64,000 nt of DNA from assembly GCA_964435035.1 (NCBI GenBank), contig CAYSXR010000001.1:144192-208191 (forward strand), in the 5' to 3' direction. Source of the stretch: an uncultured Gammaproteobacteria bacterium (GTDB lineage Bacteria; Patescibacteriota; Patescibacteriia; Magasanikbacterales; UBA922). The notes under the pieces are model-generated. The model was not told where the DNA came from, did not search any database, and saw nothing but the letters and a program-made list of their open reading frames with translations. Of the stretch, positions 1-64,000 are shown piece after piece. How positions within the stretch are numbered: the first letter of the stretch is position 1; every line of letters starts with the position of its first letter. Made by a program: the position numbers and the translations under genes.

Positions 1-239
1 GTCGAAAGTAAAATACGCAACTGGTTGCGTCTAGTATGGTAGGTAGTATATACTAATTTCACCTCAAAATCAACCAGAATAAAGTTTAAAAGACCTAAAA
101 GGTTAAAGTAAGATTTTATCCGTTTCAATCCGTCAAATCCGTGTTATCTGTGTTCTATTGCACAACATTCGCTTAATGGAACACGGATTGAACGGATAAC
201 ACGGATATACACGGATTTTAATCAATGTAAATCAATATT

Positions 240-1604
240 ATGGTTTATCCAAAACACATATTTAAAGCATACGACATTCGTGGGCTTGCAGAATCAGAAC
301 TTTCAGAAGAACTCGCTTGGTCAGTAGGGCACACATTTGCTCATATACTTGAAAAAAACGGAGTAGCATTGTCGGGTCGCTCCATTGTGGTTGGGTATGA
401 CATGAGACCAACAAGTATTCCCTTTGCCAAAAAAGTAATTGAAGGAATCCAGGCGCATGGAGTGTCGGTCGTGGATATTGGGCTTACCTCGACTCCGGTA
501 TTTAATTTTGCGTGTGCACATTACCCAGCTCATGCGGGGGGAATTATGGTGACTGCAAGTCATAATCCTGCAGAATACAATGGATTCAAGTTGACGTATG
601 AAAACGGATTGGCATTGGGTACCGGAAGCGGGATGGAAGAACTCCGTGATTTGATTATTTCCAATTATCGAGAAGAAAAACCAGAAAAAGGAGGGTATAC
701 AACATATGCGGTAGTGGATGAATATGTAGCATATATTTTGAGCTTAGTAGATACCTCAAAAATTAGACCCATGAAAATCGTGGTCGATGCGGGAAATGGA
801 ATGGCAAGTGTCTCAATTCCAAAATTACTCGAAAAACTTCCAGTCACTGTTGAGTATCTATTTCTCGAACCAGATGGGACATTCCCAAATCATGAAGCAA
901 ATCCACTGAAAGAGGAAACATTGAGAGATCTTCAAAAGAAAGTAATAGAAAATAACGCAGATTTTGGATTTGCACTTGATGGTGATGCTGATCGTATTGG
1001 ATTGGTAGATGAAATGGGCGAAGTGGTACCTGCATCATTTGTGGGTGGGCTGGTAGGGCTTGAAATTTTGAAATTACATCCAGGAGCACACATGTTCTAC
1101 GATCTTCGTATGAGTCGAAGTGTCAAAGAAGCATGGGAATCACATGGAGCAACTACTGAGATATGTAAGGTAGGGCATGCCAATATTAAGCGTATGATGA
1201 AAGATAAGAAAGCAATATTTGCGGCTGAGCTATCACTTCATTTGTTCTATCAAGATACGCATGATGTGGAGTCTACTGATTTTTCATTATTACTTGTCTT
1301 ATTGATGCTTTCGGGCACCGATAAAAAATTAAACGAATTGTGGAGGCCATTGCAAAAATATGCACATTCAGGAGAAATTAATTTTCATGTGGAGAATGCC
1401 GATGTGATTATTTCAGAATTAAAAGAAACGTATGCGGATGCAAAAATTAACGAACTTGACGGGGTATTATTTGAATATCCCGAATGTTGGATTAGCGTAC
1501 GCAAGAGTAATACTGAGCCGGTATTAAGGTTGATTATTGAAGCTGAAGACAAAAAGAAAATGGACCAATTGGTCAAAGAGATTTCCGCGAGTATCAGTGC
1601 ATAG
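240..1604 (+). CDS. phosphomannomutase/phosphoglucomutase (alpha-D-phosphohexomutase family)
   Basis: 454-aa ORF; active-site phosphoserine loop TASHNPAEYNGFK; metal-binding DGDADR motif; phosphohexomutase domain order. Confidence 0.85.
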   Translation: MVYPKHIFKAYDIRGLAESELSEELAWSVGHTFAHILEKNGVALSGRSIVVGYDMRPTSIPFAKKVIEGIQAHGVSVVDIGLTSTPVFNFACAHYPAHAGGIMVTASHNPAEYNGFKLTYENGLALGTGSGMEELRDLIISNYREEKPEKGGYTTYAVVDEYVAYILSLVDTSKIRPMKIVVDAGNGMASVSIPKLLEKLPVTVEYLFLEPDGTFPNHEANPLKEETLRDLQKKVIENNADFGFALDGDADRIGLVDEMGEVVPASFVGGLVGLEILKLHPGAHMFYDLRMSRSVKEAWESHGATTEICKVGHANIKRMMKDKKAIFAAELSLHLFYQDTHDVESTDFSLLLVLLMLSGTDKKLNELWRPLQKYAHSGEINFHVENADVIISELKETYADAKINELDGVLFEYPECWISVRKSNTEPVLRLIIEAEDKKKMDQLVKEISASISA

Positions 1605-1608
1605 AATT

Positions 1609-3060
1609 TTAAGACTTTAATTCCTGCTGTAGTTCAATTAGAATAATTTTTTTGATGTCATCGACTAAACCTTCCTCATCTGTATAAGAGTCTTCAATTT
1701 CTTGCTCAAAGGAATCTTCGGAAATAGTTATGCCAGTACCGGCAAATTGTTCGTGGAAACTTCCAAATACATGAAGATCATTTTTTATCTGAAGAGTTGG
1801 AAATGTTTGGTGTAATTTATGTATGATTGTGTCAGCTAGTAAAATATCCTGCTCTCTGTTTCTTTCGGGTGAAACAAAGCTGTGGTACGTGGGAGTTTTT
1901 GCAGGTTCAACAGATGTATGGTAAACAGAATTATAGGTTTCTCCTATACCGAGATTGATTTTGACGGACTCTGTTGCGTAGGCACTTTTTTCTGGGAATA
2001 CCATTAACACGTCATTCCAAATGGTGATTGCACGTTCTTGTGCCAAAAAGCCTAACTCGAGCATAGCAGCCGTAGTCATTTTACTTTTTCCTAGGAATAT
2101 TTCATTAAATGCCTCTATTTTCCGATGCAAAGAGTAACGTTGTGCGTCTTTTTCAATAAGTTGTGCTTGTATAGTTTCCACTGCTTCTCTGCAGCTAGAG
2201 CGTTTATATGAAAATAAAATTGCCTTCATCTCTTTTTTTTTGGTGCGTCCTACGACATCGCCGACCATATCTTTATCATCGCAGGTTTTTAAAAATTCGA
2301 TAACTTCGTTATATAACAAAATTACCTCTGTTTCGGTAATATATTTATTTTGTAATTTTGTTGCGATTTCATTTTTTTTATAAATGTAATCTCGAATTTG
2401 TTGTTGGGTCCACTTGTCTAAGATCGTATCAATATCAATCATTCCTTCAGTCATCAAATTTTCAATGAGGGTGTGTGTAGGAATTTTCTCTTCGTTGTAG
2501 TGATAACGTGGTGTATATATTTTATTTTTAGGATCGGTAATATTAGTGAGTTCTCCGCGATTTCCAAAATTAGGATAATGAGGTGAAGAGCCATGTACCT
2601 CAATTTGATTGCCTTCAAATAATCCATACTGTCCGTCATATTGACAAGATAGGATAATCAGGTGGGCTGGGCGTATCGAAATAGAAAATTCATTGGGTTC
2701 TTTTTTTTGTCTATCAGACTGTGTTTGGTTGACTTGGGTTGATGGAGATTCAATAAGTCTGATTAATCTTCGTAAAAAGGAGGTAGTCAATTTTTTTTCA
2801 TGAGTAAGATCAACAGAAGTAATCTCATTCGGAGGAATTTTATTAGATAAATCTGGAATCAGTGCAGCTAGTTCTGCATCAATACAGCATGAAGATGTAT
2901 CTTTATCCCAGTCAACATCTTCTTCAAAAGAATCCAATGTTGCGTTTAACCATTGAAGCACGTGTTCACGAACTTCTCGTTTTTTTTCAGTTTCTAGATT
3001 AGGTTTTGTTTCGATTTTATTAAATTCGTCTGGTCTATGGTGAGACTCTGGGTTAGACAT
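1609..3060 (-). CDS. hypothetical protein (acidic, cytoplasmic-looking; no family recognised)
   Basis: 483-aa uninterrupted ORF with host-like AT-rich codon usage; tightly packed between manB stop and htpX. Confidence 0.5.
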   Translation of the reverse strand: MSNPESHHRPDEFNKIETKPNLETEKKREVREHVLQWLNATLDSFEEDVDWDKDTSSCCIDAELAALIPDLSNKIPPNEITSVDLTHEKKLTTSFLRRLIRLIESPSTQVNQTQSDRQKKEPNEFSISIRPAHLIILSCQYDGQYGLFEGNQIEVHGSSPHYPNFGNRGELTNITDPKNKIYTPRYHYNEEKIPTHTLIENLMTEGMIDIDTILDKWTQQQIRDYIYKKNEIATKLQNKYITETEVILLYNEVIEFLKTCDDKDMVGDVVGRTKKKEMKAILFSYKRSSCREAVETIQAQLIEKDAQRYSLHRKIEAFNEIFLGKSKMTTAAMLELGFLAQERAITIWNDVLMVFPEKSAYATESVKINLGIGETYNSVYHTSVEPAKTPTYHSFVSPERNREQDILLADTIIHKLHQTFPTLQIKNDLHVFGSFHEQFAGTGITISEDSFEQEIEDSYTDEEGLVDDIKKIILIELQQELKS

Positions 3061-3070
3061 ATGTATTATC

Positions 3071-3943
3071 TTACATTGTTCTCAGTCTCTTAACTCTTTC
3101 CTCAATCGGTGGGTGAGTAGAAAAAGCATTCGCAAACATTTTGCCTTTAAACGGATTTGAAATGAATAGATGAGCCGTTGCAGAGTTTGCAGTTTTCAAG
3201 GGTACATTTGATTGTTGAATTTTCTCGAGTGCCTTTGCTAGGCCTTCAGGGTATCGGGTCATGAGAGCCCCAGACGCATCAGCTAGATATTCACGTTTGC
3301 GTGAAACTGCAAGCTTGATAAGCTCTGCAATAATCGGGGAGAGGATGAGTAATACAATCCCAACGATTGCGAGAACTCCACCTGCTTTACTATCAGAATC
3401 ACGTTTTCCGCCAAAAAGACCAAATCGGAAAAACATATCAGCGAGAAGCGATACGGTTCCTACTAGTACAATGACAATGGTCATGACGCGAATATCAAAA
3501 TTTTTGACGTGTGATAATTCGTGTGCGAGTACCCCTTCAAGCTCTTCATTTTCAAGTGCATTGATAAGTCCGGTAGTAACGGCAATTGAAGCATGTTCAG
3601 GATCTCGTCCAGTCGCAAATGCATTTAAGGCAGGAGAATCGATAATGTGTACGCGTGGCGTAGACATGCCATTGGCAATTGCGAGGTTTTCTACCATGCG
3701 ATACACATAGGGATTATCTTCTTTTTTAATTTCCTTGGCACCGGTGGATCGGAGTGCAATTGCATCACCTTTGTAATACGAGATAAGAGTCATAACAATC
3801 GAGATGATGAATGCGAGGAAAACAGACTCGTATCCAAGACCAAGATAACTCGCGCCAAGCCAGCCAAGTCCAATGATGAATGCACAAAAAATTGCGATAA
3901 GCATTCTCGTTTTTCGTTTATTACTGTCGATTTGGCTATACAT
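3071..3943 (-). CDS. htpX: zinc metalloprotease HtpX (peptidase M48)
   Basis: N-terminal TM helices; HELSHV (HExxH) zinc motif; typical HtpX length; adjacent lemA as in many genomes. Confidence 0.85.
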   Translation of the reverse strand: MYSQIDSNKRKTRMLIAIFCAFIIGLGWLGASYLGLGYESVFLAFIISIVMTLISYYKGDAIALRSTGAKEIKKEDNPYVYRMVENLAIANGMSTPRVHIIDSPALNAFATGRDPEHASIAVTTGLINALENEELEGVLAHELSHVKNFDIRVMTIVIVLVGTVSLLADMFFRFGLFGGKRDSDSKAGGVLAIVGIVLLILSPIIAELIKLAVSRKREYLADASGALMTRYPEGLAKALEKIQQSNVPLKTANSATAHLFISNPFKGKMFANAFSTHPPIEERVKRLRTM

Positions 3944-4057
3944 ACATTAATAATAGAACACAGATCTAACGGATTGAACGGAATTGAAACGGATTTAATT
4001 TCTTAATTTCCAATTTCTCAATTTCGTATTTATTTTATCTGTGGTGAGAGGCTAATC

Positions 4058-4621
4058 CTAGAAAGTAACCTTCACATTTTCCCTCTCCTTCGCATCTTCG
4101 ATTTCGAAGTATTCAAACTTAGTGAATTTCAATTGTCCTGCAATCATGTTGTTTGGGAATGATTCAATTTTGGTATTGAAATCACGAACCATGGTGTTAT
4201 AGAAGCGACGCGATGCTTGTATTTTGTTCTCAGTATCTGATAATTCATCCATCAATTGTGCAACATTCGTATTTGCCTTGAGATCTGGATATGCTTCGAA
4301 AGCGACTTGTAATTTACCAAGACTACTTCCGAGCATGCTTTCAGCTGAGGCAAGAGCCTGAGTGTCGCCACTGCTTTGAGCAGACATTGCTGCTGTTCGG
4401 TATTTGGTTACATTTTCAAGAATTTCACGTTCATGAGTCATGAATCCTTTGACACTAGCGATTAAGTTGGGGATGAGATCATGGCGGCGTTTGAGCTGTA
4501 CATCAATATCACTCCATCCTTCTTGGGTACGGTTGCGAAGCCGGATAAGAGCGTTATAGAGAAAAATAACCCAGAGCACAATTACTCCTACTACTATTAA
4601 TACAATAACAAGTGGGGGCAT
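4058..4621 (-). CDS. lemA: LemA family membrane protein
   Basis: 187 aa; N-terminal TM followed by the LemA-like stretch LIRLRNRTQEGWSDIDVQLKRRHDLIPNL; conserved lemA-htpX gene pair. Confidence 0.8.
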   Translation of the reverse strand: MPPLVIVLIVVGVIVLWVIFLYNALIRLRNRTQEGWSDIDVQLKRRHDLIPNLIASVKGFMTHEREILENVTKYRTAAMSAQSSGDTQALASAESMLGSSLGKLQVAFEAYPDLKANTNVAQLMDELSDTENKIQASRRFYNTMVRDFNTKIESFPNNMIAGQLKFTKFEYFEIEDAKERENVKVTF

Positions 4622-4812
4622 AGAGACATGATTAAGATTAACAATTTAAAATGAGTAACTAACAAGTGGTATTATGTTAGCCTTTCGCTGTTTAACGTTG
4701 CTTAAATGAAATTCATTCGGCTATTGAATAAAGGGCCTATGTGTGAAATAATTAGAACCGTACAATTTAATTGTAGAGAAAGTTTAACATTTGGTCAATA
4801 CTAAGCGAATTT

Positions 4813-5982
4813 ATGGTCACTATCCTATTGTTTATTGTTATACTTGGTGTTTTGGTAGTAGTACATGAATGGGGACATTATTACAGTGCAAAAAAATTTG
4901 GTATCAAAGTCCATGAATTTGGTTTTGGCTATCCACCGCGCGCTTTTGGGTGGTATCGTGATCCAAAGACCAAAAAGATCGTCTGGATCTGGGGAAAAGG
5001 TAAAAGTAGTCTCAAAGAGACGGTATCGGGTAATGAACAAAATTCTGAATTTCCTGGAATGCTTTGGAGTATAAATTGGCTTCCACTTGGTGGATTTGTG
5101 CGTATCAAGGGTGAGAATGGCGAACGAGCTAAGGAAGCTGATAGTTTTGGATACCATAAAGCGTGGAAACGAATTACTGTGTTAGCGGCTGGTGTCATTA
5201 TGAATTTTATTCTTGCTGCAGTGGTGCTGGGGTTTGGATTTATGATTGGACTTCCCACAGATCTGTCGGAGGGAATAGATAAACATGCACAAATCGTTGA
5301 AGCTCCAAGTGTTATCGTAGAATCAGTAGAAGAAGGATTGCCCGCTGATGTTGCAGGTATGGTATTTGGGGACAAAATTACTTCAGTCGATGGAGTTCTT
5401 GTAGCTGGGGCGAACGACTTAATTGAATATATCAAGACACATGGAGACAATGAAGTCACGGTGCGTATCATGCGTGGACAAGAAGAGCTTGATATAAAAC
5501 TTACGCCTACCGTGACAGATGGGGAGAGCGCTCCTCGACTTGGAATTTCGATTGCTGAAGCGGGAATCATTAGATACCCATGGTACATAGCAATCTATAA
5601 AGGATTTGCTGCGGCAGGAATTGGTCTTATAACGATATTTGTTTCATTTTATTATCTCATTGGAAGCCTTGTTACTGGGCAGGGTCTCATGTTTGATATC
5701 GCAGGGCCTGTGGGAATTGCGCAGATTGTAGGACAGAGCGCAAAACTTGGTTTCCATTATGTGTTAAATGTCGTCGCCATGCTCTCTCTTAGTCTTGCGG
5801 CGATTAATATTTTACCTATTCCAGCGCTAGATGGGGGACGTATCTTGTTTATCATCATTGAAAAAATTATTGGTCGACCAGTATCCATGAAATACGAGCA
5901 ACTTGCACATACGATTGGATTTCTATTATTAATGGCCCTTGTTGTAGTGGTCACCTGGAGAGATATCGCAAAACTCTTTTAA
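4813..5982 (+). CDS. rseP: RIP metalloprotease RseP / site-2 protease (peptidase M50) with PDZ domain
   Basis: HEWGHYYSAKK HExxH motif in TM1; central PDZ-like segment; C-terminal LSLAAINILPIPALDGGRILF motif. Confidence 0.85.
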   Translation: MVTILLFIVILGVLVVVHEWGHYYSAKKFGIKVHEFGFGYPPRAFGWYRDPKTKKIVWIWGKGKSSLKETVSGNEQNSEFPGMLWSINWLPLGGFVRIKGENGERAKEADSFGYHKAWKRITVLAAGVIMNFILAAVVLGFGFMIGLPTDLSEGIDKHAQIVEAPSVIVESVEEGLPADVAGMVFGDKITSVDGVLVAGANDLIEYIKTHGDNEVTVRIMRGQEELDIKLTPTVTDGESAPRLGISIAEAGIIRYPWYIAIYKGFAAAGIGLITIFVSFYYLIGSLVTGQGLMFDIAGPVGIAQIVGQSAKLGFHYVLNVVAMLSLSLAAINILPIPALDGGRILFIIIEKIIGRPVSMKYEQLAHTIGFLLLMALVVVVTWRDIAKLF

Positions 5983-6042
5983 AACATTGATTTAGACAGA
6001 TTAAAACGGATTACGCAGAAAATATTTATCAGTCTAAATCAA

Positions 6043-7098
6043 TTGAATCTGTGTAATCAATGTTATATGATTGAAAAATTAGAAAGTATAAAAAAAGAAG
6101 CAATTACTGAGGTCAAAAAAGTAACGTCACTTATTGACCTTGAAGCTGTGCGTGAACGTTTTTTTTCTCGGAAAACGGGCACCTTTACAGTGCTTGTAAA
6201 AAACATGAAAGGATTGTCAGATGCTGAACGCAAAGCAGTGGGGCAAAAAATAAATGAAGTGAAAGTCGCGATTGAATCTGAATTTGAAAACAAAAAAGGA
6301 GAGTTTGAAAGCCAAGTATGGGATTCAATTGGAAAAACTGAGGTGCTTGATGTAACCCAACCAAAAGTTGAAGGAGTTAGTCGGGGCCATGTTCATCCAA
6401 TGTCTGCTGTCCACACTGAACTTGAGGATTTGTTTACCTCAATGGGATTCATTCTTCTTGATGGTCCTGAGCTTGAGAGTGAATATTATAATTTTGATGC
6501 CTTGAATATTCCAGAGAACCATCCAGCAAGAGATTCACAAGATACTTTTTTTATCAAAGATCATACTGAATGGGTGATGCGCACACACACCAGTCCGGTA
6601 CAGATCCGTGCAATGCAAAAATATGGCGCACCTTTGCGTGCAGTCGTCTCTGGTCGCTGTTTTAGAAATGAGTCAACTGATGCAAGTCACGAACATACAT
6701 TTTATCAAATGGAAGGTATTGTAATTGATAAAAATATTTCAATTGCAAACCTAATCGGGGTTATGAAAGAATTATTAAAAGGTGTACTCCGAAAAGATGT
6801 TGAAGTACGATTGCGCCCTGGATATTTTCCTTTTGTTGAACCGGGATTTGAACTTGATATGAAATGTTTGGTATGTGCGGGGGTAGGATGTGGTGCATGC
6901 AAACATAGTGGTTGGATCGAAACTTTGCCATGCGGTTTAGTTCACCCGAAAGTAATTGAAGCAGGAGGACTTGATCCGAAAGTATGGAGCGGTTTTGCAT
7001 TTGGTCTAGGATCCATGCGTCTCTGTATGCAAAAATATGGAATTGAAGATATTCGCCAATTGCATGGTGGAAATTTAAGTTTTCTTGAACAGTTTTAA
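6043..7098 (+). CDS. pheS: phenylalanine--tRNA ligase alpha subunit
   Basis: class II aaRS motifs (FRNESTDASHEHTFYQMEG; GSMRLCMQKYGIEDIRQL); immediately followed by pheT; true start may be the in-frame ATG at 6067. Confidence 0.9.
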   Translation: MNLCNQCYMIEKLESIKKEAITEVKKVTSLIDLEAVRERFFSRKTGTFTVLVKNMKGLSDAERKAVGQKINEVKVAIESEFENKKGEFESQVWDSIGKTEVLDVTQPKVEGVSRGHVHPMSAVHTELEDLFTSMGFILLDGPELESEYYNFDALNIPENHPARDSQDTFFIKDHTEWVMRTHTSPVQIRAMQKYGAPLRAVVSGRCFRNESTDASHEHTFYQMEGIVIDKNISIANLIGVMKELLKGVLRKDVEVRLRPGYFPFVEPGFELDMKCLVCAGVGCGACKHSGWIETLPCGLVHPKVIEAGGLDPKVWSGFAFGLGSMRLCMQKYGIEDIRQLHGGNLSFLEQF

Positions 7099-7100
7099 TT

Positions 7101-9566
7101 ATGCTTATTTCATACAAGTGGCTCAAACAATACGTCGATCTTCCAGACTCTCTGTCGCCTGCAGAGCTGGGTTTGGCATTGACTATGTCGACGGTCGAAG
7201 TCGAAGGAGTGGAGTATCAGGGAAAACAATTTGAAAATTTGGTCGTTGGTATCATACAAAAAGTAAAAAAACATGAAAATGCTGACTCGCTCAAAGTGTG
7301 TGATGTAGATGCGGGGAGTGAAATAGTACAAATTGTGTGTGGTGGATCAAATGTACGTGAAGGAATGAAAGTTATTTTAGGAAAAGTTGGTGCACGGGTG
7401 AAATGGCATGGGGAAGGAGAGCTTGTGGAACTTGCTCCAACAAAAATTCGCGGAGTTGAATCATTTGGCATGATTTGCGGGTCAGATGAAGTTGGTCTCC
7501 TTGAAATGTTTCCAAAAAAAGAAGAAAAAGAAATCGCAGACTTATCAAAAGTCAAAGCAAAGGCAGGGACTCCGCTTGCAGAAGCGCTGGAGCTTAATGA
7601 TGTGGTAATTGAGGTGGATAATAAATCAATCAATCATCGTCCAGACCTGTGGGGGCACTATGGAATGGCTCGTGAAGTTGCTGCAAAATACCGAAAGAAA
7701 TGGTCAGTGTACACAGTTCCTGAGATAAAAGAAGGTGGTGAGAAAAAAATTAAAGTCACGATTGAGGATGCGGCGAATTCAATGAAATATACGGCGGTTG
7801 CACTGGATGGGATAACTATTGGTCCATCGCCCGAAAAACTGCAAGCGCGCCTCCGAGCTGTGGGAATTCGTCCGATCAATAATATTGTCGACATTACTAA
7901 CTACGTCATGTGTGATTTGGGTCAGCCAATGCATGCATTCGATAGTTCAAAACTCAAAAGTCAAAAGTCGAAACTAGAGATTTCAGTTAGAAGGGCAAAG
8001 CCTGGAGAGACACTGGTTGGAATTGATGGAAAAGAGCGAAATTTAAATGAAGAGATGCTTGTTATTGCAGATAGTGAAAAGCCAATCGCGCTTGCTGGAA
8101 TTATTGGTGGAAAAGAGACTGAAATTACTGATTCTACTACTTCAATTATTTTTGAGTCGGCTCATTTTAATGCTGCATTGATCAGAAAAACTACCACCAA
8201 ACTTGGACTCCGGACTGATTCAAGTTCTCGATTTGAAAAAAGTTTGGATCCGAATAATTGTATCTATGCACTTAAACGTGCGGTTGAACTCACACTCGAA
8301 GTCTGTTCTGGGGCACGAGTAGTGAGTAATATTGCTGAAAAGGGAAAATCAATTGTGTTCACGGGTCCAATTACTATTACCAAAAAATTTATTGATACAA
8401 AAATAGGAGCGAGTATTCCTACCAAAGAATGTGTACGAATTTTGGAAAATCTAGGATTTGGTGTTGCGGTTAGTGGTAAAAAAGAGGAAGAAACTCTGAA
8501 GATTGAGGTACCAAGCTGGAGAGGGACTAAAGATATCTCAACCCCCGAAGACATGGTTGAAGAAATCGCACGCATGTATGGATATGGAAATGTGGAAACA
8601 ACACTGCCTATGTTTACGATTACTCCACCCGAGCGAAATGAAGTGAAAATGGTGGAAAGAAAAGTTAGAAACACACTTTCGACCATGTTTGGGTTTACTG
8701 AAACTTTGAATTATTCTTTTGTTTCACCGCGATTGCTGCAGTTATTACATCTTGATGTGTCAGAACATATCGAACTTGCAAATCCAATTGCAAGTGACCG
8801 TCCATATCTTCGTCGAAGTTTATTGCCAAATATATTGGAATTAGTAGAAAGAAATTCGCATGAATATGATGAGGTGAAAGTGTATGAAATTGGAAAAACG
8901 TATCTGAGAGAAGAAGCGGGTCCACGTGTATCTGAAAGTGGTGATGATTTATTACCACGACAAGATGTGGTGTTGGGAATTGCCTGTTTGAAAAAAGGGG
9001 AAAACACTCCATTCTTTACTGTTGCAGAAGCAATTCGAGAAATTGGAAAAGTCTCTGGGGTTGAGCTCGTAATTGAACCAATGGTTGCTTCAGCTGACTA
9101 TATACACCCAGGTCGTGTTGCAAGAGTTGCAACAGCATCCGGAGACTATGTGGGTGATATGTTTGAACTTCACCCGAAGATTGCACAGGATTTTGGTTTT
9201 TCTGATCGAGTTGCATATGCAGAATTAAATCTACGTGTACTATCTGAATTCGCTCGTACTCATTCAAATTATAAGGCACTTTCATTATATCCAGTAGTTG
9301 TCCGTGATGTTGCATTTGCTGTACAGACTATGGTATTCCATCGTGATATCCACACAGCACTTGTAGAAGCTCATCCATTAATTACCTCAGTAACACTTTT
9401 TGATGTGTTTGAGGGAAAAAATGTGGGAGAGGGGAAGAAAAGTATGGCATATCGGATTACATATCAATCAAAAGAAAAAACACTGGAGACGTCTGAAATT
9501 GATGAGGCACATAAAACAGTAGAAAAAATTCTCAAAGAAAAATTCAAAGCTGAAATTCGAACCTAA
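7101..9566 (+). CDS. pheT: phenylalanine--tRNA ligase beta subunit
   Basis: 821 aa; N-terminal tRNA-binding (EMAP-like) domain, B3/4 and B5 regions, C-terminal FDX-ACB-like region; 3-nt spacer after pheS. Confidence 0.9.
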   Translation: MLISYKWLKQYVDLPDSLSPAELGLALTMSTVEVEGVEYQGKQFENLVVGIIQKVKKHENADSLKVCDVDAGSEIVQIVCGGSNVREGMKVILGKVGARVKWHGEGELVELAPTKIRGVESFGMICGSDEVGLLEMFPKKEEKEIADLSKVKAKAGTPLAEALELNDVVIEVDNKSINHRPDLWGHYGMAREVAAKYRKKWSVYTVPEIKEGGEKKIKVTIEDAANSMKYTAVALDGITIGPSPEKLQARLRAVGIRPINNIVDITNYVMCDLGQPMHAFDSSKLKSQKSKLEISVRRAKPGETLVGIDGKERNLNEEMLVIADSEKPIALAGIIGGKETEITDSTTSIIFESAHFNAALIRKTTTKLGLRTDSSSRFEKSLDPNNCIYALKRAVELTLEVCSGARVVSNIAEKGKSIVFTGPITITKKFIDTKIGASIPTKECVRILENLGFGVAVSGKKEEETLKIEVPSWRGTKDISTPEDMVEEIARMYGYGNVETTLPMFTITPPERNEVKMVERKVRNTLSTMFGFTETLNYSFVSPRLLQLLHLDVSEHIELANPIASDRPYLRRSLLPNILELVERNSHEYDEVKVYEIGKTYLREEAGPRVSESGDDLLPRQDVVLGIACLKKGENTPFFTVAEAIREIGKVSGVELVIEPMVASADYIHPGRVARVATASGDYVGDMFELHPKIAQDFGFSDRVAYAELNLRVLSEFARTHSNYKALSLYPVVVRDVAFAVQTMVFHRDIHTALVEAHPLITSVTLFDVFEGKNVGEGKKSMAYRITYQSKEKTLETSEIDEAHKTVEKILKEKFKAEIRT

Positions 9567-9580
9567 TTTAGTTAATTTAA

Positions 9581-10822
9581 ATGCCTGTTATGAAAATTAT
9601 TGAGATATTTGTGTGGTCAATTATAGTGACACTTGCTTTTGTCTACGCAGTAATTTTTCAGTGGATAATAAATCCACCCACTGTGCGAATGTCCAAGGTG
9701 GTTGCTCCAACTTCAACACCTGAAAATCAATTAGTAGAAAATGCTGAGAAAAAAGAGGGTATATGGGCTTTGCGATGGAAAGATGGTGAAGGTGAGGTAA
9801 TTCTCACAACATCAACAAATAAGAATGCGTGGTTAGGTTATTATCCAGATTCACTTGTTGTGCACTATAAGAAAGAAAACAAAGATCTTGTAGCTTTTTT
9901 CAAAGAGACCATAAGTCTTAAAGATGACACAAATATAATTTCTCATCAGCTTGTTTTGTTTGATGTGCTTACTAAAAAATCGAGTATTATTTTTGAATTA
10001 GAAAAGAAGGAGGGTGTTGTACCGCAGCAATTGGTATTAATTGGTGATACGGTGTACTTCTCTTTTACACGTGGGGAAGATGTGCTTGATAATAGTGTGA
10101 ATTATATCGATCTTTCAGAAAATAACATTTCGGTAAAAAAAATAATGGCTTCGGGTGCGAATCATTTGATTCAAAGATGGGGATATTATTGGTTAGAGGG
10201 TGGGTATGGGCATGCGGGAGCGTATGATAGTACTATGGTTTTTTTTGACACCGTTTCAAAGAAAACGGGTGAAGTCATTATTAGTGGATATGGGGGTGAG
10301 GAAGGATCGGATCTATTGGGTGTGACAAAGGATGGCATGGTTGTAATAGGATTTAAAAAGGAAGTAGGGGAAGAAGGGGGATGGGATATCACTGTTTATA
10401 ATAAGGTAACTACACATTTATTGAATAATGAAAATAAAAATACTGTAACACTCTTTGACGTAAGCGACATGCCGACGAATGTAGAAGATATTTTTTATAG
10501 AGAGGAAGAAAATGACCTATACTTAGTAGGTGATGAAGTGTGGTTATATGATTTTGATACCAAAAATACGGTAAAGATACGTCTCGATCAAAGTATGGTA
10601 GGTTTACGTATAACAAAATTTTTCGAGGGAGGTAGAAAGGTATGTTTGAGCAGTAGTCGATCCTGGAATGTAGGGGTACGCGCAATATGGAATACAGAAA
10701 ATAATTCAGTAGACTATTCTGATGTTTTATCATGCGAATCAAAAGCAGAAGATGAATCTATCAAAGCTCATTCGTTATTGCGTGAAGAGCTACCATTACA
10801 ATTGGAAGTTGTGGAAATATAG
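9581..10822 (+). CDS. hypothetical membrane-anchored protein (N-terminal TM, beta-rich ectodomain)
   Basis: 413-aa ORF; hydrophobic N-terminus IIEIFVWSIIVTLAFVYAVIF; followed by a rho-independent terminator. Confidence 0.5.
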   Translation: MPVMKIIEIFVWSIIVTLAFVYAVIFQWIINPPTVRMSKVVAPTSTPENQLVENAEKKEGIWALRWKDGEGEVILTTSTNKNAWLGYYPDSLVVHYKKENKDLVAFFKETISLKDDTNIISHQLVLFDVLTKKSSIIFELEKKEGVVPQQLVLIGDTVYFSFTRGEDVLDNSVNYIDLSENNISVKKIMASGANHLIQRWGYYWLEGGYGHAGAYDSTMVFFDTVSKKTGEVIISGYGGEEGSDLLGVTKDGMVVIGFKKEVGEEGGWDITVYNKVTTHLLNNENKNTVTLFDVSDMPTNVEDIFYREEENDLYLVGDEVWLYDFDTKNTVKIRLDQSMVGLRITKFFEGGRKVCLSSSRSWNVGVRAIWNTENNSVDYSDVLSCESKAEDESIKAHSLLREELPLQLEVVEI

Positions 10823-10883
10823 TGATCATAAAAAATGAGTATCTTAGAACCGGGATGATTTGATAATGTGAAATAAGTACTTA

Positions 10884-10914
10884 TACACACCTGAATTCAG
10901 GTGTGTTTATTTTT
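10884..10914 (+). terminator. rho-independent terminator (ACACACCTGAATTCAGGTGTGT + T-run)
   Basis: perfect 8-bp stem with loop followed by TTTATTTTT immediately after the 9581..10822 CDS. Confidence 0.6.
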
Positions 10915-10963
10915 GATCAACAAATTATGGTATACTGTATTTATTAACTTTGTATGCCTGTCT

Positions 10964-11290
10964 ATGTTTGAAACTAGCCGCGACTTATTATATGTAGTGC
11001 TCTCACTCGCCATCATCTGGTTTACGGTATTTTTGTGCTGGCTCATGTATCAGGCAGGTAGAACACTTCGAAATGTAAATAGAATTGTAGAAACTGCGCT
11101 TGAAAAGATGGAATTGATATCTACCGCAGTAGAATTTATACGAAAAAAAGTAGATAATATGTCGAGTCACCTCGGAGCAGTGTCAGGAATTGCATCAGGG
11201 TTATTTGAAAAGTTCGTGGTAAGTAAGTTGTCTGACAAACTGGATGAAAAACTTTCAGGAAAGAAAGGAAAATCTAGAAAAGAAGATTAA
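10964..11290 (+). CDS. hypothetical small membrane protein
   Basis: ORF track starts at 10901 but that overlaps the upstream terminator; first ATG after the terminator is 10964 (MFETSRDLLYVVLSLAIIWFTVFLCWLMY, TM helix). Confidence 0.45.
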   Translation: MFETSRDLLYVVLSLAIIWFTVFLCWLMYQAGRTLRNVNRIVETALEKMELISTAVEFIRKKVDNMSSHLGAVSGIASGLFEKFVVSKLSDKLDEKLSGKKGKSRKED

Positions 11291-11328
11291 TTTACCCGCC
11301 TGTTTAGGGAGGGATTAAAAAAATTTAT

Positions 11329-11895
11329 ATGAGGAGGGGAGCAGCAATCTTTATTTTAATTGGATTGTTTTTTGTGTTTGTAATTAGTGGAGTGGTGTAT
11401 TTTTTGAGTCTCGAAAATACGCGCACTTCTGAAACAACGGACGTCCCAGTTGTCTCGGGAGTTCTTCCACAAGGTGTGCGTATTATCGAAAAAGAAGGTA
11501 ATAGAATATTGAAGGACGAACGAGCGGGTTATGAGATGGAGTTACCAGAAGAAATTAGTGCCGTTGTTGGTAAAGATAATACAGTCTTATTTTATTCCGA
11601 TAGCAGTATTCCCGACTATGGGACAGTACTTGGAGGTATCGGTATTTTTGATAGGGATAATTTATCTCTCGAAGATTGGGTTGCGCGGTTGCACAAAGAA
11701 ACGTTTTTGGTCTTCTTTGAAGAAAGAGAAAGAATTGACAAGGGTGATTTAGAAATTATAAAAATTAAGATGGATGGACCAGGTGAACCTTATGACTATT
11801 TTTTTCTGCATAAGGATAAAATTATTAACGTATCGTGGGTCACAGGGGATTACCTGGATACCTATATTCAAAATATAGTTTTTATGAACTTATAA
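11329..11895 (+). CDS. hypothetical secreted/membrane-anchored protein
   Basis: 188 aa; N-terminal hydrophobic segment AAIFILIGLFFVFVISGVVYFL. Confidence 0.45.
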   Translation: MRRGAAIFILIGLFFVFVISGVVYFLSLENTRTSETTDVPVVSGVLPQGVRIIEKEGNRILKDERAGYEMELPEEISAVVGKDNTVLFYSDSSIPDYGTVLGGIGIFDRDNLSLEDWVARLHKETFLVFFEERERIDKGDLEIIKIKMDGPGEPYDYFFLHKDKIINVSWVTGDYLDTYIQNIVFMNL

Positions 11896-11899
11896 TTAT

Positions 11900-14800
11900 A
11901 TGAATAAAAGGAGGGGGAAGAAAACACAATTCTTAAGTTATTTTTTATTCTGCTTATTCATTTCTATTATTTTTGGAAAAAATGCGTTCGCTAGTCAGGA
12001 GATACAAAGGTTTCTTATCTTACCTTTTTCTAGTGAAATAAGGTTATTGCAGGGCTGGGAATATACTATGCTAGTTCGAGGTAATAAGATACATGGAGGG
12101 ATTGATTATGATTGTAATTTAGGAGATCCGATTTATGCATCATATGATGGTGAAGCAATGACATCGGTTCAAGTTGAAAAAAAGTCTGGAGCTGGTTATG
12201 GAAATTTTGTTTTTATAAAACACCATAATGGATATGCAACATTGTATGGACACTTAAACAAAGTTGCAGAACATATTACTTTGTATCCTTCTGGGCTACG
12301 AAGTAATACTAATTATGTTGAATGGACGTCAGTTCTGAAAGGAGATTATATTGGTGACTGCGGGACTTCTGGAACCGACAATGTGCATCTGCATTTTGAA
12401 GTGACTACGGGAAAATATTCAACAGGTAGAATAGATAGCTATGATCTATACAAGACCAAACAATTTTATCCACCGAATGCGTCATACACTACCATGGGGG
12501 AAAAACATTTGTGGATGAGCGATCCTCCCCAATATCTAGAAGCAAAACATGTCGAGAATCAAAAAGGTAGGGCAACTGAAGAAAATAAAAATATTTGGGA
12601 GACAATAAAAGATTGGTTTGCGTCAAAAGAATCTAAGTCAGTTGGTGTGGTGTTAGGTGGAGAAAAAGAGTTACCAGAGAAAAAGGAAGAATTAGGGTTA
12701 TCTTTTGTTGATAGAAAAATTTTTGTATCGTCCACCGCCACCACTGAGGATATCTCAGTGGTGGTACAAGCAAAAAATACTGGTTCAAAAATTTGGAAAA
12801 AACAGGAAATCTCGCTTAATGTAATTGGAGGACGTGAAGCAAATGCGCCATTTAGGCATGCCTCATGGATTACCGATCTGCGTCCTGCGCTTCTCGATAA
12901 TACAGATATAAAACCAGGAGAAACAGGTTCGTTTAGTTTTAGTATTAAAAGTTTGCCTGAAGGTCTACATACAATAAAATTAATGGTAGTAGAAGTGGGG
13001 ACATGGAAACAAATAGGGAGTGAATATGTTGAGATTGAAATATTGGTTGCTAAACCAGTTAAAGAGCTGACTGAAGAGAGCAGAGAAGAGGGAATAGCTG
13101 AAGGAGTTATTCATGGAATAAAAGAATTTGCTGAAACAGTGGTGGACAAGGTGGTCGATGTAATCAAATCAGTACCAAAAATTTTTAGAGGTGGAGGAGG
13201 GAGTGGTGGTTCTCGACAATCGAATGAGAGTGTTGATACTATCACCGAAAGTCCTACTGAAGAAGTGATCCTGATAGAAGAAGATAATATAGTAGATGAA
13301 GATAGTGAAATCGAAAGTGTTTCTGACATGAGTAGAGAAATCATATTCAATGAAATTGCATGGTCCGGGTCAAGTTCGGTCTGCACTGATCGAGAATGGA
13401 TTGAAATATATAATGCATCGAGTACAGTCCTCTCACTTGAAAATTGGAAATTAGATATTTCTACTGCAGAGTCTACAAGTAGTATTGCGTTAGTCGGATC
13501 AATTGAAGCATATGGATATTATCTCATCTCACACGCAAATATATTTTCTTCGTTTATTACAACAGATGCGATATTACCTCAGCAGATACAAATTCCAGAT
13601 AGTGGTGCGAGATTGGTATTAAAAAATCAAGATGGTGAAAACATTGATGAGATAGACCAAACCAATGGGTGGCTTGGTGGAGATATGGGGCAATTCCCAC
13701 ATACGCTTGAGCGTGTTGCATCAAGTACATGGGGCACTAGTAACTCAGTGCGATATGGGGCACAATCAGGCAATTGTGGACAAATCACTGGTAGTCCTCG
13801 AATGGAAAATGATGGATATGCATTTATTTCAGATGCCACGTTGGGCTTTTATTCAAGGAATGTAGAAGGAAATATAATACTTACTCAAGAGGAAAATCCG
13901 TATTTATTTTCTAGTGTTACGATACCAGAAGATGAGGTGGTCGAAATTGGTTCAGGTGTGGTTTTTGTAGGCACTAATCCAGAGTCAAGAATGGTGGTGC
14001 AAGGTGAATTGGTCTTGAAGGGGGAAGAAAATGATCCAGTTGTAGTTACTTCGAGACACGATCATGAAGTTGTGACAACAAGTGCGTTATTTTCTAGTAT
14101 CTTTACCGGAGACTTCGCACAAGCAGGAGATTGGCAAAATATTGAAGTTTTGGAAAGTGGAAAATTAAAGATTGATCACAGTGTGTTGAAATATGGGGGA
14201 AATAAATTTGGTGTGAGTGCATTCTGTCAGGGTTGTAGTCGTTCACAAGTAATTACTAATATTGGTGGTGAGGTTGTATTACAAAATGTTGAAATTGGAA
14301 ATGGATTTGAATTAGGAAGTGGCGCGGGTCCAGATGTACTAGTCTATTCAAACAATGGAACTCTTAACTTACAAAATGTACAACTCCATAATGGAAAACG
14401 GGCGCTGCATAGTGAGGGAAATACAGAAGTTTTAGCGAGGTCTGTAGATGTGCATAATTTTGATTTGTCAGATAAGGTAATATATGTTGAACAGAAAATG
14501 CCTGCTGTATGGGAAGATGTAGATTTTTTAGAAAATACACCCTCGTATGCGTATAGTCCTGCATTAGTTGTAACTAGTTCGTACACACTTTCACCTGATC
14601 ATGCGTTTGAGTTTGGTATGGTATCCATAGAATCAGGTGGAGAGCTTGTGCTCGACGGGGGAAATTTGTATGCGCGTGAAATTACCGTACAAGGAAACTT
14701 GCGTTCTGGTGAAAATGAACACATGAGTGAAATAGCAGGTGGTGTATCACCTTCATCAACATTTTCTCGAATATTATTTTCAGTTGGATCATTGGGTAAT

Positions 14801-15238
14801 CTTGAGAATATAAAAATTCGAGGCGGGGGATATTTTCAAAGTACTTCGGGTTATCCATTTTCTTCACCTCGTCCCTATATGATATGGGTTGATGGGGCGA
14901 CGGTCTCAATTTCGCATTCTCAGTTGATTGATTCAAGACGTCCTGGCGGAATAATGGTAGTTCGAAATGGAAAAGTAGATATACAGGACACGGAGATAGG
15001 ATGGAATAGTGGGTATAATAAATTAAACAGTTTCGTAGAATATGGAATGGTATTGAATACTCAATCAGTTGGTCATATTGAAAATGTAAACTTCAGAAAA
15101 ATGGATTATGTGGTCGAATTGAATCAAGGGTCAACTGTAACCTTTGATCGGATGAGTAAAGCAAATTTGATTGATTTGTATCCTGCATTTTTTCCGAGCA
15201 AAAATTGGTTCCCGACAAGTATATTTCCATTTCAATAG
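11900..15238 (+). CDS. secreted multidomain protein: M23 (LytM) peptidase + lamin-tail domain + right-handed beta-helix
   Basis: signal peptide; M23 motifs HGGIDYDCNLGDPIYA...GYGNFVFIKHHNGYATLYGHL...HLHFEV; GGGGSGGS linker; LTD-like IIFNEIAWSGSSSVCTDREWIEIYNAS; C-terminal third with repeated beta-helix-like segments. Confidence 0.7.
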   Translation: MNKRRGKKTQFLSYFLFCLFISIIFGKNAFASQEIQRFLILPFSSEIRLLQGWEYTMLVRGNKIHGGIDYDCNLGDPIYASYDGEAMTSVQVEKKSGAGYGNFVFIKHHNGYATLYGHLNKVAEHITLYPSGLRSNTNYVEWTSVLKGDYIGDCGTSGTDNVHLHFEVTTGKYSTGRIDSYDLYKTKQFYPPNASYTTMGEKHLWMSDPPQYLEAKHVENQKGRATEENKNIWETIKDWFASKESKSVGVVLGGEKELPEKKEELGLSFVDRKIFVSSTATTEDISVVVQAKNTGSKIWKKQEISLNVIGGREANAPFRHASWITDLRPALLDNTDIKPGETGSFSFSIKSLPEGLHTIKLMVVEVGTWKQIGSEYVEIEILVAKPVKELTEESREEGIAEGVIHGIKEFAETVVDKVVDVIKSVPKIFRGGGGSGGSRQSNESVDTITESPTEEVILIEEDNIVDEDSEIESVSDMSREIIFNEIAWSGSSSVCTDREWIEIYNASSTVLSLENWKLDISTAESTSSIALVGSIEAYGYYLISHANIFSSFITTDAILPQQIQIPDSGARLVLKNQDGENIDEIDQTNGWLGGDMGQFPHTLERVASSTWGTSNSVRYGAQSGNCGQITGSPRMENDGYAFISDATLGFYSRNVEGNIILTQEENPYLFSSVTIPEDEVVEIGSGVVFVGTNPESRMVVQGELVLKGEENDPVVVTSRHDHEVVTTSALFSSIFTGDFAQAGDWQNIEVLESGKLKIDHSVLKYGGNKFGVSAFCQGCSRSQVITNIGGEVVLQNVEIGNGFELGSGAGPDVLVYSNNGTLNLQNVQLHNGKRALHSEGNTEVLARSVDVHNFDLSDKVIYVEQKMPAVWEDVDFLENTPSYAYSPALVVTSSYTLSPDHAFEFGMVSIESGGELVLDGGNLYAREITVQGNLRSGENEHMSEIAGGVSPSSTFSRILFSVGSLGNLENIKIRGGGYFQSTSGYPFSSPRPYMIWVDGATVSISHSQLIDSRRPGGIMVVRNGKVDIQDTEIGWNSGYNKLNSFVEYGMVLNTQSVGHIENVNFRKMDYVVELNQGSTVTFDRMSKANLIDLYPAFFPSKNWFPTSIFPFQ

Positions 15239-15324
15239 TAGTCGTTGAGGATTTGTTAAGGGGTATTTTGTATATAGAAATGCATTTTTTTGGCTTATTT
15301 TAGGGAAATTATAGTACAAAAGTA

Positions 15325-15353
15325 TTGACAAATTGTCTCACGTGTGATACTAT
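15325..15353 (+). promoter_or_regulatory. sigma70-like extended -10 promoter TTGACA-N17-(TGa)TACTAT
   Basis: exact TTGACA, 17-bp spacer containing TG at -15/-14, -10 TACTAT; same architecture as three other cassettes in the window. Confidence 0.45.
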
Positions 15354-15430
15354 TTTACATTCCAAGTGAAGAGGCGTCTGCCTTTTTACCTCTGGGATAT
15401 AACAAGATCCTTAGGTTATAGGTGTAACTC

Positions 15431-15772
15431 ATGGCTCGTTTGATCGACATGTACTTCACTGCCCCCGTGGTCAACCACTGGACTACCTTCTACGAGAAGG
15501 CGTTCATGGGGGAGCTGATCATGGTTTACATCCATGGGGTGGGACGTCGCTGGGTACTTCTCCAGGACTTTCGCAGTAACGAGGAGGCTAAGAAACTTGA
15601 GTTCAGGGTACAGATTGTGCCGGAGCCGGGTAAAAAAAACCGGGACTCGATACCAAACAGCTGGTTTACTGGCACCTACTCCTGGGAGACCAACGATGGT
15701 TACCTCAAACTGCCGTCGGTTATGCGGCCATTGCCGTCGGTTATCCTCTCAAGCTGGATCAACCACGCCTGA
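15431..15772 (+). CDS. hypothetical protein in a mildly GC-elevated islet
   Basis: 113-aa ORF, GC visibly higher than flanks; no recognisable family; a longer overlapping ORF in another frame makes the call uncertain. Confidence 0.3.
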   Translation: MARLIDMYFTAPVVNHWTTFYEKAFMGELIMVYIHGVGRRWVLLQDFRSNEEAKKLEFRVQIVPEPGKKNRDSIPNSWFTGTYSWETNDGYLKLPSVMRPLPSVILSSWINHA

Positions 15773-15975
15773 GGCAATAGCACACCCGACGCGTGCACAA
15801 GATTTGTTCCCACATGGGCACAAAATCGCGCACGCGTCGGGAACAATCTACCCTATACCATGATTGGTATGGGGTTTTTGTTTACAAAAATATTTTTTAC
15901 ACGTAAAATATCTCACGTTGATTCTGCAATACATAGTGCAGAAATGGCTCCATCGAAAAAGAGGGGGTTCGCAAA

Positions 15976-16392
15976 ATGGTCTACGATAAAAAATACTCGG
16001 TCGTGCACGAATGGCTGAGACGATTCAATCTGCATGAGGTGGAAGGTCTCCTGGAGCTCTACGTTGAGAAGCCCGCTCATACCTCTATGGATATCAAAAA
16101 AGCACACCCGAAGACGTACGGCACTATCTATGGAAGGACCCCGCTGTCCCAGTGGTGGTACCGGTGCTTCGAGTGCGATCCGAATCTCAGGTACGAGATG
16201 GATCTGTACCTCTCGTCTGGAGGAGACACTGCAGTACTCGTCTACTTCGAGGGGGTCGGTGGTGGAAATCCTCCAGCACATCGGATGATCACCTTCACCT
16301 TCGAGGGTCTCCTGATCAAGAGTACGAAGACTGAAGATGTGGACGATCATAGTTCACACATTCGTGGTGCAATCAACCCACGAGCCAACTGA
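15976..16392 (+). CDS. hypothetical protein, possibly NTF2/SnoaL-like fold
   Basis: 138 aa; SD-like AGAGGGGG upstream; N-terminal VVHEWLRRFNLHEVEGLLELYVEKPAHTS resembles NTF2-like/ketosteroid-isomerase-like starts; GC higher than host average. Confidence 0.35.
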   Translation: MVYDKKYSVVHEWLRRFNLHEVEGLLELYVEKPAHTSMDIKKAHPKTYGTIYGRTPLSQWWYRCFECDPNLRYEMDLYLSSGGDTAVLVYFEGVGGGNPPAHRMITFTFEGLLIKSTKTEDVDDHSSHIRGAINPRAN

Positions 16393-16537
16393 GTCTCACG
16401 GGGGGCACACTGACAAAAATAGCCCCCCAACCTGTACATATTGGTATATAGCAAGTATCTACAGGTTGGGAGGGAAAATGGGCTATGTTGTGATGCATGT
16501 AGTGCTACCCGATGCGTATCGTATTGATTAGATACAA

Positions 16538-16566
16538 TAAAACTCTGAGTAATTTCAGAGTTTTAT
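16538..16566. terminator. bidirectional hairpin terminator AAAACTCTGAgtaatttTCAGAGTTTT
   Basis: perfect 10-bp stem flanked by A-run and T-run, sits between the islet ORFs and the tRNA-Lys 3' end. Confidence 0.55.
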
Positions 16567-16574
16567 TGTTTTTG

Positions 16575-16647
16575 TGACCCCGGTGGGGATCGAACCCACG
16601 ACCATTGGCTTAAAAGGCCACTGCTCTACCAGCTGAGCTACAGGGTC
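16575..16647 (-). tRNA. tRNA-Lys (anticodon TTT)
   Basis: hand-folded cloverleaf on minus strand: acceptor GACCCTG/CGGGGTC, D-arm GCTC..GAGC, anticodon loop CTTTTAA, T-arm GTGGG-TTCGATC-CCCAC, discriminator A; 73 nt. Confidence 0.8.
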
Positions 16648-16794
16648 TTAAATTAGTTCATAGCTAATAGCAAGAAAGTTCATAGGAAAATACAAATTCG
16701 TATTTCCATTGGCTATCCATCTATTGGCTATGAACTACGAGAGACGCGAATATGATATACTAAGTAAACATAAAAGTCAAGTAAACTTTATCTC

Positions 16795-19470
16795 ATGAAA
16801 AAACAAGATTTTCATTCATTAAGTATCGCACATTCGCTCGATATTTTAAAGAGCAGTAAACAAGGCATCACTCATGAGGAGGCACGCCGACGACTGCAGG
16901 TCAACGGTAAAAATGAAATTCCCTCGGGAGATCGGGATGTTACTGGTTGGAAAATCTTTGGTGAGCAATTTGCAAGTCCACTTATTATTATTCTGATTGT
17001 TGCAACAGCAATCAGTTTTTTGCTCGGCGAATGGGTCGATGTAATGGTGATCGGTATAACTATCGGAGTAAATGTATTGGTTGGGTTTATTCAAGAATAT
17101 CAGGCAAATGCAGCACTTAAAAAACTGAAAAACATGGTGACGTATAATGCGACTGTAATTCGAAAAGGAGAATCAATGCGCATACCAAGTCGGGAAATAG
17201 TAGTAGGGGATATCATGATTATTCTTGCTGGGGACAAAATTCAAGCTGATGGTCGAGTAATTGAAGTGTCTGAATGCGAAGTAAATGAGTCTGTTCTCAC
17301 TGGTGAAGTAGAACCACAGAAAAAAATAAGCAATACGGTTCTCAAGAAACATATTCCCATAGCAGATCGAATGAATATGGTGTACCGTGGTACAGTCGTT
17401 ACTCGCGGGCGTGCACAGGTGGTAGTGACTGCAATTGGTGGGTCTACTGAAATTGGAAAAATCGCTGAGATGGTTGGAAGTATGGATGAGGAGTCTACTC
17501 CGTTGCAAAAACAAATTTCAAAATTAGGGAAAACATTAGGTGTATTGGTGGTAGTTATGTGCACAGGCATTCTCATGCTGGGATTTTTTTTACAATCTGA
17601 ACATAGTGAAAAAGGAATTGAATTATTTAAGACAGCGGTCGCAGTTGCAGTGGCTGCTATTCCTGAAGGATTGGCAATTTCAATGACTATTATTCTTGCA
17701 ATCGGAATGAAAAATATTCTCAAAAGAAAAGCGTTGGTCCGGAAATTACTTGCCGCAGAAACACTAGGTTCGGTTTCGGTGATTTGTACAGATAAAACAG
17801 GTACCTTGACTGAAGGAAATATGTCAGTCGTAAAAATAGTCACATCCCGTGCAGTATTTGGTGCATCAGATTTTATTGGTAAAGAGATAGGCGATGATTC
17901 TCTGGAACATGACGCGAGATATGCACTCAAGCTAGGAATACTCTGTAATGATGGGATGATTGAAAATTATACTAAGCCAGAAAGCGAATGGACAGTATCT
18001 GGAAATCTTACTGATTCCGCACTCATACGTTATGGTGCAAAAATAGGGTTATATAAGACTGAACTCGATCATGTATACGAACGCTTATCTGATATTCCGT
18101 TTGATAGTAAGAAGAAATACATGGGGGTATTAACTAATGAAAGCACTTCTCGGCTGGTGATTATGAAGGGTGCCCCTGAAAAAATGTATTCACGTGTGCG
18201 TTCGTATCAAGCTGAAGGAAAAGTATATGCGTGGGGTAAAAAAATTGAAGAGTATATTAAAGAAAAAGAAAGAGCACTTACAGGGGAAGGACTGCGAGTC
18301 ATCGGGGTGGCGTATAAAGAAACATATTCAGGAAAAAGAGTAGTAACTGAACATGATTTTTCTGACTTGGTATTTGTAGGATTGATTGCGTTTGCAGATC
18401 CACTACGGTCAGACGTACCGAAGACTGTTCAGGCTGCAAAGAAAGCTGGAATTCGGGTTATTATGATGACCGGAGATCATGCAGTGACTGCACATACGAT
18501 TGCGCAAAGTGCGGGAATAGGCGGACGTTTAGAGCGAGTTTGTGAGGGGGTTGAATTAGATCTATTATCTGATCGTGAATTGGAAGAAAAAATTAAAAAT
18601 ACTTCAGTATTTGCACGGGTTGAACCAAAACATAAAATGAGAGTAATCCAGACACTTCAATCAGAGGGGCATGTAGTCGCTATGACGGGGGACGGAGTAA
18701 ATGATGCTCCAGCACTTAAAGCTGCTGATATTGGGGTTGCAGTAGGGTCAGGAACTGATGTGGCAAAAGAAATTGCTGATGTAATTTTATTAGATAATTC
18801 ATTTACGACGATTGTGTCATCAGTCGAAGAAGGAAGGGGGATTTATCAGAACATTAAAAAAGTGGTGTTATATTTACTTTCCAGTAGTTTTTCCGAAGTA
18901 TTGTTGATTGCTTCAAGTATTATCGCGGGCATGCCACTACCAGTACTTCCAGTGCAGATTTTGTGGGTCAATTTGATCCAAGATACCTTTCCGGTAATTG
19001 CACTTGCCTTTGACCGTGGGAGTACACAGGTTATGGAAGAGCGTCCGCGCAAAAGAAATGCACCTATTATTGATCCTGAAATCAGGACCATTATTATTGC
19101 AAAAACAATTTTTGCGAATATTCTTTTATTTGGAATGTTTTTCTATTTTCATACCACAAGTGACGATATCGCACATACTCGCACCATCATGTTCCTCGCG
19201 TTTGCAGTGAATTCGCTGTTCTATATTTATGCAATTAGGGATTTAAGAAAACCAATGATTAAAATGCGATGGTTTGATAATCACTATCTCACGGCTGCGG
19301 TAATTTTTGGGTGGACGATGTTACTTCTTGCTACCTACGTCGCGCCATTCCAGAAAATTTTACACACGGTCCCACTGGGTGTGAATGAGTGGATCATATT
19401 GCTCGGATTCGGTGTAGCAAATTTGTTATTTATAGAAATACTCAAAGTAGTGATGAATAGAAAAAAGTAA
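16795..19470 (+). CDS. cation-transporting P-type ATPase (type IIA Ca2+-ATPase-like)
   Basis: 891 aa; phosphorylation motif ICTDKTGTLT; hinge MTGDGVNDAPALK; TGES-like actuator region; 8-10 TM helices. Confidence 0.85.
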   Translation: MKKQDFHSLSIAHSLDILKSSKQGITHEEARRRLQVNGKNEIPSGDRDVTGWKIFGEQFASPLIIILIVATAISFLLGEWVDVMVIGITIGVNVLVGFIQEYQANAALKKLKNMVTYNATVIRKGESMRIPSREIVVGDIMIILAGDKIQADGRVIEVSECEVNESVLTGEVEPQKKISNTVLKKHIPIADRMNMVYRGTVVTRGRAQVVVTAIGGSTEIGKIAEMVGSMDEESTPLQKQISKLGKTLGVLVVVMCTGILMLGFFLQSEHSEKGIELFKTAVAVAVAAIPEGLAISMTIILAIGMKNILKRKALVRKLLAAETLGSVSVICTDKTGTLTEGNMSVVKIVTSRAVFGASDFIGKEIGDDSLEHDARYALKLGILCNDGMIENYTKPESEWTVSGNLTDSALIRYGAKIGLYKTELDHVYERLSDIPFDSKKKYMGVLTNESTSRLVIMKGAPEKMYSRVRSYQAEGKVYAWGKKIEEYIKEKERALTGEGLRVIGVAYKETYSGKRVVTEHDFSDLVFVGLIAFADPLRSDVPKTVQAAKKAGIRVIMMTGDHAVTAHTIAQSAGIGGRLERVCEGVELDLLSDRELEEKIKNTSVFARVEPKHKMRVIQTLQSEGHVVAMTGDGVNDAPALKAADIGVAVGSGTDVAKEIADVILLDNSFTTIVSSVEEGRGIYQNIKKVVLYLLSSSFSEVLLIASSIIAGMPLPVLPVQILWVNLIQDTFPVIALAFDRGSTQVMEERPRKRNAPIIDPEIRTIIIAKTIFANILLFGMFFYFHTTSDDIAHTRTIMFLAFAVNSLFYIYAIRDLRKPMIKMRWFDNHYLTAAVIFGWTMLLLATYVAPFQKILHTVPLGVNEWIILLGFGVANLLFIEILKVVMNRKK

Positions 19471-19582
19471 TAATACAAAACACCACCTACATCCTCCCTT
19501 TGCTGCTTCAAAATATTTTGGAGCAATAAAGGGTATGCAGGTGGTGTTTGAAAACATCCTCCTCATACCTTGTAAAGACTAG

Positions 19583-19783
19583 TCACTCTACGGACTCTCC
19601 TTCGGTAGTGGCTTTCTCCGACTCTGAGTCGGGGTTGGTATCCTGCGGGCGCGCACGAGCGATCGTATCACTCATGGGACGCCGGATACATTTTCCATTT
19701 TTATCGTAGATCCACACTTTGCCGACGCCATTCTCGATCTCAAGGCGCATTGTCTTGCCGTCGGGTCTAGGAAAAAGTCCCAT
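19583..19783 (-). CDS. hypothetical small protein (66 aa), GC-elevated
   Basis: SD-like GAGGTGA 6 nt upstream of ATG on minus strand; GC about 50% versus AT-rich flanks; no family recognised. Confidence 0.3.
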   Translation of the reverse strand: MGLFPRPDGKTMRLEIENGVGKVWIYDKNGKCIRRPMSDTIARARPQDTNPDSESEKATTEGESVE

Positions 19784-19914
19784 AGCTCACCTCGTTGTTG
19801 TGTCGTAGAAAGGACCTATCTCAGACAGTATACTAAAGTAAATAAACTGTAAATAGTATCGTATTGCCCCTTTTCTTCTTTCACGATACACTATGTTCAT
19901 CCTAATTTTTATAT

Positions 19915-21360
19915 ATGTCTAAAAGAATAAAACAAACAAAAATCGTTGCAACCATTGGTCCAGCATGTGAAAGTATCGAAATTCTTGAGCGCATGGTACA
20001 TGCAGGTATGAATGTTGCTCGATTGAATTTTTCCCACGGTACTCATGAAAATCATGCGATGCTTATCAAAAATATTCGTGAAGTGGAAAAGCGCACGGGA
20101 GAGCCAGTGGCAATTCTACAGGATTTGCAAGGGCCAAAATTACGACTAGGGGAATTGCCGCCTGAGGGTATTGAAATAGAAAAAGGCACAGAAATTGTGT
20201 TTGCATATAATCCCGAAACATCGGTGGAAATTCCAATTGGTTTTAAAGAATTGTGTGAATTTATGAAACCAGGAGAGCGTATTTTACTCGATGATGGGAA
20301 ATGCGAAGCACGTGTCTTCCGAATTGAAAAAGAAAAAATTATCACCACTGTAGTGGTGGGTGGAAAGCTCACGTCACACAAGGGAATCAATGTGCCTGAT
20401 ACTGATTTGAAAACACTTAAAGTGTTAACTGAAAAAGATAAAGAAGATTTGAAATTTGGTGTAGAACACGGAGTTGATTTGGTCGCATTGTCTTTTGTGA
20501 TGGACGCACAAGATATTCTTGACGTGAAGTTTTTTATTACTGAAATCGAGCAATCAACAAAAAAAGTGGGAAATAATCCAATTCGTATTATTGCAAAAAT
20601 AGAAAAACACGAAGCAGTACAGAAAATTGAAAAAATTATTGATGTTGCTGATGGAATCATGGTGGCACGTGGAGATTTGGGTATTGAAATACCTGCAGAG
20701 GAAGTGCCGCTTATTCAGAAAAGAATTATTGATTTGGCGCGTGAGGGAGCAAAGCCTGTGATTGTAGCAACTCAAATGCTTGATTCTATGCAACATAACC
20801 CTCGTCCGACGCGTGCAGAGGTGTCAGATGTGTCAAATGCGGTAATCGATCATACTGATGCAGTAATGCTTTCAAATGAGACGGCGACAGGAGAATATCC
20901 AGTTGAGACCATTGAAACTATGGCTTCAATCATCCGATCTGCAGAAGAATCAGATTATGATGATGTGAGTGTGGCTACAAGCTCTAGTTCAAAACGAAAA
21001 AATATTGATACGACGATTAGTGGATTATCAAAATTAGTTGCCGAAGAAGTGGGTGCAACATTGATTTTGGCAGCATCACTTTCCGGGGACACAGGTCGTC
21101 TGATCTCAAAATATCGTCCAGAGCTCCCCATTGCTGTTGCTGCAAGCTCGGATCGGGTACTTCGTCAGCTCAATCTTTCATGGGGCGTGAGACCATTTAT
21201 TCTCGAGGAATGCAAAACTATCGAAGAGCTGATTGAACGCTCAATTCTGATACTCAAAGATAGAAAAATGGTAGAAAAAGAAGATCGGATTATTATCGTT
21301 GCTGGGGAGCCAGTTGGGCAAGCAGGACATGTAAATTTACTGGAAGTTCGTGAGGTATAG
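19915..21360 (+). CDS. pyk: pyruvate kinase
   Basis: N-terminal KTKIVATIGPA...NVARLNFSHG motif; MVARGDLGIEIP catalytic region; 481 aa with C-terminal regulatory domain. Confidence 0.9.
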   Translation: MSKRIKQTKIVATIGPACESIEILERMVHAGMNVARLNFSHGTHENHAMLIKNIREVEKRTGEPVAILQDLQGPKLRLGELPPEGIEIEKGTEIVFAYNPETSVEIPIGFKELCEFMKPGERILLDDGKCEARVFRIEKEKIITTVVVGGKLTSHKGINVPDTDLKTLKVLTEKDKEDLKFGVEHGVDLVALSFVMDAQDILDVKFFITEIEQSTKKVGNNPIRIIAKIEKHEAVQKIEKIIDVADGIMVARGDLGIEIPAEEVPLIQKRIIDLAREGAKPVIVATQMLDSMQHNPRPTRAEVSDVSNAVIDHTDAVMLSNETATGEYPVETIETMASIIRSAEESDYDDVSVATSSSSKRKNIDTTISGLSKLVAEEVGATLILAASLSGDTGRLISKYRPELPIAVAASSDRVLRQLNLSWGVRPFILEECKTIEELIERSILILKDRKMVEKEDRIIIVAGEPVGQAGHVNLLEVREV

Positions 21361-21380
21361 TTTTTATAAGAATATAAAAA

Positions 21381-21405
21381 GACCCTGTAAAAGGGGCTTT
21401 TTTTA
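21381..21405 (+). terminator. rho-independent terminator after pyk
   Basis: CCCTgtaaAAGGGG hairpin followed by CTTTTTTT. Confidence 0.55.
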
Positions 21406-21472
21406 TACACAAAATTGTTTAAAAATAACTGAAAAAGAGGTATACTATATCTGTGTTTGAAAACTATGACAC

Positions 21473-24400
21473 ATGACTAGATTAACATTTTATCGAAGAC
21501 TTTCAATTGTCTCAGGTTTAGTATTGGTATTACTAAACCATTTTGCGTTTGGTTTTTTGGGATTTTTTATTCCAGTCGCAAAGGCCGATGCGATAACATG
21601 GGTAGGTCCATCAACGGGTTATTGGGATAATCCAACAAATTGGAGTAGTGGCACTATACCAACTGCTTCAGATGAGGTGATAATCTCAGGGGACGACATG
21701 TTTATATTAGCAACATCAACTATTAATTTTGCTTCGCTTACTCTTGCGGGTCCTGATGTGCGTTTCAGTCTGTTGGGGGGTATTGGAACTGGAGGTGACC
21801 TTACGATCTCTGAGAGTTTGTTTATACAATCCACGTCAACACGTCAGACGATCAGTGGGACTTTAACAATTAATGATGGGGTGATGCAGCATCTACAAAA
21901 CACTTCAACAACGTTATATAAGCTTGATTTTGTGGCGGAAAATATTGTTATCGAGCCGGGCGGACATGTACGAGTGGATAATGAGGGTTCACCGGGAGGT
22001 GAAATAGGAGAAGACGGGTATGGAAATGGAGGGGGTGATGGAGATTCAAATATAAGTGCTGGTGCAGGTGGAAGCAATGCTGGGACCGGAGGATCGAGTA
22101 GTTCAGGAAACTATGGAGGGTTTTCAACCTGTACTTTTTCTGATGTTGGACCATCCTATGGCGGAAGTGGGGGAGGCGGAAGTGCTACCTCTACTGGAGG
22201 GGATGGGGGAGGATTTGTGCGTCTTGAAGCAAATAATACATTTACGATAAATGGACGTATTACCGCAGACGCTGATCATACTTCGGGGCAGACTGCAGGC
22301 GAAGGTGCGGGGGGTGGATCTGGAGGAACTATTTATCTAGTCGCTGATACGATTAGCGGAGTTCCAGAAGCTCCAATTTCTGCTCGTGGGGGAAATAGTT
22401 TTGATGCAAATGGAGGAGCTGGAGGTGGTGGGTGTGTCCGCTTACAATATACCACAACAAGTACCATCGATGGTGCAAATATTATTGTTGATGGTGGAGT
22501 TGGTTTTGAAAACGGTGGTGCTGGAGTTGCACTGGTAGAAAAAGAAGATCAGTCAATTCGAAAAATGTATGTAACTGCAACAACAACACTTAATTATGGA
22601 GTTGGACAGCTTTATAGCACTGCTGGTACAAATTTTATTTCCTTATCCGGCGCTGAGGAACTCACGACCTTGTCAGTCTCAACTTCTTCTGTATATATCA
22701 TTGGAGATTTTTTAGGTGCAAGTGAACTCACACTTACGGGGGCTACTCCATTTCAAGGCAGTAGTCCATCAGGTACCGTACGAATTCAGGGTGACGTAAA
22801 ATTAAAGCTGTCTTCAGGGGCAAGTATTGAGGATGTAACTCTGGAACTGTATCACGAAGATGTGTCTCGGCGTGCGCGTCTCGTAGATCGTGCTACAGAC
22901 GAATCAGCTACTCTTGATATTGTAATTGGTGACCAAGGGACGCTTCTTTTAAATAATTTCAATTCCACAACTCCCTTGATGGTTGAGACATTTACTGTTG
23001 CAGCCGGTGGAGTCGTGACTCATGAACAAAATAGTATCTCACCGGAACAAAGAGAAATGGTGAATATACAGGCTGAAAATATTACCATTGAGAGTGGTGG
23101 ATCTATTAATGTAGCTGGAAAAGGATACAGTGGGGGTAGAGGTTTAGGAGGTAGTGGCGATGGGCTTGGTGGTGGAGCCTATACGTCGAATGTAGGTGTA
23201 GGTGCGGGACATGGTGGAGATGGTACAGCAAATAATCTTGATGGCTCGTCTGCTGGAGCTGGTGGCACATCATATTGTGATGTTTCTAATCCTTCTACTA
23301 TTGGTTCAGGGGGAAGCTCAGGGTTGTTTAGTGGGAGCTTAGGGCGTAGAGGTGGAAATGGTGGGGGGATGGTATGGCTCGTAGCGACAAATACAATTAC
23401 GCTTGCAGGAGATATTTTTGCAGATGGCGAAAATGGGTCGTTTGACTCGTATGCAGGTGAAGAAACTTTTGAATCTATTTCCGGTGCAGGTTCAGGGGGG
23501 AGTGTAAAATTATTTGCTCCCACTATTGGAGGAGCAGGAGAAATTTTTGTAAGAGGTGGAAATAATGGGGTTGATCCAAGTCCGGCTCCTTCAGAATATG
23601 GCGGAGGCGGAGGCGGATGTGTATTGATAAACTATACGTATGACAATTCAGTTGTCACATCAAGTATATATATTACTGGAGGTGGACTTGATGCTGGGGT
23701 CGCAGAAGATGGACAATTGAGTATTGTGGAAGAAAATGAAGTTCCTGAGTTGTTTTTGAATTTTCATAAACCGGAATTTGTAGCTCGAGTTACAAGTACT
23801 ATTATTGATGGAGCTGGTGACCTGGCAGTTTCGGGCGATTATGCATATGTGGGAGGATTGATGGGTTCGAGTTTTGCGATTATCAATATCTCTAGTACTA
23901 CCAATCCGGCCGTAGTAGGAACCATAGAAACTACATCTGATTTGGCAGGTATATATGGAGTCGAGGTTTCGGGTAATTATGCGTATGTTGTTAATAGTTT
24001 TGACAATAGTTTTCGAGTGATCGATATTTCTAGTAGTACCAACCCGACTATTGTTGCAGGGATAGAGTTCGATACACCGATTCCAGAATTAATGAGCATT
24101 GCAGTATTAGGGAATTATGCTTATGTGATAGTAGGAGAAGATGGATACAGTTCACTCCGTGTGATAAATATTTCAAATCCGCTTTCTCCAACAGTAGTCG
24201 GGAGTATCATTAATGATTCTGACTTAGATTTTCTGAGTGATATTGTAGTTTCTGGAAGTTATGCATATGTTTCAACATTAGCAGCACAGTTTTCAATTAT
24301 TAATATCTCAAATCCAAGTTCGCCTGCCGTGGTAGGAAGTGTGCATGATACAACAATCCTTGATAATTCATTTGGTGTCGCAGTATCAGGAAATTACGCG

Positions 24401-27400
24401 TATGTAACTTCAGATGATAATAGTTCTGTTGCAGTTATTGATATTTCTGATCCAGAGAATCCGGATATAGTGAAAGTGGTGACTGGTGGTGAGTCGATAG
24501 TTGATAGTCTTCGGATGATTGTGATTGAGGGAGATTATGCGTATGTGGGAATGATTAGCCCTAATCCAGGAATTGGGATAATTGATATTACAAATCCACT
24601 CACTGCTAATTTTGTAGGGTATATTTTAGATCCAGATTTACTCACTACGCCAGCTAGAATGCAGGTAGCAGAGGGGGTGGTGTATATGACAGATTTTTCT
24701 GAGGATTCATTGAATATATTTAATGTATCACTGCCTTATTCGGTAAATCCTATTGTTCCATTTGATATTTCAGATGGTGATCGAGAAACACTCTCGGTGA
24801 AGGCAGAGTTTGTTCCTGGATCATGCGCGTACAGTGGTACGACATATGCAACGTTTGTTACCTCGACCGCAACATCAACCTATGGGGTTGCAATAGATAA
24901 TTCTGCAGTTGATAATCGAAGAATTAAAGATATTATCATTGACCCAGTTTCTGATTTTCCAATTACACAAGTAACCACCACATGGCACACCTCAGTAGAT
25001 ATTCCCGGTGATGAAGGGGAATATTGTATGTTTATGACTCCTTATGACGGTGAAGATGAAGGAATACGTGTAGCGGGTACGCTATTTGTCGATGATCCAT
25101 TACTCGCCCCAAACGCCCCTTCTCTCTCTGCCACCAAAACTCAAACCTCGATTACGCTTTCTTGGCCTGTGGCAAATGGGGCTAATCATTATGTGATTGT
25201 ATCAAGTATTTCGGGTATTCCTACAGAAACAGATGAAACTTCGGTGACTTACGCGGGTTTGGTAGCAGGGAATGAATATACTTTTCAGGTTAAATCGGTG
25301 GATAATTATGGTAATGAAAGTGCGTATTCAGAAGTATTTCCTGTTACTACTGTTGCACTAGGATCCTCTCCTCAACCCAGTGCACCCCCTCCTCCGTCAG
25401 ACACCACTCCTTCATCAACGACGACTTCAACGGTCTCGAATCCTTCTAGTCTCATTGTTATTAATAGTGGAGCATACTATACCAAATCACGAGAAGTGAA
25501 CGTGTTATTTAATACTGATTTTACGTCGGCGTATATGCTCGCAGACACTTTTGATTTTTCAGGAAAGATATACAAACCAATCGTTTCCTCAACAACCTAC
25601 ATACTCACTCCAGGAGACGGGGAAAAAAGAATTTATGCTCGTTTTAGTAATAATTATGGTATTTATGATGCGTATGATGTGATTGTGCTTGATACCGTGC
25701 CACCGAGCCAACCTACTATTAATGCAATTAGTTCTCCTGATTTTGTTCTAAAAACTGAAGGAGTGTATGGGCGAAAGAATACGAGTAGTACTGTGCGCAT
25801 CAAACCAACACTTGGAGGTACTGCTGAGCCAGGAAAACGAATTATGATCACTGTCTCCTATGGAGGAACAAATATGGTGATGATGATGTTAGCTGCAGTA
25901 GAAACATACTACACCACTGCAGACAGTAATGGAAATTGGTCGTTTACGTTTCCGAACGAACTTCAAAATACGTATTATACTATTTCGGTACAAACACAAG
26001 ATGAAGCAGAAAATAACTCAAGTGCAGTAGAAATAGAGCTTGACTTACGTAGTCTGGAGACTCTTCCTTGTACTATAAATTGTGAACCATTAGACGAACC
26101 TCCTCTAGAGGAGCCCCCTGAAGATCTGCTGCCAGTCGAAGAGCCATTAGACGAACTTCCTCCTATTGAAACAGCTGAAGAGATTCCTTCCTGTACGATT
26201 GATTGTGGGGGAGAAGAATCTTCACCTGTAGATACGGGAGGAGAGAGTTCAGGTACTGAAGAAGAAAATACAACTGATGCTACGAGTGGAGGTGATACAG
26301 AGGGTAATGTAGACAATAGTTCAAATGAACCAATAGGCGAGCAAGTTATTTCGAGTATTACTGATTCAGTGTCTATTATTTCAGATACAATTGAAACTTT
26401 TTTTACTGAAGTTGGTAACTTATTACAAGAGATACCTATGGTGCGGGGGATAGTAGAAACTGCATCAGTTGCAGTTGAAAAAACGAGAGAAGTTATTGAT
26501 AATCCAACAATTGAAAAAAGTAATGAAGTAATTGCTGCCCCTATAATCGCTGTAGCTGCAGCAGCAAACGTCGCAGTTGGCGGGGCAGGTCTTCTATCAC
26601 AAGCCATGTTGTATCTTCGTCTTATTTTCTCTCAGCCACTACTTTTACTTAAATTGAGAAAGCGTAAAAGGTGGGGTGTGGTATTCAATGCATACACCAA
26701 ATTACCACTTGATTTAGCAACGGTTCGTCTAGTAAATGGAAAAAGTGATTCAATTATAAGAACACAAGTGACTGATGCAAAAGGTAGATATTTTATGGTT
26801 GCTGAAAATGGTGTATATCGACTTGAAGCAAAAAAGGATGGGTTTGGAACTAATGTTAACGTGACTACGGAGGATTCAGCGTTTCCAAATGTGTACCATG
26901 GAGAAGAGTTGGAATTAGCAGAGGAATCGAATAATCTTAATTACAATATCCCACTCGAACCTATCGTAGAAGAAAAATCAAATACGCACGTGCTCCGAGA
27001 ATATGCGAGGAAAGCTACTCATAAAACGGTTAGTTTGATCGGAGCGGTGGCAACCATTGTTTCGCTGATTATTTCTCCGAAGCCATGGATCACTGCATTG
27101 CTTGTATTCCATATTGTCCTGTATAGCCTCATGAGGCGCCTTGCTCATAAAAAGATCAAAGGAACCTTTGGTTTAGTTACTGATAAAAAAACAGGTAAAG
27201 AGATTGGTAAAGTGGTAATCCGTGTTTTTGATGCAGCGTACAATAAGCTAGTTGAAACCGGAGTTACAGATTCAAAAGGTAGGTATGCAATTCTGGTAGG
27301 TCCAAGTATCTACTATATTACTGCAGAAAAAGAAGGTTTTATTACCTATCAATCACCAACGATAGATTTTTCAAGTGAGAAGACGGATGGTCTCGGAGGT

Positions 27401-27466
27401 GTAATTTCTGAGTCATGTAGTTTAAAACCCATTGATTTTCATGAGAAAAATGGCGACACGCTTTGA
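21473..27466 (+). CDS. giant cell-surface protein (1997 aa): beta-helix/Gly-rich region, LVIVD-type beta-propeller repeats, FN3 domain, Pro-rich linker, C-terminal two-TM anchor with two CarboxypepD_reg-like domains
   Basis: N-terminal hydrophobic signal/anchor; about 12 repeats of (V/I)SGNYAYV...FxIINIS..P (LVIVD-like); FN3-like SITLSWPVANGANHYVI...EYTFQVKSVDNYGNES; C-terminal module shared with the next gene. Confidence 0.7.
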   Translation: MTRLTFYRRLSIVSGLVLVLLNHFAFGFLGFFIPVAKADAITWVGPSTGYWDNPTNWSSGTIPTASDEVIISGDDMFILATSTINFASLTLAGPDVRFSLLGGIGTGGDLTISESLFIQSTSTRQTISGTLTINDGVMQHLQNTSTTLYKLDFVAENIVIEPGGHVRVDNEGSPGGEIGEDGYGNGGGDGDSNISAGAGGSNAGTGGSSSSGNYGGFSTCTFSDVGPSYGGSGGGGSATSTGGDGGGFVRLEANNTFTINGRITADADHTSGQTAGEGAGGGSGGTIYLVADTISGVPEAPISARGGNSFDANGGAGGGGCVRLQYTTTSTIDGANIIVDGGVGFENGGAGVALVEKEDQSIRKMYVTATTTLNYGVGQLYSTAGTNFISLSGAEELTTLSVSTSSVYIIGDFLGASELTLTGATPFQGSSPSGTVRIQGDVKLKLSSGASIEDVTLELYHEDVSRRARLVDRATDESATLDIVIGDQGTLLLNNFNSTTPLMVETFTVAAGGVVTHEQNSISPEQREMVNIQAENITIESGGSINVAGKGYSGGRGLGGSGDGLGGGAYTSNVGVGAGHGGDGTANNLDGSSAGAGGTSYCDVSNPSTIGSGGSSGLFSGSLGRRGGNGGGMVWLVATNTITLAGDIFADGENGSFDSYAGEETFESISGAGSGGSVKLFAPTIGGAGEIFVRGGNNGVDPSPAPSEYGGGGGGCVLINYTYDNSVVTSSIYITGGGLDAGVAEDGQLSIVEENEVPELFLNFHKPEFVARVTSTIIDGAGDLAVSGDYAYVGGLMGSSFAIINISSTTNPAVVGTIETTSDLAGIYGVEVSGNYAYVVNSFDNSFRVIDISSSTNPTIVAGIEFDTPIPELMSIAVLGNYAYVIVGEDGYSSLRVINISNPLSPTVVGSIINDSDLDFLSDIVVSGSYAYVSTLAAQFSIINISNPSSPAVVGSVHDTTILDNSFGVAVSGNYAYVTSDDNSSVAVIDISDPENPDIVKVVTGGESIVDSLRMIVIEGDYAYVGMISPNPGIGIIDITNPLTANFVGYILDPDLLTTPARMQVAEGVVYMTDFSEDSLNIFNVSLPYSVNPIVPFDISDGDRETLSVKAEFVPGSCAYSGTTYATFVTSTATSTYGVAIDNSAVDNRRIKDIIIDPVSDFPITQVTTTWHTSVDIPGDEGEYCMFMTPYDGEDEGIRVAGTLFVDDPLLAPNAPSLSATKTQTSITLSWPVANGANHYVIVSSISGIPTETDETSVTYAGLVAGNEYTFQVKSVDNYGNESAYSEVFPVTTVALGSSPQPSAPPPPSDTTPSSTTTSTVSNPSSLIVINSGAYYTKSREVNVLFNTDFTSAYMLADTFDFSGKIYKPIVSSTTYILTPGDGEKRIYARFSNNYGIYDAYDVIVLDTVPPSQPTINAISSPDFVLKTEGVYGRKNTSSTVRIKPTLGGTAEPGKRIMITVSYGGTNMVMMMLAAVETYYTTADSNGNWSFTFPNELQNTYYTISVQTQDEAENNSSAVEIELDLRSLETLPCTINCEPLDEPPLEEPPEDLLPVEEPLDELPPIETAEEIPSCTIDCGGEESSPVDTGGESSGTEEENTTDATSGGDTEGNVDNSSNEPIGEQVISSITDSVSIISDTIETFFTEVGNLLQEIPMVRGIVETASVAVEKTREVIDNPTIEKSNEVIAAPIIAVAAAANVAVGGAGLLSQAMLYLRLIFSQPLLLLKLRKRKRWGVVFNAYTKLPLDLATVRLVNGKSDSIIRTQVTDAKGRYFMVAENGVYRLEAKKDGFGTNVNVTTEDSAFPNVYHGEELELAEESNNLNYNIPLEPIVEEKSNTHVLREYARKATHKTVSLIGAVATIVSLIISPKPWITALLVFHIVLYSLMRRLAHKKIKGTFGLVTDKKTGKEIGKVVIRVFDAAYNKLVETGVTDSKGRYAILVGPSIYYITAEKEGFITYQSPTIDFSSEKTDGLGGVISESCSLKPIDFHEKNGDTL

Positions 27467-27627
27467 ATATAATTACCGAAGAAGTAGAAAAGATTGTGTG
27501 ATGTAGTTAGTATGGTCTATTCACAAGAATATATGGGAAGTATTGATTAGTAGCTGGTGTGAATGTTTAAAAGTCGATTTATTAGTAGAATAAACGTATA
27601 CTTATTAGGGTAATCTATTATTACAAC

Positions 27628-29610
27628 ATGAGTAGTTTGATTAAAAAAATAATTTTCGCAGCTTTTCTTCTGTGGCTTGTGCCTTCAGTAATTTTTGCTT
27701 CAGATAGTAATGGTACAATCAATACAAGTCATAAATATGGATGGGGAGAAAACTTGGGTTGGATTAATTTTGCCCCAACTGATGGGTCGAGTAATTATCA
27801 CGGGCTTACCATTACTGATTCTGCTGTTACTGGCTATGCATGGTCAGAAGCCTATGGCTGGATTAATTTTGCTCCAAGTAATGGCGGAGTAACTAATAGC
27901 TGTACCGGACAACTTGGTGGTTGGGCATGGTCTACACAATTGGGCTGGATTTCCATGAGCGGAGTAACAATTGGATCGACCGGAGAATTTAATGGTGTAT
28001 CAGGTGGAACAACGCTTCCTTCGGGTAGAATTACCTTTGATTGTGATAATTGTGATGTGCGTACTGATTGGATTCCTTGCGCTGAGCGTGAAGAAGAAGG
28101 TGGTGGAGGCCCTCCGCCCACCTGTTCCAATGGCGCGTCAGATTATCCAACCTGTACACCACCCACTCCACCAACCTGTTCTAATGGTGCTTCGGATTAT
28201 CCTACCTGCACACCTCCTCCAGATCCCACCTGTTCCAATGGCGCATCAGATTATCCAACCTGTACACCACCCACTCCACCTCCAGATCCAGTCTGCTCTA
28301 ATGGCGCATCAGACTACCCAACTTGTACGCAGCCACCAGATCCCACCTGTTCCAATGGTGCATCAGACTACCCAGCTTGTACTGCCTCTACCGATGGGGG
28401 TGATGGAGGTACCGGAGAGGGTGATGGAGGTGCTAGTGATGGGGGAGAAAGTGAAGGGGCGGGGAGTAGTGGAGGCGGAGGTGGTGGTGTTGCCACAGAA
28501 ATAATTTCAAATATTACTGATTCAGTTGGGGTAGTGGCTGATGCAACAGTAGCTGTTTTGCAAGATGTAGCAGAAGTGCTGGTTACTATTCCCGGAGTAC
28601 AAACTGTAGTTAATGCGGCCCAAGTTGCTATAGAAAGAACAGAAAAAGTTATTAATAATCCTACGGTTGAAAAAATAGATGAAGCAGTTTCAACTCCAGT
28701 GCTCACAGCAACAGCTGTAGTAAACGTAGTAGTAGGTGGTGCAACATTATTTTCGCAGATTTTAATATTTCTCCGTTTATTGTTTTTGCAGCCCTTACTA
28801 TTATTATTCAAACGTCATAAACAAAAAACATGGGGAACGGTTTTCAATAGTCATACAAAGCAACCTCTTGATTTGGCAATGGTGCGTCTGGTGCATGGAG
28901 AAAATGACACAATTGTACGCACCCAGGTGACTGATGCCCAGGGTCGTTATTTTATGGCTGCAGGAAGTGGTACGTATATTTTGAAGACTACTAAAGAAGG
29001 TTTTGGTCCACATAGTGGAACGCAAGCTGAAGATTCGGTATATCCAAATTTGTATCGTGGAGAAAAATTGGAATTAGTGGACAGAGAAAGTGAACTTAAT
29101 TACAACATCCCGCTTGAACCAGTGTATGAGGCAAAGAGTACTGCTGATATAATCAAAGAATATTCGAGAAAAACATTCCAAAAAACGTTGAGTTTGATTG
29201 GTGCAATTGCAACGGTGGCATCACTGATTATTTCTCCAAACATTTGGATGGCTGCTCTTTTGGTAGTACATCTGCTTATCTATGTGGTCATGAAACGGTT
29301 TGCACAAAAAAAAGTAAAAGGTGATCGTGGAATAGTAGTGGATAGTAAAACTAAAAAACCAATGAAGAAGGTGGTGATCCGTGTGTTTGATAATGCATAC
29401 AATAAATTGGTGGACACTGCAATTACTGATAACAATGGGTGTTATGCGGTTCTAGTGGGTCCTAGTACTTATTATATTACTGCAGAAAAAGAAGGGTATG
29501 CTCCATATCAGTCTGATACGATTGATCTAACGAGTAAAAAGACTAATGGAATTGGAGGTGTTATTACAGAAAACTTCTCTTTGATGTCAGTTGATGAAAA
29601 GAAAAAGTAA
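27628..29610 (+). CDS. cell-surface protein paralog (660 aa) with Trp-rich GWINFAP repeats, PTCSNGASDYPTCTPP tandem repeats and the same C-terminal anchor module
   Basis: signal peptide; C-terminal ~370 aa alignable by eye to the C-terminus of 21473..27466 (e.g. GTVFNSHTKQPLDLAMVRLVHGENDTIVRTQVTDAQGRYFM vs GVVFNAYTKLPLDLATVRLVNGKSDSIIRTQVTDAKGRYFM). Confidence 0.7.
   Translation: MSSLIKKIIFAAFLLWLVPSVIFASDSNGTINTSHKYGWGENLGWINFAPTDGSSNYHGLTITDSAVTGYAWSEAYGWINFAPSNGGVTNSCTGQLGGWAWSTQLGWISMSGVTIGSTGEFNGVSGGTTLPSGRITFDCDNCDVRTDWIPCAEREEEGGGGPPPTCSNGASDYPTCTPPTPPTCSNGASDYPTCTPPPDPTCSNGASDYPTCTPPTPPPDPVCSNGASDYPTCTQPPDPTCSNGASDYPACTASTDGGDGGTGEGDGGASDGGESEGAGSSGGGGGGVATEIISNITDSVGVVADATVAVLQDVAEVLVTIPGVQTVVNAAQVAIERTEKVINNPTVEKIDEAVSTPVLTATAVVNVVVGGATLFSQILIFLRLLFLQPLLLLFKRHKQKTWGTVFNSHTKQPLDLAMVRLVHGENDTIVRTQVTDAQGRYFMAAGSGTYILKTTKEGFGPHSGTQAEDSVYPNLYRGEKLELVDRESELNYNIPLEPVYEAKSTADIIKEYSRKTFQKTLSLIGAIATVASLIISPNIWMAALLVVHLLIYVVMKRFAQKKVKGDRGIVVDSKTKKPMKKVVIRVFDNAYNKLVDTAITDNNGCYAVLVGPSTYYITAEKEGYAPYQSDTIDLTSKKTNGIGGVITENFSLMSVDEKKK
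28117..28385 (+). repeat. coding tandem repeat, 5 units of 54-63 bp (PTCSNGASDYPTCTPP(T/P)P..)
   Basis: near-identical units cctgttccaatggcgcgtcagattatccaacctgtacaccacc... repeated head-to-tail inside CDS 27628..29610. Confidence 0.8.
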
Positions 29611-29664
29611 TAAACAGGTATATATTTTTGAAAAAAACTGAAATATGATATACTACTTGCATCT

Positions 29665-32600
29665 ATGAAATTGAGTATAAAAAAAGGTAAAAATAAAAAA
29701 AATAGTGCACGAGAATCCGCACATATTTTGTGGTTTGAAGAAATTGGAATTACTGATATTCCATTGGTTGGTGGAAAAAATGCGTCATTGGGGGAAATGT
29801 ATACTGGACTCAGATCAAAAAATATTGCAGTTCCGAATGGTTTTGCAATTACCGCAAAAGCGTATTGGGATTTTTTCGAAGCTCATGGATTAAATAAGAT
29901 AATCAAGAAAGAAATTAAAGGATTGAATGTACTTAAAATTAAAGATTTGAATCGAGTGGGAAAAAAGATACGATCACTCATTATTAACGCAAAATTTCCT
30001 GACGATTTACAAAAAGAAATTATTGAAGCGTACGAATCACTTAAAAAACAAGAAGGAGTAACTCATCTTTCAGTAGCGGTGCGATCGAGTGCAACTGCAG
30101 AAGATTTACCTGATGCAAGCTTTGCGGGTCAGCAAGAAACATATTTGAATATCGAAGGCCATGATGAATTATTGATTGCGGTAAAAAAATGTATTGCATC
30201 TCTATTCACTGATCGTGCGATTTCTTATCGTGAAACCAAAGGATTTGATCACATGGCAGTTGCTCTCTCGGTGACCGTGCAGACTATGGTTCGGTCAGAT
30301 GTGGGAGTCTCAGGAGTAATGTTCACGATTGATACTGAATCTGGTTTCCCTGGAGTAGTGCTTATTAATGCGTCATACGGGTTGGGTGAATATGTAGTCA
30401 AAGGTCAGGTAACTCCGGATCAGTTTTATGTGTTTAAAGAAGGTGTAAGAAAAGGGAAATCAGCAATTATCAGTAGAATCTTTGGTTCAAAAGAAGTGAA
30501 GTTGGTATATGGAAAACGCCTCACTACTCAAAATATTGTTCCGGCTGCTGATCGTCATAGATTGTGTATTTCAGATGAAGATGTGCTCACTCTTGCAAAA
30601 TGGGGGATGGAGATTGAGAAATTTTATAATAAAGCCCAAGATATTGAATGGGCAAAAGATGGTGTTACTGGGAAATTATATATCGTTCAGGCACGACCTG
30701 AAACAGTTCAGTCCCAAGCAAATCATGCGGTTATTGAGTCGTACGAGCTGAAAGAAAAAGGAAAATTAATTGCTCGCGGTATCTCAATTGGACAAAAAAT
30801 TGGGGCAGGTGTCGCGCGTATTATCAATGATCCTCGAGACATGAAGCTGTTTAAAAAAGGTGAAGTATTGGTAACCCGTATCACTGATCCTGATTGGGAG
30901 CCGATTATGCGTCTTGCGAGTGCAATTGTAACTGAACAAGGAGGAAAAACAAGTCATGCAGCAATTGTATCTCGTGAATTGGGAGTCCCTTGTGTAGTGG
31001 GTACCAAACAAGCACGTGCACTGATCAAAACAGGAGTAAAAGTAACGGTTTCGTGTGCTGAAAGCGAAGAGGGGCATGTGTATAAAGGCATGCTTCCGTT
31101 TGAAGTAAAAAAAACCACAATTACTGATATTGCAAAGACCAAGACTAAAATCATGATGAATGTGGGAGATCCGGATCATGCATTTGCATTATCATATTTA
31201 CCAAACGATGGAGTAGGACTTGCGCGCGAAGAATTTATATTTTCTAATTTTATTAGAATTCATCCACAAGCTCTCCTTAATTTTGACAAACTTAAAGATA
31301 AAAAAGCAAAAAAGAAAATTTCTGAATTAACTGTCGGGTACAAAGATAAACGCCAGTACGGAGTGGATAAACTCGCCGATGGTATTGCACGTATTGCTGC
31401 TGCATTCTACCCTCGCGATGTCATTGTACGTCTGTCTGATTTCAAAACCAATGAATACGCCACCTTGATTGGGGGGCTCGAATTTGAACCTAAAGAAGAA
31501 AATCCAATGATTGGTTGGCGTGGAGCTTCTCGGTATTATTCAGAGGAATATAAGACTGCATTTGGTATCGAGTGTGAAGCATTGAAAAAAGTTCGAAGCG
31601 ATTGGGGACTCAATAATGTAATTGTCATGGTGCCATTTTGTCGTACTCCAGAAGAAGGGAAGAATGTATTGAAAACCATGGCGGATTTTGGACTCAAACA
31701 AGGTGAAGATAAATTACAGGTCTATGTCATGTGTGAAATCCCATCAAACGTCATACTTGCAGAAGAATTCGCGAAAATTTTTGATGGATTCAGTATCGGA
31801 TCTAATGATTTAACGCAGTTGACGCTTGGGGTAGATCGTGATTCTGCATTAGTAAGCCATGTGTATGATGAGAAGAATAGTGCGGTAATGACACTGATCA
31901 AGCAGGTGATCAGAGTAGCTCATAAACATAAACGAAAAATTGGAATTTGTGGCCAAGCGCCAAGTGATTATCCAGAGTTTGCTGAATTTCTTGTGCGTGA
32001 AGGAATCGATAGCATCTCACTCAATCCAGATACGGTATTAGCAACACGCGCACGCATTGCAAAGACAGAAAAGAAAGTAGGTATGCGTGGCGGTACCACG
32101 AATCATAAATTTTTGACACTAGTATTTCTACTTGGGGTTTGCTCAGCAAGTATGATACTTCTTGGTGGTGGTTGCGGTGCAATCAAATCTGACAATTCGG
32201 TAAATACAATTACAACAGAATTAAGTCCGGCGCAAGTGAGAGCACAGTTTGAAGCGCGTGCATTGAGTGAGGCAGAAGAGCGTATTGAATCGAAACGAAG
32301 CACAATGACTATCTCCTCGCTAGGGTCATTTAAAGTTTCGTATCCACAAACGTGGGCAGTTGAAGAGCTTTCGAGTGTGCCAGGATATATGTTTTCAAAA
32401 CCTGAATCAAAAGCGCAGGTCGTAGTGGTAAAACAGAAAAAGTCTTCGACTACTGTGTCAGATGGTACTTCCTCCGTAGAGACTGCCGATACAGGTTTGT
32501 CTGCTGGAACAGTTGATAAGAATACTGCAAGCTCATACATCATAGTTGGTGAAAATACGCTAGAAGTCGAATATCGAAAAACTGAAGAGGGAACTGTTCT

Positions 32601-32802
32601 TACTGCAGTACATATTCCTCTTGATGAGGAAGAAGAATTATTTGTGTATGGGACACCAGGAAATGAATTTAATGACATTGTAGAAAGTCTTACGTTCACT
32701 GATCCTGAGGTGGCACCACCTCAAATATTACCAGATGCAGGAGAAGCTTGTATCCATGTAACACCTGATTCGGGTGGAAGTGATGCTGTTAGTTGTTACT
32801 AA
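29665..32802 (+). CDS. ppsA: phosphoenolpyruvate synthase (pyruvate, water dikinase) with in-frame ~230-aa C-terminal lipoprotein-like extension
   Basis: PEP-utilising enzyme N-terminal ATP-grasp region; phosphohistidine domain GGKTSHAAIVSRELGVPCVVG; C-terminal TIM-barrel ICGQAPSDYPEF; continues without stop into MRGGTTNHKFLTLVFLLGVCSASMILLGGGCGA... (TM/lipobox-like) and a Ser/Thr-rich domain. Confidence 0.75.
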   Translation: MKLSIKKGKNKKNSARESAHILWFEEIGITDIPLVGGKNASLGEMYTGLRSKNIAVPNGFAITAKAYWDFFEAHGLNKIIKKEIKGLNVLKIKDLNRVGKKIRSLIINAKFPDDLQKEIIEAYESLKKQEGVTHLSVAVRSSATAEDLPDASFAGQQETYLNIEGHDELLIAVKKCIASLFTDRAISYRETKGFDHMAVALSVTVQTMVRSDVGVSGVMFTIDTESGFPGVVLINASYGLGEYVVKGQVTPDQFYVFKEGVRKGKSAIISRIFGSKEVKLVYGKRLTTQNIVPAADRHRLCISDEDVLTLAKWGMEIEKFYNKAQDIEWAKDGVTGKLYIVQARPETVQSQANHAVIESYELKEKGKLIARGISIGQKIGAGVARIINDPRDMKLFKKGEVLVTRITDPDWEPIMRLASAIVTEQGGKTSHAAIVSRELGVPCVVGTKQARALIKTGVKVTVSCAESEEGHVYKGMLPFEVKKTTITDIAKTKTKIMMNVGDPDHAFALSYLPNDGVGLAREEFIFSNFIRIHPQALLNFDKLKDKKAKKKISELTVGYKDKRQYGVDKLADGIARIAAAFYPRDVIVRLSDFKTNEYATLIGGLEFEPKEENPMIGWRGASRYYSEEYKTAFGIECEALKKVRSDWGLNNVIVMVPFCRTPEEGKNVLKTMADFGLKQGEDKLQVYVMCEIPSNVILAEEFAKIFDGFSIGSNDLTQLTLGVDRDSALVSHVYDEKNSAVMTLIKQVIRVAHKHKRKIGICGQAPSDYPEFAEFLVREGIDSISLNPDTVLATRARIAKTEKKVGMRGGTTNHKFLTLVFLLGVCSASMILLGGGCGAIKSDNSVNTITTELSPAQVRAQFEARALSEAEERIESKRSTMTISSLGSFKVSYPQTWAVEELSSVPGYMFSKPESKAQVVVVKQKKSSTTVSDGTSSVETADTGLSAGTVDKNTASSYIIVGENTLEVEYRKTEEGTVLTAVHIPLDEEEELFVYGTPGNEFNDIVESLTFTDPEVAPPQILPDAGEACIHVTPDSGGSDAVSCY

Positions 32803-32812
32803 AAAATAAATC

Positions 32813-32838
32813 AAACACCTCCTTGTGGGGTGTTTTTG
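32813..32838 (+). terminator. rho-independent terminator after ppsA
   Basis: AAACACCtccttgtgGGGTGTTT hairpin followed by TTGT. Confidence 0.5.
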
Positions 32839-32898
32839 TAATACTTTGTTCTCATTGAATAAAACATAAAAAATTGGTATTCTAAGAATACTAATTCT

Positions 32899-34224
32899 AT
32901 GAAAAAATGGTCCCAAAAAATAACTTGCATTCTCATGCTTTTTAGCATGTCTATTGTGGTTTTTTTTGGTAGACCTGTGTATAGTTCAATCGAAGAACAG
33001 AAAGAGTTACAACAGGAGCTCAAAAATATCGAAGCAGAGATTGGGAAGCTTGAACAAGAAATTACAACTACAAAAGGCGAAAAGAAAACACTTGCAAGTA
33101 AGATTCAACAACTTAAACAAGAACAAAATAAAATTAAGCTTCAGATACAGGCAACTGCCCTGCACATTAAAGACCTGGAAAATAAAATTGATGTCACTCT
33201 TGATGAAATACAAAAGAATGAAGAAAAAAGTGAGGAGCTTAAAAATAATTTAGGCGTATTACTTCGTCTCTTGTACCAGAGAAATCAGGAAGCGCGGGCG
33301 TTTCGATTAATATTGCAGGGAAAGCTTAGTGATGCGATTGTTGAAGTAAGAAATTTGGAACGGTTGTCTGATTCAATCGGGGAGTTACTGGATGATGCAA
33401 AAAAAGTACGGAAAGATCTTGAAGTGCAGAAAGAGAAGTATGCGACTGACCAGGAAGACGCAAGTGAACTTTTGAAGCTTGTAGAAGCGGAGGGTGGTTC
33501 ACTTACGGGTAAGCTGCAGGAACAAGCAAAATTATTGAAGAGTACACAAGGCAAAGAAGAAAATTATCAGAGTCAGCTTCAGGATAATAAAAAACGCGCA
33601 GCAGAAATCAAGAGTCGAATTTATGAGCTTCTTGATGTGGGTACGCAAATTACCTTTGGTGAAGCGGTAACCATTTCTGAATGGGTGAGTGGACAGATTG
33701 GTGTGCCAGCTTCGCTTCAGCTCGCAATTCTGACCCAAGAATCAAATCTAGGTAAAAATGTAGGAACCTGTAATCGTCTGGGCGACCCCCCTGAAAAAAG
33801 CTGGAAAGTGATTATGAAGCCTGAACGGGACCAAGAGCCGTTCAAAAAAATTACCGAAGAATTGGGAAAAGATCCGGATATTACACCGGTGTCTTGTCCT
33901 ATGCGGAATAAAGATGGTAGTCAGCTCGGATGGGGAGGTGCTATGGGTCCAGCACAATTTATTCCTTCGACATGGGTGGGGTATAAGGCTAAAGTTTCAG
34001 CAATTACGGGTAAAACTCCAGCAGACCCTTGGGATATTCGAGATGCATTTCTCGCCTCTGCCTTGCTTCTCAAGGCAAATGGAGCTGATGGTACTCGTGA
34101 CGGGAATTGGAAAGCCGCAATGCGCTATTTTTCAGGTGGAATCAATCCAAAATATAGTTTTTATGGGGATAATGTGATAGCTCTTTCGGATAAGTACGAG
34201 GAAGATATTAAAGCGTTGAAATAG
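32899..34224 (+). CDS. secreted coiled-coil protein with C-terminal lytic transglycosylase (SLT_2/MltB-like) domain
   Basis: signal peptide; ~200 aa heptad-rich coiled coil; C-terminal GWGGAMGPAQFIPSTW motif characteristic of the MltB/SLT_2 family. Confidence 0.6.
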   Translation: MKKWSQKITCILMLFSMSIVVFFGRPVYSSIEEQKELQQELKNIEAEIGKLEQEITTTKGEKKTLASKIQQLKQEQNKIKLQIQATALHIKDLENKIDVTLDEIQKNEEKSEELKNNLGVLLRLLYQRNQEARAFRLILQGKLSDAIVEVRNLERLSDSIGELLDDAKKVRKDLEVQKEKYATDQEDASELLKLVEAEGGSLTGKLQEQAKLLKSTQGKEENYQSQLQDNKKRAAEIKSRIYELLDVGTQITFGEAVTISEWVSGQIGVPASLQLAILTQESNLGKNVGTCNRLGDPPEKSWKVIMKPERDQEPFKKITEELGKDPDITPVSCPMRNKDGSQLGWGGAMGPAQFIPSTWVGYKAKVSAITGKTPADPWDIRDAFLASALLLKANGADGTRDGNWKAAMRYFSGGINPKYSFYGDNVIALSDKYEEDIKALK

Positions 34225-34296
34225 CTCATAGCCAATAGGAGGAAAATGCGAATCGGTACTCTTAATTGGCTTTCTTGCTTTCTCTCTATGAACTAA

Positions 34297-34866
34297 TTAA
34301 AATTGTTTCATTATCCACATCACCTCGTCAGGGTAGGATGGGATCACGGTGCCATTGTAGTAGTATAATTTTCTTTTGACCGAAGGAGTCGAATACCATC
34401 GAGCAGTTCTCGGATTATCTCCACACAAATTTTTGCCTACTTCCTGTATTGCTTCATCAATATTTTTGAAAGGAATTTGGGCTCCTCCCCAACCAAAAGG
34501 ATTATTATACTGCATCCGCTTTCCACCAGTGGATTCGCGTACTGCAATTGCAGGAAGCAATCGCCAATCCAGTCCGCAGCTATCAGCAACTGCAATAAAA
34601 CTTTTACCATATCCAGCAAGCGGCATGTTATATTTTTCAAAATACGCATCAATCCTGTCTGCTCGCTCGTCGGCAATTGTTGGCTCTGTATATATGCGTG
34701 CAATAATATATATTGTAAGTCCTCCGAGTATACTCAAGATAAGAATTGTGCTCATGAGGTGTCTGCGATAACGAAGAAAAAGTACGGGGAATACTGGCTG
34801 TTTTTTGATGCGACGGTTTTTTTTCTGTTGAATAGAAAGAGTACTTCGTTTTTTTGTACGGGGCAT
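34297..34866 (-). CDS. membrane-anchored peptidoglycan hydrolase, glucosaminidase (FlgJ/LytD-like) domain
   Basis: basic N-terminus + TM; AIAVRESTGGKRMQYNNPFGWGG matches glucosaminidase-domain ES..G...NN.FG signature. Confidence 0.5.
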   Translation of the reverse strand: MPRTKKRSTLSIQQKKNRRIKKQPVFPVLFLRYRRHLMSTILILSILGGLTIYIIARIYTEPTIADERADRIDAYFEKYNMPLAGYGKSFIAVADSCGLDWRLLPAIAVRESTGGKRMQYNNPFGWGGAQIPFKNIDEAIQEVGKNLCGDNPRTARWYSTPSVKRKLYYYNGTVIPSYPDEVMWIMKQF

Positions 34867-34941
34867 ACAAATATGTTATTGCACTAGTATACCATAACAT
34901 ACCCCGTGGGTGGGGTATGTTATGGTAGGTGTAGGGTGTGA

Positions 34942-36417
34942 TTAGAGTTTTCCCAAATTTAATTCTTCAGTGATACGAATTTGTTCGACAAAATCTGGCA
35001 TATGAGATACGAGGATGATTGTTCCTTCATATTCATTGATAGCTTCTGCAATCACCGGGATGTGTCTGAAATTGATATGGTTGGTAGGCTCATCAAGAAT
35101 GAGAAGTCCAGGTTTTTGCAATACAAATCGGGCATAGCAGAGTAATCCTTTTTGTCCTTCTGAGAGTGACCCGACCGTATTTTTCATAATGTCAGAAGTC
35201 AGAAGAAATTGTGCACCTGTCGCATATATTTCCTGATTATCAGGCACGTCCATCATCTGAGCAAGAGAATCATACACCGTAGCTTCAAAATCAAGCCCAG
35301 AGAAGTCTTGTCGGTAATAACCAATCTTTATTCCCGGAGCAATAGTCGCGTGATCAGCAGGTTCAAGTGCAAGTTCTTTCAAAAGCGTGCTTTTCCCAAC
35401 GCCATTAGGTCCGACAATTTGTAGTCTGTTTCCTTTCCACAGTTTAATGTCCACTTTTTTACTGATGCGTTTATGATTAATAATAGCGCCCACATTTGAA
35501 ATAGTCACAACCACTTCAGACCATGATTGCGCAGGAATTGTAAATGGGCGGATGGTTTTGTCATCACGTTTTACCTCAACCATGTTATCTTCATCCTCTT
35601 CAACTTGGTCTTTGAGTTTGCTTGCGAGTTTTCGCATCTTACCTCCTTTGTGTGCAAAGAAGTTTACTTTATCTTTTTTGTCTTGGATATTTTTTCGGAG
35701 TTGTGCATTTTTTCGTTCTTCACGTTCAATTTGCGCTTTAATTTCCTCGATCACATCGAAATAGTTTCCCACATATTGCTCAACTTTTTTGGTATGAAAG
35801 TCTACGTTCAAAACTCCATCAGTAAATGAATTCAAAAATGCTGCATCATGGGAAATAACAATAACCGTTCCTTCATACATCACGAGGAAGGCAGTGAGAT
35901 GTGCAATACCATCAGCATCAAGATTATTGGTAGGTTCATCAAGTAGAAGAATGTCAGGTTTCTGTATGAGTGCATATGCCAAGAGCAGGCGCGCGTGTTG
36001 TCCACCTGAGAGTTCTTTTACTTTCTTTTCAAGTGGAATGCTGAGGTCAACTACTGAAAGTACATCAGTAACCAGTTTTTCAAGGTTATACAGATGTTCA
36101 GAAAATGCAGTCGCAAAATATTCAAGAATAGTTAAATCAAAAAATTCTTTGGGCATGACCTGGAGCCCGATCGCAATAGTTGCGTTGTCTGTAATATGTA
36201 TATTACCTGAATTTGGTTTGAGGATGTCAGGTTTGGTAGAGCCAGAAGCACCGAGAATAAGCTTGAATATCGTACTTTTTCCTACACCATTTTGTCCCAT
36301 GATGGTAATTTTTGCATTTTCACGAACCGAAAAAGAAGCCCCATCAAGGATTTGTTTATCATCGGTATAGGCGAATGATACGTTATCAAAACGCACAATA
36401 ACATTGCCGTGGCTCAT
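34942..36417 (-). CDS. ABC-F family ATPase (tandem ABC domains, no TMD; EttA/Uup-like)
   Basis: two Walker A sites (GQNGVGKST; GPNGVGKST), two signature motifs (LSGGQHARLLLAYAL; LSEGQKGLLCYARF), inter-domain charged linker. Confidence 0.85.
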   Translation of the reverse strand: MSHGNVIVRFDNVSFAYTDDKQILDGASFSVRENAKITIMGQNGVGKSTIFKLILGASGSTKPDILKPNSGNIHITDNATIAIGLQVMPKEFFDLTILEYFATAFSEHLYNLEKLVTDVLSVVDLSIPLEKKVKELSGGQHARLLLAYALIQKPDILLLDEPTNNLDADGIAHLTAFLVMYEGTVIVISHDAAFLNSFTDGVLNVDFHTKKVEQYVGNYFDVIEEIKAQIEREERKNAQLRKNIQDKKDKVNFFAHKGGKMRKLASKLKDQVEEDEDNMVEVKRDDKTIRPFTIPAQSWSEVVVTISNVGAIINHKRISKKVDIKLWKGNRLQIVGPNGVGKSTLLKELALEPADHATIAPGIKIGYYRQDFSGLDFEATVYDSLAQMMDVPDNQEIYATGAQFLLTSDIMKNTVGSLSEGQKGLLCYARFVLQKPGLLILDEPTNHINFRHIPVIAEAINEYEGTIILVSHMPDFVEQIRITEELNLGKL

Positions 36418-36492
36418 AGTGAAATAGTTCTAAAATAAATAACTCGCACGTAGGAGTTATTCTGGTGGACAGGTTTTTAGTAAAACAATAAG

Positions 36493-36566
36493 CGGGCTGG
36501 ACGGGACTCGAACCCGCAACTTCTGCCGTGACAGGGCAGTGCTCTAACCAGTTGAACTACCAGCCC
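36493..36566 (-). tRNA. tRNA-Asp (anticodon GTC)
   Basis: hand-folded on minus strand: acceptor GGGCTGG/CCAGCCC, anticodon stem CTGCC/GGCAG with loop CTGTCAC, T-arm GCGGG-TTCGAGT-CCCGT, discriminator G; 74 nt. Confidence 0.8.
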
Positions 36567-36607
36567 GCTTATTGTTTTACACATGTAAGGAAAAGGCCTT
36601 GGATGAC

Positions 36608-36727
36608 TTATTTCTGTGCGGTTGCAGCAGCCTTACGTACGCGCTTCAACTTTTTTTTGTCGCGTGTAACTTTGTCCACTTTCCATTGTGCCTTCATTTT
36701 ATTTCTCATTTTTTTGCGCATTCCCAT
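36608..36727 (-). CDS. hypothetical very basic 39-aa peptide (MGMRKKMRNKMKAQWKVDKVTRDKKKLKRVRKAAATAQK)
   Basis: not in ORF track (too short); minus-strand TTGACA-N17-TATTAT promoter-like sequence about 60 nt upstream; ribosomal-protein-like composition but no family recognised. Confidence 0.3.
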   Translation of the reverse strand: MGMRKKMRNKMKAQWKVDKVTRDKKKLKRVRKAAATAQK

Positions 36728-36826
36728 ATGAGGTAAAGATAACCAATTAAATATCTGTGTGAATGAAATATATAATACGTTTTTTTTACACGTTTGTCAA
36801 TATGTAGAGGGTCGTCTACAAAACAA

Positions 36827-36906
36827 AAGACCCTTAGTGTGTCCGGCGCGGCAAGGGAGCGAAGGAGGGGGCGCTCCCGCCATCGCCAAACACACTAAGA
36901 GTCTTT
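36827..36906 (-). terminator. large GC-rich hairpin + T-run, probable terminator of infC-rpmI-rplT operon
   Basis: 16-bp imperfect inverted repeat AAGACCCTTAGTGTGT / ACACACTAAGAGTCTT enclosing a nested GGGAGCG..CGCTCCC stem; on minus strand followed by TTTTGTTTTG. Confidence 0.5.
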
Positions 36907-37151
36907 AAGTGTTAGTATACAAAATAGTACCATCCCAGAATAAGACGTGTCAAGGGTAATTAAGCGAAAAAAATTCTTATTTTTAGGGGATTGTAAACTG
37001 TATACTAATTAGATAGTAAAAAATTTTTAAGTATTAGTTTATGTAATAATTTCACCGGGAATATTACGTATGAAGTGTTGCTGTGTATAAAATAATCCCC
37101 CAGAATGGGGGATTAGATACTGTTGAGGAATTTTGTACTGCTTGTAAGTGT

Positions 37152-37496
37152 TTAGGAAACTGATTTTACTATTGCAGCAAATACTTTTGGATGTTTTTCA
37201 GCAATCTGTGAGAGTACTTTGCGGTCAAATACCATATCATTCTTTTTCAATGCTCCCATGAATTTACTATAAGACATTCCGTGCTTGCGGATTTCAGCAT
37301 TGATCTTTACCTGCCATAGATTTCGTGTCGTACGTTTTTTTACTCGACGATCACGATATGCGTGTGCTCCAGCTTTAGTATCTGCAGTTTTTGCAAGTTT
37401 CAATAATTTTTTGCGACCACCTTCAAATCCTTTCACCCGTTTGAGAATGTTTGAACGTCTTTTGGCATGTCGCATTCCTCGTTTTACTCGTGGCAT
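37152..37496 (-). CDS. rplT: 50S ribosomal protein L20
   Basis: MPRVKRG...RRxxxLKxxKGFxG...AHxYRDRRxKKR hallmark L20 N-terminus; infC-rpmI-rplT order. Confidence 0.9.
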   Translation of the reverse strand: MPRVKRGMRHAKRRSNILKRVKGFEGGRKKLLKLAKTADTKAGAHAYRDRRVKKRTTRNLWQVKINAEIRKHGMSYSKFMGALKKNDMVFDRKVLSQIAEKHPKVFAAIVKSVS

Positions 37497-37523
37497 ACTA
37501 TCTTAAATAAGTCTTTTAATGGG

Positions 37524-37742
37524 TTAGTTTGAAGCAGCGTAGGGGAGTGCTTTCAATACGGTGCGCTGCAACGGGGTAGAAGTACTTCGATCCCGGCGTT
37601 TGTTTCTGCGTACGCTTCCTGATTCACGGGAATTAAAATGGTCCTGTCCGTCAGTGCGTTTGAGGACTTTTAATCCGTTCTTTCGTGATTTCTTTACTTG
37701 AAATCTTTTTGCGGTTGCTTTATGAGTTTTGAGTTTAGGCAT
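37524..37742 (-). CDS. rpmI: 50S ribosomal protein L35
   Basis: MPKLKTHKATAKRF start typical of bL35; 72 aa; position between infC and rplT. Confidence 0.85.
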   Translation of the reverse strand: MPKLKTHKATAKRFQVKKSRKNGLKVLKRTDGQDHFNSRESGSVRRNKRRDRSTSTPLQRTVLKALPYAASN

Positions 37743-37797
37743 ACAAATTCATTATGTGCGGGCTAGTATATAGTATTTTGTGTCAGGAGTCAAGAGC

Positions 37798-38346
37798 TTA
37801 TTTCCGCACCACGACTGCAGTCACTTTCTTGCCCTGTCTCGTGATTTCTTGCTCAAATTTTACGGGGACCTTTGGTTCGAGCTTTTTGACCATGGTATCG
37901 ATGATTTCGTTCGCCAAATCACCTCTTGCATTCTCTCGTCCTTTGAGTACGACTTCAAGTCGTACCTTGTCCCCACGTAAGAGGAATTTCTCAGCCTGAT
38001 CAGCTTTGATCGTGAGATCATGATCGCTAATGCGGATAGAGAGACGGATTCCCTTGATTTCACTCACATGTGAATGAGCTTTTTGTTTGCGAGCTTCTTT
38101 TTCTTTTTGATACTTAAATTCAGTAAAATCAATCAGTTTTACGACGGGAGGAGTGCTTTTAGGGTTGATTTCAACTAGATCCAGTTCTTTCTCTTCTGCA
38201 AGAGCAAGTGCTTCTTTCGCAGTCATGACATTGATTCGTTTACCTTCTTCATCAAGAACCATAACTTCAGGAGAGTCAATTTCCTGATTTTTTCGATAGT
38301 GTGCAATGAGCGGCTTATCTGGTCTTTTTTTACGGGAAATTCGCAT
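37798..38346 (-). CDS. infC: translation initiation factor IF-3
   Basis: 182 aa; N-domain (EALALAEEKELDLVEINPKSTPPVVKLIDF) and C-domain (KGIRLSIRISDHDLTIK) signatures; true start may be a non-ATG codon upstream as usual for infC. Confidence 0.85.
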   Translation of the reverse strand: MRISRKKRPDKPLIAHYRKNQEIDSPEVMVLDEEGKRINVMTAKEALALAEEKELDLVEINPKSTPPVVKLIDFTEFKYQKEKEARKQKAHSHVSEIKGIRLSIRISDHDLTIKADQAEKFLLRGDKVRLEVVLKGRENARGDLANEIIDTMVKKLEPKVPVKFEQEITRQGKKVTAVVVRK

Positions 38347-38374
38347 AGTTTAAAGTGAAAGGTAAATTTAAGTT

Positions 38375-38647
38375 CTACAAAGTTGAGTTATTTTCTAGAT
38401 AATATCTTAATTGTTTTTTTAAAAACTTCCATCCTGATCCACTTTTAAGAAATTTTTCTCTTCCGGTAGCATCTTTTTTGTTTAGATACAGTTCTGCATA
38501 AATTAATTTCCATGGCATGTGTTTTTTTGTTGATATCGTTGAACCTTGATTATGTTGAATTATTCTACGTTTAATATCCGTAGTCCAGCCGATATAATGC
38601 CGATTTGGGTCTTTAATTGATTCAATAAAATAAACTACATAATACAT
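38375..38647 (-). CDS. GIY-YIG nuclease family small protein
   Basis: 90 aa; MYYVVYFIESIKDPNRHYIGWTTDIKRRIIQHN = GIY...YIG motif with catalytic Arg/Glu spacing; sits directly 3' of tmRNA. Confidence 0.75.
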   Translation of the reverse strand: MYYVVYFIESIKDPNRHYIGWTTDIKRRIIQHNQGSTISTKKHMPWKLIYAELYLNKKDATGREKFLKSGSGWKFLKKQLRYYLENNSTL

Positions 38648-38776
38648 ACTTCCTCCTTAAAAAAGTTGTATTGGCAGTGCCACGAGGGCGCGCTGTGCTT
38701 AGTAATGTTGCTGCCACGTAAAGTCGCTACGCTCCTACGTGGCACTCAAAGGCGCTCTGAGAATCGCGCCTTTTCG

Positions 38777-39173
38777 TGGAGATGCCGGGAGTCGAACCCG
38801 GGTCTAGACGGGTTACCCCGATACTCTACATGTGTATCGATGTTTGGTGTTTCGCATACGAATATGAAACATCGAAAAATATCGCATGCTATCGCATGAA
38901 TGGTTTCAACTAACTTCCATACGAACAAAGTTAGTCTACGCTCGAACTAGGGTTGGCACCGTGGATCCACCATCGAGTATCGTGGGTACGATGGTCGTAG
39001 TGATTTAGGCTACAACAGAAGCAAAGCTAGGCATACTGAAAGCTTTCGCTACAGTGTTTTTAGCTCGCTCGAACAAGTTTGCACTTGTGGAATTGCCTAT
39101 TTGTTACAGAGACAGGCACTCTGACATGCATATACAAGATAACAGAATCCATCTATCGAAGCCTGTCATCCCC
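38777..39173 (-). ncRNA. ssrA: tmRNA (ssrA)
   Basis: minus-strand 5' GGGGATGACAGGCTTCGA... and 3' ...GACCCGGGTTCGACTCCCGGCATCTCCA tRNA-like domain (acceptor GGGGATG/CATCTCC with one G-U); immediately downstream of smpB; ~397 nt; followed by a GGCGC..GCGCC + TTT terminator. Confidence 0.75.
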
Positions 39174-39198
39174 GTTGGTCTTTTGTAAAGGACGCTCA

Positions 39199-39690
39199 TT
39201 AGTCGTCTCTTCCGTGCTTCAATATTCGTTGGAGCGATCGTTTGCTCTCTCGTTCTTTTATCGTACGGCGCTTGTCATGGGTTTTTTTACCTTTGGCAAT
39301 ACCGATCTCAAGTTTGATTAAAGTTCCCTTAGTATAGAGGGAAAGTGGCACGATTGTCAAGCCTTTTTCCTCGGTTTTTCCGCGTAAATAATTGATTTCT
39401 TTGGTACTCAAAAGTAATTTTCTGGTGGCATCGGGGACATAATGGGGATTGGTCGCGTACCGATAGGCTCCAATATGCATGTTTACGATTGTCGCACTTC
39501 GGCCTCTCACCATCACAAAACTCCCGTCTAATTTGGCACTGCCATTGCGGATAGATTTTACCTCGGCTCCAGTCAATACCAAACCTGCCTCGAGACTCTC
39601 AAGGATTTCATAGTCGAATCGTACTTTTTTATGAGTGGCGAGTGTAGGCATAATCAGTGCCAAGTATAGCGTATTTTTGCTATTTTGCAA
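39199..39690 (-). CDS. smpB: SsrA-binding protein SmpB
   Basis: 163 aa; typical SmpB core (KVRFDYEILESLEAGLVLTGAEVKSIR...) and basic C-terminal tail KKTHDKRRTIKERESKRSL. Confidence 0.85.
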   Translation of the reverse strand: MQNSKNTLYLALIMPTLATHKKVRFDYEILESLEAGLVLTGAEVKSIRNGSAKLDGSFVMVRGRSATIVNMHIGAYRYATNPHYVPDATRKLLLSTKEINYLRGKTEEKGLTIVPLSLYTKGTLIKLEIGIAKGKKTHDKRRTIKERESKRSLQRILKHGRDD

Positions 39691-39704
39691 GATAGAGGGG
39701 AAAA

Positions 39705-40187
39705 GTGTATACTTACCGTTACTTTATCGTATACCTAATCGTTTATATGGACACTGAATTCTCATCAACCAGAAAAATACCAGTCGTTATGTGGATTGTT
39801 TTAGGAGTAGTATTGGTCTCCGCCATTGCATTGGGAATATGGGCATTCCGTCATAAGGGTGAGATTTTGCCAGGTGGATTTGGTGGTACGAATGATTCAG
39901 GAAGTGCAACTACCCCTGTTCTCACGGAAAAAGAAATTAAAGATCGGTATGTGGCGTCACTTACTGCGATCGCGACCGAAGTTCAGACAATGAATGTTAC
40001 AAGTCAGGCTGAACTAGTAGAAAAAGTAGAAGAGAAACTGATGGAAGTTCGGGTACCAGGTGAGCGGAGAGATCTGTTTATACACACATTTTTAGCAATT
40101 GGAAAATTACGAGAGACAGGAGAGAATAGTGATGTGCTCAAAACAAAAATTCTGCAATTAATTAACTCATTGCGTACATCAACATAA
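39705..40187 (+). CDS. hypothetical membrane-anchored protein
   Basis: 160 aa; single N-terminal TM (IPVVMWIVLGVVLVSAIALGIWAF). Confidence 0.45.
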   Translation: MYTYRYFIVYLIVYMDTEFSSTRKIPVVMWIVLGVVLVSAIALGIWAFRHKGEILPGGFGGTNDSGSATTPVLTEKEIKDRYVASLTAIATEVQTMNVTSQAELVEKVEEKLMEVRVPGERRDLFIHTFLAIGKLRETGENSDVLKTKILQLINSLRTST

Positions 40188-40212
40188 GTTCTTGGTTGAT
40201 TGAGAAGTAGCT

Positions 40213-40968
40213 ATGAATAAAACGTTTACTATCAAAATAATTTCATGGCTTCTGCCATCGGTGGTACTTCTTGTTATTTTATTATTTCCCGATCTTTTTG
40301 TTGCACTCCTTGCGAGTGCAGTATGGTTTGGGTACATGGCGTATGTAGCAATCGTGTACCGGAGCCAGATTTATGAGCTACTTACCCAAGTCTTCACCAT
40401 GTTTTCACTGTTGTGGCTTCTGTTTCTGGTAGAGTCGTTGACCCTTCGGTGGTTTTTGGTCGGCATCTCACTTCCATTTTTCTTCTTTTTGATCTGGATG
40501 AGCTCAGAGCTTACGGGGATGCTCGTGCATATACAGGAGAAGCCGCTTCGCCGTATACGCATGATGATTCATGTGTTCAATATGTATGCAGGATGTCTTG
40601 CGTTATTTGCGGTAAATATTTTTTTTCCAGGAATTCCGTTTGTGGCTGTTGCAGTGATTGGAGGAATGTATGCGGCAATCATCTCATTACTTATTTGGAA
40701 ATTATATTTCAAAGTACCCATTCGTGAATTTGCCTTGCCTCTTCTTGCAGTATCAGTCGGTGTGACCGAACTTATGTGGGCATTGCATTTGATGCCATTT
40801 GGATATCTCGCACAAGGGCTGCTCGTGGTATGGGTATGGTATATATTACAGCTCTTAGTTCGTTTTCATCGAAGTCCTCGGGGAATTGTGTGGAAAGAAC
40901 AGGCTATTTTTTTGGGTATCAACGCTGTATTATTTATGTCAGTACTTGCATTTATTCGCTGGGTTTGA
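40213..40968 (+). CDS. hypothetical polytopic membrane protein (about 7 TM)
   Basis: 251 aa, hydrophobic throughout with short loops. Confidence 0.5.
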   Translation: MNKTFTIKIISWLLPSVVLLVILLFPDLFVALLASAVWFGYMAYVAIVYRSQIYELLTQVFTMFSLLWLLFLVESLTLRWFLVGISLPFFFFLIWMSSELTGMLVHIQEKPLRRIRMMIHVFNMYAGCLALFAVNIFFPGIPFVAVAVIGGMYAAIISLLIWKLYFKVPIREFALPLLAVSVGVTELMWALHLMPFGYLAQGLLVVWVWYILQLLVRFHRSPRGIVWKEQAIFLGINAVLFMSVLAFIRWV

Positions 40969-41016
40969 GAAGTTTAGAGTAGTTTAGGTTAATTAGAATA
41001 ATTTGTATTAATTTGT

Positions 41017-42069
41017 ATGTCCCATCCTCCACATCTACCACTTCCTGAAAAAGATTCTTCAATACAGGTGCAACAGCAGAGGATGTTTGTCATACTGGTA
41101 AATGTGGTATTATCTCTTGGTGCAGGGATAGTTGGGGCACTGAGTGTATTCGCGTGGATTATTCCTGGCGGGTATATAGATGGTGGAGTATTAGTTTCTA
41201 GAGGACAATCTGGATTCAATACTGCTGTATATAATGAGCCAGAAATTTCAGTAATACGAAAAGTGAAAAATGTTACTGCTGATGTATTTCAGAAAAGTCA
41301 GATTCTTCCGAATGGGTATTATGGAAGTGAGGCGCAAGTTGGTAGTGGTGTGATGCTTACCTCTAATGGGTGGGGGGTAGTGTATGCTCCACAATTAGTG
41401 AGTGCAGGAACAATTCCCGCACTCACCGTGCGAGATGCTCAGGGTGTGTGGTACACACCAGACATGGTAGTTGCAGATAAAGAAAATGGACTCGTGTATT
41501 TCAAACTCACGGGAAACGAATTTTATGTAACGACTTTTCCTGATTGGCGGACCCTTGCAACGGGAGGCGAAGTTTGGACTTTTACCGGACGTGAATGGAG
41601 AGGTCGAGTCTTAGGAGAAATGGAGCCTGTTTCAGATGAGATGGTGTTTGCTGCGGTAGACGAACACACTCGATTTAGGTTGTCTCCGGTGAGTACGATA
41701 AATACGGGCACCGTTATTTCAGATGCAGGAGATTTTATTGGATTTAGTGATGCAAATGGAGTATTGCATGATGCATGGATTATTGAATATTCAATTCCAA
41801 AATTACTCGAGTTGGGTGTAATCGAAAAAGCAGAGATAGAGTGGAAAGGTTCGATAGTCGAAGCAATGGAAGAGGGAAAATTAGTCAAAGGATTTTTGGT
41901 TGATCAACCAGGGAAAACAACGGTGAATGGGCTCAAGCGGGGGGATATTGTACGTGCAGTTAATGGGACTCCTGTTACTGAAATGAATCTCTATCGTCTA
42001 GTGAGGGAAACACCACTAAACGCGACGATATGGAGAGATGGGCAAGTTTTTGATATACTAGTACCGTAA
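41017..42069 (+). CDS. membrane-anchored PDZ-domain protein, possible degenerate HtrA-like protease
   Basis: N-terminal TM; C-terminal PDZ-like VNGLKRGDIVRAVNGTPVTEMNLYRLVRE; no intact GNSGGP catalytic motif recognised. Confidence 0.45.
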   Translation: MSHPPHLPLPEKDSSIQVQQQRMFVILVNVVLSLGAGIVGALSVFAWIIPGGYIDGGVLVSRGQSGFNTAVYNEPEISVIRKVKNVTADVFQKSQILPNGYYGSEAQVGSGVMLTSNGWGVVYAPQLVSAGTIPALTVRDAQGVWYTPDMVVADKENGLVYFKLTGNEFYVTTFPDWRTLATGGEVWTFTGREWRGRVLGEMEPVSDEMVFAAVDEHTRFRLSPVSTINTGTVISDAGDFIGFSDANGVLHDAWIIEYSIPKLLELGVIEKAEIEWKGSIVEAMEEGKLVKGFLVDQPGKTTVNGLKRGDIVRAVNGTPVTEMNLYRLVRETPLNATIWRDGQVFDILVP

Positions 42070-42070
42070 G

Positions 42071-42185
42071 TAAATTCAAAACTTAAATCTCAAAATTCAA
42101 AACTGGAATTCAAAATTCCGGGAGATGAAAGTTTTAAGATTTAAGTTATAGTTTTGAACTTTGAGTTTTACATTTTGAATTTAAT
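42071..42185. repeat. AT-rich palindromic repeat (caaaactt/aagttttg family), full-length copy
   Basis: about 115-bp imperfect inverted repeat; related shorter copies at 51671-51726 and 61795-61845. Confidence 0.6.
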
Positions 42186-42220
42186 ATATTATTTCCATCA
42201 CTATTTAAACTTAGTCTACT

Positions 42221-42832
42221 ATGGACCTCCCCATGACTCATTCACCAATGAAACGCCTCGCCAGATCAAAAAAATTGCTTATTGCGGTCGGAATACTCTG
42301 TGGATTGATTGCGGGAGGGGCAACATTAGCATTTCCACTCAAATATCGGGCAGACGCACAGGTTTATATTCTTTCTCAGGCACGTTTTGGAGTTGATCCC
42401 TATACGGTTGCAAAATCAGGAGAACGAATTGCCGAGAATTTGGCACAGATCATGAAGACCGAAGATTTTTATGAAAAAACAAAATCAGAAACCAGCTACG
42501 CAGTAGACTGGAGTTATTTTGAAAACAAGACGCTAAGAGATCGAAAAAAAATGTGGGAGAAAACAATTGATCCAGCGGTAGTGTATGGATCAAGCGTGCT
42601 CACGGTAAGCGCGTATCACGAAGAACCTGCACAGGCAATCGCAATTGCAGGTGCAGCAGCGACTGCTCTCGTCACCAAGACAAGTGAGTACGTAGGTGGT
42701 GATGTATCGATTCGATTGGTGAGTCGCCCTATCGCGACACAGTTTCCGGTAAAACCAAATCCACTCGTGAATGCATTTCTGGGAGCCGGAGTGGGAATAC
42801 TTTTTGCGGCTCTGCTATTACTTAGAAAATAG
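42221..42832 (+). CDS. Wzz/chain-length-determinant-like protein (two TM flanking an extracytoplasmic domain)
   Basis: 203 aa; TM near N-terminus and at extreme C-terminus (NAFLGAGVGILFAALLLLRK), topology typical of Wzz/Cap8A family; weak sequence resemblance only. Confidence 0.4.
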   Translation: MDLPMTHSPMKRLARSKKLLIAVGILCGLIAGGATLAFPLKYRADAQVYILSQARFGVDPYTVAKSGERIAENLAQIMKTEDFYEKTKSETSYAVDWSYFENKTLRDRKKMWEKTIDPAVVYGSSVLTVSAYHEEPAQAIAIAGAAATALVTKTSEYVGGDVSIRLVSRPIATQFPVKPNPLVNAFLGAGVGILFAALLLLRK

Positions 42833-42848
42833 ATATTAATTTTTTTCT

Positions 42849-43172
42849 ATGCCTGGTCCGCTTTATTTTACTGATGAATATATTCGGAAACTGTTGGTAG
42901 AAGAATCGATTACATTTTCAGAAGCTGAAAGCAGGGTGTATATCCCGCGTTTTGTTGCACTGATAGAAGAAAAACTGGGTGGCGTACTCATGGAAAAACT
43001 CACTGATGCTCAACTTACTGAATTCGAAAAGCTATTTTCAGATGCACAGACTACTGGAGAACAGTGGAAAATATTTTGGAACAAAAGTATTCCGAATTTT
43101 TCTCTGTTTGTGGAGGAATACTTGCATAGCTGCACCGGAGAACTCAAAGGGCTTTTGAAAAATAATGTATAG
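42849..43172 (+). CDS. hypothetical protein
   Basis: 107-aa ORF, host-like composition. Confidence 0.4.
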   Translation: MPGPLYFTDEYIRKLLVEESITFSEAESRVYIPRFVALIEEKLGGVLMEKLTDAQLTEFEKLFSDAQTTGEQWKIFWNKSIPNFSLFVEEYLHSCTGELKGLLKNNV

Positions 43173-43377
43173 AGGTATGTCGCAGATGAAAGATTTTGGT
43201 GTACAAAAATCAACCCTGCATGAAGCGGATGTGCTTCTTGGTGAGTACGAAGAATTAATGGTAGAAATTAGGGATTTGAAAAAGAAAGCGATGCGTCTAT
43301 ACTCGGAGGTAGAGAAAGACCAGAATAAATCAGAAGTCGTACAAGCTCTTGGAAAAATTTTAGAAATTCCTGAATAA
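43165..43377 (+). CDS. hypothetical small coiled-coil protein
   Basis: 70 aa overlapping previous stop by 8 nt (translational coupling likely). Confidence 0.35.
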   Translation: MYRGMSQMKDFGVQKSTLHEADVLLGEYEELMVEIRDLKKKAMRLYSEVEKDQNKSEVVQALGKILEIPE

Positions 43378-43393
43378 ATTATTTTTTAAATCT

Positions 43394-46240
43394 GTGTGTA
43401 TGGTAGCGATATCCCCCGAACAATCAGTACCGCAAGAATCACGAAAGAAAAAAACACCTGATACGGTAAAAATAGAGAAATATAGTGAGGTGTGGGAGCA
43501 TGCAAAAAATCTGGAGGGTAAAATAAAAAAACTCAAAGAACATGCAATCGATGCGGATGAAATCGGAGAAATAGAAGGTATTCTCAAAGATGCAAAAGGA
43601 TATTTTTCTAGATTTGGAGAGAAAAAAGATAAAGGCAGAAGTGTTGCTCAGCTTGAAGAGAGGCGTAAGGCTGCAGTAGAAAAACTTACTGACCTTAATC
43701 GGCGCATGGTGTCGATGCTTGAAAAATTAGGACAACCAATTCCTAATACTCTTTTGTCGTACAAAGACAGTGGATTTGTTGATATTGTAAAAGAATCTAA
43801 TAAAGAAGGGTTGTCTGAAGAAAAAAAAGAAGAAGTGTCTGAAGTTGTGGGTGCTCATATAATTCAGCCCCCTGAAAATTATTCTAAAGAGTCATTGGGT
43901 GATTCAGAAATTGGTGGTGTGAATAGTATCGAGGCGCCAGAGAAGAAGGAAGAAGTGTTGGTTTCTGCCGAAGAGTCGCCTGTAAATGTACGAGAGGAAT
44001 CATCCTCACCTGAAACACCAATAGAAGATGTTATCAAGATTTCTTCAGGAGGAAAAACATATGAATTCGGCTGGCACGAACAGGTGGTTTACACTACTGC
44101 AAAGGGTAAGCAGCTTGAGTGTATTGTGCTTGGAAAATCAAATGATGAGAATAAGCCGGGGCTTATTTTGAAAGATCTTGAAAAAGGAAAAGTATTTGCT
44201 CTTGGTGCAGATGCGGTTGCAAAACGGGTACATGTTTCTGATGGTGAAATAGTTTCTCCACGTGTAGAAAATAATAAGGCCGATTCTGGTCAATCTGCTG
44301 AAGGTGAAGATATTGATAGAGAAGAAAAAGCTGCTCTTGAAAAAATGAAAAAAGACCAGAGGGAAGTAGAAGAGAAAAAAGCTCAAGAATTAAGTGAATT
44401 ATTAGCACAAGCTGGAAAGTCTGCCGAAGATGACACTTCATTTGTACACACAAGCACAGATGAGAGGGGAAGTTTCGATCAGAAGATGGTTGATAAACTT
44501 GTAGCTGATGGATCGATTGAAAAAATTAACACGTTATTGAAAAATAAATCCGAGGTGTGGGTACAGGAAGATGGTAAATGGTATCAGGGTGTAGTGCAAG
44601 ATATTACCGGAGCACAGGTGGGTGTTACTGTAGGAGAGGAGGGTCGAGAGAAAAAATATTTCTATGTGGATGCTGAAGAATTTTTGGGCATGCAGGATCG
44701 AGCGAAAAAATTGTTGAAATACAAAAAAGAATTAGAGCTTCCCTCGGTGGTGGTGGACACCGAATTCCTCGCTCGTCCAGATACGATCACCAAAGGTGAA
44801 ATTTTTACTCCTCCGACCGAGAGAAAGACCGTACCTGACGTGCCTCTAGTGAGTATTGATACTCCATTGCCGGTACGAGAACGAAAAACCTACCCAGAAG
44901 TTTCAGAAAAAAAAGCAATACAGATGATTCAATCAGTCGCTGAAGAATTTGAAAAAACATGGAAAGGAATGCGCATGATGACGACAGAAAAACAAAAGAC
45001 CGGATGGCTCCAGAGTAAGGAAGTTGAACGAGAGATGACGGTGACAGAAAAAAAGGAGCAATTAGAAGCGTGGCTTGATATGGTGGAGCAGGCATTTGAT
45101 TCACTCGACAAGCAAAAAGATGGGACACACATGGAAAAACCAGTACTCATGTGGCATCAGGCACAGGCATTAATTCGCGCATTAGAAAATGAACTTCGGT
45201 ATACAGAAGAAACGAATAAAAGTGAAGAGTGGGATCACGCACTTGAGGCTTTTAGTAGTATAATTAATGAAAGAAGCACACGTCTCAAGGAAAAAAAGAA
45301 AGGGTCATTGATTGCACCGTGGGCCATGAAAACGACACTTGCTGCCTTGGGTGCTTTTGCAATCGGAAATGCAACAAACAATCGAATAGAAGATGTGGCT
45401 GCAGTGAGTGAACGATATATGGAAGCAGGTGAAAAAAAATATGAATTACCCAGAGAAGAACATACGGGTGATGCACAGAGAAATATGCTAGATTTTGTAA
45501 TTAATATGAATCGGATGATAAACGAGCCCACACTTTCGATAACACCCGTTGCAATTGATGCTCGACTTACTCCACAGATCAAGGATAAAATATCAGGGAA
45601 AGTTCCGGGTTTGGCTGGTGCAGAAATAGCATCTGATGGAAAATCAGTTACATTGACTTTTGATAATAACCAAACAGTTGAAAGTCGTCCTGAAAAAATA
45701 CAAAAGTCGGGTCGCGATAGTTGGAAACTGAAGACAGCTGAGAAAAAGGGTCCGGAGTATGGCGAACAAATGTTGAGAGAATTAAGGAAAGTATTGGGTG
45801 AAGTAAAGCAAGAGTTTCCTGATATGTTTCGTGGACCAGAATCATCTTCCAAGCAAAAGAGAGTAGTAAGAACAGTAGTACAGGCCGAAAAGAAATTACG
45901 AGAAGCAGAGGTAGTAATACCGAGAAGTGGTGAGGCGAGAAGACAGTTGGAACAAGTAAAACAGGTGTTGGAACAAGTAAAACCAGGACTCGAATCTATT
46001 TCAAAAGAGATTGTAGATGAGATTAAGGCAGAGGATCTCGAATTGCCACAGGATGTATTTGTGCGTTTTAGTCGAGAGGTTACGTTTGATCCAAAGGCAG
46101 ATGCTCTATTTGAGGAATGGGGAAATGCACGAAATTCTCTCAAAGCAGCACAGGAAGCAGGAGATCAAGAGGGGGTAAAGAAAAGTAACGAGGAGTTGCG
46201 TAAGGTTATTGAAAAAATAACGAAAGAGTATAGTAAATAA
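43394..46240 (+). CDS. hypothetical large charged/coiled-coil protein (948 aa)
   Basis: long uninterrupted ORF with Lys/Glu-rich low-complexity segments; host-like codon usage. Confidence 0.5.
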   Translation: MCMVAISPEQSVPQESRKKKTPDTVKIEKYSEVWEHAKNLEGKIKKLKEHAIDADEIGEIEGILKDAKGYFSRFGEKKDKGRSVAQLEERRKAAVEKLTDLNRRMVSMLEKLGQPIPNTLLSYKDSGFVDIVKESNKEGLSEEKKEEVSEVVGAHIIQPPENYSKESLGDSEIGGVNSIEAPEKKEEVLVSAEESPVNVREESSSPETPIEDVIKISSGGKTYEFGWHEQVVYTTAKGKQLECIVLGKSNDENKPGLILKDLEKGKVFALGADAVAKRVHVSDGEIVSPRVENNKADSGQSAEGEDIDREEKAALEKMKKDQREVEEKKAQELSELLAQAGKSAEDDTSFVHTSTDERGSFDQKMVDKLVADGSIEKINTLLKNKSEVWVQEDGKWYQGVVQDITGAQVGVTVGEEGREKKYFYVDAEEFLGMQDRAKKLLKYKKELELPSVVVDTEFLARPDTITKGEIFTPPTERKTVPDVPLVSIDTPLPVRERKTYPEVSEKKAIQMIQSVAEEFEKTWKGMRMMTTEKQKTGWLQSKEVEREMTVTEKKEQLEAWLDMVEQAFDSLDKQKDGTHMEKPVLMWHQAQALIRALENELRYTEETNKSEEWDHALEAFSSIINERSTRLKEKKKGSLIAPWAMKTTLAALGAFAIGNATNNRIEDVAAVSERYMEAGEKKYELPREEHTGDAQRNMLDFVINMNRMINEPTLSITPVAIDARLTPQIKDKISGKVPGLAGAEIASDGKSVTLTFDNNQTVESRPEKIQKSGRDSWKLKTAEKKGPEYGEQMLRELRKVLGEVKQEFPDMFRGPESSSKQKRVVRTVVQAEKKLREAEVVIPRSGEARRQLEQVKQVLEQVKPGLESISKEIVDEIKAEDLELPQDVFVRFSREVTFDPKADALFEEWGNARNSLKAAQEAGDQEGVKKSNEELRKVIEKITKEYSK

Positions 46241-46416
46241 CATTTTGATATAGAGAAGAAAAATCACTGATAGCAGTCGGTGATTTTTTGTTTTTTTAAG
46301 GTGTTTGGGCTAGAAATGTGCTAAAAAGTATGAGAGTAGTCAAAAGGGGCTACACCCTTTACTTTTTGTCAAAATTTGCATAAAGTACGTTAATGCTTAT
46401 TGTGGCAGGGGTATAC

Positions 46417-46445
46417 TTGACAAAAAGGTATAAATATGCTATAGT
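46417..46445 (+). promoter_or_regulatory. extended -10 promoter TTGACA-N17-(TGc)TATAGT
   Basis: exact -35, 17-bp spacer with TG at -15/-14, -10 TATAGT; AT-rich host-like context immediately upstream of the first high-GC gene. Confidence 0.55.
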
Positions 46446-46655
46446 ACTGCGTTATTTCAAAAGCCCTACATAGGTCTTCGAAATAGCAATCCAGGGGCCC
46501 CATCAGAGAGGATATGTGTCCCTTCTGATGGAGTCCCTGGTCTAGGAGCTCCCACTGTGGCCCGTTCGGGCAATAGTGAGAGCCTTAGGCTCATTACAAT
46601 CGAAGAAGCTAGAACACGTGCCCCTATGAAAGGGGTGTAAACGAGGAGATCAGAA

Positions 46656-48104
46656 ATGATTGACCGCAACAAGAAGAGCAACAAGAAGAGCACGCCCGTG
46701 AAGGGCGGCGCTGCGGCGAACCCGCAGGCGATGGCAACCGTGGCGTCTCACAAGGACGACACGGCTCAGATCGATGTGGTGGTCGAGACCAATCCCGAGG
46801 CCGACAAGGTCGAGGGTGAGGTCAAGGCCGATGAAGAGGCGAAGGTCGAAGAGACCGTCGCCACCGCCCCGACCGAGAACGTCGAGAAGAGCGAGGAGCC
46901 GGCCGTTGTGGTCGACCCCGAGCCCGAGCTCGAGCAGAAGCGGAACTTCCGTAAGGAAGACCTCCGCCTCCGGTACAACGACAACCCGCAGGTGCTGCTC
47001 ACCTCCGCGGATCTCAGCGAAGAGGACAAGGTCCTCATCGGCGAGATCGCGAGCGAGCAGAACCAGGTCGTCCGCGACTATGCCGCGCTGGCACAGGAGC
47101 TGACCGACGAGAAGGACCAGCTCGAGCAGAAGCTCGACGCGACCAACTCCAAGCTGGGGAACGTCACCAACCTCATCGCGACCACGGTCAAGGAGACCGT
47201 GGGACAGGTGGACAAGGAGACGTCGGCCTTGATCGAAGGTCTGAAGATCGAGATCGAGGGCGTCATCGGCAAGGGTAACGGCGTGAAGAACGCCGTCACG
47301 AAGATCGGGGACGATGTCAACAAGGACATCGGCTCGCTCAAGGGTCAGGTCAACGCCAACGCCAAGTCGGTCAACGACAAGGTCGATGGGATGGCCGCGA
47401 TGCTCGGGAAGATCGACGAGAAGATCTCCGAGATCAAGTCCCCGCCGCCCCCGCAGCAGCCGCCGGCTCAGTCCAGCACCACCCCGTCCTCCGGATCCTC
47501 CGGGTGGCCGTGGGTCGTGGCCGTGGGCATCTTGCTCGCGGCCGTGATCGCGGTCTTCCTCCTGAACAAGGATGTGAAGATCGAGGTCCAGGTGCAGCAG
47601 CCGGCGGTGAACACCGTGAAGGGTGTGGTGCCGCCGGTGGTGGACAACGCTCTCGGGGTGACCTCGCAGCAGGTGACCCCGGGTGGACCGGGGAATCCGA
47701 TCGTGCCCACGGTGGTCGGTGCCACGTCCGAGGATCCCTGCAAGGGGAAGGTCGGTGGGGAGCTCGGGTCGTGTGTCCTTCAGCTGGAGAAGTTCCGGCC
47801 GAAGGGGTTCACTGATGCGCACTGGAACACGGTCGTCGAGACCTTCCAGAACGTCATCATGGTCCCCTTGAGCGTTCCGTTCAAGGACATCAAGCACCAC
47901 GACAAGGCCATCGAGCACAACATGAGGAAAGACGCGGCACTGCAGGCGTGCGTCGACGCATACGTCTTGAAGACGGATGATGTCGAGTCGAACGTCCGGT
48001 GTCAGCGGGCGGTCGATTGTCTGTTCACTTCGGTGGACGAGGCAGCACAGTGCTACATGACGCATACGCGCTCGATCACGGGCGTTTTGGTCACTGTCAA
48101 CTGA
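46656..48104 (+). CDS. high-GC island gene A: membrane protein with cytoplasmic acidic/coiled-coil N-domain, one TM, extracytoplasmic C-domain with 6 Cys
   Basis: GC about 63-66% with strong GC3 bias; SD GAGGAG; TM WPWVVAVGILLAAVIAVFLL preceded by PPPPQQPP linker. Confidence 0.65.
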   Translation: MIDRNKKSNKKSTPVKGGAAANPQAMATVASHKDDTAQIDVVVETNPEADKVEGEVKADEEAKVEETVATAPTENVEKSEEPAVVVDPEPELEQKRNFRKEDLRLRYNDNPQVLLTSADLSEEDKVLIGEIASEQNQVVRDYAALAQELTDEKDQLEQKLDATNSKLGNVTNLIATTVKETVGQVDKETSALIEGLKIEIEGVIGKGNGVKNAVTKIGDDVNKDIGSLKGQVNANAKSVNDKVDGMAAMLGKIDEKISEIKSPPPPQQPPAQSSTTPSSGSSGWPWVVAVGILLAAVIAVFLLNKDVKIEVQVQQPAVNTVKGVVPPVVDNALGVTSQQVTPGGPGNPIVPTVVGATSEDPCKGKVGGELGSCVLQLEKFRPKGFTDAHWNTVVETFQNVIMVPLSVPFKDIKHHDKAIEHNMRKDAALQACVDAYVLKTDDVESNVRCQRAVDCLFTSVDEAAQCYMTHTRSITGVLVTVN

Positions 48105-48159
48105 ACCTCAACCCAACTAGTCCGACCTCCCTCGGGAGGTCGGACACAGGAGAACAGAC

Positions 48160-49095
48160 ATGAAGCAGCTCGTCGCGAAGATCGTGGTTTATTACATCGT
48201 ACTTCTCTCGGCGTCGGCCTTCGGCTCGACGCCGAACCCCGGTGACCAGTTCGACCTGATCCAGGGAGGGATCCCGGCGAAGGTCGAGGTCACGCAGCAG
48301 GAGATCAAGGCGATGGACACGTCCATCGACCAGCTCCTGAAGCGCACCGGCGGTCTCCTCAAGAAGGACGCCGAGCTCAAGAAGGAGCTCGAGGACCTCA
48401 AGAAGGAGCTCGAGGACCTCAAGAGCAAGCTCGACAAGGTGGTGAAGCCGGGTGATCTCACGGTCATCCGAGTGGATCTGGGAAGGTTGTGGACGCAAGT
48501 CAACAACCATGGACAGCGCCTCACCGAGCTCGAGCAGGACGTCGAAGATCTGAAGAGGAGCGACAAGGCTCAGGACGATCGACTCGGTGATCACGACCAG
48601 AAAATCGAGGACATCAACAAGCGCCTCGATCGAGGTCTCGGAGTGAAGTTCGGCATCGGAGCCTATGGCGTCTACGGGACGCAAGGCTCGATCAACGGTG
48701 GAGCTTCGGCTCGGCTGAGGATCCCGCTGTCCGGTGGATGGCAAGCGATCGTCAATGGCGGAGTCGGCGGCAACCATCAGGGAGCTTCAGGATTCGCCGA
48801 TCTGTCGGTCGGCTACCAGTTCGCGAGCGGCATCTACCTGGGGGCAACCCTCGGTATCGACGCCAACTGCGACGGTATGTGCACCAGGCTCCTCACGGAG
48901 ATCTGGGGCGCAGGTCCCGACATCGGCTACCTGTCCGACGATGGACTCTTCATCCGGGCTCGTGTGCTCTTCGGGAGCGAGTGGATCAAGGGTCCGACGA
49001 TGCAGATCGAGTACCCGGATCGTACGGTCTTCAAGACCGACGAGTCCCGGGAGTTCGGCATCTCGGCTTTGATCCAGCTCGGTCACGAGTTCTAG
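48160..49095 (+). CDS. high-GC island gene B: secreted coiled-coil protein with Gly/aromatic-rich C-terminal domain ending in Phe (OMP beta-barrel-like)
   Basis: signal peptide; KKELEDLKKELEDLKSKLDK repeats; C-terminal alternating hydrophobic pattern and terminal ...LGHEF; followed by GGGGAGTgtctctACTCCCC hairpin. Confidence 0.6.
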   Translation: MKQLVAKIVVYYIVLLSASAFGSTPNPGDQFDLIQGGIPAKVEVTQQEIKAMDTSIDQLLKRTGGLLKKDAELKKELEDLKKELEDLKSKLDKVVKPGDLTVIRVDLGRLWTQVNNHGQRLTELEQDVEDLKRSDKAQDDRLGDHDQKIEDINKRLDRGLGVKFGIGAYGVYGTQGSINGGASARLRIPLSGGWQAIVNGGVGGNHQGASGFADLSVGYQFASGIYLGATLGIDANCDGMCTRLLTEIWGAGPDIGYLSDDGLFIRARVLFGSEWIKGPTMQIEYPDRTVFKTDESREFGISALIQLGHEF

Positions 49096-49346
49096 ACTTC
49101 AAGATTCGGGGAGTGTCTCTACTCCCCGGACCCCTCACCTCGCCGACTTCAAGGCAGAAGGGATAAGACAATGAGACAAACACTCGAGTAAACGGCGTGG
49201 TCGCACAACGCGGCCCCCAATACTGGAGCATGGGCGATATTTCGAAAGAAATGTCGCCCCTCGCACAGCGTATATCAGTCTCTGGTATGCGATGACGAGA
49301 AAAGCATCTCACGTAAATCCCGACTAAATCGGGACACGTGACAAGC

Positions 49347-49375
49347 TTGACAAACGAGAGTATTTATGCTATACT
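49347..49375 (+). promoter_or_regulatory. extended -10 promoter TTGACA-N17-(TGc)TATACT
   Basis: same cassette as at 46417 and 63780; lies in an AT-rich spacer inside the high-GC block, about 310 nt upstream of gene C start. Confidence 0.55.
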
Positions 49376-49685
49376 AAGCTGTTACAAAATAAAGAAGTGC
49401 CATGGGAAATCTCGATGTAGTCGGGGTATCTATGGTAGATCGTCATGCACTGCATGGTGGTCCATTGAACCTTACAATATATGCGAAATGTATAAAAAGC
49501 TTGAAAGGCTAGAAAGGCCGGAAAGGCTTGAAATGCTAGAGAACGTATCTTGTGACGTGAAGAAAGAAATTTTCAATAAGAATTTTTTCTTAGCGTCACG
49601 AGGAGTTCTCAGGCGTGAAAACTTCTCGTGTGGTACACGAGGAAGCAACAACAAAACCCCGATTGAATCGGGGAGGAGAAGAGTC

Positions 49686-51452
49686 ATGAAGAAGTTCAAC
49701 AAGTTCCTGTTCGTCGTCATGTTCATCTCGTTCGTCGCGGCCATCACGGGCTGCGCCGATCACGGTGGCGAGACGGTCGTCGTCAAGGGTGACGATGGGG
49801 AGAGCGTCAAGCTCTGCCCCGAGGAGCATCAGTGCTCCTCGGCCGAGTTCTGCAACTCGCAGGGTCTCTGCGTCATCCCCGGTGCCAACGGCACCAACGG
49901 CGAGGACTTCGAGCGATGCTCGAATAGTCGTGGTGACTGTGTCGGTAACGAGCTCTGCAACTCGCAGGGCGTGTGTGTGCTCGAAGGTCCGCAAGGGCCG
50001 GCGGGGGAGTCCTGTACCGTGTCGACGAAGGTCGACGGGTGCTTCTTCCTCTACTGTGGCGCAAGCGTCACGGAGATCTGCGACGGCGAGGACGGTGTGT
50101 CCTGCACGGTCGCAGGGCAGCCGGACGGCAGCGCTCAGGTCGAGTGCTCGGACGGTTCGTTCGCGACCATCCTCCCCGGACAAGACGGCGAGGACGGTCT
50201 CAACGGCACGAGCTGCACGGCCTCGACGGTCAAAGGTTGCCTCGTGGTGACCTGCGGAACGCAGTCGACGGAGATCTGCCCGGAGGATCTTCCGGATCCC
50301 GAGCCGGTCGACGGCTGCCAGAAGGACTCGGACTGCACGGACGGCAGCGAGTGCACCAACGACATCTGCGATCTCAACACCGGCACCTGCCGGTACGTGT
50401 CGCAGGTGTGTGATGACGGCGTCGCCTGCACCAACGACTGGTGTGACACGAACGGCTACTGCCGTTCGACCGCGGACAATGATCAGTGCAGCGGCGGCGA
50501 CTTCTGCTTGCCGACCGGTTACTGGTTTTGGTCCTCGGCGGTGGGTTCTGAGGAACTCGCTGACGGAGGCTGTTACGAGTGCCGCTGGGACTCTGATTGT
50601 GCCGACGGCGACGCGTGTACGGTCGACACCTGCGACGCGGGTGTTTGCAAGAAGGAAACGCGCGAGTGCCCCACGGGTGCGACGTGCGTCGAGTACTCGA
50701 GCAACTACTACGACGACTCGGAGTGGAACTACGTGTGCCAGGACAATCCGTCGTGCAGCAACAACAGCCAGTGCGACGACGGCAAGTACTGGACGACGGA
50801 TGCGTGCGTGGCCGGGGAGTGTGTCTACACCCAGGTGTCGTGCAACGACAACAACGCATGCACCGTGGACACGGTGAACTCGAGTGGGCAGTGCACCTAC
50901 GCCCAGATCTCGTGCGACGATGGCAAATCCGCCACGGTCGACACGTGCTCTGCGAATACGGGGTGCGTACACACGCCGGTGAACACCGGCTGCGAGCACG
51001 ATCTCGATTGCGATGACGTCGACGGTACGACCACGGACCTGTGCGAGGACAACGGGAGCTGTACACATACTCCCAATGCCCAGTGCAAGTCCCTGACGGT
51101 CAAGGTCGGCTGGGCCATCCTGTGGTCGCGCGGTCCCGAGATCGGAACCACCAATGTCCCGATGGGCAACTGGCGTAGCTGCGAGGAAGACGAGGCGGAG
51201 AACTGCCGTACCATGTCGTGGTGCGGTGACGACATCGTGGAGTTCAATGTTCAGCAGATGCCGAACGTGGCAGGTGCCGACTGGCTCGTGAAGAACGAGA
51301 AAGGCGACAGCCCTTGCACGTCGAACGCAGATGCGACCTTGAACTACACGCCCGCTGATCTCTTCGTCGGGGCGACGCCGGTGCAGAAGGGCTGTTCGCT
51401 CTTCTGCGACCCGAACGGGTACACCAACTACACCTGCGATTCCGCGGAGTAG
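49686..51452 (+). CDS. high-GC island gene C: Cys-rich lipoprotein (about 589 aa, many CxxDxCD / CDDG repeats)
   Basis: ORF track extends to 49338 but that stretch is AT-rich leader containing the promoter; GGAGGAG SD before ATG at 49686; lipobox-like FVAAITGC then ADHGG; more than 60 Cys. Confidence 0.6.
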   Translation: MKKFNKFLFVVMFISFVAAITGCADHGGETVVVKGDDGESVKLCPEEHQCSSAEFCNSQGLCVIPGANGTNGEDFERCSNSRGDCVGNELCNSQGVCVLEGPQGPAGESCTVSTKVDGCFFLYCGASVTEICDGEDGVSCTVAGQPDGSAQVECSDGSFATILPGQDGEDGLNGTSCTASTVKGCLVVTCGTQSTEICPEDLPDPEPVDGCQKDSDCTDGSECTNDICDLNTGTCRYVSQVCDDGVACTNDWCDTNGYCRSTADNDQCSGGDFCLPTGYWFWSSAVGSEELADGGCYECRWDSDCADGDACTVDTCDAGVCKKETRECPTGATCVEYSSNYYDDSEWNYVCQDNPSCSNNSQCDDGKYWTTDACVAGECVYTQVSCNDNNACTVDTVNSSGQCTYAQISCDDGKSATVDTCSANTGCVHTPVNTGCEHDLDCDDVDGTTTDLCEDNGSCTHTPNAQCKSLTVKVGWAILWSRGPEIGTTNVPMGNWRSCEEDEAENCRTMSWCGDDIVEFNVQQMPNVAGADWLVKNEKGDSPCTSNADATLNYTPADLFVGATPVQKGCSLFCDPNGYTNYTCDSAE

Positions 51453-51670
51453 TCGTACCCACAAACATTTCGTGTAAAAGCTTTGAGTAGCCTAGCTACC
51501 AGACTCAAAGTTCAATCAACGTAGCGGGAGGGGGCACAAGCGTTCATCTGAATTGCGCAAGCGATTCAGTGACGAGTGCCTCCCTCCCATTCCAACATAT
51601 CTTTATCAAAATTCAGAACTCAGATTACAGTGAGAGACTAGTGAGTATTGGTAGAGAGATGTGGGGATGG

Positions 51671-51726
51671 AAAATTCAAAACTTAAAACTTAAAACTCAA
51701 AATTTAGATTTAAGTTGTGAGTTATT
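51671..51726. repeat. AT-rich palindromic repeat (short copy) inside high-GC island
   Basis: AAAATTCAAAACTTAAAACTTAAAACTCAAAA + TTTAGATTTAAGTTGTGAGTT; matches arms of the 42071-42185 copy. Confidence 0.55.
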
Positions 51727-51794
51727 ACAAACCCTTTCCATCATTATGATGGTTTCAATTCCCCTCAACCGCGACGACAGAAATGTCACGCGCG

Positions 51795-51821
51795 GAAAAA
51801 ACCCGCGCATGCGGGTTTTTT
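51795..51821. terminator. bidirectional hairpin terminator AAAAAACCCGCGCATGCGGGTTTTTT
   Basis: perfect GC stem flanked by A6 and T6. Confidence 0.6.
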
Positions 51822-51913
51822 AAATTCCATTACCTCGGGTATATCGTATAATGATGGTATATCTATGGTAGAGGAATTCTACACGCCAGTTCACAAAAAC
51901 CAGGAGGGGACAC

Positions 51914-52651
51914 ATGTTGGGTATGACGTTTCGTTTGTTTGTTTTCTGTCTCACCGTGTTCACCGCCGCATGCATCGAGGATATGCGGCGGGAGGAAGCG
52001 TCCATGGTCCAGGTCGATACGTCGACTGGCATCATGGATATGGTGGAGGAAGTCAAAGACGTACCAGATTCACGGGTCCGTGATCGGTATGATATCGAAT
52101 TTCCTCCTACAGCCGACGAGTGTGTCGTCGATGAATTCATCGCAGAGGGAAGCCCTTGCGATGATGGCGATGCATGCACGATCGATGTCTGTATCCAGGG
52201 CATGTGTCGTAATCGAGCTATCGACTGCGACGACGGAAATCCCTGGACGGATGACGAGTGCATCGTCGACACTGGGGCGTGCTCCAGTGTACATCGGGTG
52301 ACTCATTTCACCGTTCGCGCGGAGCGTCCGGGAAAGGTGAAGCTTTGGTATGGGAATCACACCGAGCCAGAGACCTATCCCATGAACTCGAGCTTCGAGA
52401 TCCAGAAGATGGATCTCTGCGTCGAGAACCGTGTGCTCACGCTCGCGGTAGAGGACGAAGAGTTCCCGGGAACCTACTGGGGTTGTAACCCTGGCCTTCC
52501 TTCGAAGAGGGAACTCGCAGTCGAGATCGACGGGGTGGACACGCCCGGTTATTTCGCTGCGGATCTCGGATGGGAGGTGCCCAACTCTGCGTGTGGTGGG
52601 AAGGGAGAGGGTGACCTCTACTTCTTGCGGGCGCAACTCGCATGTGACTGA
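51914..52651 (+). CDS. high-GC island gene D: Cys-rich lipoprotein (245 aa), paralog of C and E
   Basis: signal + lipobox-like FTAAC; CDDGDACTIDVCIQGMCRNRAIDCDDGNPWTDDEC repeats; C-terminal CNPGLPSK domain shared with gene E. Confidence 0.6.
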   Translation: MLGMTFRLFVFCLTVFTAACIEDMRREEASMVQVDTSTGIMDMVEEVKDVPDSRVRDRYDIEFPPTADECVVDEFIAEGSPCDDGDACTIDVCIQGMCRNRAIDCDDGNPWTDDECIVDTGACSSVHRVTHFTVRAERPGKVKLWYGNHTEPETYPMNSSFEIQKMDLCVENRVLTLAVEDEEFPGTYWGCNPGLPSKRELAVEIDGVDTPGYFAADLGWEVPNSACGGKGEGDLYFLRAQLACD

Positions 52652-52998
52652 TGACCGGGTGTCTCGCGAAGGATAGGATGGCGTATACGCTATGCTGTCC
52701 ACCTTCGCGAGCACCACTAATTCAACAAATAGAATTATATTGACAAAATACTCTTTTCCTGATATGTTGATACGATTGTATCTACGCATATCGGATATCT
52801 AGAGAGGTATCTGGTATGCGCCACTGGAGAATCATTCTCAAGTGTGTATGTTCATTATAATCACATAAGTTTTTTGTTCAGCTAGAGGATGGGTGCAGAT
52901 AGAGGTATATGTAACATATCTTGTATCGATAGCCACCCTCTAGCTGAGACACAGTGTCACTGCTGGAGTTCAACGGCCTCACAACGGAGGAAGGCCAA

Positions 52999-55041
52999 AT
53001 GCGTCTGAAGAACAACAACAACCGGATGTTCATCATCACGGTTGCCCTCGCCATGGGGTTCATGGCGGCGTGCACGGAACACGGCGGCGACGAGCCGATC
53101 GTGGTCGTGATGAAGGCGGACCTCGACCTCGACGAGGTCCCCAACAACGTCGACAACTGCCCGGGGGACAACAACCCCGATCAGTTGGACACCGACGGCG
53201 ACGGCATGGGCGATGCGTGCGACAACGACGTCGACGGCGACGGGGTCTTGAACCCCGCCGACAACTGCCCCGACAACTTCAACCCCGACCAGGCGAACCT
53301 CGACAAGGTCCTGGCCGACAGCGGCAACGTCACCGTGGTCGCGGATCTCTTCGGAGACGTCTGCGACAACGACGACGACGGCGACGTGGTCTGCGACCCC
53401 TGGCTCGGCGTGGACGGGTGGGAAGAATTCCATCCCGGTCAGGGCGAGACGTGTCAGGGCGAGGACAACTGTCCCGACGTCGCCAACGCCGACCAGGCGA
53501 ACCTCGACAAGGACTTCGAGGGCGACGTCTGCGACAACGACGTCGACGGCGACGGCGACCTCAACGGCGCAGACAACTGCCCGCTCGTGACCAACGCCGA
53601 CCAGGCAAACCTGGATCGGGACGACTGGGGCGACGCCTGCGACACCGACGACGACAACGACAGCTTCTGCGACGAAGCTGCCCCCGTCTCGATGCCGCGA
53701 AATGCGCCCGCGATGCCCCTCTGCGAGGGCGAGGACAACTGCCCCCGCTTCAAGAACGCGGGACAGGAAGACATGGACGAGGACGGCATGGGCGACGTCT
53801 GCGACGACGACTGCGACGGGGACCTCTACCCCGAAGCGTCGCCCTGGGATTTCCCCAACCTGTCGTGCTTCGTGTATTGCAATCCGGAAGGTCCGGGAAC
53901 CGAGTGCGACGACGCGAACACGTGCACCACGGACACCTGCAACGGGCAGGGCGTTTGCGAGTACGTGTTCACGCAGTCCGAGACGTGCGAATGCGTCTTG
54001 GACTCCGACTGCGAGCCGACCGACGCCTGCGTCACCGAGATGGCGTGCGTGGAAAACACGTGCGTCGAGACCGGATGGAAGGTCCTGACCGACGGGGACA
54101 ACTGCACCATCGACACCTGTGATCCCTCGACCGGCGTGGTCACCCACGTCGAGAAGGACTGTGGTGGGGACCTCTGCGGAGGAGGCCTCTCGTGTAACCG
54201 CATGACCGGAGAGTGCAGCACACCCGTGCCGCAAATTCCGATCAACGACAGCAACGCCTGCACCACCGACGCGTGCGATCCCGAGACCGGCGTGGTCACC
54301 CACGTCGCGATCGTCTGCGACGATGGGAACGCATGCAACGGCACCGAGACGTGCAACCCGGCTTCCGGGTGCGTCGCGGGTACGCCGCTCACGTGCGATG
54401 ACGGAAGCGTCTGCACGATCGACAGTTGTTCGGCAAACACCTGCCAACACGTGGCGGTGACGACGAACGACAACAACATGTGCACCACCGACACCTGCGA
54501 TCCCGAGATGGGGGTGCAGCACACGGCGGTGGTGTGCAACGACGTGAACTCCAACACCACCGACACCTGCGATCCGGCGACGGGTTGCGTGCACACGCCG
54601 ACGGGGAACTGCACGGTCAACGCGGATTGCAACGACAGCAATCCCCTGACCTACGACACCTGCGTCGCGCTCGTCTGCCAACATGTGGAAGGTGTCCGCG
54701 TGCAGGTCTCGTCGACCGACACGTCGGAGACCTGGCAGGTCAATTTCTACTACAACGGTACGACGATCTCCGGCAACCTGCCCTTCGACGGGACCTTGCC
54801 GAAGACGCTCGCATGCAGCTGGGGCGCCGACATCGCCGTCAACCGTCCGAGCACGAACTTGTTCTTGGACTGCAACCCGGGGTTCCCCTCGAAGTCCACC
54901 CTGACCGTCATGGTCAATGGTGTCACGAAGGCGAACGACTTCCAGGTTCGTTCGCAGGCATGCGACGGCGCTCCGCCGGGCAACCTGTGGCTCTCCGACG
55001 AGAGCGGTGACAACGACCTGGGATGCCCCGCGGCACCCTAG
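52999..55041 (+). CDS. high-GC island gene E: lipoprotein with ~7 thrombospondin type-3 (Ca-binding) repeats and ~8 CTxDxCD Cys-rich repeats
   Basis: SD GGAGG then ATG at 52999 (ORF track starts 52954); lipobox-like FMAAC followed by TEHGGDEP (compare gene C ADHGGETV); TSP3 consensus DxDxDGxxDxxDNCPxxxNxDQ repeated from about 53150 to 53830; C-terminal CNPGFPSK domain. Confidence 0.65.
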   Translation: MRLKNNNNRMFIITVALAMGFMAACTEHGGDEPIVVVMKADLDLDEVPNNVDNCPGDNNPDQLDTDGDGMGDACDNDVDGDGVLNPADNCPDNFNPDQANLDKVLADSGNVTVVADLFGDVCDNDDDGDVVCDPWLGVDGWEEFHPGQGETCQGEDNCPDVANADQANLDKDFEGDVCDNDVDGDGDLNGADNCPLVTNADQANLDRDDWGDACDTDDDNDSFCDEAAPVSMPRNAPAMPLCEGEDNCPRFKNAGQEDMDEDGMGDVCDDDCDGDLYPEASPWDFPNLSCFVYCNPEGPGTECDDANTCTTDTCNGQGVCEYVFTQSETCECVLDSDCEPTDACVTEMACVENTCVETGWKVLTDGDNCTIDTCDPSTGVVTHVEKDCGGDLCGGGLSCNRMTGECSTPVPQIPINDSNACTTDACDPETGVVTHVAIVCDDGNACNGTETCNPASGCVAGTPLTCDDGSVCTIDSCSANTCQHVAVTTNDNNMCTTDTCDPEMGVQHTAVVCNDVNSNTTDTCDPATGCVHTPTGNCTVNADCNDSNPLTYDTCVALVCQHVEGVRVQVSSTDTSETWQVNFYYNGTTISGNLPFDGTLPKTLACSWGADIAVNRPSTNLFLDCNPGFPSKSTLTVMVNGVTKANDFQVRSQACDGAPPGNLWLSDESGDNDLGCPAAP

Positions 55042-55226
55042 AACTTCTCCTGCGACGACTGCAGGAGCATCTCGAAGTGAACGTGTGATTCGCTTCTGTA
55101 GGTGAATGTTCGAAGACAATCACACAAACCGGGGGAAGTGCGCTCGCTACTACAGCGACCGCTTCCTCCCCTCTACTCTGAATTCAAGTACGATCTTGAG
55201 AATAGAGTAGAAGGGCACGCTAGAAT

Positions 55227-55248
55227 AACCGCACTATGCGGTTTTTTT
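55227..55248 (+). terminator. rho-independent terminator (CCGCActaTGCGG + T7)
   Basis: hairpin followed by TTTTTTT at the right edge of the high-GC block. Confidence 0.55.
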
Positions 55249-55253
55249 GTTAT

Positions 55254-55355
55254 GTCATTCCGAGCGAGTGCACCCGAGCCGAGGAATCTTTCCTGTATAA
55301 GACCATGTAAGAAAGATTCCTCGACTCCCTCGGAGACTCGGTCGCTCGGAATGAC
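55254..55355. repeat. hairpin repeat element copy A (termini GTCATTCCGAGCGA ... TCGCTCGGAATGAC)
   Basis: perfect 14-bp terminal inverted repeats plus inner GAGGAATCTTTCCTG/CAGGAAAGATTCCTC stem; two further copies at 61105-61246 and 61583-61719. Confidence 0.7.
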
Positions 55356-55416
55356 TATCGTCACTTTTTCTTTTTTTAATTTCCCCCTTGCTTGTGATAT
55401 ACTTATCTAGAATTTT

Positions 55417-56493
55417 ATGAAACAAATCCATGTCGTGCATATCATTCCCAAGCTTGGTTTCGGTGGAGCCGAGCGTTTTGTGGTTGAACTTGCCAAGCAT
55501 ATGCCATCCAAGAATATCCGCCAGTCAATTATTACCCTGTGGGATGATCGTCCGCTGATGAAGGAATTACCTGATTCAGTTTCGTGCACCGTGTTTCCTT
55601 TTGATCGTATCGGATATATACATCGGATTCCAAAGCTTACAAAAATGCTTCGAGAAATGCAGGCTGATATAGTGCATACACATCTTTTTAGTGCAGATCT
55701 ATGGGGGAGGCTTGCAGCAAAGTCACTGGGGATTCCGGTAGTTACGACTGAACATAATATCAATGTAGGAGAATCGTGGCTCTGGGGAAGAATCAAACGT
55801 GCAATGAAAAAATATTCTCGCGTGTACACCGCACCATCAAGTGCTGTTCGAGAGTATATGAAAACGGCGTATGGGATTGCAGTTGAAAATACTCGAGTGA
55901 TTATGCATGGTATCGAATTAGAACATTTTATCAAAATAAAACCTGCAGCTTTTGCCCCACCATACAAGCTACTCATGATGGGAAGAATGGTAGAACAAAA
56001 AGGGCATTCAATTGCGCTTGATGCATTACAAAAAATTAGAGATATTTCGTGTACGCTTACGATGGTGGGTGATGGAGAAAAAAAAGAATCGCTCATGCAC
56101 TATGCAAAAGAATTAGGAGTAAGTGATCGAGTGATATGGAAATCAGCCACCGAGAATGTGTCGAGAGAATATGCAACAGCAGACATCGTACTCGTTCCAT
56201 CACGATGGGAAGGATTGGGAATTGTGGTATTTGAAGCGCTCGCAAGTGAGAGATTGGTAATCGGATCTCGGGTCGGAGGAATTCCTGAAATTATTATTGA
56301 TGGAGAAAATGGTCGATTGATTCCCGTAGAAAATAGCGACGCACTTGCAGATGCAATTCGGGCAAGTGTGAAAAATCAATTAGCTTCAAAAAAAATTGCA
56401 AAGCAGGGTCGTGTCTGGGTAAAAGAACAAGGAAGTGTTGCACGTATGACTGAAGCATATGAGGCACTGTATCAGGAAGTAGTAAAAAAATAA
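55417..56493 (+). CDS. glycosyltransferase family 4
   Basis: 358 aa; N-terminal HIIPKLGFGGAERFV and C-terminal E-x7-E region SRWEGLGIVVFEALASERLVIGSRVGGIPEII. Confidence 0.75.
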   Translation: MKQIHVVHIIPKLGFGGAERFVVELAKHMPSKNIRQSIITLWDDRPLMKELPDSVSCTVFPFDRIGYIHRIPKLTKMLREMQADIVHTHLFSADLWGRLAAKSLGIPVVTTEHNINVGESWLWGRIKRAMKKYSRVYTAPSSAVREYMKTAYGIAVENTRVIMHGIELEHFIKIKPAAFAPPYKLLMMGRMVEQKGHSIALDALQKIRDISCTLTMVGDGEKKESLMHYAKELGVSDRVIWKSATENVSREYATADIVLVPSRWEGLGIVVFEALASERLVIGSRVGGIPEIIIDGENGRLIPVENSDALADAIRASVKNQLASKKIAKQGRVWVKEQGSVARMTEAYEALYQEVVKK

Positions 56494-56500
56494 TCTACGT

Positions 56501-57976
56501 ATGGCTGAAGCGACGACTTCAAAATTTACCTGGTTTCTCGGTGTTTCCACACTTATGGTGGCACTTATTTTTGCTATCATGTTGAAGGGGAATATAGTGG
56601 TTGCAGCCATCCTTGGGTTTTTGATAATTTTATTTTTTTCCTATCATTTGGAAATTGGTCTGTATGTATTACTCATTCTCTATCCACTCATCGGATGGGA
56701 ATTCCATGCAAATATGTTTCGGGGACTACTCGGTTCGAGTTCTACGGTGCTTGAATTCTATGCGCCGATGGTCGATGTGTGGGCACTTCTTATGGTTGGT
56801 GCATATGTCTTTTATCTAATTCGCAAGTGGCTGTATGGCGAGAAGCATCGGATTTACCTGCCCGAATTTGGATGGTATTCATTATTTATTATCTCAGCAG
56901 TACTGTCTCTGATAAATGTTGCAGGGTGGGAATTACAGACAAGTGTTTCGTATATTGTCCGTTTCCTCTTGTTTGTGTATCTAGCATATGTAGTACTTGG
57001 TACAAATATTATGCGTACCAAAAAAATATTACATCGTGCACTTGAAGTCGTCGTATGGATTAGTGTGCTTGGTGCACTATTAGGACTTCTCTCGTTTGCG
57101 ATTGGTCCGGGGCGTGGAGTGATGCGTGCAGTTCCTATTCCTGTATTTGGATGGCAACCATTCAATTATGATATGGTGAGTGGACATATCCTTCTAGCAG
57201 AAGTGCTTGTAGTGGCATTCCCAATCGCCATATATCTCGCATTGAGGGCGAAAACTGATGCACAAAAAATTGCATATACCATTGCGAGTGCGATATGTGG
57301 AATAACTGCATTTCTTACCTTTTCTCGCGCGAGCTGGCTCACACTTATGGTGCAGGGAATGTTGGCACTCTATATATTTCGTTCGCAGATCAAATGGACA
57401 AAAATCAGAGGATATTTTTTTACCTCACTCCTATTCTTGATTCCGGCAGGAGCGTATATGGCACTGCTTCTACAGAGTGCAGTGGTATCGTCATCCAATA
57501 GTACGCGTATTACTCTAACTGAAGTTGCATGGAGTTTTTTTCTCGAACATCCTCTCGTAGGACAGGGTGCAGGAACATTTGTAGAGAGATTGCGTGATAT
57601 ACATTATTTTACGTATGAATTTGGCGCTCCGATTGATGCGCATAGTATTCTTATGAAAATTCTTGCTGAGCAGGGAATACTCGGGATCGTCACCTTTGGG
57701 TTGTTTATCGGATTATTATTATTTTCAATATATAAGCGAACAATTGCCAAAGAATATAGCGCTGAAGCTCGTGGAGTGGCACAGCTGTGTTTGTTTTTAA
57801 TCATTGTGCCCTTATTTTTTCAGATGTTTAATACACAATATTATTCGGCGCGTATGTGGGTACCATTCATGCTCGCGATTGCGGCACATCTCCTGTATCG
57901 CCACGAGCATGAAGGGGACGCATTCTATACGCACTTCCGTCCGAATAAATACAAGATTGATACTGACGTTACCTAA
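56501..57976 (+). CDS. O-antigen ligase/polymerase (Wzy_C/WaaL) family membrane protein
   Basis: 491 aa, about 10-12 TM; FSRASWLTLMVQGMLALYIF region typical of the O-antigen ligase domain; sandwiched between two GT4 genes. Confidence 0.6.
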   Translation: MAEATTSKFTWFLGVSTLMVALIFAIMLKGNIVVAAILGFLIILFFSYHLEIGLYVLLILYPLIGWEFHANMFRGLLGSSSTVLEFYAPMVDVWALLMVGAYVFYLIRKWLYGEKHRIYLPEFGWYSLFIISAVLSLINVAGWELQTSVSYIVRFLLFVYLAYVVLGTNIMRTKKILHRALEVVVWISVLGALLGLLSFAIGPGRGVMRAVPIPVFGWQPFNYDMVSGHILLAEVLVVAFPIAIYLALRAKTDAQKIAYTIASAICGITAFLTFSRASWLTLMVQGMLALYIFRSQIKWTKIRGYFFTSLLFLIPAGAYMALLLQSAVVSSSNSTRITLTEVAWSFFLEHPLVGQGAGTFVERLRDIHYFTYEFGAPIDAHSILMKILAEQGILGIVTFGLFIGLLLFSIYKRTIAKEYSAEARGVAQLCLFLIIVPLFFQMFNTQYYSARMWVPFMLAIAAHLLYRHEHEGDAFYTHFRPNKYKIDTDVT

Positions 57977-57981
57977 ACTTT

Positions 57982-59061
57982 ATGATGACTATTGTGCAGA
58001 TTATTCCCCGATTGTATCCTGGTGGTGCTGAGCGCCTGGTCTTGCAATATGCAGAAGAATTCAGCTCTCGCGATTGTTCGGTCCATGTGATGAGTAGTGT
58101 GGGTGATGGCGCACTTCGTCCGTTGTTTGAGAGTACAAACGCAGAACTTATTGTAGGTAGTCGTGAAAAACACGGGGGACGATGGGGTGTATGGAAATTT
58201 TTAAAAAAAGAATTGCAGCGGATTCAGCCAGATATTGTGCATACGCATTTGATGGGCGGAGACATGATTGGATATCTCTGGAAACGTATATCACCTCAAA
58301 CGATCTGGATTTCGACTGCGCATAATGTGGAATTTCATACACTTTGGATCAAACGATTTGCATGGAAAATATTTTTGAAAAAAGTTGATGTAGTAATTGC
58401 CGTGTCTGACGCGGTAGCATCGTACTCCCATGAAGAGTTTGGTGTTCCAAAAGAAAAAATTCAGACGATTTATAATGGCGTAGAAATAGGGAAGTGGAAA
58501 AAAATTCCAACAAAAAAAATTGACCCGCGTACACCGGTGTTTGCAACTATTGGACGATTGGAAGAGCAAAAAGGACATATATTCGCGCTTCGAGCGCTTG
58601 CAGAATTGCAATCGCTGCCATGGATCTATCATGTGTATGGAGATGGAAGTTTGCTTAGCATGTTACAATATACTGCTCAGGCATTGGGGATTGCCAATCG
58701 TATTGTTTGGCATGGGAATCAGAGTGATATGGCGAGTGCTTTGAAAGAGATTGATGTAGTGGTACAGCCGTCGCTGTGGGAAGGGATGAGTCTGGTGGTG
58801 CTTGAATCAATGGCAGCAGGACGCACGGTGATTGCAAGTACTGCAGCAGGCGCAGGAATTATTGAACATGGGCGTACGGGATTTTTATTTGAAACAGGTA
58901 ATACGAAAGAATTAGTACGCACATTCAAAGATGTGTTGGAAAATCCAACAGATGTTACACGTATTGCAAAACAAGCGCGCACTTATGCAGAAAAAAATTT
59001 TGATATGAAACATCATTATCGTGCAGTGAAAAATCTTTATTCATCTCTTGTGTCATCATAA
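57982..59061 (+). CDS. glycosyltransferase family 4
   Basis: 359 aa; IIPRLYPGGAERLV N-terminus; SLWEGMSLVVLESMAAGRTVIASTAAGAGIIEHGRTGFLFE. Confidence 0.75.
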   Translation: MMTIVQIIPRLYPGGAERLVLQYAEEFSSRDCSVHVMSSVGDGALRPLFESTNAELIVGSREKHGGRWGVWKFLKKELQRIQPDIVHTHLMGGDMIGYLWKRISPQTIWISTAHNVEFHTLWIKRFAWKIFLKKVDVVIAVSDAVASYSHEEFGVPKEKIQTIYNGVEIGKWKKIPTKKIDPRTPVFATIGRLEEQKGHIFALRALAELQSLPWIYHVYGDGSLLSMLQYTAQALGIANRIVWHGNQSDMASALKEIDVVVQPSLWEGMSLVVLESMAAGRTVIASTAAGAGIIEHGRTGFLFETGNTKELVRTFKDVLENPTDVTRIAKQARTYAEKNFDMKHHYRAVKNLYSSLVSS

Positions 59062-59064
59062 GGT

Positions 59065-61074
59065 ATGGTGCCTGTCCGTCGGCTACAATACATGGTGTAT
59101 ACGCTGCTCGTGGTTTTTTGTAGCACCTTTTTTCAGATACCGGTACACGCGAATACTGCTCCAAAAAAAGCAAATTATTTTTTGAAATGGAGTATTACTG
59201 ATTTTGAAATGCAAGAATTAGCAAAATGGGATTTGCTTATTCTTGATATGGAAAATCAAATAACTAATCCATCAAAATTAAAAAAAATCAGAGAATTAAA
59301 TCCGGATATTATGATACTTGCCTATATTACATCGCAAGAAATTCGTGTGGATGCACGCGGGGGTCCGGGTGTAATGCGAGACCGTCTAGCGCGGGGAATT
59401 CCTGATGCGTGGTATCTCACCAATAGTAAAAATGTACCGTTCAGTTTTTGGCCAGGTACACACATGCTCAATGTTACTAATTATGCACCAGTCGTTGAAG
59501 GAAGAAGATTCAATGAATATTTAGCTGATTTTGTGGCTTCAGAAGTAATTTCAAGTGGTCTGTGGGACGGAGTTTTTTATGATAATGCGTGGAAAGATGT
59601 ATCATGGTTCACCGGCACCGATGTGGATTATGATCGAAGTAATTCTCCTGATGGAAGTGTGGATGCAAAATGGTATGAGGGGATGGTTGCGTTATATGGG
59701 CACACTAGAGCAAAGGTGGCGAGTAATATTATTATTGTAGGAAATGGACACACTGAAGGGTATGTCGAAGCACTCAACGGGAAGATGATAGAAAATTTTG
59801 AAAAACATCGGTGGAAGGATATTATGCAGACGTACGCCTTGAATCAAAGCGCAAAACATCAGCCCAACGTAAATATTATCAATTCAAATACGGGAAATGT
59901 GGAGAATTCTTACAATTATCGAGCAATGCGTTTTGGACTCACGAGCGCTTTATTAGAAGATGGATATTATTCATTTGATTATGGTGACGAGGATCATGCA
60001 CGTACCTGGTATTATGATGAATACGATGTCTCTTTGGGTAATGCACTAGGTAAATCAAGTTCACGAAGTGGTGCTGCTGACTATACTGAAGATATATGGT
60101 CACGAAATTTTGAAAATGGGATTGCGGTCGTCAATAGTACTAATGAAGTAAGGACCGTTTCATTGAATGGTGAATATGAAAAAATTCATGGTGTACAAGA
60201 TTCGGCGGTGAATGATGGATCGATTGTATCAGAAGTCACACTTGCACCAAAAGATGGTCTCATACTTCTGAAAACGTTTGAAACATTGAAGAAAGTAGTA
60301 TTTACCAATGGTTTTTTTGCTCGCTTTTTCAAGCCTACGGGAGAGCGTGCACGAAATGGTATGTTTGTATTCGAAGAAGGTCAGGAAGGTGGCGCGCAAA
60401 TTGCACATCTTGATCTTGATTTTAATAATAAAGAAGAATTGATTATCGTAGATAATAACAAAATTTTGGCCTGGAGAGATGATGAGCAGCCATTATTCAA
60501 AATATATCCGTATGGAGCGAATTACACAGGCTCACTGCAGGTTGCAGTAGGCGACTTGAATAACGATGGTTTTTATGAGATCTATGTGGCGCCGAGTGCG
60601 GGATTCAAAGAACCAATTCGTGCGTACAATCGTCATGGAGATGTGGTGGTATCTGATTTTTTTCCGTTTGGAAAAAACTACAAGGGTGGATATCATATAG
60701 CTCTCACCAAAGCAGTCGAAAAAGTTCCTTCACGTCTGATTATTGGATCAGGGACAGGAGTCGCCCCAACGATTACGTTATTTGAATACAGATTCAAAAA
60801 ATTAAAAAGTTTTACTGCGTTTGAATCAGGATTCCGTGGTGGTGTGAGTGTGGCTGCAGGAGACCTCGATGGAGATGGAGTCCAAGAAATCATTGCTGGA
60901 AAAGGGCAGGGAGGTAGTCCGACTGTGCGAGTGTTCTCCTTAGATGGAAAAGAAAAGTATAAATCATTCAATGCGTACACTACACTGTTCAAACCAGGAA
61001 TAGATGTCCGAGCACTTGATATTGATTTTGATGGGGTAGATGAGATTATGACATTGAGTGAAAGTGCGCTATAA
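59065..61074 (+). CDS. secreted protein: putative glycoside-hydrolase-like TIM-barrel N-domain + C-terminal FG-GAP/VCBS-type repeats
   Basis: signal peptide; WDLLILDMEN...ILAYITSQE resembles GH114/GHL-type barrels (weak); C-terminal GDLNNDGFYEIYV, GDLDGDGVQEIIAG, LDIDFDGVDEIM repeats. Confidence 0.45.
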   Translation: MVPVRRLQYMVYTLLVVFCSTFFQIPVHANTAPKKANYFLKWSITDFEMQELAKWDLLILDMENQITNPSKLKKIRELNPDIMILAYITSQEIRVDARGGPGVMRDRLARGIPDAWYLTNSKNVPFSFWPGTHMLNVTNYAPVVEGRRFNEYLADFVASEVISSGLWDGVFYDNAWKDVSWFTGTDVDYDRSNSPDGSVDAKWYEGMVALYGHTRAKVASNIIIVGNGHTEGYVEALNGKMIENFEKHRWKDIMQTYALNQSAKHQPNVNIINSNTGNVENSYNYRAMRFGLTSALLEDGYYSFDYGDEDHARTWYYDEYDVSLGNALGKSSSRSGAADYTEDIWSRNFENGIAVVNSTNEVRTVSLNGEYEKIHGVQDSAVNDGSIVSEVTLAPKDGLILLKTFETLKKVVFTNGFFARFFKPTGERARNGMFVFEEGQEGGAQIAHLDLDFNNKEELIIVDNNKILAWRDDEQPLFKIYPYGANYTGSLQVAVGDLNNDGFYEIYVAPSAGFKEPIRAYNRHGDVVVSDFFPFGKNYKGGYHIALTKAVEKVPSRLIIGSGTGVAPTITLFEYRFKKLKSFTAFESGFRGGVSVAAGDLDGDGVQEIIAGKGQGGSPTVRVFSLDGKEKYKSFNAYTTLFKPGIDVRALDIDFDGVDEIMTLSESAL

Positions 61075-61104
61075 AGTAAAAGCTTAAAACGCAAAAGTAT
61101 TAAT

Positions 61105-61246
61105 GTGTCATCCCGAGGGAGGAGTGCATCCGACGATTCGAGGGATCTTTCCTGCATAAGGCTGATTAGGAAAAATGTATTTAAAGCTTAGTAAGGACTT
61201 GGTAGGAAAGATTCCTCGACTCGGGTGCACTCGCTCGGAATGACAC
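61105..61246. repeat. hairpin repeat element copy B (degenerate left arm, intact right arm ...TCGCTCGGAATGAC)
   Basis: right arm CTCGACTCGGGTGCACTCGCTCGGAATGAC nearly identical to reverse complement of copy A left arm; lies 42 bp upstream of GIY-YIG gene. Confidence 0.6.
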
Positions 61247-61287
61247 ATTAAGTAATTGTATTGGGTGGTAAAAAGTAAGGGGGTAGT

Positions 61288-61566
61288 ATGAAAACATACT
61301 ATGTGTATATTATGTCGAGCATTAATCAAACACTCTATGTCGGTATAACCAATAATTTATTCCGTAGAGTTTTTGAACATAGGATGAAACTCAATGAAGG
61401 TTTTACAGAAAAATATCAGATATATAAATTAGTATATGCTGAATACTATACAAATGTGCAGGAGGCAATACGTCGTGAAAAACAAATCAAAAAGTGGCGT
61501 CGAGAGAAGAAAATCAAATTGATTGAAAAAGATAATCCCGATTGGGTGGATCTCGCAAGGAATTAA
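61288..61566 (+). CDS. GIY-YIG nuclease family small protein
   Basis: 92 aa; MKTYYVYIMSSINQTLYVGITNNLFRRVFEH = GIY...YVG motif; paralogous in style to 38375..38647. Confidence 0.75.
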   Translation: MKTYYVYIMSSINQTLYVGITNNLFRRVFEHRMKLNEGFTEKYQIYKLVYAEYYTNVQEAIRREKQIKKWRREKKIKLIEKDNPDWVDLARN

Positions 61567-61582
61567 TGGTGTGATTGGTATT

Positions 61583-61719
61583 GTCATTCCGAGCGACCGA
61601 GTCTTCGAGGGAGTCGAGGAATCTTTCCTGTATAGTATTCTGTAAAAAAATGTAACTATAGTTTGGTAAATACTTTGCAGGAAAGATTTCTCGACTCGGG
61701 TGCACTCACTCGAAATGAC
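61583..61719. repeat. hairpin repeat element copy C (GTCATTCCGAGCGACCGAG... / ...CACTCGAAATGAC)
   Basis: left arm matches reverse complement of copy A right arm almost exactly; starts 17 bp after GIY-YIG stop. Confidence 0.65.
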
Positions 61720-61794
61720 AGTGAATAGCTCGGAATCAGGTCACAGAAGTTGCAAATATGCTTGGATCAAGTATCATTACCTTGAAGAATAAGA

Positions 61795-61845
61795 AGTTTT
61801 AAATTTTTAGTTTCAGTTTTGAACTTTGAGTTTTAAGTTTTGAGA
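61795..61845. repeat. AT-rich palindromic repeat, half copy
   Basis: AGTTTTAAATTTTTAGTTTCAGTTTTGAACTTTGAGTTTTAAGTTTTGAG nearly identical to right arm of 42071-42185 copy. Confidence 0.55.
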
Positions 61846-61854
61846 TAGATATCT

Positions 61855-63705
61855 ATGAAATACGTTGAGAATCATCTAACCAAACATCACCTCCTCCACG
61901 CTCCTCATCGATGGTTCTTCGCATTTCTCGCATCCCCAATTCATTTTGCTGAGATGCACTATAAAAATCGATATCATCTACAGTTTTCTCACGCTCGGAA
62001 ACTGTTCTTATTCGACATTTCTTTAGTTGCAACACTCCTCGTCATTCTCGGAGCATTTCTCGGATGGAGTGTGTATAATCCTACCGTAACTGATCTGGTG
62101 TATGTATCAGTCACTCCGTCAAAAGATCGAATATTGAGTGGTGAATATGTAGGCTATACGATTGGGTATATCAACGAAAGTACAGTTCGACTCACTGATG
62201 CAGTGCTCTCACTTGAATTACCCGAGGGTTATATTGTAGATGCGACGACACCCAAAGACACGTATAATTCTGAATCAAACGAGTTTGTGCTTGAGAATAT
62301 TTCTCCAGGTGATGAGGGTAAAGTATCAGTCTCAGGCTGGTTTTATGGTACACCAAATATTGAAGATAGTATTCATGCAAGCATTACGTATCGCCAAGAT
62401 GGAAAAACACGTATCGAAGAAAAGACTAGTCCGCATATTATCTTTTTGCGCGGATCACTCCTTACTTCATCGGTTGAACTCCGGGAACAGGTGGTCGAGG
62501 GTTCGCGAGTACCTATAAAAATCAAGCTTACTAATGAGGGTGATGAACCACTGCAAAATATTTCATTTTCTTTTGATCCACTGATGGTAATTGGTGTGGT
62601 AGAAGATATGTCTGCAACTATCGGATCAGCAACCGAACACACATGGTCTGTTCCTGAGCTTACCCCTGGCCAGTCAGGAGAATTTACGGGAATCGTACAT
62701 GTTTTAGATACTCTTGGGCAATCAGAATATCTGCTCGAACTTGCTCCAGCATTGATAGTACGCGGTAAAGCTATTCCACAATCAATTATAAAAAAGAACA
62801 TACGTATAGCACAACCAAAAGTGCAAGTTGGTGCGGAGTGGGATGGGGGAGTTGCGGCTTTTAAACCTGGAGAAACAGGTAGGCTTATAGTTTCTATTAG
62901 AAATACTGGAAATGTTGAAATAGTTGATGGAATCGTAGAAGTTCCATTGCCAAGAGGTGTAGTAAATATGTCAGAGGCTGCACGAGCAAATACAGGATCG
63001 ATTAGTCAGAGTACGCTTGTATTGAATGCTGGAAAGCATAGTGGTTTACGTTCAATACAACCAGGAGAATCTCGTGTGATTGCAGTATTACTTCCTGTTA
63101 TTTCTACTTCAGATGCTGGAACAAATGTGGTATTACAACCAACGGTTCGATTCAAAGGTGTGGTCGAGGTTGCAAAAGAGGTGATGGTTGAAGATGTATC
63201 TACTGCGGGGTCTGTAAAAATAGGGACTGATCTTCAGCTAGAGGGTGAGGTGAGATATTATACCGCAGAAGGTGATCAACTCGGACGAGGACCATTACCT
63301 CCTGAGGTTGGAAAAGAGACCAAATATGCAGCATTATTCACCATTAGAAATACAACAAGTAATGTAGTTGGAGGGGTCTTTACCGCACGTCTTGCTCCGG
63401 GTGCGGTATGGACGGGGAAAACGAGTGTTACTCAAGGTTCGGCTCCTGTATATAGTCCTTCTACACGAACGGTTCGTTGGAGTTTGGGGACTATTCCCGC
63501 ACATGCTAATGCAGGGCTATTTTTTGAACTTAGCTTGACTCCGACAGAGGTAGATAGAGGTACTACACCAGCCATGATTATGGGTGCAGAAATCACTGGA
63601 TCTGACTCATATGTAGGGTATTCAATGGTTAAAACGAGTGGTTTTTTGGATAGTTCGTTGAGAACTGATGCTAAAGGTAGTCAAAAGGGTAGTATTGTTC
63701 AGTAG
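61855..63705 (+). CDS. hypothetical membrane-anchored protein with predicted beta-sandwich-rich ectodomain
   Basis: 616 aa; TM LFLFDISLVATLLVILGAFLGW; no family recognised. Confidence 0.5.
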   Translation: MKYVENHLTKHHLLHAPHRWFFAFLASPIHFAEMHYKNRYHLQFSHARKLFLFDISLVATLLVILGAFLGWSVYNPTVTDLVYVSVTPSKDRILSGEYVGYTIGYINESTVRLTDAVLSLELPEGYIVDATTPKDTYNSESNEFVLENISPGDEGKVSVSGWFYGTPNIEDSIHASITYRQDGKTRIEEKTSPHIIFLRGSLLTSSVELREQVVEGSRVPIKIKLTNEGDEPLQNISFSFDPLMVIGVVEDMSATIGSATEHTWSVPELTPGQSGEFTGIVHVLDTLGQSEYLLELAPALIVRGKAIPQSIIKKNIRIAQPKVQVGAEWDGGVAAFKPGETGRLIVSIRNTGNVEIVDGIVEVPLPRGVVNMSEAARANTGSISQSTLVLNAGKHSGLRSIQPGESRVIAVLLPVISTSDAGTNVVLQPTVRFKGVVEVAKEVMVEDVSTAGSVKIGTDLQLEGEVRYYTAEGDQLGRGPLPPEVGKETKYAALFTIRNTTSNVVGGVFTARLAPGAVWTGKTSVTQGSAPVYSPSTRTVRWSLGTIPAHANAGLFFELSLTPTEVDRGTTPAMIMGAEITGSDSYVGYSMVKTSGFLDSSLRTDAKGSQKGSIVQ

Positions 63706-63726
63706 ATATAACATGCTTGAAAGTGC

Positions 63727-63754
63727 AAAAAAACGCTTATTTTAGCGTTTTTTT
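63727..63754 (+). terminator. rho-independent terminator AAAAAAACGCTtattttAGCGTTTTTTTG
   Basis: hairpin with flanking A/T runs right after 61855..63705. Confidence 0.6.
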
Positions 63755-63779
63755 GTTTTAAGTTACATGGATTGAACAC

Positions 63780-63808
63780 TTGACAAAAGTATATAGATGT
63801 GGTATAGT
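63780..63808 (+). promoter_or_regulatory. extended -10 promoter TTGACA-N17-(TGg)TATAGT
   Basis: same cassette as at 46417/49347, about 45 nt upstream of the GT4 start. Confidence 0.55.
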
Positions 63809-63850
63809 ACGTTGTTCGTAATAATAATTTTACACACCCTAACCAATAGT

Positions 63851-64000
63851 ATGCGTATAGCCATGATTGGACAAAAAGGTATCCCTGCAATCTATGGTGG
63901 CGTCGAAAGACACGTTCATGATCTTTCGGTACGCCTGGTTCAGCGTGGACATAATGTAGTGGTATATTCCCGAAAATGGTATACCACTGAGAATGGAATG
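63851..64000 (+). CDS. glycosyltransferase family 4, N-terminal fragment (runs off window)
   Basis: MRIAMIGQKGIPAIYGGVERHVHDLSVRLVQRGHNVVVYSRKW matches the common GT4 N-terminus (IGTRGIPAxYGGFE); not in ORF track because truncated. Confidence 0.6.
   Translation, partial: MRIAMIGQKGIPAIYGGVERHVHDLSVRLVQRGHNVVVYSRKWYTTENGM

What the first reader, a model, noticed from the sequence alone, without database searches (positions are those of the whole stretch)
32083..32802. PEP synthase fused in-frame to a ~230-aa lipoprotein-like C-terminal extension
PpsA domains are complete by about residue 790 (ends ...SLNPDTVLATRARIAKTEKK). The ORF then continues without a stop into MRGGTTNHKFLTLVFLLGVCSASMILLGGGCGA (hydrophobic helix with an LLGGGC lipobox-like motif). 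After that comes a Ser/Thr/Val-rich domain ending ...VTPDSGGSDAVSCY. This is either a genuine fusion that tethers a cytosolic gluconeogenic enzyme to the membrane, or a separate downstream lipoprotein gene (in-frame ATG at 32083) whose upstream stop was lost or mis-assembled.
Basis: seen in the sequence. Interest (0 to 1): 0.5.

Follow-up and report, generated by a model that had tools for sequence, protein, structure and literature searches.

The report
PEP synthase fused to exported lipoprotein-like domain
This is a real fusion, conserved across a whole group of ultrasmall (Magasanikbacteria) bacteria, that joins the cytoplasmic enzyme PEP synthase in one reading frame to a lipoprotein-type membrane signal and a small exported binding domain; no paper found here describes this architecture for a central-metabolism enzyme.

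Summary
ORF 29665-32802 (+) encodes 1045 aa. A complete PEP synthase (aa 1-804) runs without a stop into a K/R linker, one hydrophobic helix ending in LLGGGC (Cys837), and a 208-aa C-terminal domain.

It is not an assembly artefact or a recently lost stop.
- The identical protein occurs in two independent assemblies.
- Four other species-level genomes keep the frame. One has no ATG at the junction.
- Window versus L008, the linker and helix differ by 15 synonymous changes and 1 non-synonymous change.
- 116 of the 120 closest PpsA homologs, mostly Candidatus Magasanikbacteria, are 950 aa or longer.
- 113 carry G-x-G-C. The Cys lies exactly 48 residues after SLNPD in 109 of them.

Best reading: a bitopic protein, with PpsA held at the cytoplasmic face and the PsbP-like domain outside. 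The invariant Cys is probably lipid-modified, and LspA may cleave there. Lipidation and cleavage are inferred, not shown.

No literature on this architecture was found. I rate it a new variant of a known kind, of moderate interest.

The parts
29665..32802 (+). Whole fused ORF: 1045 aa plus TAA stop
   Evidence: The identical protein is found in two Logan assemblies.
29665..32076 (+). PEP synthase (PpsA) part, aa 1-804. PPDK_N is aa 33-357 (29761-30735), the phospho-His mobile domain aa 396-465 (30850-31059) and PEP-utilizers_C aa 490-802 (31132-32070).
   Evidence: Pfam. NCBIfam equivalogs NF005057 and TIGR01418 score above their cutoffs. The catalytic-His motif GGKTSHAAIVSR and the signature DGFSIGSNDLTQLTLGVDR are present. 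PDB 2OLS aligns to aa 20-799. AF2 confidence is high up to helix 788-804.
32077..32079 (+). Junction codon GTA (Val805), at the position where canonical PpsA genes stop
   Evidence: This codon is GTA in the window, L008 and L009, TGG in L003 and L011, and TGA in L006. Canonical PpsA proteins end at ...EK.LG[KR]*.
32077..32109 (+). Positively charged linker, n-region-like, aa 805-815 (VGMRGGTTNHK). It includes the non-conserved in-frame ATG at 32083-32085.
   Evidence: Family linkers average 4.1 K/R and 0 D/E, and only 26 of 113 contain a Met. L009 has ACA instead of ATG. AF2 pLDDT is below 50 at aa 807-811.
32110..32172 (+). Hydrophobic helix, aa 816-836: a signal-anchor or h-region
   Evidence: KD mean is 2.34, the only such segment in the protein. 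AF2 predicts helix 814-834. In all 113 family members the 20 residues before Cys-1 contain no polar or charged residue. Window versus L008, the linker plus helix shows 15 synonymous and 1 non-synonymous change.
32161..32175 (+). Lipobox-like motif L-G-G-G-C, aa 833-837. Cys837 is at 32173-32175.
   Evidence: G37, G39 and C40 are invariant in 42 tails that share less than 50% identity. G[AGST]GC occurs in 113 of 120 homologs, with the Cys at +48 after SLNPD in 109.
32176..32226 (+). Disordered tether after the Cys, aa 838-854
   Evidence: AF2 pLDDT is below 50 for aa 835-853 and low in the tail-only model. The region is rich in indels in the alignment.
32227..32700 (+). Exported PsbP/Mog1-like domain, aa 855-1012: helix 855-876, a beta-sandwich at 878-996 and helix 1000-1007. 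A low-complexity insert sits at about aa 930-943.
32701..32799 (+). C-terminal Cys hairpin, aa 1013-1045, with Cys1029 (32749-32751) and Cys1044 (32794-32796). It is a shortened form of the 4-Cys module found in most family members.
   Evidence: C1029 and C1044 are invariant in 89 full-length homologs. The number of Cys after the lipobox Cys is even in 112 of 113. The 4-Cys module also occurs as a repeat in other proteins.

Best explanation
The gene encodes one genuine, long-conserved polypeptide.

A catalytically intact PEP synthase occupies aa 1-804 and stays in the cytoplasm. It is followed by a segment with the anatomy of a lipoprotein (type II) signal peptide: a K/R-rich n-region, a roughly 21-residue uncharged h-region, and L-G-G-G-C.

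This segment inserts N-in/C-out. It therefore acts as a signal-anchor. It holds PpsA at the inner face of the membrane and exports the last 208 residues. Those residues are a flexible tether, a PsbP/Mog1-type binding domain and a disulfide hairpin.

The invariant Cys at the outer end of the helix is most likely diacylglyceryl-modified by Lgt. If so, LspA may cut in front of it. That would leave a tail-anchored PpsA and a separate mature lipoprotein.

Shown here: the fusion, its conservation and selection, the single hydrophobic helix, the fold of the exported domain, and the flexible linkers.

Inferred: the topology (from the positive-inside rule and the paired cysteines), the lipidation and the cleavage. 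I give lipidation about 0.5 and cleavage about 0.35.

The physiological pay-off is not established. It could be membrane localisation of PEP/pyruvate turnover, or co-production of enzyme and envelope protein. The confidence given is for the genuine fusion and the bitopic topology, not for lipidation or cleavage.
For: Not an artefact:
- The same 1045-aa protein is found in the SRR12762287 and SRR12762285 assemblies.
- The frame is kept in L008, L009, L003/L010 and L011, with many synonymous changes across the junction.
- dN/dS is 0.014 for the linker and helix and 0.11 for the extension against L008, and 0.06-0.18 against L009.

Clade-wide:
- 116 of the 120 best PpsA homologs (59-100% identity) are 950 aa or longer.
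- The G-x-G-C Cys lies +48 after SLNPD in 109 of 113. Linkers carry 4.1 K/R and 0 D/E. The h-region is free of polar residues in 113 of 113.
- A profile of the tail matches in full only at the C-termini of PpsA proteins or their fragments, among 1.84 billion representative proteins.

Not separately initiated:
- L009 lacks the ATG.
- A Met occurs in the linker in only 26 of 113.

Exported:
- The number of Cys after the motif is even in 112 of 113.
- The fold is that of PsbP, LpqN, DcrB and Apa, which are proteins of lumenal, periplasmic or envelope compartments.
- Distant standalone homologs have N-terminal membrane anchors and hit Pfam PsbP_2.

Lipoprotein-like:
- The G-x-G-C motif is invariant, while the rest of the helix varies freely.
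- A disordered tether follows the Cys, as in ordinary lipoproteins.

The enzyme is intact: equivalog scores and catalytic motifs are all present.
Against: - No biochemical evidence exists for topology, lipidation or cleavage.
- Position -3 of the motif is Gly, not the usual Leu/Val/Ile. A second fused clade has LGGYGC or LTGYTC, and Thr at -1 is atypical for a lipobox.
- The signal is internal, about 800 residues from the N-terminus. I know of no described Lgt/LspA substrate of that kind, and a search for 'internal lipobox' found nothing.
- No lgt or lspA motif was found in the 64-kb window.
- The only canonical N-terminal lipoboxes in the window lie in a high-GC island that may be foreign.
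- One close homolog (P0090/L026, 814 aa) lacks the extension. One strain (L006) has TGA at the junction. The extension is therefore dispensable, or at least lost, in some lineages.
Confidence: 0.85

Rival explanations
1. Artefact. ppsA and a downstream lipoprotein gene are really separate, and the stop between them was lost through mis-assembly or a sequencing error in this window.
For: One related contig (L006, 2 kb, single-run Logan assembly) has TGA exactly at the junction codon. Canonical PpsA genes stop at this position.
Against: - The identical ORF is found in two independent assemblies.
- The frame is kept in four other species-level genomes and in about 113 of the 120 nearest homologs from many sources.
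- There is strong purifying selection across the junction.
- L006 is 99.0% identical to L011, which has TGG at that codon. Its TGA is therefore a strain-level SNP or an error on a fused background.
Confidence: 0.02
2. The ORF is continuous, but the lipoprotein is made mainly on its own by internal initiation at ATG 32083. The full-length fusion would then be a tolerated by-product.
For: From Met807 the sequence MRGGTTNHKF...LLGGGC fits the relaxed pattern for Gram-positive lipoprotein signal peptides. L008 keeps the ATG. Genes in this genome lack Shine-Dalgarno motifs, so the absence of one here does not argue against initiation.
Against: - L009 (74% identical extension) has ACA at this codon, and no ATG, GTG or TTG before the hydrophobic core.
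- Only 26 of 113 family members have any Met in the linker.
- The linker's charge and its exact 48-residue spacing from the PpsA barrel are conserved. This is expected if the linker is always translated as part of PpsA.
Confidence: 0.07
3. Receptor-enzyme. The extracellular PsbP-like domain senses a ligand or a host surface. It then regulates PpsA activity allosterically across the membrane, like the bitopic Ser/Thr kinases PknB and PknH.
For: The topology is the same as in receptor kinases. PsbP-like and related sandwiches serve as extracellular sensor or binding modules: the PknH and PknI sensor domains appear as weak fold hits. The extension is under purifying selection.
Against: - Both sides of the helix are low-confidence, flexible, indel-rich linkers (aa 807-811 and 835-853, pLDDT below 50). 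This is a poor basis for conformational coupling.
- The G-x-G-C motif is not explained by this model.
- No signalling module such as HAMP is present.
Confidence: 0.1
4. Plain uncleaved and unlipidated membrane anchor. The helix only tethers PpsA, and the G-x-G-C motif serves helix packing or dimerisation, or forms an intermolecular disulfide, rather than lipidation.
For: A 21-residue fully apolar segment is the length of a transmembrane helix. Small-x-small motifs commonly mediate helix-helix packing, and PEP-utilising enzymes dimerise through the C-terminal domain (established knowledge). Gly at -3 and the GY[GT]C variants are not classic lipoboxes.
Against: - The invariant residue is a Cys at the exact outer end of the helix, preceded by small residues and followed by a disordered tether. 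This is the lipoprotein arrangement.
- That Cys is the odd one out among otherwise paired cysteines in 112 of 113 members.
Confidence: 0.3

Closest known systems
Canonical bacterial PEP synthase (PpsA; for example Neisseria meningitidis PDB 2OLS, 794 aa; E. coli PpsA)
   Same: All three domains are present in the same order, with the catalytic His and PEP-binding signatures. NCBIfam equivalog scores are far above their cutoffs. 2OLS aligns to aa 20-799.
   Different: Canonical enzymes are soluble and end 16-30 residues after SLNPD, at ...EK.LG[KR]. This one continues for 240 more residues: a linker, a transmembrane or lipobox segment and an exported domain.
Multimeric archaeal PEP synthases with C-terminal extensions (PDB 9DAE, 846 aa; 8A8E, 817 aa; 24 chains per entry)
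   Same: These are PpsA homologs in which extra C-terminal sequence adds a new property to the enzyme. They align to aa 12-808 and 94-808.
   Different: Their extension is short. From my own knowledge, it is a soluble helix that drives assembly of the 24-mer. There is no hydrophobic helix, lipobox or exported domain.
PsbP/Mog1-fold envelope lipoproteins and secreted proteins (DcrB, M. tuberculosis LpqN, Apa, MTC28; Pfam PsbP_2)
   Different: Those proteins carry the signal peptide at their own N-terminus. Here it sits behind an 800-aa cytoplasmic enzyme. The window's domain itself matches no Pfam family.
Bitopic receptor kinases (PknB and PknH type): N-terminal cytoplasmic enzyme, one transmembrane helix, extracellular domain
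   Same: The predicted membrane topology and domain order are the same.
   Different: The cytoplasmic part here is a central-metabolism enzyme, not a signalling kinase. The linkers look flexible, and a lipobox-like motif caps the helix.

Membership tests
PEP synthase (pyruvate, water dikinase; PpsA) | Three domains in order: PPDK_N (ATP-grasp), PEP-utilizers mobile domain, PEP-utilizers_C | tested here: met
   Pfam: aa 33-357 (E 4.6e-121), 396-465 and 490-802.
PEP synthase (pyruvate, water dikinase; PpsA) | Full-length match to curated equivalog models above the trusted cutoff | tested here: met
   NF005057 scores 1191 bits (cutoff 598), covering model positions 3-793 of 798. TIGR01418 scores 1145 bits (cutoff 739.75).
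PEP synthase (pyruvate, water dikinase; PpsA) | Phospho-histidine site and PEP-utilising-enzyme signature 2 (PROSITE patterns, written from memory) | tested here: met
   GGKTSHAAIVSR at aa 426-437 and DGFSIGSNDLTQLTLGVDR at aa 707-725.
PEP synthase (pyruvate, water dikinase; PpsA) | Catalyses pyruvate + ATP + H2O <-> PEP + AMP + Pi | not testable with these tools
   This needs an enzyme assay. A pyruvate kinase gene is also present at 19915-21360.
Bacterial lipoprotein (type II signal peptide; Lgt/LspA substrate) | Lipobox [LVI][ASTVI][GAS]C at the end of the h-region | tested here: inconclusive
   The motif is L-G-G-G-C (family-wide [LVI]G[AG]GC). It fits the relaxed PROSITE/G+LPPv2-type pattern used. 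However, it has Gly at -3 instead of Leu/Val/Ile, and a second clade has GY[GT]C.
Bacterial lipoprotein (type II signal peptide; Lgt/LspA substrate) | Positively charged n-region followed by an uncharged hydrophobic h-region | tested here: met
   Family linkers average 4.1 K/R and 0 D/E. The 20 residues before Cys-1 have no polar or charged residue in 113 of 113.
Bacterial lipoprotein (type II signal peptide; Lgt/LspA substrate) | Signal peptide located at the N-terminus of the precursor | tested here: not met
   The motif lies at aa 805-837 of 1045, behind a complete PpsA. There is no conserved internal start codon.
Bacterial lipoprotein (type II signal peptide; Lgt/LspA substrate) | Genome encodes Lgt and LspA | tested here: inconclusive
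   A motif scan of the 64-kb window found neither. The rest of the genome was not available.
Bacterial lipoprotein (type II signal peptide; Lgt/LspA substrate) | S-diacylglyceryl modification of the Cys and cleavage before it | not testable with these tools
   This needs lipid labelling, globomycin treatment or mass spectrometry.
PsbP/Mog1 fold superfamily (includes Pfam PsbP, PsbP_2, DUF1795/DcrB, LpqN) | Alpha-beta-alpha sandwich fold that superposes on solved members | tested here: met
PsbP/Mog1 fold superfamily (includes Pfam PsbP, PsbP_2, DUF1795/DcrB, LpqN) | Direct sequence match to a Pfam model of the superfamily | tested here: not met
   The window's extension has no Pfam hit. The link is only transitive: the tail profile finds P0190 and P0210, and these hit PsbP_2 at 27.9 and 33.3 bits against a cutoff of 27.

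The most novel reading that the evidence does not exclude
The fusion is a natural enzyme-lipoprotein 'polyprotein'. An internal type II signal peptide, carried behind an 800-residue folded cytoplasmic enzyme, is recognised by Lgt and cut by LspA. One translation product would then yield a PEP synthase tail-anchored by the retained signal peptide, plus a mature surface lipoprotein, in fixed 1:1 stoichiometry. I know of no described example of lipoprotein processing at an internal site of a metabolic enzyme. It would also be a new way of anchoring a cytosolic enzyme to the membrane.
Probability: 0.33. Interest if true: 0.75.

Novelty: new variant of a known kind. Interest (0 to 1): 0.55.

Why it matters
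PEP synthase is a textbook soluble enzyme. Here a whole lineage of genome-reduced, probably host-dependent bacteria has kept it welded to a lipoprotein-type export signal and a surface domain, under purifying selection.

If the enzyme really works at the membrane, PEP/pyruvate/ATP turnover in these cells is spatially organised. That organisation could be tied to envelope synthesis or to uptake.

If the internal signal is processed, the known substrate range of Lgt and LspA would widen to internal sites. It would also show a polyprotein strategy for making a lipoprotein.

On the practical side, these proteins are currently annotated simply as 'phosphoenolpyruvate synthase', so the extra module goes unseen. 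The invariant 48-residue spacing and the G-x-G-C motif give a simple signature for finding them.

Tried and rejected
- A word-based homolog search with the extension alone found only 3 relatives. The family became visible only through the full-length search and the profile search.
- Apparent standalone lipoprotein versions (P0266, P0238, P0126, P0131, P0003) were checked at the DNA level. P0266/L012 is in frame with ...ISLNPD... and is merely cut by the contig end. P0003/L006 is the TGA variant. L013 and L014 have too little upstream sequence to decide.
- The ppsA split in L003 is a run of N in the scaffold, not a frameshift.
- The fold library afdb50 was unavailable.
It was rerun with A4, which includes the PpsA C-terminus.
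- Motif scans for Lgt and LspA in the window were negative.
- Ribosome-binding-site analysis was uninformative, because this genome shows no Shine-Dalgarno motifs upstream of its genes.
- The tail profile found nothing meaningful in the PDB by sequence.
- Six literature searches found no description of this fusion. Two papers were opened and were irrelevant to it.
- An alternative genetic code was considered as an explanation for the L006 TGA. I set it aside because the window lineage has a sense codon (GTA) at that position, so no recoding is needed.
Full report
**1. The observation**

The + strand ORF 29665..32802 encodes 1045 aa. The DNA at 32060-32090 reads ...GAA AAG AAA GTA GGT ATG CGT GGC..., with no stop.

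Pfam finds the three PpsA domains at aa 33-357, 396-465 and 490-802. The NCBIfam PpsA equivalogs cover aa 17-806 at about twice their cutoffs. The closest solved PpsA, 2OLS (794 aa), aligns to aa 20-799. The phospho-His and PEP-utilising signatures are intact.

The last 239 aa have no Pfam hit. The only NCBIfam hit is far below threshold (TIGR03931, 16.6 bits against 47.6). Residues 816-834 are the only strongly hydrophobic segment in the protein. They end in L-L-G-G-G-C, with Cys837.

**2. Artefact or real?**

The identical 1045-aa protein is encoded on contigs assembled independently from two sequencing runs.

A scan of one genome per species found four more loci. At the DNA level all of them keep ppsA and the extension in one frame. 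They are L008 (88% identical extension), L009 (74%), and L003/L010 and L011 (38%).

Between the window and L008, the linker plus helix differs by 15 synonymous changes and 1 non-synonymous change (dN/dS 0.014). The extension has dN/dS 0.11. Against L009 the values are 0.06-0.18.

L009 has ACA where the window has ATG 32083. It has no other start codon before the hydrophobic core, so there the extension can only be made as part of PpsA.

The one exception is L006, a 2-kb single-run contig with TGA at the junction codon. It is 99.0% identical to L011, which has TGG at that codon. The stop is therefore a strain-level SNP or an error on a fused background.

**3. How widespread?**

A full-length search shows that the long form is the rule among the nearest PpsA homologs. 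Of the 120 best hits, 116 are 950 aa or longer (median 1041). These hits are 59-100% identical, and where a source names them they are mostly Candidatus Magasanikbacteria or 'Patescibacteria group'.

- 113 of the 120 carry G-[AGST]-G-C.
- The Cys lies exactly 48 residues after the SLNPD motif in 109 of them, 49 in 3 and 53 in 1.
- The linker before the helix averages 4.1 Lys/Arg and no Asp/Glu.
- The 20 residues before Cys-1 contain no polar or charged residue in any of the 113.
- The number of cysteines after the motif is even (0, 2, 4 or 6) in 112 of 113.

In an alignment of 42 tails that share less than 50% identity, the invariant columns are one Glu of the last PpsA helix, G-x-G-C, and the Pro of a Y-P motif.

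A profile of the tail was searched against 1.84 billion representative proteins. It matches in full only at the C-termini of proteins of about 900-1040 aa, or of fragments of them. The fragments tested are PEP-utilising enzymes. An apparently standalone 198-aa hit is in frame with ...ISLNPD... and is simply cut by the contig end.

A metagenome scan returned 69 canonical PpsA genes, and these end 16-30 residues after SLNPD at ...EK.LG[KR]*. The extension starts exactly at the canonical stop.

None of these loci has a separate downstream homolog of the exported domain. The scan also revealed a second, more divergent fused clade (L018-L021) with LGGYGC or LTGYTC. One close homolog (P0090/L026, 814 aa) lacks the extension.

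**4. What the extension is**

AlphaFold2 was run on the tail (mean pLDDT 82.5) and on the full protein (83.8). Both give the same picture:

| Region (aa) | Prediction |
|---|---|
| 788-804 | last PpsA helix |
| 807-811 | low-confidence loop |
| 814-834 | helix |
| 835-853 | disordered stretch, begins at the G-G-C |
| 855-876 | helix |
| 878-996 | beta-sandwich |
| 1000-1007 | helix |
| 1015-1045 | low-confidence tail with two invariant cysteines |

The core superposes on PsbP/Mog1-fold proteins.
- Foldseek gives probability 1.00 to plant PsbP and to BT_1490.

Distant standalone relatives found by the profile (P0190, P0210) have N-terminal membrane anchors and hit Pfam PsbP_2 just above its cutoff.

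Most family members end in a 4-Cys module (C.Q.ITYA...C..F.TPCDVP..W.VC). This module also occurs as tandem repeats in other proteins, of which the one inspected (P0147) begins with a signal-peptide-like N-terminus. The window's clade keeps only the first Cys pair.

**5. How it most likely works**

- The charge distribution gives the orientation. The residues before the helix are Lys/Arg-rich with no acidic residues, which by the positive-inside rule puts the N-terminal side in the cytoplasm. PpsA then stays in the cytoplasm and the C-terminal 208 residues are exported.
- Export fits the paired cysteines and the envelope-type fold.
- The segment from the linker to Cys837 has the three-part anatomy of a type II (lipoprotein) signal peptide. 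It is followed by a disordered tether, as in ordinary lipoproteins.
- G-x-G-C is invariant while the rest of the helix varies freely. That points to recognition by an enzyme rather than to simple hydrophobic anchoring.
- I therefore think the Cys is probably diacylglyceryl-modified by Lgt (about 0.5). LspA may then cut before it (about 0.35), which would give a tail-anchored PpsA plus a mature lipoprotein. These steps are inference.
- The flexible linkers on both sides of the helix argue against rigid transmembrane signalling.

The window also encodes a pyruvate kinase at 19915-21360. PpsA is therefore not the only enzyme in this organism that links PEP and pyruvate, and its direction of operation in vivo is open.

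**6. What remains unsupported**

- No lgt or lspA signature occurs in the 64-kb window.
- The only canonical N-terminal lipoboxes in the window lie in a 10-kb island of 55-58% GC, against a 40% background.
- Gly at position -3, and the GY[GT]C variants, are atypical for lipoboxes.
- Genes here lack Shine-Dalgarno motifs, so internal initiation at ATG 32083 cannot be excluded from sequence alone in this particular lineage. It cannot be the general mechanism for the family.

**7. Comparison and novelty**

The enzyme part is a bona fide PpsA. The exported part has the fold of the PsbP/Mog1 superfamily. The signal resembles a lipoprotein signal peptide but fails the 'N-terminal' criterion.

Archaeal 24-mer PpsA proteins also have C-terminal extensions (9DAE and 8A8E), but these are short and soluble.

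Six full-text literature searches found no description of a membrane-anchored or lipobox-bearing PEP synthase.

The proteins exist in public databases, where they are annotated only as 'phosphoenolpyruvate synthase'. I rate this a new variant of a known kind, real, conserved and unexplained, with moderate interest (0.55).

Noticed in passing
window 46000-56000: A 10-kb island has 55-58% GC against about 40% elsewhere. It contains no rRNA. It encodes three proteins with canonical N-terminal lipoboxes (starts at 49686, 51914 and 52999) that carry thrombospondin type 3 and Dicty_CTDC Cys-rich repeats. A GT4 glycosyltransferase (55417-56493) and a Wzy_C O-antigen-ligase-like gene (56501-57976) flank it. 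The island could be horizontally acquired or an assembly chimera.
   Followed up: partly
window 19915-21360 (+): A complete pyruvate kinase (PK barrel plus PK_C) lies 8 kb upstream of the fused ppsA. The organism therefore has both enzymes that interconvert PEP and pyruvate.
   Followed up: no
L006:351-353 versus L011 and L003: The junction codon is TGA in L006 but TGG (Trp) in L011, which is 99.0% identical over 2069 bp, and in L003. This could be a natural nonsense variant, a leaky stop or a sequencing error. Downstream, the first start codons are TTG and then ATG (MVGLIG...), which would give a signal peptide without a charged n-region.
   Followed up: partly
P0147, P0157, P0159 and other hits: The 35-aa 4-Cys module that ends most long PpsA proteins (C.Q.I.Y......G.C..[FY]PTPCDVP.G[WY]) also occurs as 2-6 tandem repeats in unrelated proteins that have no Pfam annotation. 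P0147, for example, begins with a signal-peptide-like N-terminus. It looks like an undescribed small disulfide-rich extracellular repeat.
   Followed up: partly
L026 (P0090, 814 aa) and L016 (P0012): There are occasional losses or breaks of the extension. P0090 ends ...EKSLIKKFSFRQLLTLLLSY* just inside the would-be helix, and is followed by a GC-rich stretch that I did not check and an opposite-strand ORF that looks like a glycosyltransferase. In L016 the extension is split by a frameshift into two ORFs.
   Followed up: partly
window 27628-29610 (+) and 21473-27466 (+): Immediately upstream of ppsA is a 660-aa secreted or membrane protein. It has a five-fold CSNGASDYPTCT-PP repeat, a Gly/Asp/Glu-rich stretch, hydrophobic segments and two carboxypeptidase-regulatory-like domains. 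Before that lies a 1997-aa protein with LVIVD repeats, Big_13 and fn3. Downstream (32899-34224 and 34297-34866) are a coiled-coil SLT_2-like protein and a 189-aa ORF with no Pfam hit that looks lysozyme-like by eye. The 441-aa and 189-aa neighbours are syntenic in L003, L007 and L008.
   Followed up: partly
window, upstream of about 25 gene starts: No Shine-Dalgarno-like motifs are visible. The leaders are AT-rich, which suggests SD-independent initiation in this organism.
   Followed up: no
window 38774-39173 (-): A tmRNA gene (106 bits) lies in a neighbourhood that is syntenic with SmpB, IF3 and L20 in the related loci. tRNAs are found at 16575-16647 and 36493-36566.
   Followed up: no
L008, L010 and L011 record titles: Three public MAG records that carry this Magasanikbacteria-type locus are titled 'uncultured Gammaproteobacteria bacterium'. 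This is probably a placeholder or a mislabel in the submissions.
   Followed up: no

Follow-up and report, generated by a model that had tools for sequence, protein, structure and literature searches.

Bacterial mRNAs for abundant envelope proteins can carry structured 5′ leaders that stabilise them, as in the 5′ UTR of E. coli ompA, and 5′ stabiliser stem-loops are likewise known from aprE and ermC of B. subtilis. Acquired genomic islands contrast sharply with their host in composition and differ from it in translation-initiation signals, the usual xenogeneic case being AT-rich in a GC-rich host. Among promoters, the extended −10 class of Firmicutes sigma-A/sigma-70 combines TRTGnTATAAT with TTGACA at a distance of 17 bp, and the described core elements comprise a C at the 3′ end of UP, the −35, an AT-tract beside the −35, TRTG, the −10 and a YRY or YRR start element (PMC12641261). 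As regards translation, the anti-Shine-Dalgarno (anti-SD) motif is missing in about half of Parcubacteria (PMC9297842). Here we analysed a window of DNA, the whole stretch being 64,000 nt long, from a Candidate Phyla Radiation (CPR) bacterium of the Magasanikbacteria kind, which is present in sequencing runs SRR12762283/85/87.

A first-pass annotation of this window had reported four near-consensus extended −10 promoters, at 15325, 46417 (P_A), 49347 (P_C) and 63780 (the GT4 promoter). All four are present, together with a fifth exact match that had been overlooked, at 52740 (P_E; TTGACAaaatactcttttccTGaTATGTT) (Table 1). The motif, TTGACA-N14-TGN-TANNNT, has 14 specified bases; the N12 given before TGn in the annotation's title was a miscount, whereas the 17-bp spacer given in its text is right. 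Against an expectation of 0.07 exact matches in dinucleotide shuffles, none of 100 of which reached five, the five observed are all intergenic (P ~1.6e-5), on the forward strand and pointing at a gene. Sites matching at least 12 of the 14 specified bases are also all intergenic, and none falls within the coding DNA that makes up 57 kb (89%) of the window, so that the motif is far from being as frequent inside coding regions as upstream of genes.

Table 1 Promoters, leaders and genes of the window, with their positions and main features.
Feature	Position	Strand	Sequence or description
Promoter 15325	15325–15353	+	TTGACAaattgtctcacgtgTGaTACTAT; TTGACA-N14-TGa-TACTAT
Orphan ORF113	15431–15772	+	113 aa; GC3 0.72; without SD; near tRNA-Lys
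Extended −10 only promoter	16753–16761		native
Extended −10 only promoter	29646–29654	+	TGaTATACT, without TTGACA; before PpsA-like gene
Extended −10 only promoter	32875–32883		native
Extended −10 only promoter	34886–34894	−	native
Full-consensus promoter	36800–36772	−	native; TTGACA-N17-TATTAT; ahead of 39-aa basic ORF and tRNA-Asp
Full-consensus promoter	36953–36924	−	native; TTGACA-N18-TACTAT; ahead of hairpin RNA
Full-consensus promoter	39360–39331	−	native; TTGACA-N18-TATACT; upstream of tmRNA
Promoter P_A	46417–46445	+	TTGACAaaaaggtataaataTGcTATAGT; spacer 17 bp
P_A −35	46417–46422	+	TTGACA
P_A TG	46437–46438	+	TG
P_A −10	46440–46445	+	TATAGT
Predicted leader of A-B operon	46451–46655	+	~205 nt
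Gene A	46656–48104	+	482 aa; internal TM segment; GC3 0.88; own SD
Gene B	48160–49095	+	311 aa; signal peptide, coiled coil, Gly-rich C-terminus; GC3 0.81; own SD
Promoter P_C	49347–49375	+	TTGACAaacgagagtatttaTGcTATACT; TTGACA-N14-TGc-TATACT
Predicted leader C	from 49381	+	~305 nt; conserved blocks and hairpins
Gene C	49686–51452	+	lipoprotein; Dicty_CTDC cysteine-rich repeats; SD GGAGGAG; GC3 0.77 (measured over the longer ORF 49338–51452)
Candidate gene D −10	51847–51852		TATAAT; poor −35
Gene D	51914–52651	+	Dicty_CTDC lipoprotein; GC3 0.65; SD AGGAGGGG
Promoter P_E	52740–52768	+	TTGACA-N14-TGa-TATGTT; 231 nt upstream of third large high-GC gene
Predicted leader E	from 52774	+	~225 nt; strong hairpin CGCAUA...UAUGCG
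Gene E	52999–55041	+	lipoprotein; thrombospondin type 3 and Dicty_CTDC repeats; SD GGAGG; 88% G+C at third positions
Extended −10 only promoter	55395–55403		native
Terminator	63725–63756		precedes GT4 promoter
GT4 promoter	63780–63808	+	TTGACAaaagtatatagatgTGgTATAGT; TTGACA-N14-TGg-TATAGT
GT4 glycosyltransferase	ATG 63851	+	MRIAMIGQKGIPAIYGG...

The anatomy of the five sites is uniform. Each has a perfect TTGACA (6/6), a spacer of exactly 17 bp and TG at −15/−14, and the −10 hexamers (TATAGT twice, TATACT, TACTAT and TATGTT) all keep T-12, A-11 and T-7; the TRTG form of the extended −10 occurs at 15325, 46417 (as TATG), 49347 and 63780. A C usually precedes the −35, an A-tract opens the spacer, and a pyrimidine-purine step lies 5–6 nt past the −10 at all five, so that the positions common to the sites are the described core-promoter elements (PMC12641261). 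Transcription is predicted to start at A15359, G46451 (cGt), G49381 (tGt), G52774 and G63814; these starts, 6 nt past the −10, lie slightly short of the usual 7–8 nt. The similarity of spacer sequences remarked on at first pass reduces to the known TRTG motif and the A-tract by the −35. In hexamers, spacing, TG, the C before and the A-tract after the −35, and the Y-R(-Y) start element, the sites thus match Firmicutes sigma-A promoters; unlike those, they belong to a CPR host in which only a minority of promoters has the full −35 form and the extended −10 alone, almost leaderless, is commoner.

Most native genes of the window have a minimal extended −10 promoter 11–34 nt from the start codon and lack an SD. 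The TGaTATACT previously noticed before the PpsA-like gene is one of these (Table 1), and the gene is nearly leaderless because this element lies only 11 nt before its ATG. The full consensus serves four of the five high-GC3 units versus one of ~26 native units (Fisher P ~8e-4), and SD sequences precede all five island genes A–E versus 2 of ~40 native genes (P ~2e-5). Whereas the first-pass annotation assigned two of its promoters to high-GC genes, four of the five sites serve high-GC3 units, ORF113 included; the fifth does precede, as had been stated, an ordinary low-GC native gene, that of a GT4 glycosyltransferase. Gene D, with a weaker candidate promoter only, is the sole island unit without a full consensus. 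Furthermore, TGnTAnnnT is wholly absent from island coding sequences, as against 2.1 per kb in native ones, and the dedicated upstream promoters are therefore plausibly the only initiation signals of the island genes. A literature search covering the promoters of Magasanikbacteria or of the CPR, their leaderless transcripts and GC-rich cysteine-rich genes returned nothing specific, and there is no rpoD among the ORFs examined in the window.

We then compared the sites with five or six related assemblies (L004–L010 range, of which L006 and L010 may be one lineage). Promoters of the same geometry occupy the same positions, that of A in all relatives, that of C in four (L005, L006, L009 and L010) and that of E in two. 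P_A is 97–100% identical in L005, L006, L007 and L010 and 83% identical in L004, whereas the DNA spacer upstream of it is only 43–49% and protein A 45–78% identical. In the P_E orthologues of L009 and L010, the −35, the TG and T-A---T are kept while the spacer differs. Beyond these loci, a closely related extended pattern, TTGACAAA-N10-TATGCTATAnTA-N4-GTTAY, stands before unrelated genes on 52 metagenome contigs. These include orthologues of the GT4 gene (MRIAMIGQKGIPA / MKIAMIGQKGIP), which lie behind the same consensus at eight metagenome loci from several distinct lineages, with GC3 down to 0.10 at some. The unrelated flanks, the conservation in situ and the recurrence of one consensus before unrelated genes together argue for selection of a strong native promoter type, which was one of two options offered at first pass. 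The five sites are thus probably independent in-situ copies of the host's housekeeping (sigma-70/sigma-A type) promoter in near-optimal form; their likeness would stem from separate selection of each site for one optimum of RNA polymerase, whose contacts coincide with the shared positions. Sigma-A recognition and promoter strength, like the start sites and any stabilising or regulatory role of the leaders, are read here from sequence and conservation. The 15325 site is the least certain of the five, as a homologue search with ORF113, which follows it after a 72-nt structured leader, matched only that ORF itself.

Between promoters and genes lie leaders that the annotation had passed over in placing the promoters directly upstream of genes A and C; the start codons are in fact 211 and 311 nt away, and the intervening sequence is ~50% GC and structured. 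Leader A would form a stem from its predicted 5′ end (GUUAUUUC/GAAAUAGC), a long hairpin (46491–46540), a third one of compound form and, immediately ahead of the SD (GAGGAG), a CCCC-loop-GGGG hairpin. It is nearly invariant in six orthologous loci, with 83–89% identity in full-length comparisons. Between 57 and 59 of its predicted pairs are kept in five or six sequences and only one pair shows a two-sided change, covariation being weak because the sequence barely varies. Rfam, including permissive searches, gave no credible family for any leader, only chance-level hairpin matches. A scan of viral contigs with the leader-A core found no match, and there is therefore no sign of phage origin. 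These leaders resemble those of ompA, aprE and ermC in that a putatively strong promoter is followed by a stem-loop that begins close to or at the predicted 5′ end, by more hairpins, a small one of them before a strong SD, and by a gene for a secreted or surface protein. They differ in having neither sequence relation nor Rfam family, and in a primary sequence whose conservation is far tighter than simple stabilisation would call for; a stabilising role of the leaders is putative.

Several other accounts of the promoters can be set against this evidence. That AT-rich hexamers came together by chance between the genes has a negligible probability: the intergenic DNA is AT-rich, and weaker promoter-like matches (9/12) are only ~1.5 times commoner than in shuffles, but the exact matches far exceed expectation, are all oriented to genes and keep their core elements in orthologues. 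The other option offered at first pass, a portable module in which a promoter cassette, perhaps with the first leader bases, was copied or moved to several places, is very improbable. P_A, P_C and the GT4 promoter are 70–82% identical over 33 nt, the spacer (12 free positions) and the downstream 20 nt are somewhat more alike than random intergenic DNA (P ~0.004 each), and TATGCTATAnTA-N4-GTTAy is common to the A- and C-type promoters of several lineages. However, the 33-nt identity consists mostly of the 14 specified bases, TRTG and the A-tract, over the 20 nt upstream the five sites resemble one another no more than random intergenic stretches do (P=0.58), no direct or inverted repeats are shared around the sites, and the island ORFs contain no integrase, transposase or other mobility domains. 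Moreover, P_A, P_C and P_E are each kept at their own orthologous position, the spacer of P_E diverges freely around constant core elements, and the leaders of A, C and E are unrelated to one another. An ancient duplication of promoter and leader start between A and C, both of which carry TATGCTATAnTAnnnnGTTAy, is possible. It is unlikely that the conserved spacers and flanks are operator sites and that the motif partly reflects a shared transcription factor rather than sigma-A alone. Orthologues hardly vary in the P_A spacer and the −45 to −37 region, where GGGGTATAC precedes the −35; an inverted TTGACAAAAAG copy lies 55 nt upstream (11-nt perfect inverted repeat CTTTTTGTCAA/TTGACAAAAAG; 46362–46372 and 46417–46427), and upstream of P_C a conserved block contains the palindrome GTATATCAG-tct-CTGGTATGC. 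Yet the five sites share nothing beyond the known core elements, L004, L006 and L007 have not kept the inverted copy, and a regulator gene was not identified among those of the island. The near-invariance of the P_A spacer and flanks nevertheless suggests an additional constraint, for example a regulator site, beyond plain sigma-A recognition. Regulation of this kind is compatible with a housekeeping promoter and does not exclude it.

The remaining account concerns the genes rather than the motif: they may be recent imports from a high-GC donor that came to lie behind, or recruited, native promoters, the motif marking the host side of the integration junctions. We consider this quite improbable. 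Third-position GC of 0.65–0.88 in the island versus ~0.30 in native genes, and the SD sequences on one set and their near-absence from the other, are the kind of contrast seen in acquired islands; repeat proteins of the Dicty_CTDC and TSP3 kinds are frequent among high-GC bacteria, a genome of 69% GC encodes one of the nearer gene C homologues, and ORF113 adjoins tRNA-Lys. Unlike the usual xenogeneic case, however, this island is GC-rich in an AT-rich host, and it is syntenic in related Magasanikbacteria-like assemblies with the same promoters and leaders and with GC3 of 0.85–0.90. In a Magasanikbacteria genome further removed, a comparable cluster of Dicty_CTDC genes (GC3 0.70–0.74) sits beside native GT4, GIY-YIG and Wzy genes. 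A search of 5.8 billion proteins found only four homologues of gene A, all with GC3 of 0.85–0.90 and in the same kind of locus, and homologues of gene C share repeats only (31–40% identity); the searches with these two genes found no donor. Nor has composition ameliorated: about 35% of four-fold sites in the island have changed between lineages, about half or more of the changes being G<->C, and GC at these sites is still 0.85–0.89, while in native genes of the same genome pair 47–56% of four-fold sites differ and their GC is 0.28–0.40. The description of the high-GC genes as foreign, in the sense of recent transfer, is thus not supported, with GC3 held at ~0.87 through substantial synonymous turnover, and of the statement that the promoters explain how foreign genes get expressed, the part that stands is that they plausibly supply the sole initiation signal.

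The promoters themselves add little that is new; the unusual part is what they drive, an island of genes for secreted proteins, long resident and extreme in GC3, in an AT-rich CPR genome. Under the housekeeping-promoter explanation, the full −35 version would be reserved for a few units, namely tRNA, tmRNA and small-RNA genes, one conserved GT4 gene and the high-GC3 island. The island package, a promoter followed by a long conserved structured leader (units A, C and E) and a strong SD (all of A–E), may be built for, or at any rate suit, GC-rich mRNAs that are devoid of internal promoter-like sequences and are expressed at a high and perhaps regulated level. As a tentative, wider reading, Magasanikbacteria-type CPR genomes might run two expression regimes, with island GC3 of ~0.9 being actively maintained rather than the fading trace of a transfer. 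The bulk regime would comprise AT-rich genes with extended −10-only promoters, nearly leaderless and without SD; the island regime, fast-evolving genes for secreted and cysteine-rich surface proteins with a full consensus promoter, start element, long invariant structured leader and strong SD. Selection acting on the mRNA or the DNA could uphold GC3, as could a recombination hotspot with GC-biased gene conversion. The nearby promoter-driven hairpin RNA, with its CCCCCUCCUU loop, could be a dedicated regulator of the SD-bearing island mRNAs. A permissive Rfam search of its region (36560–37160) gave chance-level hairpin matches only, its loop region is absent from the loci retrieved for comparison, and at gathering thresholds Rfam recovered only two tRNAs and the tmRNA in the whole window.

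The use of the canonical TTGACA / TRTG / TATAAT architecture by a CPR bacterium, with the full form reserved for few units, is useful for annotation and for designing tools of gene expression in CPR organisms or in their hosts. In a genome of 40% GC whose other genes lack these traits, the surface-protein genes keep GC3 of ~0.9, SD sequences and, for A, C and E, highly conserved leaders, and they do so between lineages in which synonymous sites have for the most part been replaced. If confirmed genome-wide, this would offer a clean natural case for asking whether selection, biased gene conversion or the stability of mRNA holds codon composition off mutational equilibrium, and how an SD-poor bacterium translates a special class of mRNA. 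On 24 distinct metagenome contigs, genes behind the consensus show a weak upward trend in GC3, which is higher in 16 of 24 (P=0.036); the strong high-GC3 cases are four (L021, L029, L045 and L048), and we do not claim a general rule.

An exact-sequence look-up of gene A returned no record, and the C-terminal domains of A–D had no Pfam match at E up to 10. Protein B, whose Gly-rich C-terminus ends in ...LGHEF, was considered as an outer-membrane barrel, but a single-sequence AlphaFold model was uninformative (pLDDT <30 in the C-terminal half). An assembly chimera was rejected as the source of the compositional contrast, as independent Logan and NCBI MAG assemblies, built from different samples, show the low-GC/high-GC junctions again. 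All three gene A homologues whose contig reaches an upstream neighbour adjoin low-GC3 native genes.

The promoter motif TTGACA-N14-TGN-TANNNT was matched exactly five times across the 64-kb window, compared with 0.07 expected from dinucleotide-preserving shuffles. The four sites claimed by the first-pass annotation were all recovered, together with a fifth that it had missed (TTGACAaaatactcttttccTGaTATGTT), which precedes the third of the large high-GC genes; the N12 in its title was a miscount, as TGn is preceded by 14 bases, giving the optimal 17-bp spacer. In a consensus scan of 44-64 kb, the motif sites there ranked top, scoring 11, 11, 11 and 10 of 12, with TG in all. The annotation had named equal frequency in coding DNA as its refutation; instead, sites matching at least 12 of the 14 specified bases of TTGACA-N14-TGnTATAAT were exclusively intergenic, with none in the coding 89% of the window. 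AA immediately 3′ of the -35 element and a pyrimidine-purine step at positions 5-6 past the -10 element were common to the five sites (YRY in four), and C immediately 5′ of the -35 element was present at three.

Promoters, transcription units and intergenic elements, in window coordinates
Feature	Position	Strand	Downstream unit or description	GC at third codon positions	Predicted start
Motif site	15325		113-aa orphan ORF, 15431-15772	0.72	A15359
Motif site P_A	46417		genes A and B	0.88 / 0.81	G46451
Motif site P_C	49347		gene C, 49686-51452	0.77 (over longer ORF, 49338-51452)	G49381
Motif site P_E (fifth match)	52740-52768		gene E, 52999-55041	88% G+C	G52774
Motif site	63780		native GT4 glycosyltransferase, ATG 63851		G63814
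Weak candidate promoter only			gene D, 51914-52651	0.65	
Full -35 promoter	36953-36924	-	hairpin RNA		
Full -35 promoter	36800-36772	-	39-aa basic ORF and tRNA-Asp		
Full -35 promoter	39360-39331	-	tmRNA		
Hairpin RNA	36815-36953 (with its promoter)	-			
39-aa basic ORF	36608-36727	-	MGMRKKMRNKMKAQWKVDKVTRDKKKLKRVRKAAATAQK		
tmRNA	38776-39173	-	predicted tag peptide ANLFERAKNTVAKAFSMPSFASVVA		
Conserved block upstream of P_C	49255-49305		palindrome/hairpin CGTATATCAG-tct-CTGGTATGCG		
10-mer in leader E	52806-52815		CTGGTATGCG		
Conserved block between C and D	51585-51670		CCATTCCAACATATCTTTATCAA...CAGTGAGAGACTAGTG...ATTGGTAGAGAGATGTGGG		
AT-rich repeats	7943-7984, 42072-42201, 51672-51713, 61794-61852	both	AAAACTCAAAACTTAAAA(TTCAAAAC)		
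Repeats, 74-84% identical	55276-55314, 61135-61245, 61611-61720				
Small GIY-YIG gene	61288-61566				

The full consensus preceded four of five high-GC3 units (GC3, GC at third codon positions) but only 1 of the roughly 26 native units (P about 8e-4, Fisher test; transcription-unit counts in the Fisher tests were taken from a simple ORF map). Native genes had GC3 of about 0.26-0.38, as determined by ORF calling with codon-position composition. The island lipoproteins C, D and E contain Dicty_CTDC cysteine-rich repeats, with additional thrombospondin type 3 repeats in E, and no family was assigned to A or B. The promoters are not adjacent to the island genes, although those of A and C had been described as directly upstream; the -10 element lies 211 nt (A), 311 nt (C) and 231 nt (E) from the start codon, and stable hairpins were predicted by folding in all three intervening leaders.

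A search of 5.8 billion proteins returned only four homologues of gene A, of which one is annotated as Candidatus Magasanikbacteria. Their contigs (L004-L007) and two MAG contigs retrieved through the leader core (L009, L010) represent five or six lineages, L006 and L010 being identical in all values and possibly one lineage. Despite their Gammaproteobacteria label, L009 and L010 are syntenic with the window, and the synteny of L004 reaches back to rplT-infC-smpB. Gene A GC3 was 0.85-0.90 in every related lineage, against 0.29-0.43 for the upstream neighbour where the contig covers one (L004, L005 and L006). A promoter of the motif geometry was kept at the A position in all lineages, at the C position in L005, L006, L009 and L010, and at the E position in L009 and L010. 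P_A was 83-100% identical to the window and leader A 83-89% in full-length comparisons (75% in L006, where the alignment is not full length), compared with 43-49% for the stretch separating P_A from the gene upstream of it, the near-identical strain L005 excepted, and 45-78% for protein A among homologues. P_E keeps TTGACA, TG and T-A---T with a spacer that has diverged, the classic footprint left by a working promoter. In L005, the upstream native protein is 100% identical over its aligned C-terminal 212 aa, whereas A is 78% and B 91% identical, indicating that protein A is fast-evolving.

Two side observations concern these contigs. Gene A is hypervariable (window 46656-48104 against L005 1058-2395), suggestive of diversifying selection on this surface-protein locus or of allelic replacement there. 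L009 (CAZMEW010000013.1) and L010 (CAYUTO010000002.1), titled 'uncultured Gammaproteobacteria bacterium', are 75-86% identical to the window; from this identity and the synteny with a Magasanikbacteria-like window, their taxonomic label looks wrong.

The first-pass annotation had left a choice between a portable promoter module and selection for one promoter type. The spacer likeness that it recorded as tatNNatg is real, but amounts to TRTG at -17 to -14 in four of five sites. Similarity modestly above that of random intergenic DNA (P about 0.004 each) was seen at the 12 free positions of the spacer and over the downstream 20 nt, in a test run with the A-tract and start element unmasked, and these known elements at those positions could be the source. 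Signs of a module were missing: over the upstream 20 nt, similarity did not exceed that of random intergenic DNA (P=0.58), the flanks of the window sites had no direct or inverted repeats in common, and no mobility domain was detected in the island ORFs. A more specific pattern for A- and C-type promoters, TTGACAAA-N10-TATGCTATANTA-N4-GTTAY, matched 52 metagenome contigs, a count that is no measure of GTTAY enrichment because GTTAY was imposed beforehand. These matches lie upstream of unrelated genes on mostly low-GC contigs resembling the Candidate Phyla Radiation (CPR); eight, from several distinct lineages, front GT4 orthologues (MRIAMIGQKGIPA / MKIAMIGQKGIP) with GC3 down to 0.10, and leader A was absent from all pattern-matched loci. 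This set of matches fits a lineage-wide sigma-A optimum and not a mobile cassette. Together with the geometry kept in orthologues, the recurrence before unrelated genes bears out selection for one promoter type.

TGnTAnnnT is enriched in intergenic DNA of the window and, without TTGACA, lies 11-34 nt 5′ of several native start codons (16753, 29646, 32875, 34886 on the minus strand, and 55395), a distance implying very short leaders or none; 29646, before the PpsA-like start codon, is the extended -10 that the annotation had noticed. Three minus-strand promoters carry a full -35 element with 17-18-bp spacers before RNA genes or a small ORF, so the consensus is a native signal serving a minority of units. 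The excess of the motif, its placement and orientation, its conservation among orthologues and its island association are all observed; the motif is genuine and its function all but certain; it is a canonical promoter type, not a portable module.

Several features favour a foreign origin of the high-GC island genes. Their composition is atypical, Dicty_CTDC proteins are abundant in high-GC bacteria, and one nearer gene C homologue lies in a 69% GC genome. GGAG/GAGG-type Shine-Dalgarno (SD) sites at normal spacing precede all five genes A-E (46656-55041), compared with 2 of about 40 native genes (P about 2e-5), rplT and infC lacking them. However, homologue searches returned no close donor for A or C, the island is syntenic across the related assemblies above, and the more distant Magasanikbacteria contig L063 holds a comparable lipoprotein cluster (GC3 0.70-0.74) adjoining native GT4, GIY-YIG and Wzy genes, with a TTGACA-N14-TGt-TAAGCT promoter and SD sites. 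The strongest argument against recent transfer lies in the four-fold degenerate sites at which the encoded amino acid is identical. In gene A, 31-36% of these differ when the more distant lineages are compared (10% for near-identical L005), while their GC is 0.85-0.89 in all lineages and at least about half of the changes are G<->C exchanges; in native genes compared within the same pair of genomes, 47-56% differ, GC is 0.28-0.40 and nearly all changes involve A or T. Since a passive foreign composition would decay over such turnover, something maintains the island GC3; the candidates are selection, biased gene conversion and a local mutational regime.

TGnTAnnnT was absent from 6.9 kb of island coding sequence on both strands, compared with 2.1 per kb in native coding sequence, which makes the upstream promoter plausibly the sole initiation signal. 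This is the part that holds of the earlier proposal that the promoter explains foreign gene expression; synteny and GC turnover speak against recent import of the genes. As separate observations, the two native genes with SD sites are at 11329 and 38647 (a GIY-YIG gene), and the same SD split is visible in L063.

By established promoter biology, sigma regions 4.2, 3.0 and 2 would recognise the -35 element, TG and the -10 element, respectively, transcription would start at the purine 6 nt past the -10 element, and high basal strength would be expected. Leader A has a stem starting at the predicted 5′ end, and leaders A and C place a small hairpin just 5′ of a strong SD; in these two respects they resemble known 5′ mRNA stabilisers, a role that they may share. 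Rfam searches of the leaders returned no family match, and leader A is near-invariant among the compared loci, with little variation for covariation. The anti-SD is reported to have been lost in about half of Parcubacteria (PMC9297842). The more interesting lead is this expression context, in which a syntenic surface-protein island keeps its GC3 at about 0.9 and carries SD sites and invariant leaders, inside an SD-poor, AT-rich CPR genome.

Further observations concern neighbouring elements. On metagenome contigs L029 (1273-1660) and L048 (5941-6827), a consensus promoter and leader precede a small gene for a secreted or membrane protein, whose GC3 is 0.93 and 0.83, respectively (neighbours about 0.2-0.5, one in L048 0.63); this arrangement may extend beyond the window's lineage. 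The minus-strand hairpin RNA, behind a TTGACA-N18-TACTAT promoter with TG, forms a near-perfect hairpin of ~90 nt (dG -57.5 kcal/mol, z -9.7) ending in a U-run, without a match in Rfam. Its 10-nt apical loop, CCCCCUCCUU, includes the anti-Shine-Dalgarno core CCUCC, and pairing with SD sites, in the window almost confined to island genes, is speculative. The very basic 39-aa ORF just upstream of tRNA-Asp, also behind a consensus promoter, had no Pfam match and may encode a small ribosome-associated protein. The tag peptide predicted for the tmRNA is unusually long.

The block between C and D, strongly conserved and common to L009 and L010, is preceded by a stem, GCTTTGAGTAG...CTCAAAG; it had no Rfam match and could be an sRNA or 3′-UTR element. 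The second arm of the palindrome in the conserved block upstream of P_C recurs in leader E as part of its main stem. AT-rich repeats occur in native intergenic DNA and in the C-D spacer, so island intergenic DNA looks native. Another repeat of ~40-110 nt lies just past gene E, and its two further copies flank a small GIY-YIG gene, possibly as the termini of a small mobile element with GIY-YIG.

Follow-up and report, generated by a model that had tools for sequence, protein, structure and literature searches.

Among described systems, the closest analogue of the locus reported here appears to be vls, the antigenic-variation locus of Borrelia, which comprises vlsE and silent cassettes. In Borrelia burgdorferi s.l., the vls cassettes have 49.1% G+C in a 28.6% genome, and the anomaly is conserved between species despite sequence divergence, which has been read as selective maintenance (PMC11499132). 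The vls locus has a strong GC skew (0.52) with a G-rich coding strand, and is organised as a single expression site with a promoterless array of silent cassettes on a linear plasmid. A second point of comparison is the genomic island acquired by horizontal gene transfer (HGT), where a sharp break in GC, codon usage and dinucleotide signature is limited to accessory surface genes.

The locus lies in a 64-kb window (the whole stretch of DNA analysed, 64,000 nucleotides) and carries five genes, A to E, on the + strand at 46656–55041. It shares the sharp compositional break with HGT islands, and it resembles vls as a hypervariable, recombining surface locus that keeps a GC excess across species. 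Unlike vls, it has no GC skew (∼0–0.1), its bias falls mainly on third codon positions, and there is no sequence homology between the two. In contrast with a single expression site and its array, there are five to six distinct genes, chromosomal and syntenic, with three or more near-consensus promoters (D lacks one of its own and B uses that of A), and no cassettes are found within the 64-kb window. It is probably a native hypervariable surface-protein locus in which G/C-ending codons are actively maintained, and the cluster looks like a set of native, lineage-specific surface genes of a Candidatus Magasanikbacteria (CPR/Patescibacteria) clade. The host, suspected from the start to be CPR-like, is a CPR bacterium: its housekeeping proteins cluster at at least 90% identity with NCBI-labelled Candidatus Magasanikbacteria proteins.

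The compositional oddity that the first-pass annotation had pointed out in this low-GC genome is real by windowed GC, GC3 and dinucleotide signature. In 1-kb windows, GC is 0.49–0.65 from 46 to 55 kb and 0.34–0.47 outside this range, with steps at ∼46.5 kb and ∼55.2 kb in a 200-nt profile; genes A–E have GC 0.56–0.64 and GC3 0.65–0.89, and the GC3 of 29 flanking genes is 0.26–0.42. All five genes had been called strongly high-GC, which holds for A (GC 0.627, GC3 0.88), B (0.605, 0.81), C (0.626, 0.84) and E (0.644, 0.89); D (0.561, 0.65) is far less extreme. Codons in A–E end nearly always in G or C (AAG 94%, ATC 97%, TTC 93%), ATA, TTA, CTA and AGA are absent, T-ending codons are likewise avoided, and A is the least frequent third-position base. 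The bases at 4-fold sites are preferred in the order C>G>T>A; the host's order is A>T>G>C. The preference is for G/C endings generally and does not single out an optimal codon in each family. The bias is centred on third positions (GC3 up to 0.89, GC2 ∼0.37), and GC1 is raised too (0.60–0.62 versus ∼0.52). The dinucleotide signature of the coding sequences stands at delta* 219, with host chunks at 49 ± 15. The spacers are host-like in composition, as had been claimed: they dip to GC 0.36–0.46 in the 200-nt profile, their GC is 0.42–0.47 with the exception of the 55-nt A–B gap (0.60), and their delta* is 78. The amino-acid composition of the A–E proteins is likewise of the low-GC, host-like type and not Myxococcota-like, with GARP at 0.21–0.26 (host 0.23) and K/(K+R) up to 0.79.

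The spacers also carry near-consensus sigma-70 promoters. The A–B operon promoter (46417–46445, + strand; TTGACA-17-TATAGT with an extended −10 TG) has 11/12 consensus matches and is invariant across six orthologous loci. The promoter of C (49347–49375, + strand; TTGACA-17-TATACT with TG) also has 11/12 matches and is conserved in orthologs, and that of E (52740–52768, + strand; TTGACA-17-TATGTT with TG) has 10/12, its TTGACA being conserved in L009 and L011. Gene D has no consensus promoter, with a possible −10 (TATAAT) at 51847–51852. The description of these promoters as host-type stands, with a host counterpart of the same type (TTGACA-N17-TATAnT, extended −10 TG) at 63780.

The genes are flanked by leaders and trailers that are strongly conserved, structured and without a match in Rfam. 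The ∼200-nt leader of A (46452–46655, + strand), delineated by ortholog alignment and RNAalifold, has three hairpins and a small hairpin immediately 5′ of the Shine-Dalgarno (SD) sequence; RNAalifold gives 57 pairs and −63 kcal/mol, with only two covarying pairs, and Rfam returns no match at E≤10. This leader occurs once per locus and is nearly invariant between lineages with A proteins 45–67% identical. A ∼210-nt trailer with several hairpins follows B (49097–49305, + strand) and is kept in five loci (L007, L008, L009, L011 and L015), one copy in each. The leader of C (49376–49685, + strand; alignment of five loci, plus L015) has a conserved block at ∼49540–49640 and a hairpin that abuts the SD. 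The trailer of C (51458–51821, + strand), mapped by alignment, repeat families D10, I5 and I18 and a terminator scan, contains a hairpin (51483–51510), a conserved block (∼51586–51672) and an inserted AT-rich host repeat (51672–51713), and ends in a bidirectional terminator (∼51787–51821). The trailer of the last island gene (55042–55249, + strand; alignment and terminator scan) is ∼165 nt long, precedes a terminator at 55227–55243, and aligns with its L013 counterpart downstream of gene F despite different preceding genes. The host's AT-rich palindromic repeat that had been reported from this block is found at 51672–51713; at the downstream edge, a MITE/REP-like palindromic host repeat has inserted (55253–55358, with other copies at 61100–61251 and 61580–61720), which has roughly 50% GC and does not fit that description. 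This element is absent from the L013 orthologous junction and does not belong to the conserved locus.

The encoded products form a coherent set of secreted and membrane proteins, as first proposed, the repeats of E being recognised by Pfam and the barrel of B by structure prediction. Gene A (46656–48104, + strand; 482 aa) encodes a bitopic coiled-coil membrane protein with no family in Pfam or NCBIfam: a disordered Lys-rich N-terminus and a long cytoplasmic coiled coil lead to a TM helix at ∼284–303, beyond which lie a Pro/Gly linker and a small helical ectodomain that contains Cys. Its AF2 model is of low confidence (pLDDT 44), with helices at 89–260, 286–303 and 374–475. Gene B (48160–49095, + strand; 311 aa) encodes a secreted coiled-coil protein with an OMP-type barrel. 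A signal peptide and a coiled coil (∼38–137) precede eight long antiparallel amphipathic strands at residues 163–310 (predicted pLDDT 80–92), so that B is predicted to end in an OmpW/OmpA-like 8-stranded β-barrel, unexpected in a CPR bacterium. The predicted strands, the signal peptide and the C-terminal Phe, which is missing in some orthologs, are features of the OmpW, NspA, OmpA/OprF N-domain and OmpX-like barrels. Unlike these small barrels, B has a coiled coil of ∼100 residues ahead of the barrel, and at the sequence level it matches none of the OMP families in Pfam or NCBIfam. To our knowledge, CPR bacteria are generally described as being without an outer membrane. The same has been stated in a recent preprint (bioRxiv 10.64898/2026.03.03.709456).

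Genes C, D and E encode paralogous lipoproteins, three here and four in a relative, with Cys-rich and TSP3 repeats and a common C-terminal domain. C (49686–51452, + strand; 588 aa), characterised by paralog alignment, has the lipobox ITG/C followed by ADHGG, Cys-rich CxxDxCD-type repeats and the C-terminal domain common to C–E; it scores 26.8 bits against Dicty_CTDC, just under the Pfam cut-off of 27, and has orthologs in L009, L011 and L015. D (51914–52651, + strand; 245 aa) is a short paralog with a lipobox-like TAA/C, one or two Cys repeats and the C-terminal domain, and also falls just below the Dicty_CTDC cut-off (21.2 bits). E (52999–55041, + strand; 680 aa) has the lipobox MAA/C followed by TEHGG, TSP3 Ca-binding repeats, at least five Cys-rich repeats and a C-terminal domain ending in DNDLGCPAAP, a C-terminus found also in the L011 ortholog. 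The Pfam matches anticipated by the first-pass annotation are obtained with E, which passes the thresholds for both TSP_3 (78 bits versus 25, E=3.6e-22) and Dicty_CTDC (96 bits versus 27, E=7.6e-28) and in this is like bacterial TSP3/Cys-rich (Dicty_CTDC-type) surface proteins. A post-lipobox DHGG motif had been ascribed to all three lipoproteins; it is recognisable in C (CADHGG) and E (CTEHGG) and not in D (CIEDMR). The C-terminal domain has essentially no relatives outside the clade: in a phmmer search of D against 1.84 billion representative proteins, nearly all of the best 150 listed hits match only repeat residues ∼77–125, and one (P0184) covers the domain.

In independent assemblies, at least five further Candidatus Magasanikbacteria lineages show this mosaic with the same host genes around it, which excludes a chimera and makes a recent import unlikely. 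Wherever a contig extends upstream of A, a low-GC host gene or spacer is joined to the GC3-rich A and B. L009 and L011/L013 carry the whole cluster, and in L011/L013 its neighbours on either side are the same host genes; L015 covers only the end of A, B, the B–C spacer and the start of C. L005–L008, L012 and L015 derive from other samples, and Logan contigs from the same samples reproduce 49097–55344. A related 224-kb contig contains both junctions, its downstream junction being without the repeat element. As had been argued, the block belongs physically to this genome: independent Logan contigs reproduce C–D–E plus spacers, and other assemblies run from host gene through spacer into A and B. 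The neighbourhood is one of cell-envelope genes. Upstream are a Wzz-like gene and, as immediate neighbour, the gene of a large Lys/Glu-rich protein (948 aa, 43394–46240); downstream are GT4, Wzy_C, GT4 and GHL15/FG-GAP genes.

Across the lineages examined, each gene keeps to its own range of GC3: 0.85–0.90 for A, 0.74–0.82 for B, 0.76–0.84 for C, 0.59–0.65 for D (0.59–0.62 in its orthologs) and 0.78–0.89 for E. Host-gene dS among these lineages is 0.4 to >2, up to synonymous saturation, and dN/dS is 0.39–0.76 in the island versus 0.05–0.34 in host genes. The pS of A has a plateau at 0.34–0.39 for all pairs, and C↔G changes make up 38–67% of the 4-fold differences in A and 4–12% of those in host genes. 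Compared with L006, the window is 100% identical to ∼46550 and then patchy (63–87%) with indels, so that the N-terminal half of A is a mosaic of 63–87% identity, and distances among A alleles disagree with the host tree. This gene-specific, steady GC3 amid fast protein divergence and allele recombination points to an ongoing force that maintains G/C-ending codons. The inverted codon preference is confined to coding sequences and is not a leftover donor signature. Since unconstrained sites in the spacers reach only 0.45–0.48 GC (the value for variable columns, beside ∼0.88 at 4-fold sites), the force acts on coding sequence; these columns are nevertheless ∼10 points GC-richer than host intergenic DNA (0.375), and a weak regional component therefore exists.

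Transcription is predicted to proceed from the near-consensus sigma-70 promoters and to yield transcripts with long conserved structured leaders and trailers. The maintaining force would be selection acting either on translation or on the coding mRNA, given that unconstrained sites in the spacers are spared and that GC3 appears to follow promoter quality (n=5 genes); expression control via codons rare for the genome and transcript stability are candidates. High expression alone is insufficient for the bias, as GC3 is just 0.34–0.40 in the only ribosomal/translation genes examined, namely L20, IF3 and the unannotated 71-aa ORF between them in L005. The products may form a variable attachment/surface apparatus of the episymbiont, attachment being suggested by the domain types.

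The undifferentiated preference for G/C endings looks more like compositional drive than classical translational selection. A possible, though rather doubtful, alternative is accordingly a hot spot of homologous recombination or gene conversion, where GC-biased heteroduplex repair or a conversion machinery that requires GC-rich DNA pushes free coding sites to G/C, and amino-acid-determining sites and functional RNA elements resist the push. Such a drive would account for the mosaic divergence from L006 beside perfectly identical flanks, allele distances at odds with the host tree, the elevated GC1 and the slight GC enrichment of the spacers; the internal repeats of C and E are possible conversion substrates, and vls is a precedent in that its GC excess has been attributed to the conversion process (PMC11499132). 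It is difficult to reconcile with variable, apparently unconstrained spacer sites that stay so far below the neighbouring 4-fold sites, with the absence of a vls-like skew, or with the absence of silent cassettes and partial copies of A/B from the 64-kb window. Moreover, the 4-fold differences in A plateau at ∼0.35, not at the ∼0.6 that interchangeable C and G would predict. A literature search for bacterial biased gene conversion of comparable size found none, and we know of no proposed effect of this size in bacteria.

The first-pass annotation had favoured import from a Myxococcota- or Bdellovibrionota-like diderm of high GC with subsequent domestication, the GC being a residual donor signature. 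This origin now appears very improbable. It would suit the atypical coding composition and dinucleotide signature, as well as a repertoire typical of diderm envelopes (the B barrel, lipoproteins, TSP3 and Cys repeats), and E has a weak partial match to MtsC of Myxococcus; however, at 114 bits this match is far under the model cut-off of 350, E has no MYXO-CTERM, and no donor homologs are found past generic repeats. Among 5.8 billion proteins, A has only four relatives and so does B; those with retrieved DNA are all GC3-rich, and every contig with flanking sequence has a low-GC context. C, D and E match other lineages through generic repeats only, and best matches in high-GC diderms, which had been expected, are not seen beyond these. 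The TSP3/Cys repeats of E occur in bacterial and archaeal proteins by the thousand, CPR and DPANN proteins among them, and viral and JGI metagenome scans are negative. The homolog counts for A–E should be taken as lower bounds, and the apparent absence of donors read accordingly, because gene callers often choose the antisense ORF. The GARP of E resembles that of TSP3 proteins from Paceibacterota, Pseudoalteromonas and Electrothrix (0.22–0.24), unlike those from Myxococcota, Bradymonadia and Anaerolineae (0.31–0.36). Unlike HGT islands, the locus has no mobility genes, and its borders have no integrase, flanking tRNA or direct repeats; it occupies the same place in all relatives sampled, its amino-acid composition is recipient-like, and GC3 shows no decay or amelioration despite saturated host dS, each gene's own level being conserved between species. 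An ancient diderm ancestry of the B barrel fold is possible and would not explain the present composition.

Long ORFs run antisense to the block genes at 46650–48065, 49596–51464 and 52957–55119. Were they real, staying open would force the sense strand to avoid third-position A, which is indeed the least common base there, and the ORFs recur at full length in orthologs and are sometimes annotated by gene callers. The idea is nevertheless scarcely credible: an antisense stop in that frame requires a sense TTA, CTA or TCA codon, and codon usage predicts <1 per gene where 0–1 is observed (B and D carry one each). The avoidance of T-ending codons is not required by such a model, and it is the sense strand that has the signal peptides, TM helix, barrel and Pfam repeats. 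These ORFs were thus rightly dismissed as artefacts at the outset. A chimera, in which repeats shared with a CPR contig led to the joining of a contig from a high-GC organism, was already argued against in the earlier reading; it has a negligible probability and is effectively refuted: short-read Logan contigs do end inside the repeat at 55253–55358 and one begins exactly at 49097, but the same junctions recur in independent assemblies from other samples and species, the L013 downstream junction exists without the repeat, and single Logan contigs cover host-like spacers inside the block.

The upstream edge of the locus is marked by the intrinsic terminator of the upstream host gene (46258–46289, + strand), which the terminator scan resolves as a 14-bp stem with a T-run after it; across this region, the window and L006 are 100% identical.

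Genes A-E, on the plus strand at 46656-48104, 48160-49095, 49686-51452, 51914-52651 and 52999-55041, form a native, conserved and hypervariable surface-protein locus in which G/C-ending codons are actively maintained against the genomic background. In 1-kb windows, the GC content of this island (46-55 kb) is 0.49-0.65, against 0.34-0.47 elsewhere in the window, and a 200-nt profile resolves four plateaus of high GC with dips of 0.36-0.46 between them. GC3 is 0.88 in A, 0.81 in B, 0.84 in C, 0.65 in D and 0.89 in E, with overall GC of 0.627, 0.605, 0.626, 0.561 and 0.644, respectively. The first-pass annotation had noted that composition and codon usage set the block apart from its genome, and they do (GC3 0.65-0.89 versus 0.26-0.42 in 29 flanking genes); its description of all five genes as GC-extreme suits the block overall, but D falls well short of the other four. 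Nearly all A-E codons end in G or C (AAG 94%, ATC 97%, TTC 93%), ATA, TTA, CTA and AGA are absent from island codon usage, and the order of bases at 4-fold sites, C>G>T>A, is the exact inverse of the A>T>G>C of the host genes. An antisense stop in the frame concerned corresponds to a sense TTA, CTA or TCA, so the codon bias itself leaves long antisense ORFs (<1 antisense stop is expected per gene), which had rightly been read as an artefact.

The spacers between the genes have a GC content of 0.42-0.47 and a host-like dinucleotide signature (78 vs 68 ± 25), whereas the signature of the island coding sequences is strongly deviant (delta* 219 vs 49 ± 15 for host chunks). A tetranucleotide comparison had been suggested as a guide to foreign origin; run with dinucleotides instead, it does set the coding sequences apart, but this is not counted in favour of a foreign origin, since the signature of a coding sequence follows from its codons. 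A promoter scan found TTGACA-N17-TATAnT promoters with an extended -10 TG in three spacers (46417, 49347 and 52740), and the same type at a host gene (63780), in line with the host-type promoters proposed.

The same locus recurs in related contigs. Only four relatives of A were found in 5.8 billion proteins, with contigs from four other samples (L005-L008). Those reaching upstream of A run through a low-GC host gene or spacer (host-gene GC3 ∼0.30-0.35) into an A ortholog with a GC3 of 0.85-0.90, and B has a GC3 of 0.74-0.80 wherever it is present in L005-L008. In L005, L006, L007 and L012, the island comes after the host gene that precedes it in the window, while L009 and L011/L013 (two parts of one 224-kb contig) contain the entire cluster. 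These last two contigs, of 29 kb and 224 kb, came from a scan of genome collections and show the entire arrangement: upstream lie the genes for IF3 and SmpB, three other conserved genes, one Wzz-like gene and that for the large Lys/Glu-rich protein, followed by A, B and then C-like, D-like and E-like genes (the E-like gene of L009 is cut by the contig end), each island gene being GC3-rich with lower-GC spacers between. Downstream in the 224-kb contig, the last island gene is followed by a conserved ∼165-nt trailer and then by the same genes as in the window, GT4, Wzy_C, GT4 and GHL15/FG-GAP. One more lineage, represented by a JGI contig (L015), shares the B trailer and the promoter and leader of C; its C protein starts ...GGCADHGG. 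GC3 is reproducible gene by gene across species: 0.85-0.90 for A, 0.74-0.82 for B, 0.76-0.84 for C, 0.59-0.65 for D and 0.78-0.89 for E.

The gene content of the C/D/E family differs between species. A sixth GC3-rich lipoprotein paralog, F, of 756 aa with the putative lipobox SISA|C, lies at 18338-20608 in L011 (∼4869-7139 in L013) and is not found in the window. Public gene calls in orthologous islands are antisense at 8467-9987 (-) in L012 and at 2208-4454 (-), 4914-5690 (-) and 5952-6659 (-) in L013, so that protein databases lack the true proteins of these islands. For A and B of the window, too, the contig index has no record of the exact products, probably because gene callers chose other starts or the antisense ORF. 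As gene callers often annotate the antisense strand, the family is hidden from protein databases and homolog counts are lower bounds.

The possibility that the block is an assembly chimera is rejected, since the upstream and downstream junctions are both recovered in independent assemblies of other samples and species, and the earlier claim that the block is physically part of the genome is upheld. Within the same sample series, independent Logan assemblies agree with 49097-55344 and 51625-55355 at every base, in the spacers as well as the genes. The Logan contigs end inside a palindromic element at 55253-55358, an ordinary repeat-induced break given that the element recurs at 61.1 and 61.6 kb. 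This MITE/REP-like element of ∼105 nt (TGTCATTCCGAGCGAGTGCACCCGAG...) has three copies in the window (55253-55358, 61100-61251 and 61580-61720); it is missing from the orthologous downstream junction in L013, which makes it a lineage-specific insertion, and it is not AT-rich, a correction to the earlier description of the palindromic repeat. The host is a CPR bacterium, judging from an exact-sequence cluster look-up, which puts the window on an NCBI contig of 276,756 bp: its pyruvate kinase and phosphoglucomutase, a P-type ATPase, a GT4 and a protein of 251 aa fall, at ≥90% identity, into clusters with proteins assigned to Candidatus Magasanikbacteria by NCBI. The MAG contigs of L009 (CAZMEW010000013.1) and L011/L013 (CAYUTO010000002.1) are titled 'uncultured Gammaproteobacteria'. 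Both titles appear to be wrong in the light of the Magasanikbacteria protein clusters, as the L011 contig encodes housekeeping proteins ≥90% identical to those of Candidatus Magasanikbacteria MAGs and L009 has the clade-specific synteny.

Recent import from a high-GC diderm donor, for which Myxococcota or Bdellovibrionota-like sources had been suggested, is likewise rejected. The locus shares atypical composition and codon usage with recently acquired islands, but lacks their patchy distribution, close donor homologs, mobility signatures and amelioration. For B, as for A, a search of 5.8 billion proteins gave no more than four relatives, and the matches of both are all of their own family, an absence of donor homologs that is subject to gene callers missing some family members. 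The thousands of matches to E are confined to its TSP3 or Cys repeats (12-53% of its length), and nearly all listed matches of D among 1.84 billion representatives fall on a ∼45-residue Cys repeat, one covering the C-terminal domain. The NCBIfam model of the Myxococcus cell-cohesion protein MtsC (NF047638) scores 114.5 bits against E, below its cut-off of 350, in a partial match to the TSP3 repeats only. In amino-acid composition, the island proteins are like those of low-GC organisms, with GARP of 0.21-0.26 (host 0.23) and K/(K+R) up to 0.79. The TSP3 proteins that E resembles are those of Paceibacterota, Pseudoalteromonas and Electrothrix (GARP 0.22-0.24, Ala 0.06-0.08), not those of Polyangiaceae, Bradymonadia, a MYXO-CTERM protein and Anaerolineae (GARP 0.31-0.36, Ala 0.12-0.14). 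GC3 shows no decay: A has a pS of 0.34-0.39 in every pair and an unchanged GC3, although the dS of host genes, measured from the window, is 0.4-0.9 to L011, 1.1-1.7 to L005 and >2 to L009. C<->G exchanges make up 38-67% of A's 4-fold differences, compared with 4-12% in host genes, so the sites turn over inside the G/C class. There are no integrase or transposase ORFs in or beside 46.2-55.4 kb, no flanking tRNA target (the closest lie at 16.6 and 36.5 kb) and, in the repeat analysis of the window, no direct repeats flanking the block. JGI metagenome scans with A protein patterns and with an invariant 21-mer of the leader gave no match, and neither the leader core nor B found anything in scans of viral contigs, so that there is no sign of a phage vehicle.

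The proteins themselves change rapidly. The window and L006 are 100% identical over 45600-46550 (host-gene sequence, the promoter and the greater part of the leader), fall to a patchy 63-87% with indels in the N-terminal half of A, and return to ∼99% beyond it, save for a 72% patch in the coiled coil of B. A tandem CTTGAGGTCCTCGAG repeat (minus-strand reading) at 48388-48423 lies in this coiled-coil region and coincides with the 72% patch; repeat-mediated variation is therefore likely in B. A has a dN/dS of 0.52-0.76, B of 0.39-0.75 and E of 0.43, against 0.05-0.34 in host genes, and A distances contradict the host tree, L005 being nearest to the window for A and L011 for host genes. DGR-type mutagenesis was dropped as a source of variation: there is no template/variable repeat pair and no reverse transcriptase in 13 Pfam-scanned window proteins, and DGRs do not raise GC3.

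The main rival to selection is a recombination-coupled drive that keeps GC3 high. Patchy divergence, high dN/dS and the conflict between A and the host tree keep this explanation alive, and it has a precedent in Borrelia vls, where a variable locus for surface lipoproteins keeps its GC high (49.1% vs 28.6%, with a GC skew of 0.52; PMC11499132). As in vls, the GC of the island is far above that of the genome and is kept across species (PMC11499132). Unlike vls, the island is without marked strand asymmetry, its GC skew of -0.04 to 0.11 in 1-kb windows being lower than that of the flanks. The 64-kb window contains no partial copies of A or B that could serve as silent cassettes. The mosaic between the window and L006 fits cassette conversion or allelic exchange alike. 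In cross-species alignments of the spacers, the variable, presumably least constrained columns have a GC of only 0.45-0.48, beside adjacent 4-fold sites at ∼0.88 and host intergenic DNA at 0.375. Regional mutation bias or locus-wide biased gene conversion should enrich such spacer sites far more, so selection on the coding sequence, acting through the mRNA or translation, is favoured over recombination-coupled drive as the maintaining force.

Under such selection, G/C-ending codons could, for example, control expression as codons that are rare in this genome, or serve transcript stability. High-expression codon adaptation was considered and dropped. In AT-rich bacteria, the optimal codon of a two-fold pair does not usually end in G, and L20 and IF3 have a GC3 of only 0.34-0.40; this modest value and the undifferentiated preference for G or C speak against classical translational optimisation. 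The promoters of A, C and E score 10-11/12, with GC3 of 0.84-0.89, B is co-transcribed with A (GC3 0.81) and D is without a consensus promoter (GC3 0.65). This rough ranking of GC3 with promoter quality is only suggestive, as it involves five genes. Literature searches on GC3 or codon anomalies in Patescibacteria or Magasanikbacteria, and on large bacterial gBGC effects at surface loci, turned up no description of the locus.

The untranslated flanks of the genes are more conserved than the proteins that they border. The A leader is ∼200 nt long (window 46452-46655; L005 9796-10004; L008 628-837; L009 9794-10004; L011 9789-10004) and nearly invariant where A proteins share 45-67% identity. It occurs in a single copy per locus, and its predicted fold has three hairpins and an SD-proximal hairpin; covariation support is minimal (2/57 pairs) because the conserved elements hardly vary. 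Conserved and structured trailers follow B (∼210 nt, 49097-49305), C (51458-51672, in blocks, with conserved blocks in the C leader too) and the last gene (∼165 nt, 55042-55210). The last trailer is conserved though the gene preceding it differs, being E in the window and F in L013. Searches against Rfam 15 found nothing above noise at E≤10 in 46240-46700, the region of the A leader, and only tmRNA and two tRNAs at the gathering threshold in the whole window. The A leader and the trailers are candidates for new cis-regulatory RNAs.

In the A protein, a disordered, Lys-rich N-terminus is followed by long helices, a single TM helix and a small ectodomain that is helical and contains Cys; the AF2 model (five sequences, pLDDT 44) is of low confidence and too poor for searching, so that the fold search was made with B only. 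B is predicted to form a closed barrel of eight antiparallel amphipathic strands. Its best structural matches are OMPs, which by structural criteria places the modelled barrel in the OmpW/OmpA/NspA class; the predicted fold is common to B and these proteins, but sequence-family membership is not, as B matches no OMP family in Pfam or NCBIfam at E≤0.01. Against Pfam and NCBIfam, A and B gave only sub-threshold coiled-coil noise. A literature search on OMP-like barrels in CPR turned up no account of the locus, and a CPR pilus preprint is unrelated.

C, D and E are paralogs with putative lipobox-type signal peptides, Cys-rich repeats and a common C-terminal domain. Read by eye, the putative lipoboxes are ...AAITG|C in C, ...VFTAA|C in D and ...GFMAA|C in E, with LLLGA|C, SISA|C and MVG|C in orthologs. 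The motif said to follow the lipobox in all three, read here as (D/E)HGG, is present in C and E and absent from D. The expected repeat families were found in full for E alone, which passes Pfam TSP_3 (PF02412; 78.2 bits, cut-off 25, in three stretches) and Dicty_CTDC (PF00526; 96.4 bits, cut-off 27). C (26.8 bits) and D (21.2 bits) fall slightly under the Dicty_CTDC cut-off, and A-D have no TSP_3 match. The Cys repeat of D is matched by 1502 representative proteins in phmmer.

Neighbouring genes are envelope-related (a Wzz-like gene, GT4, Wzy_C, GHL15/FG-GAP), and a surface or attachment role of the locus is a reasonable reading of its gene content. Directly upstream lies a gene for a 948-aa Lys/Glu-rich protein (43394-46240) with no Pfam family, syntenic in all relatives. 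It is fast-evolving (dN/dS 0.22-0.34) with a host-normal GC3, and may be functionally tied to the locus.

It is very improbable that the locus is built to act on, or even in, the high-GC diderm host cell of an episymbiont. Several features are said to fit: codons in the rank inverse of the bacterium's own usage; universal consensus promoters, strong Shine-Dalgarno sites and nuclease-resistant structured UTRs; and lipoboxes together with an OMP-type barrel with terminal Phe, needing diderm machinery in an organism without an outer membrane. Were it true, B and perhaps the lipoproteins would be delivered into the host outer membrane as a self-supplied, Tir-like docking receptor; in a more radical version, genes or mRNAs would be transferred to the host and expressed there.

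The finding is real, and unusual for another reason than the one first proposed, namely the native maintenance of G/C-ending codons. Nature here provides a clean exception to the rule that equates atypical GC and codon usage with horizontal transfer: a 55-point GC3 excess is stably kept in native genes of a reduced genome, where ancestry is not what sets synonymous composition. In bacteria, the locus could help to tell apart biased gene conversion and selection at synonymous positions. As for CPR biology, it suggests that an uncultured clade has a conserved surface apparatus that evolves fast and recombines, and that includes a predicted OMP-type β-barrel where an outer membrane is unexpected. 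This apparatus is a concrete candidate for the interface, so far poorly understood, by which these episymbionts attach to their hosts. Comparable loci may hide in other low-GC genomes, the antisense strand being annotated by standard gene callers.

Two other features of the window were also recorded. An AT-rich 'TCAAAACTTAAAAC'-type repeat occurs in host intergenic regions (7943-7984, 42072-42201, 51672-51713 and 61794-61852), with one copy inserted in the C-D spacer that is missing in L011. The intervals 15239-16573 and 36567-37797, with GC of 0.47 and 0.39, each extend over >1.2 kb without an ORF of ≥150 aa.
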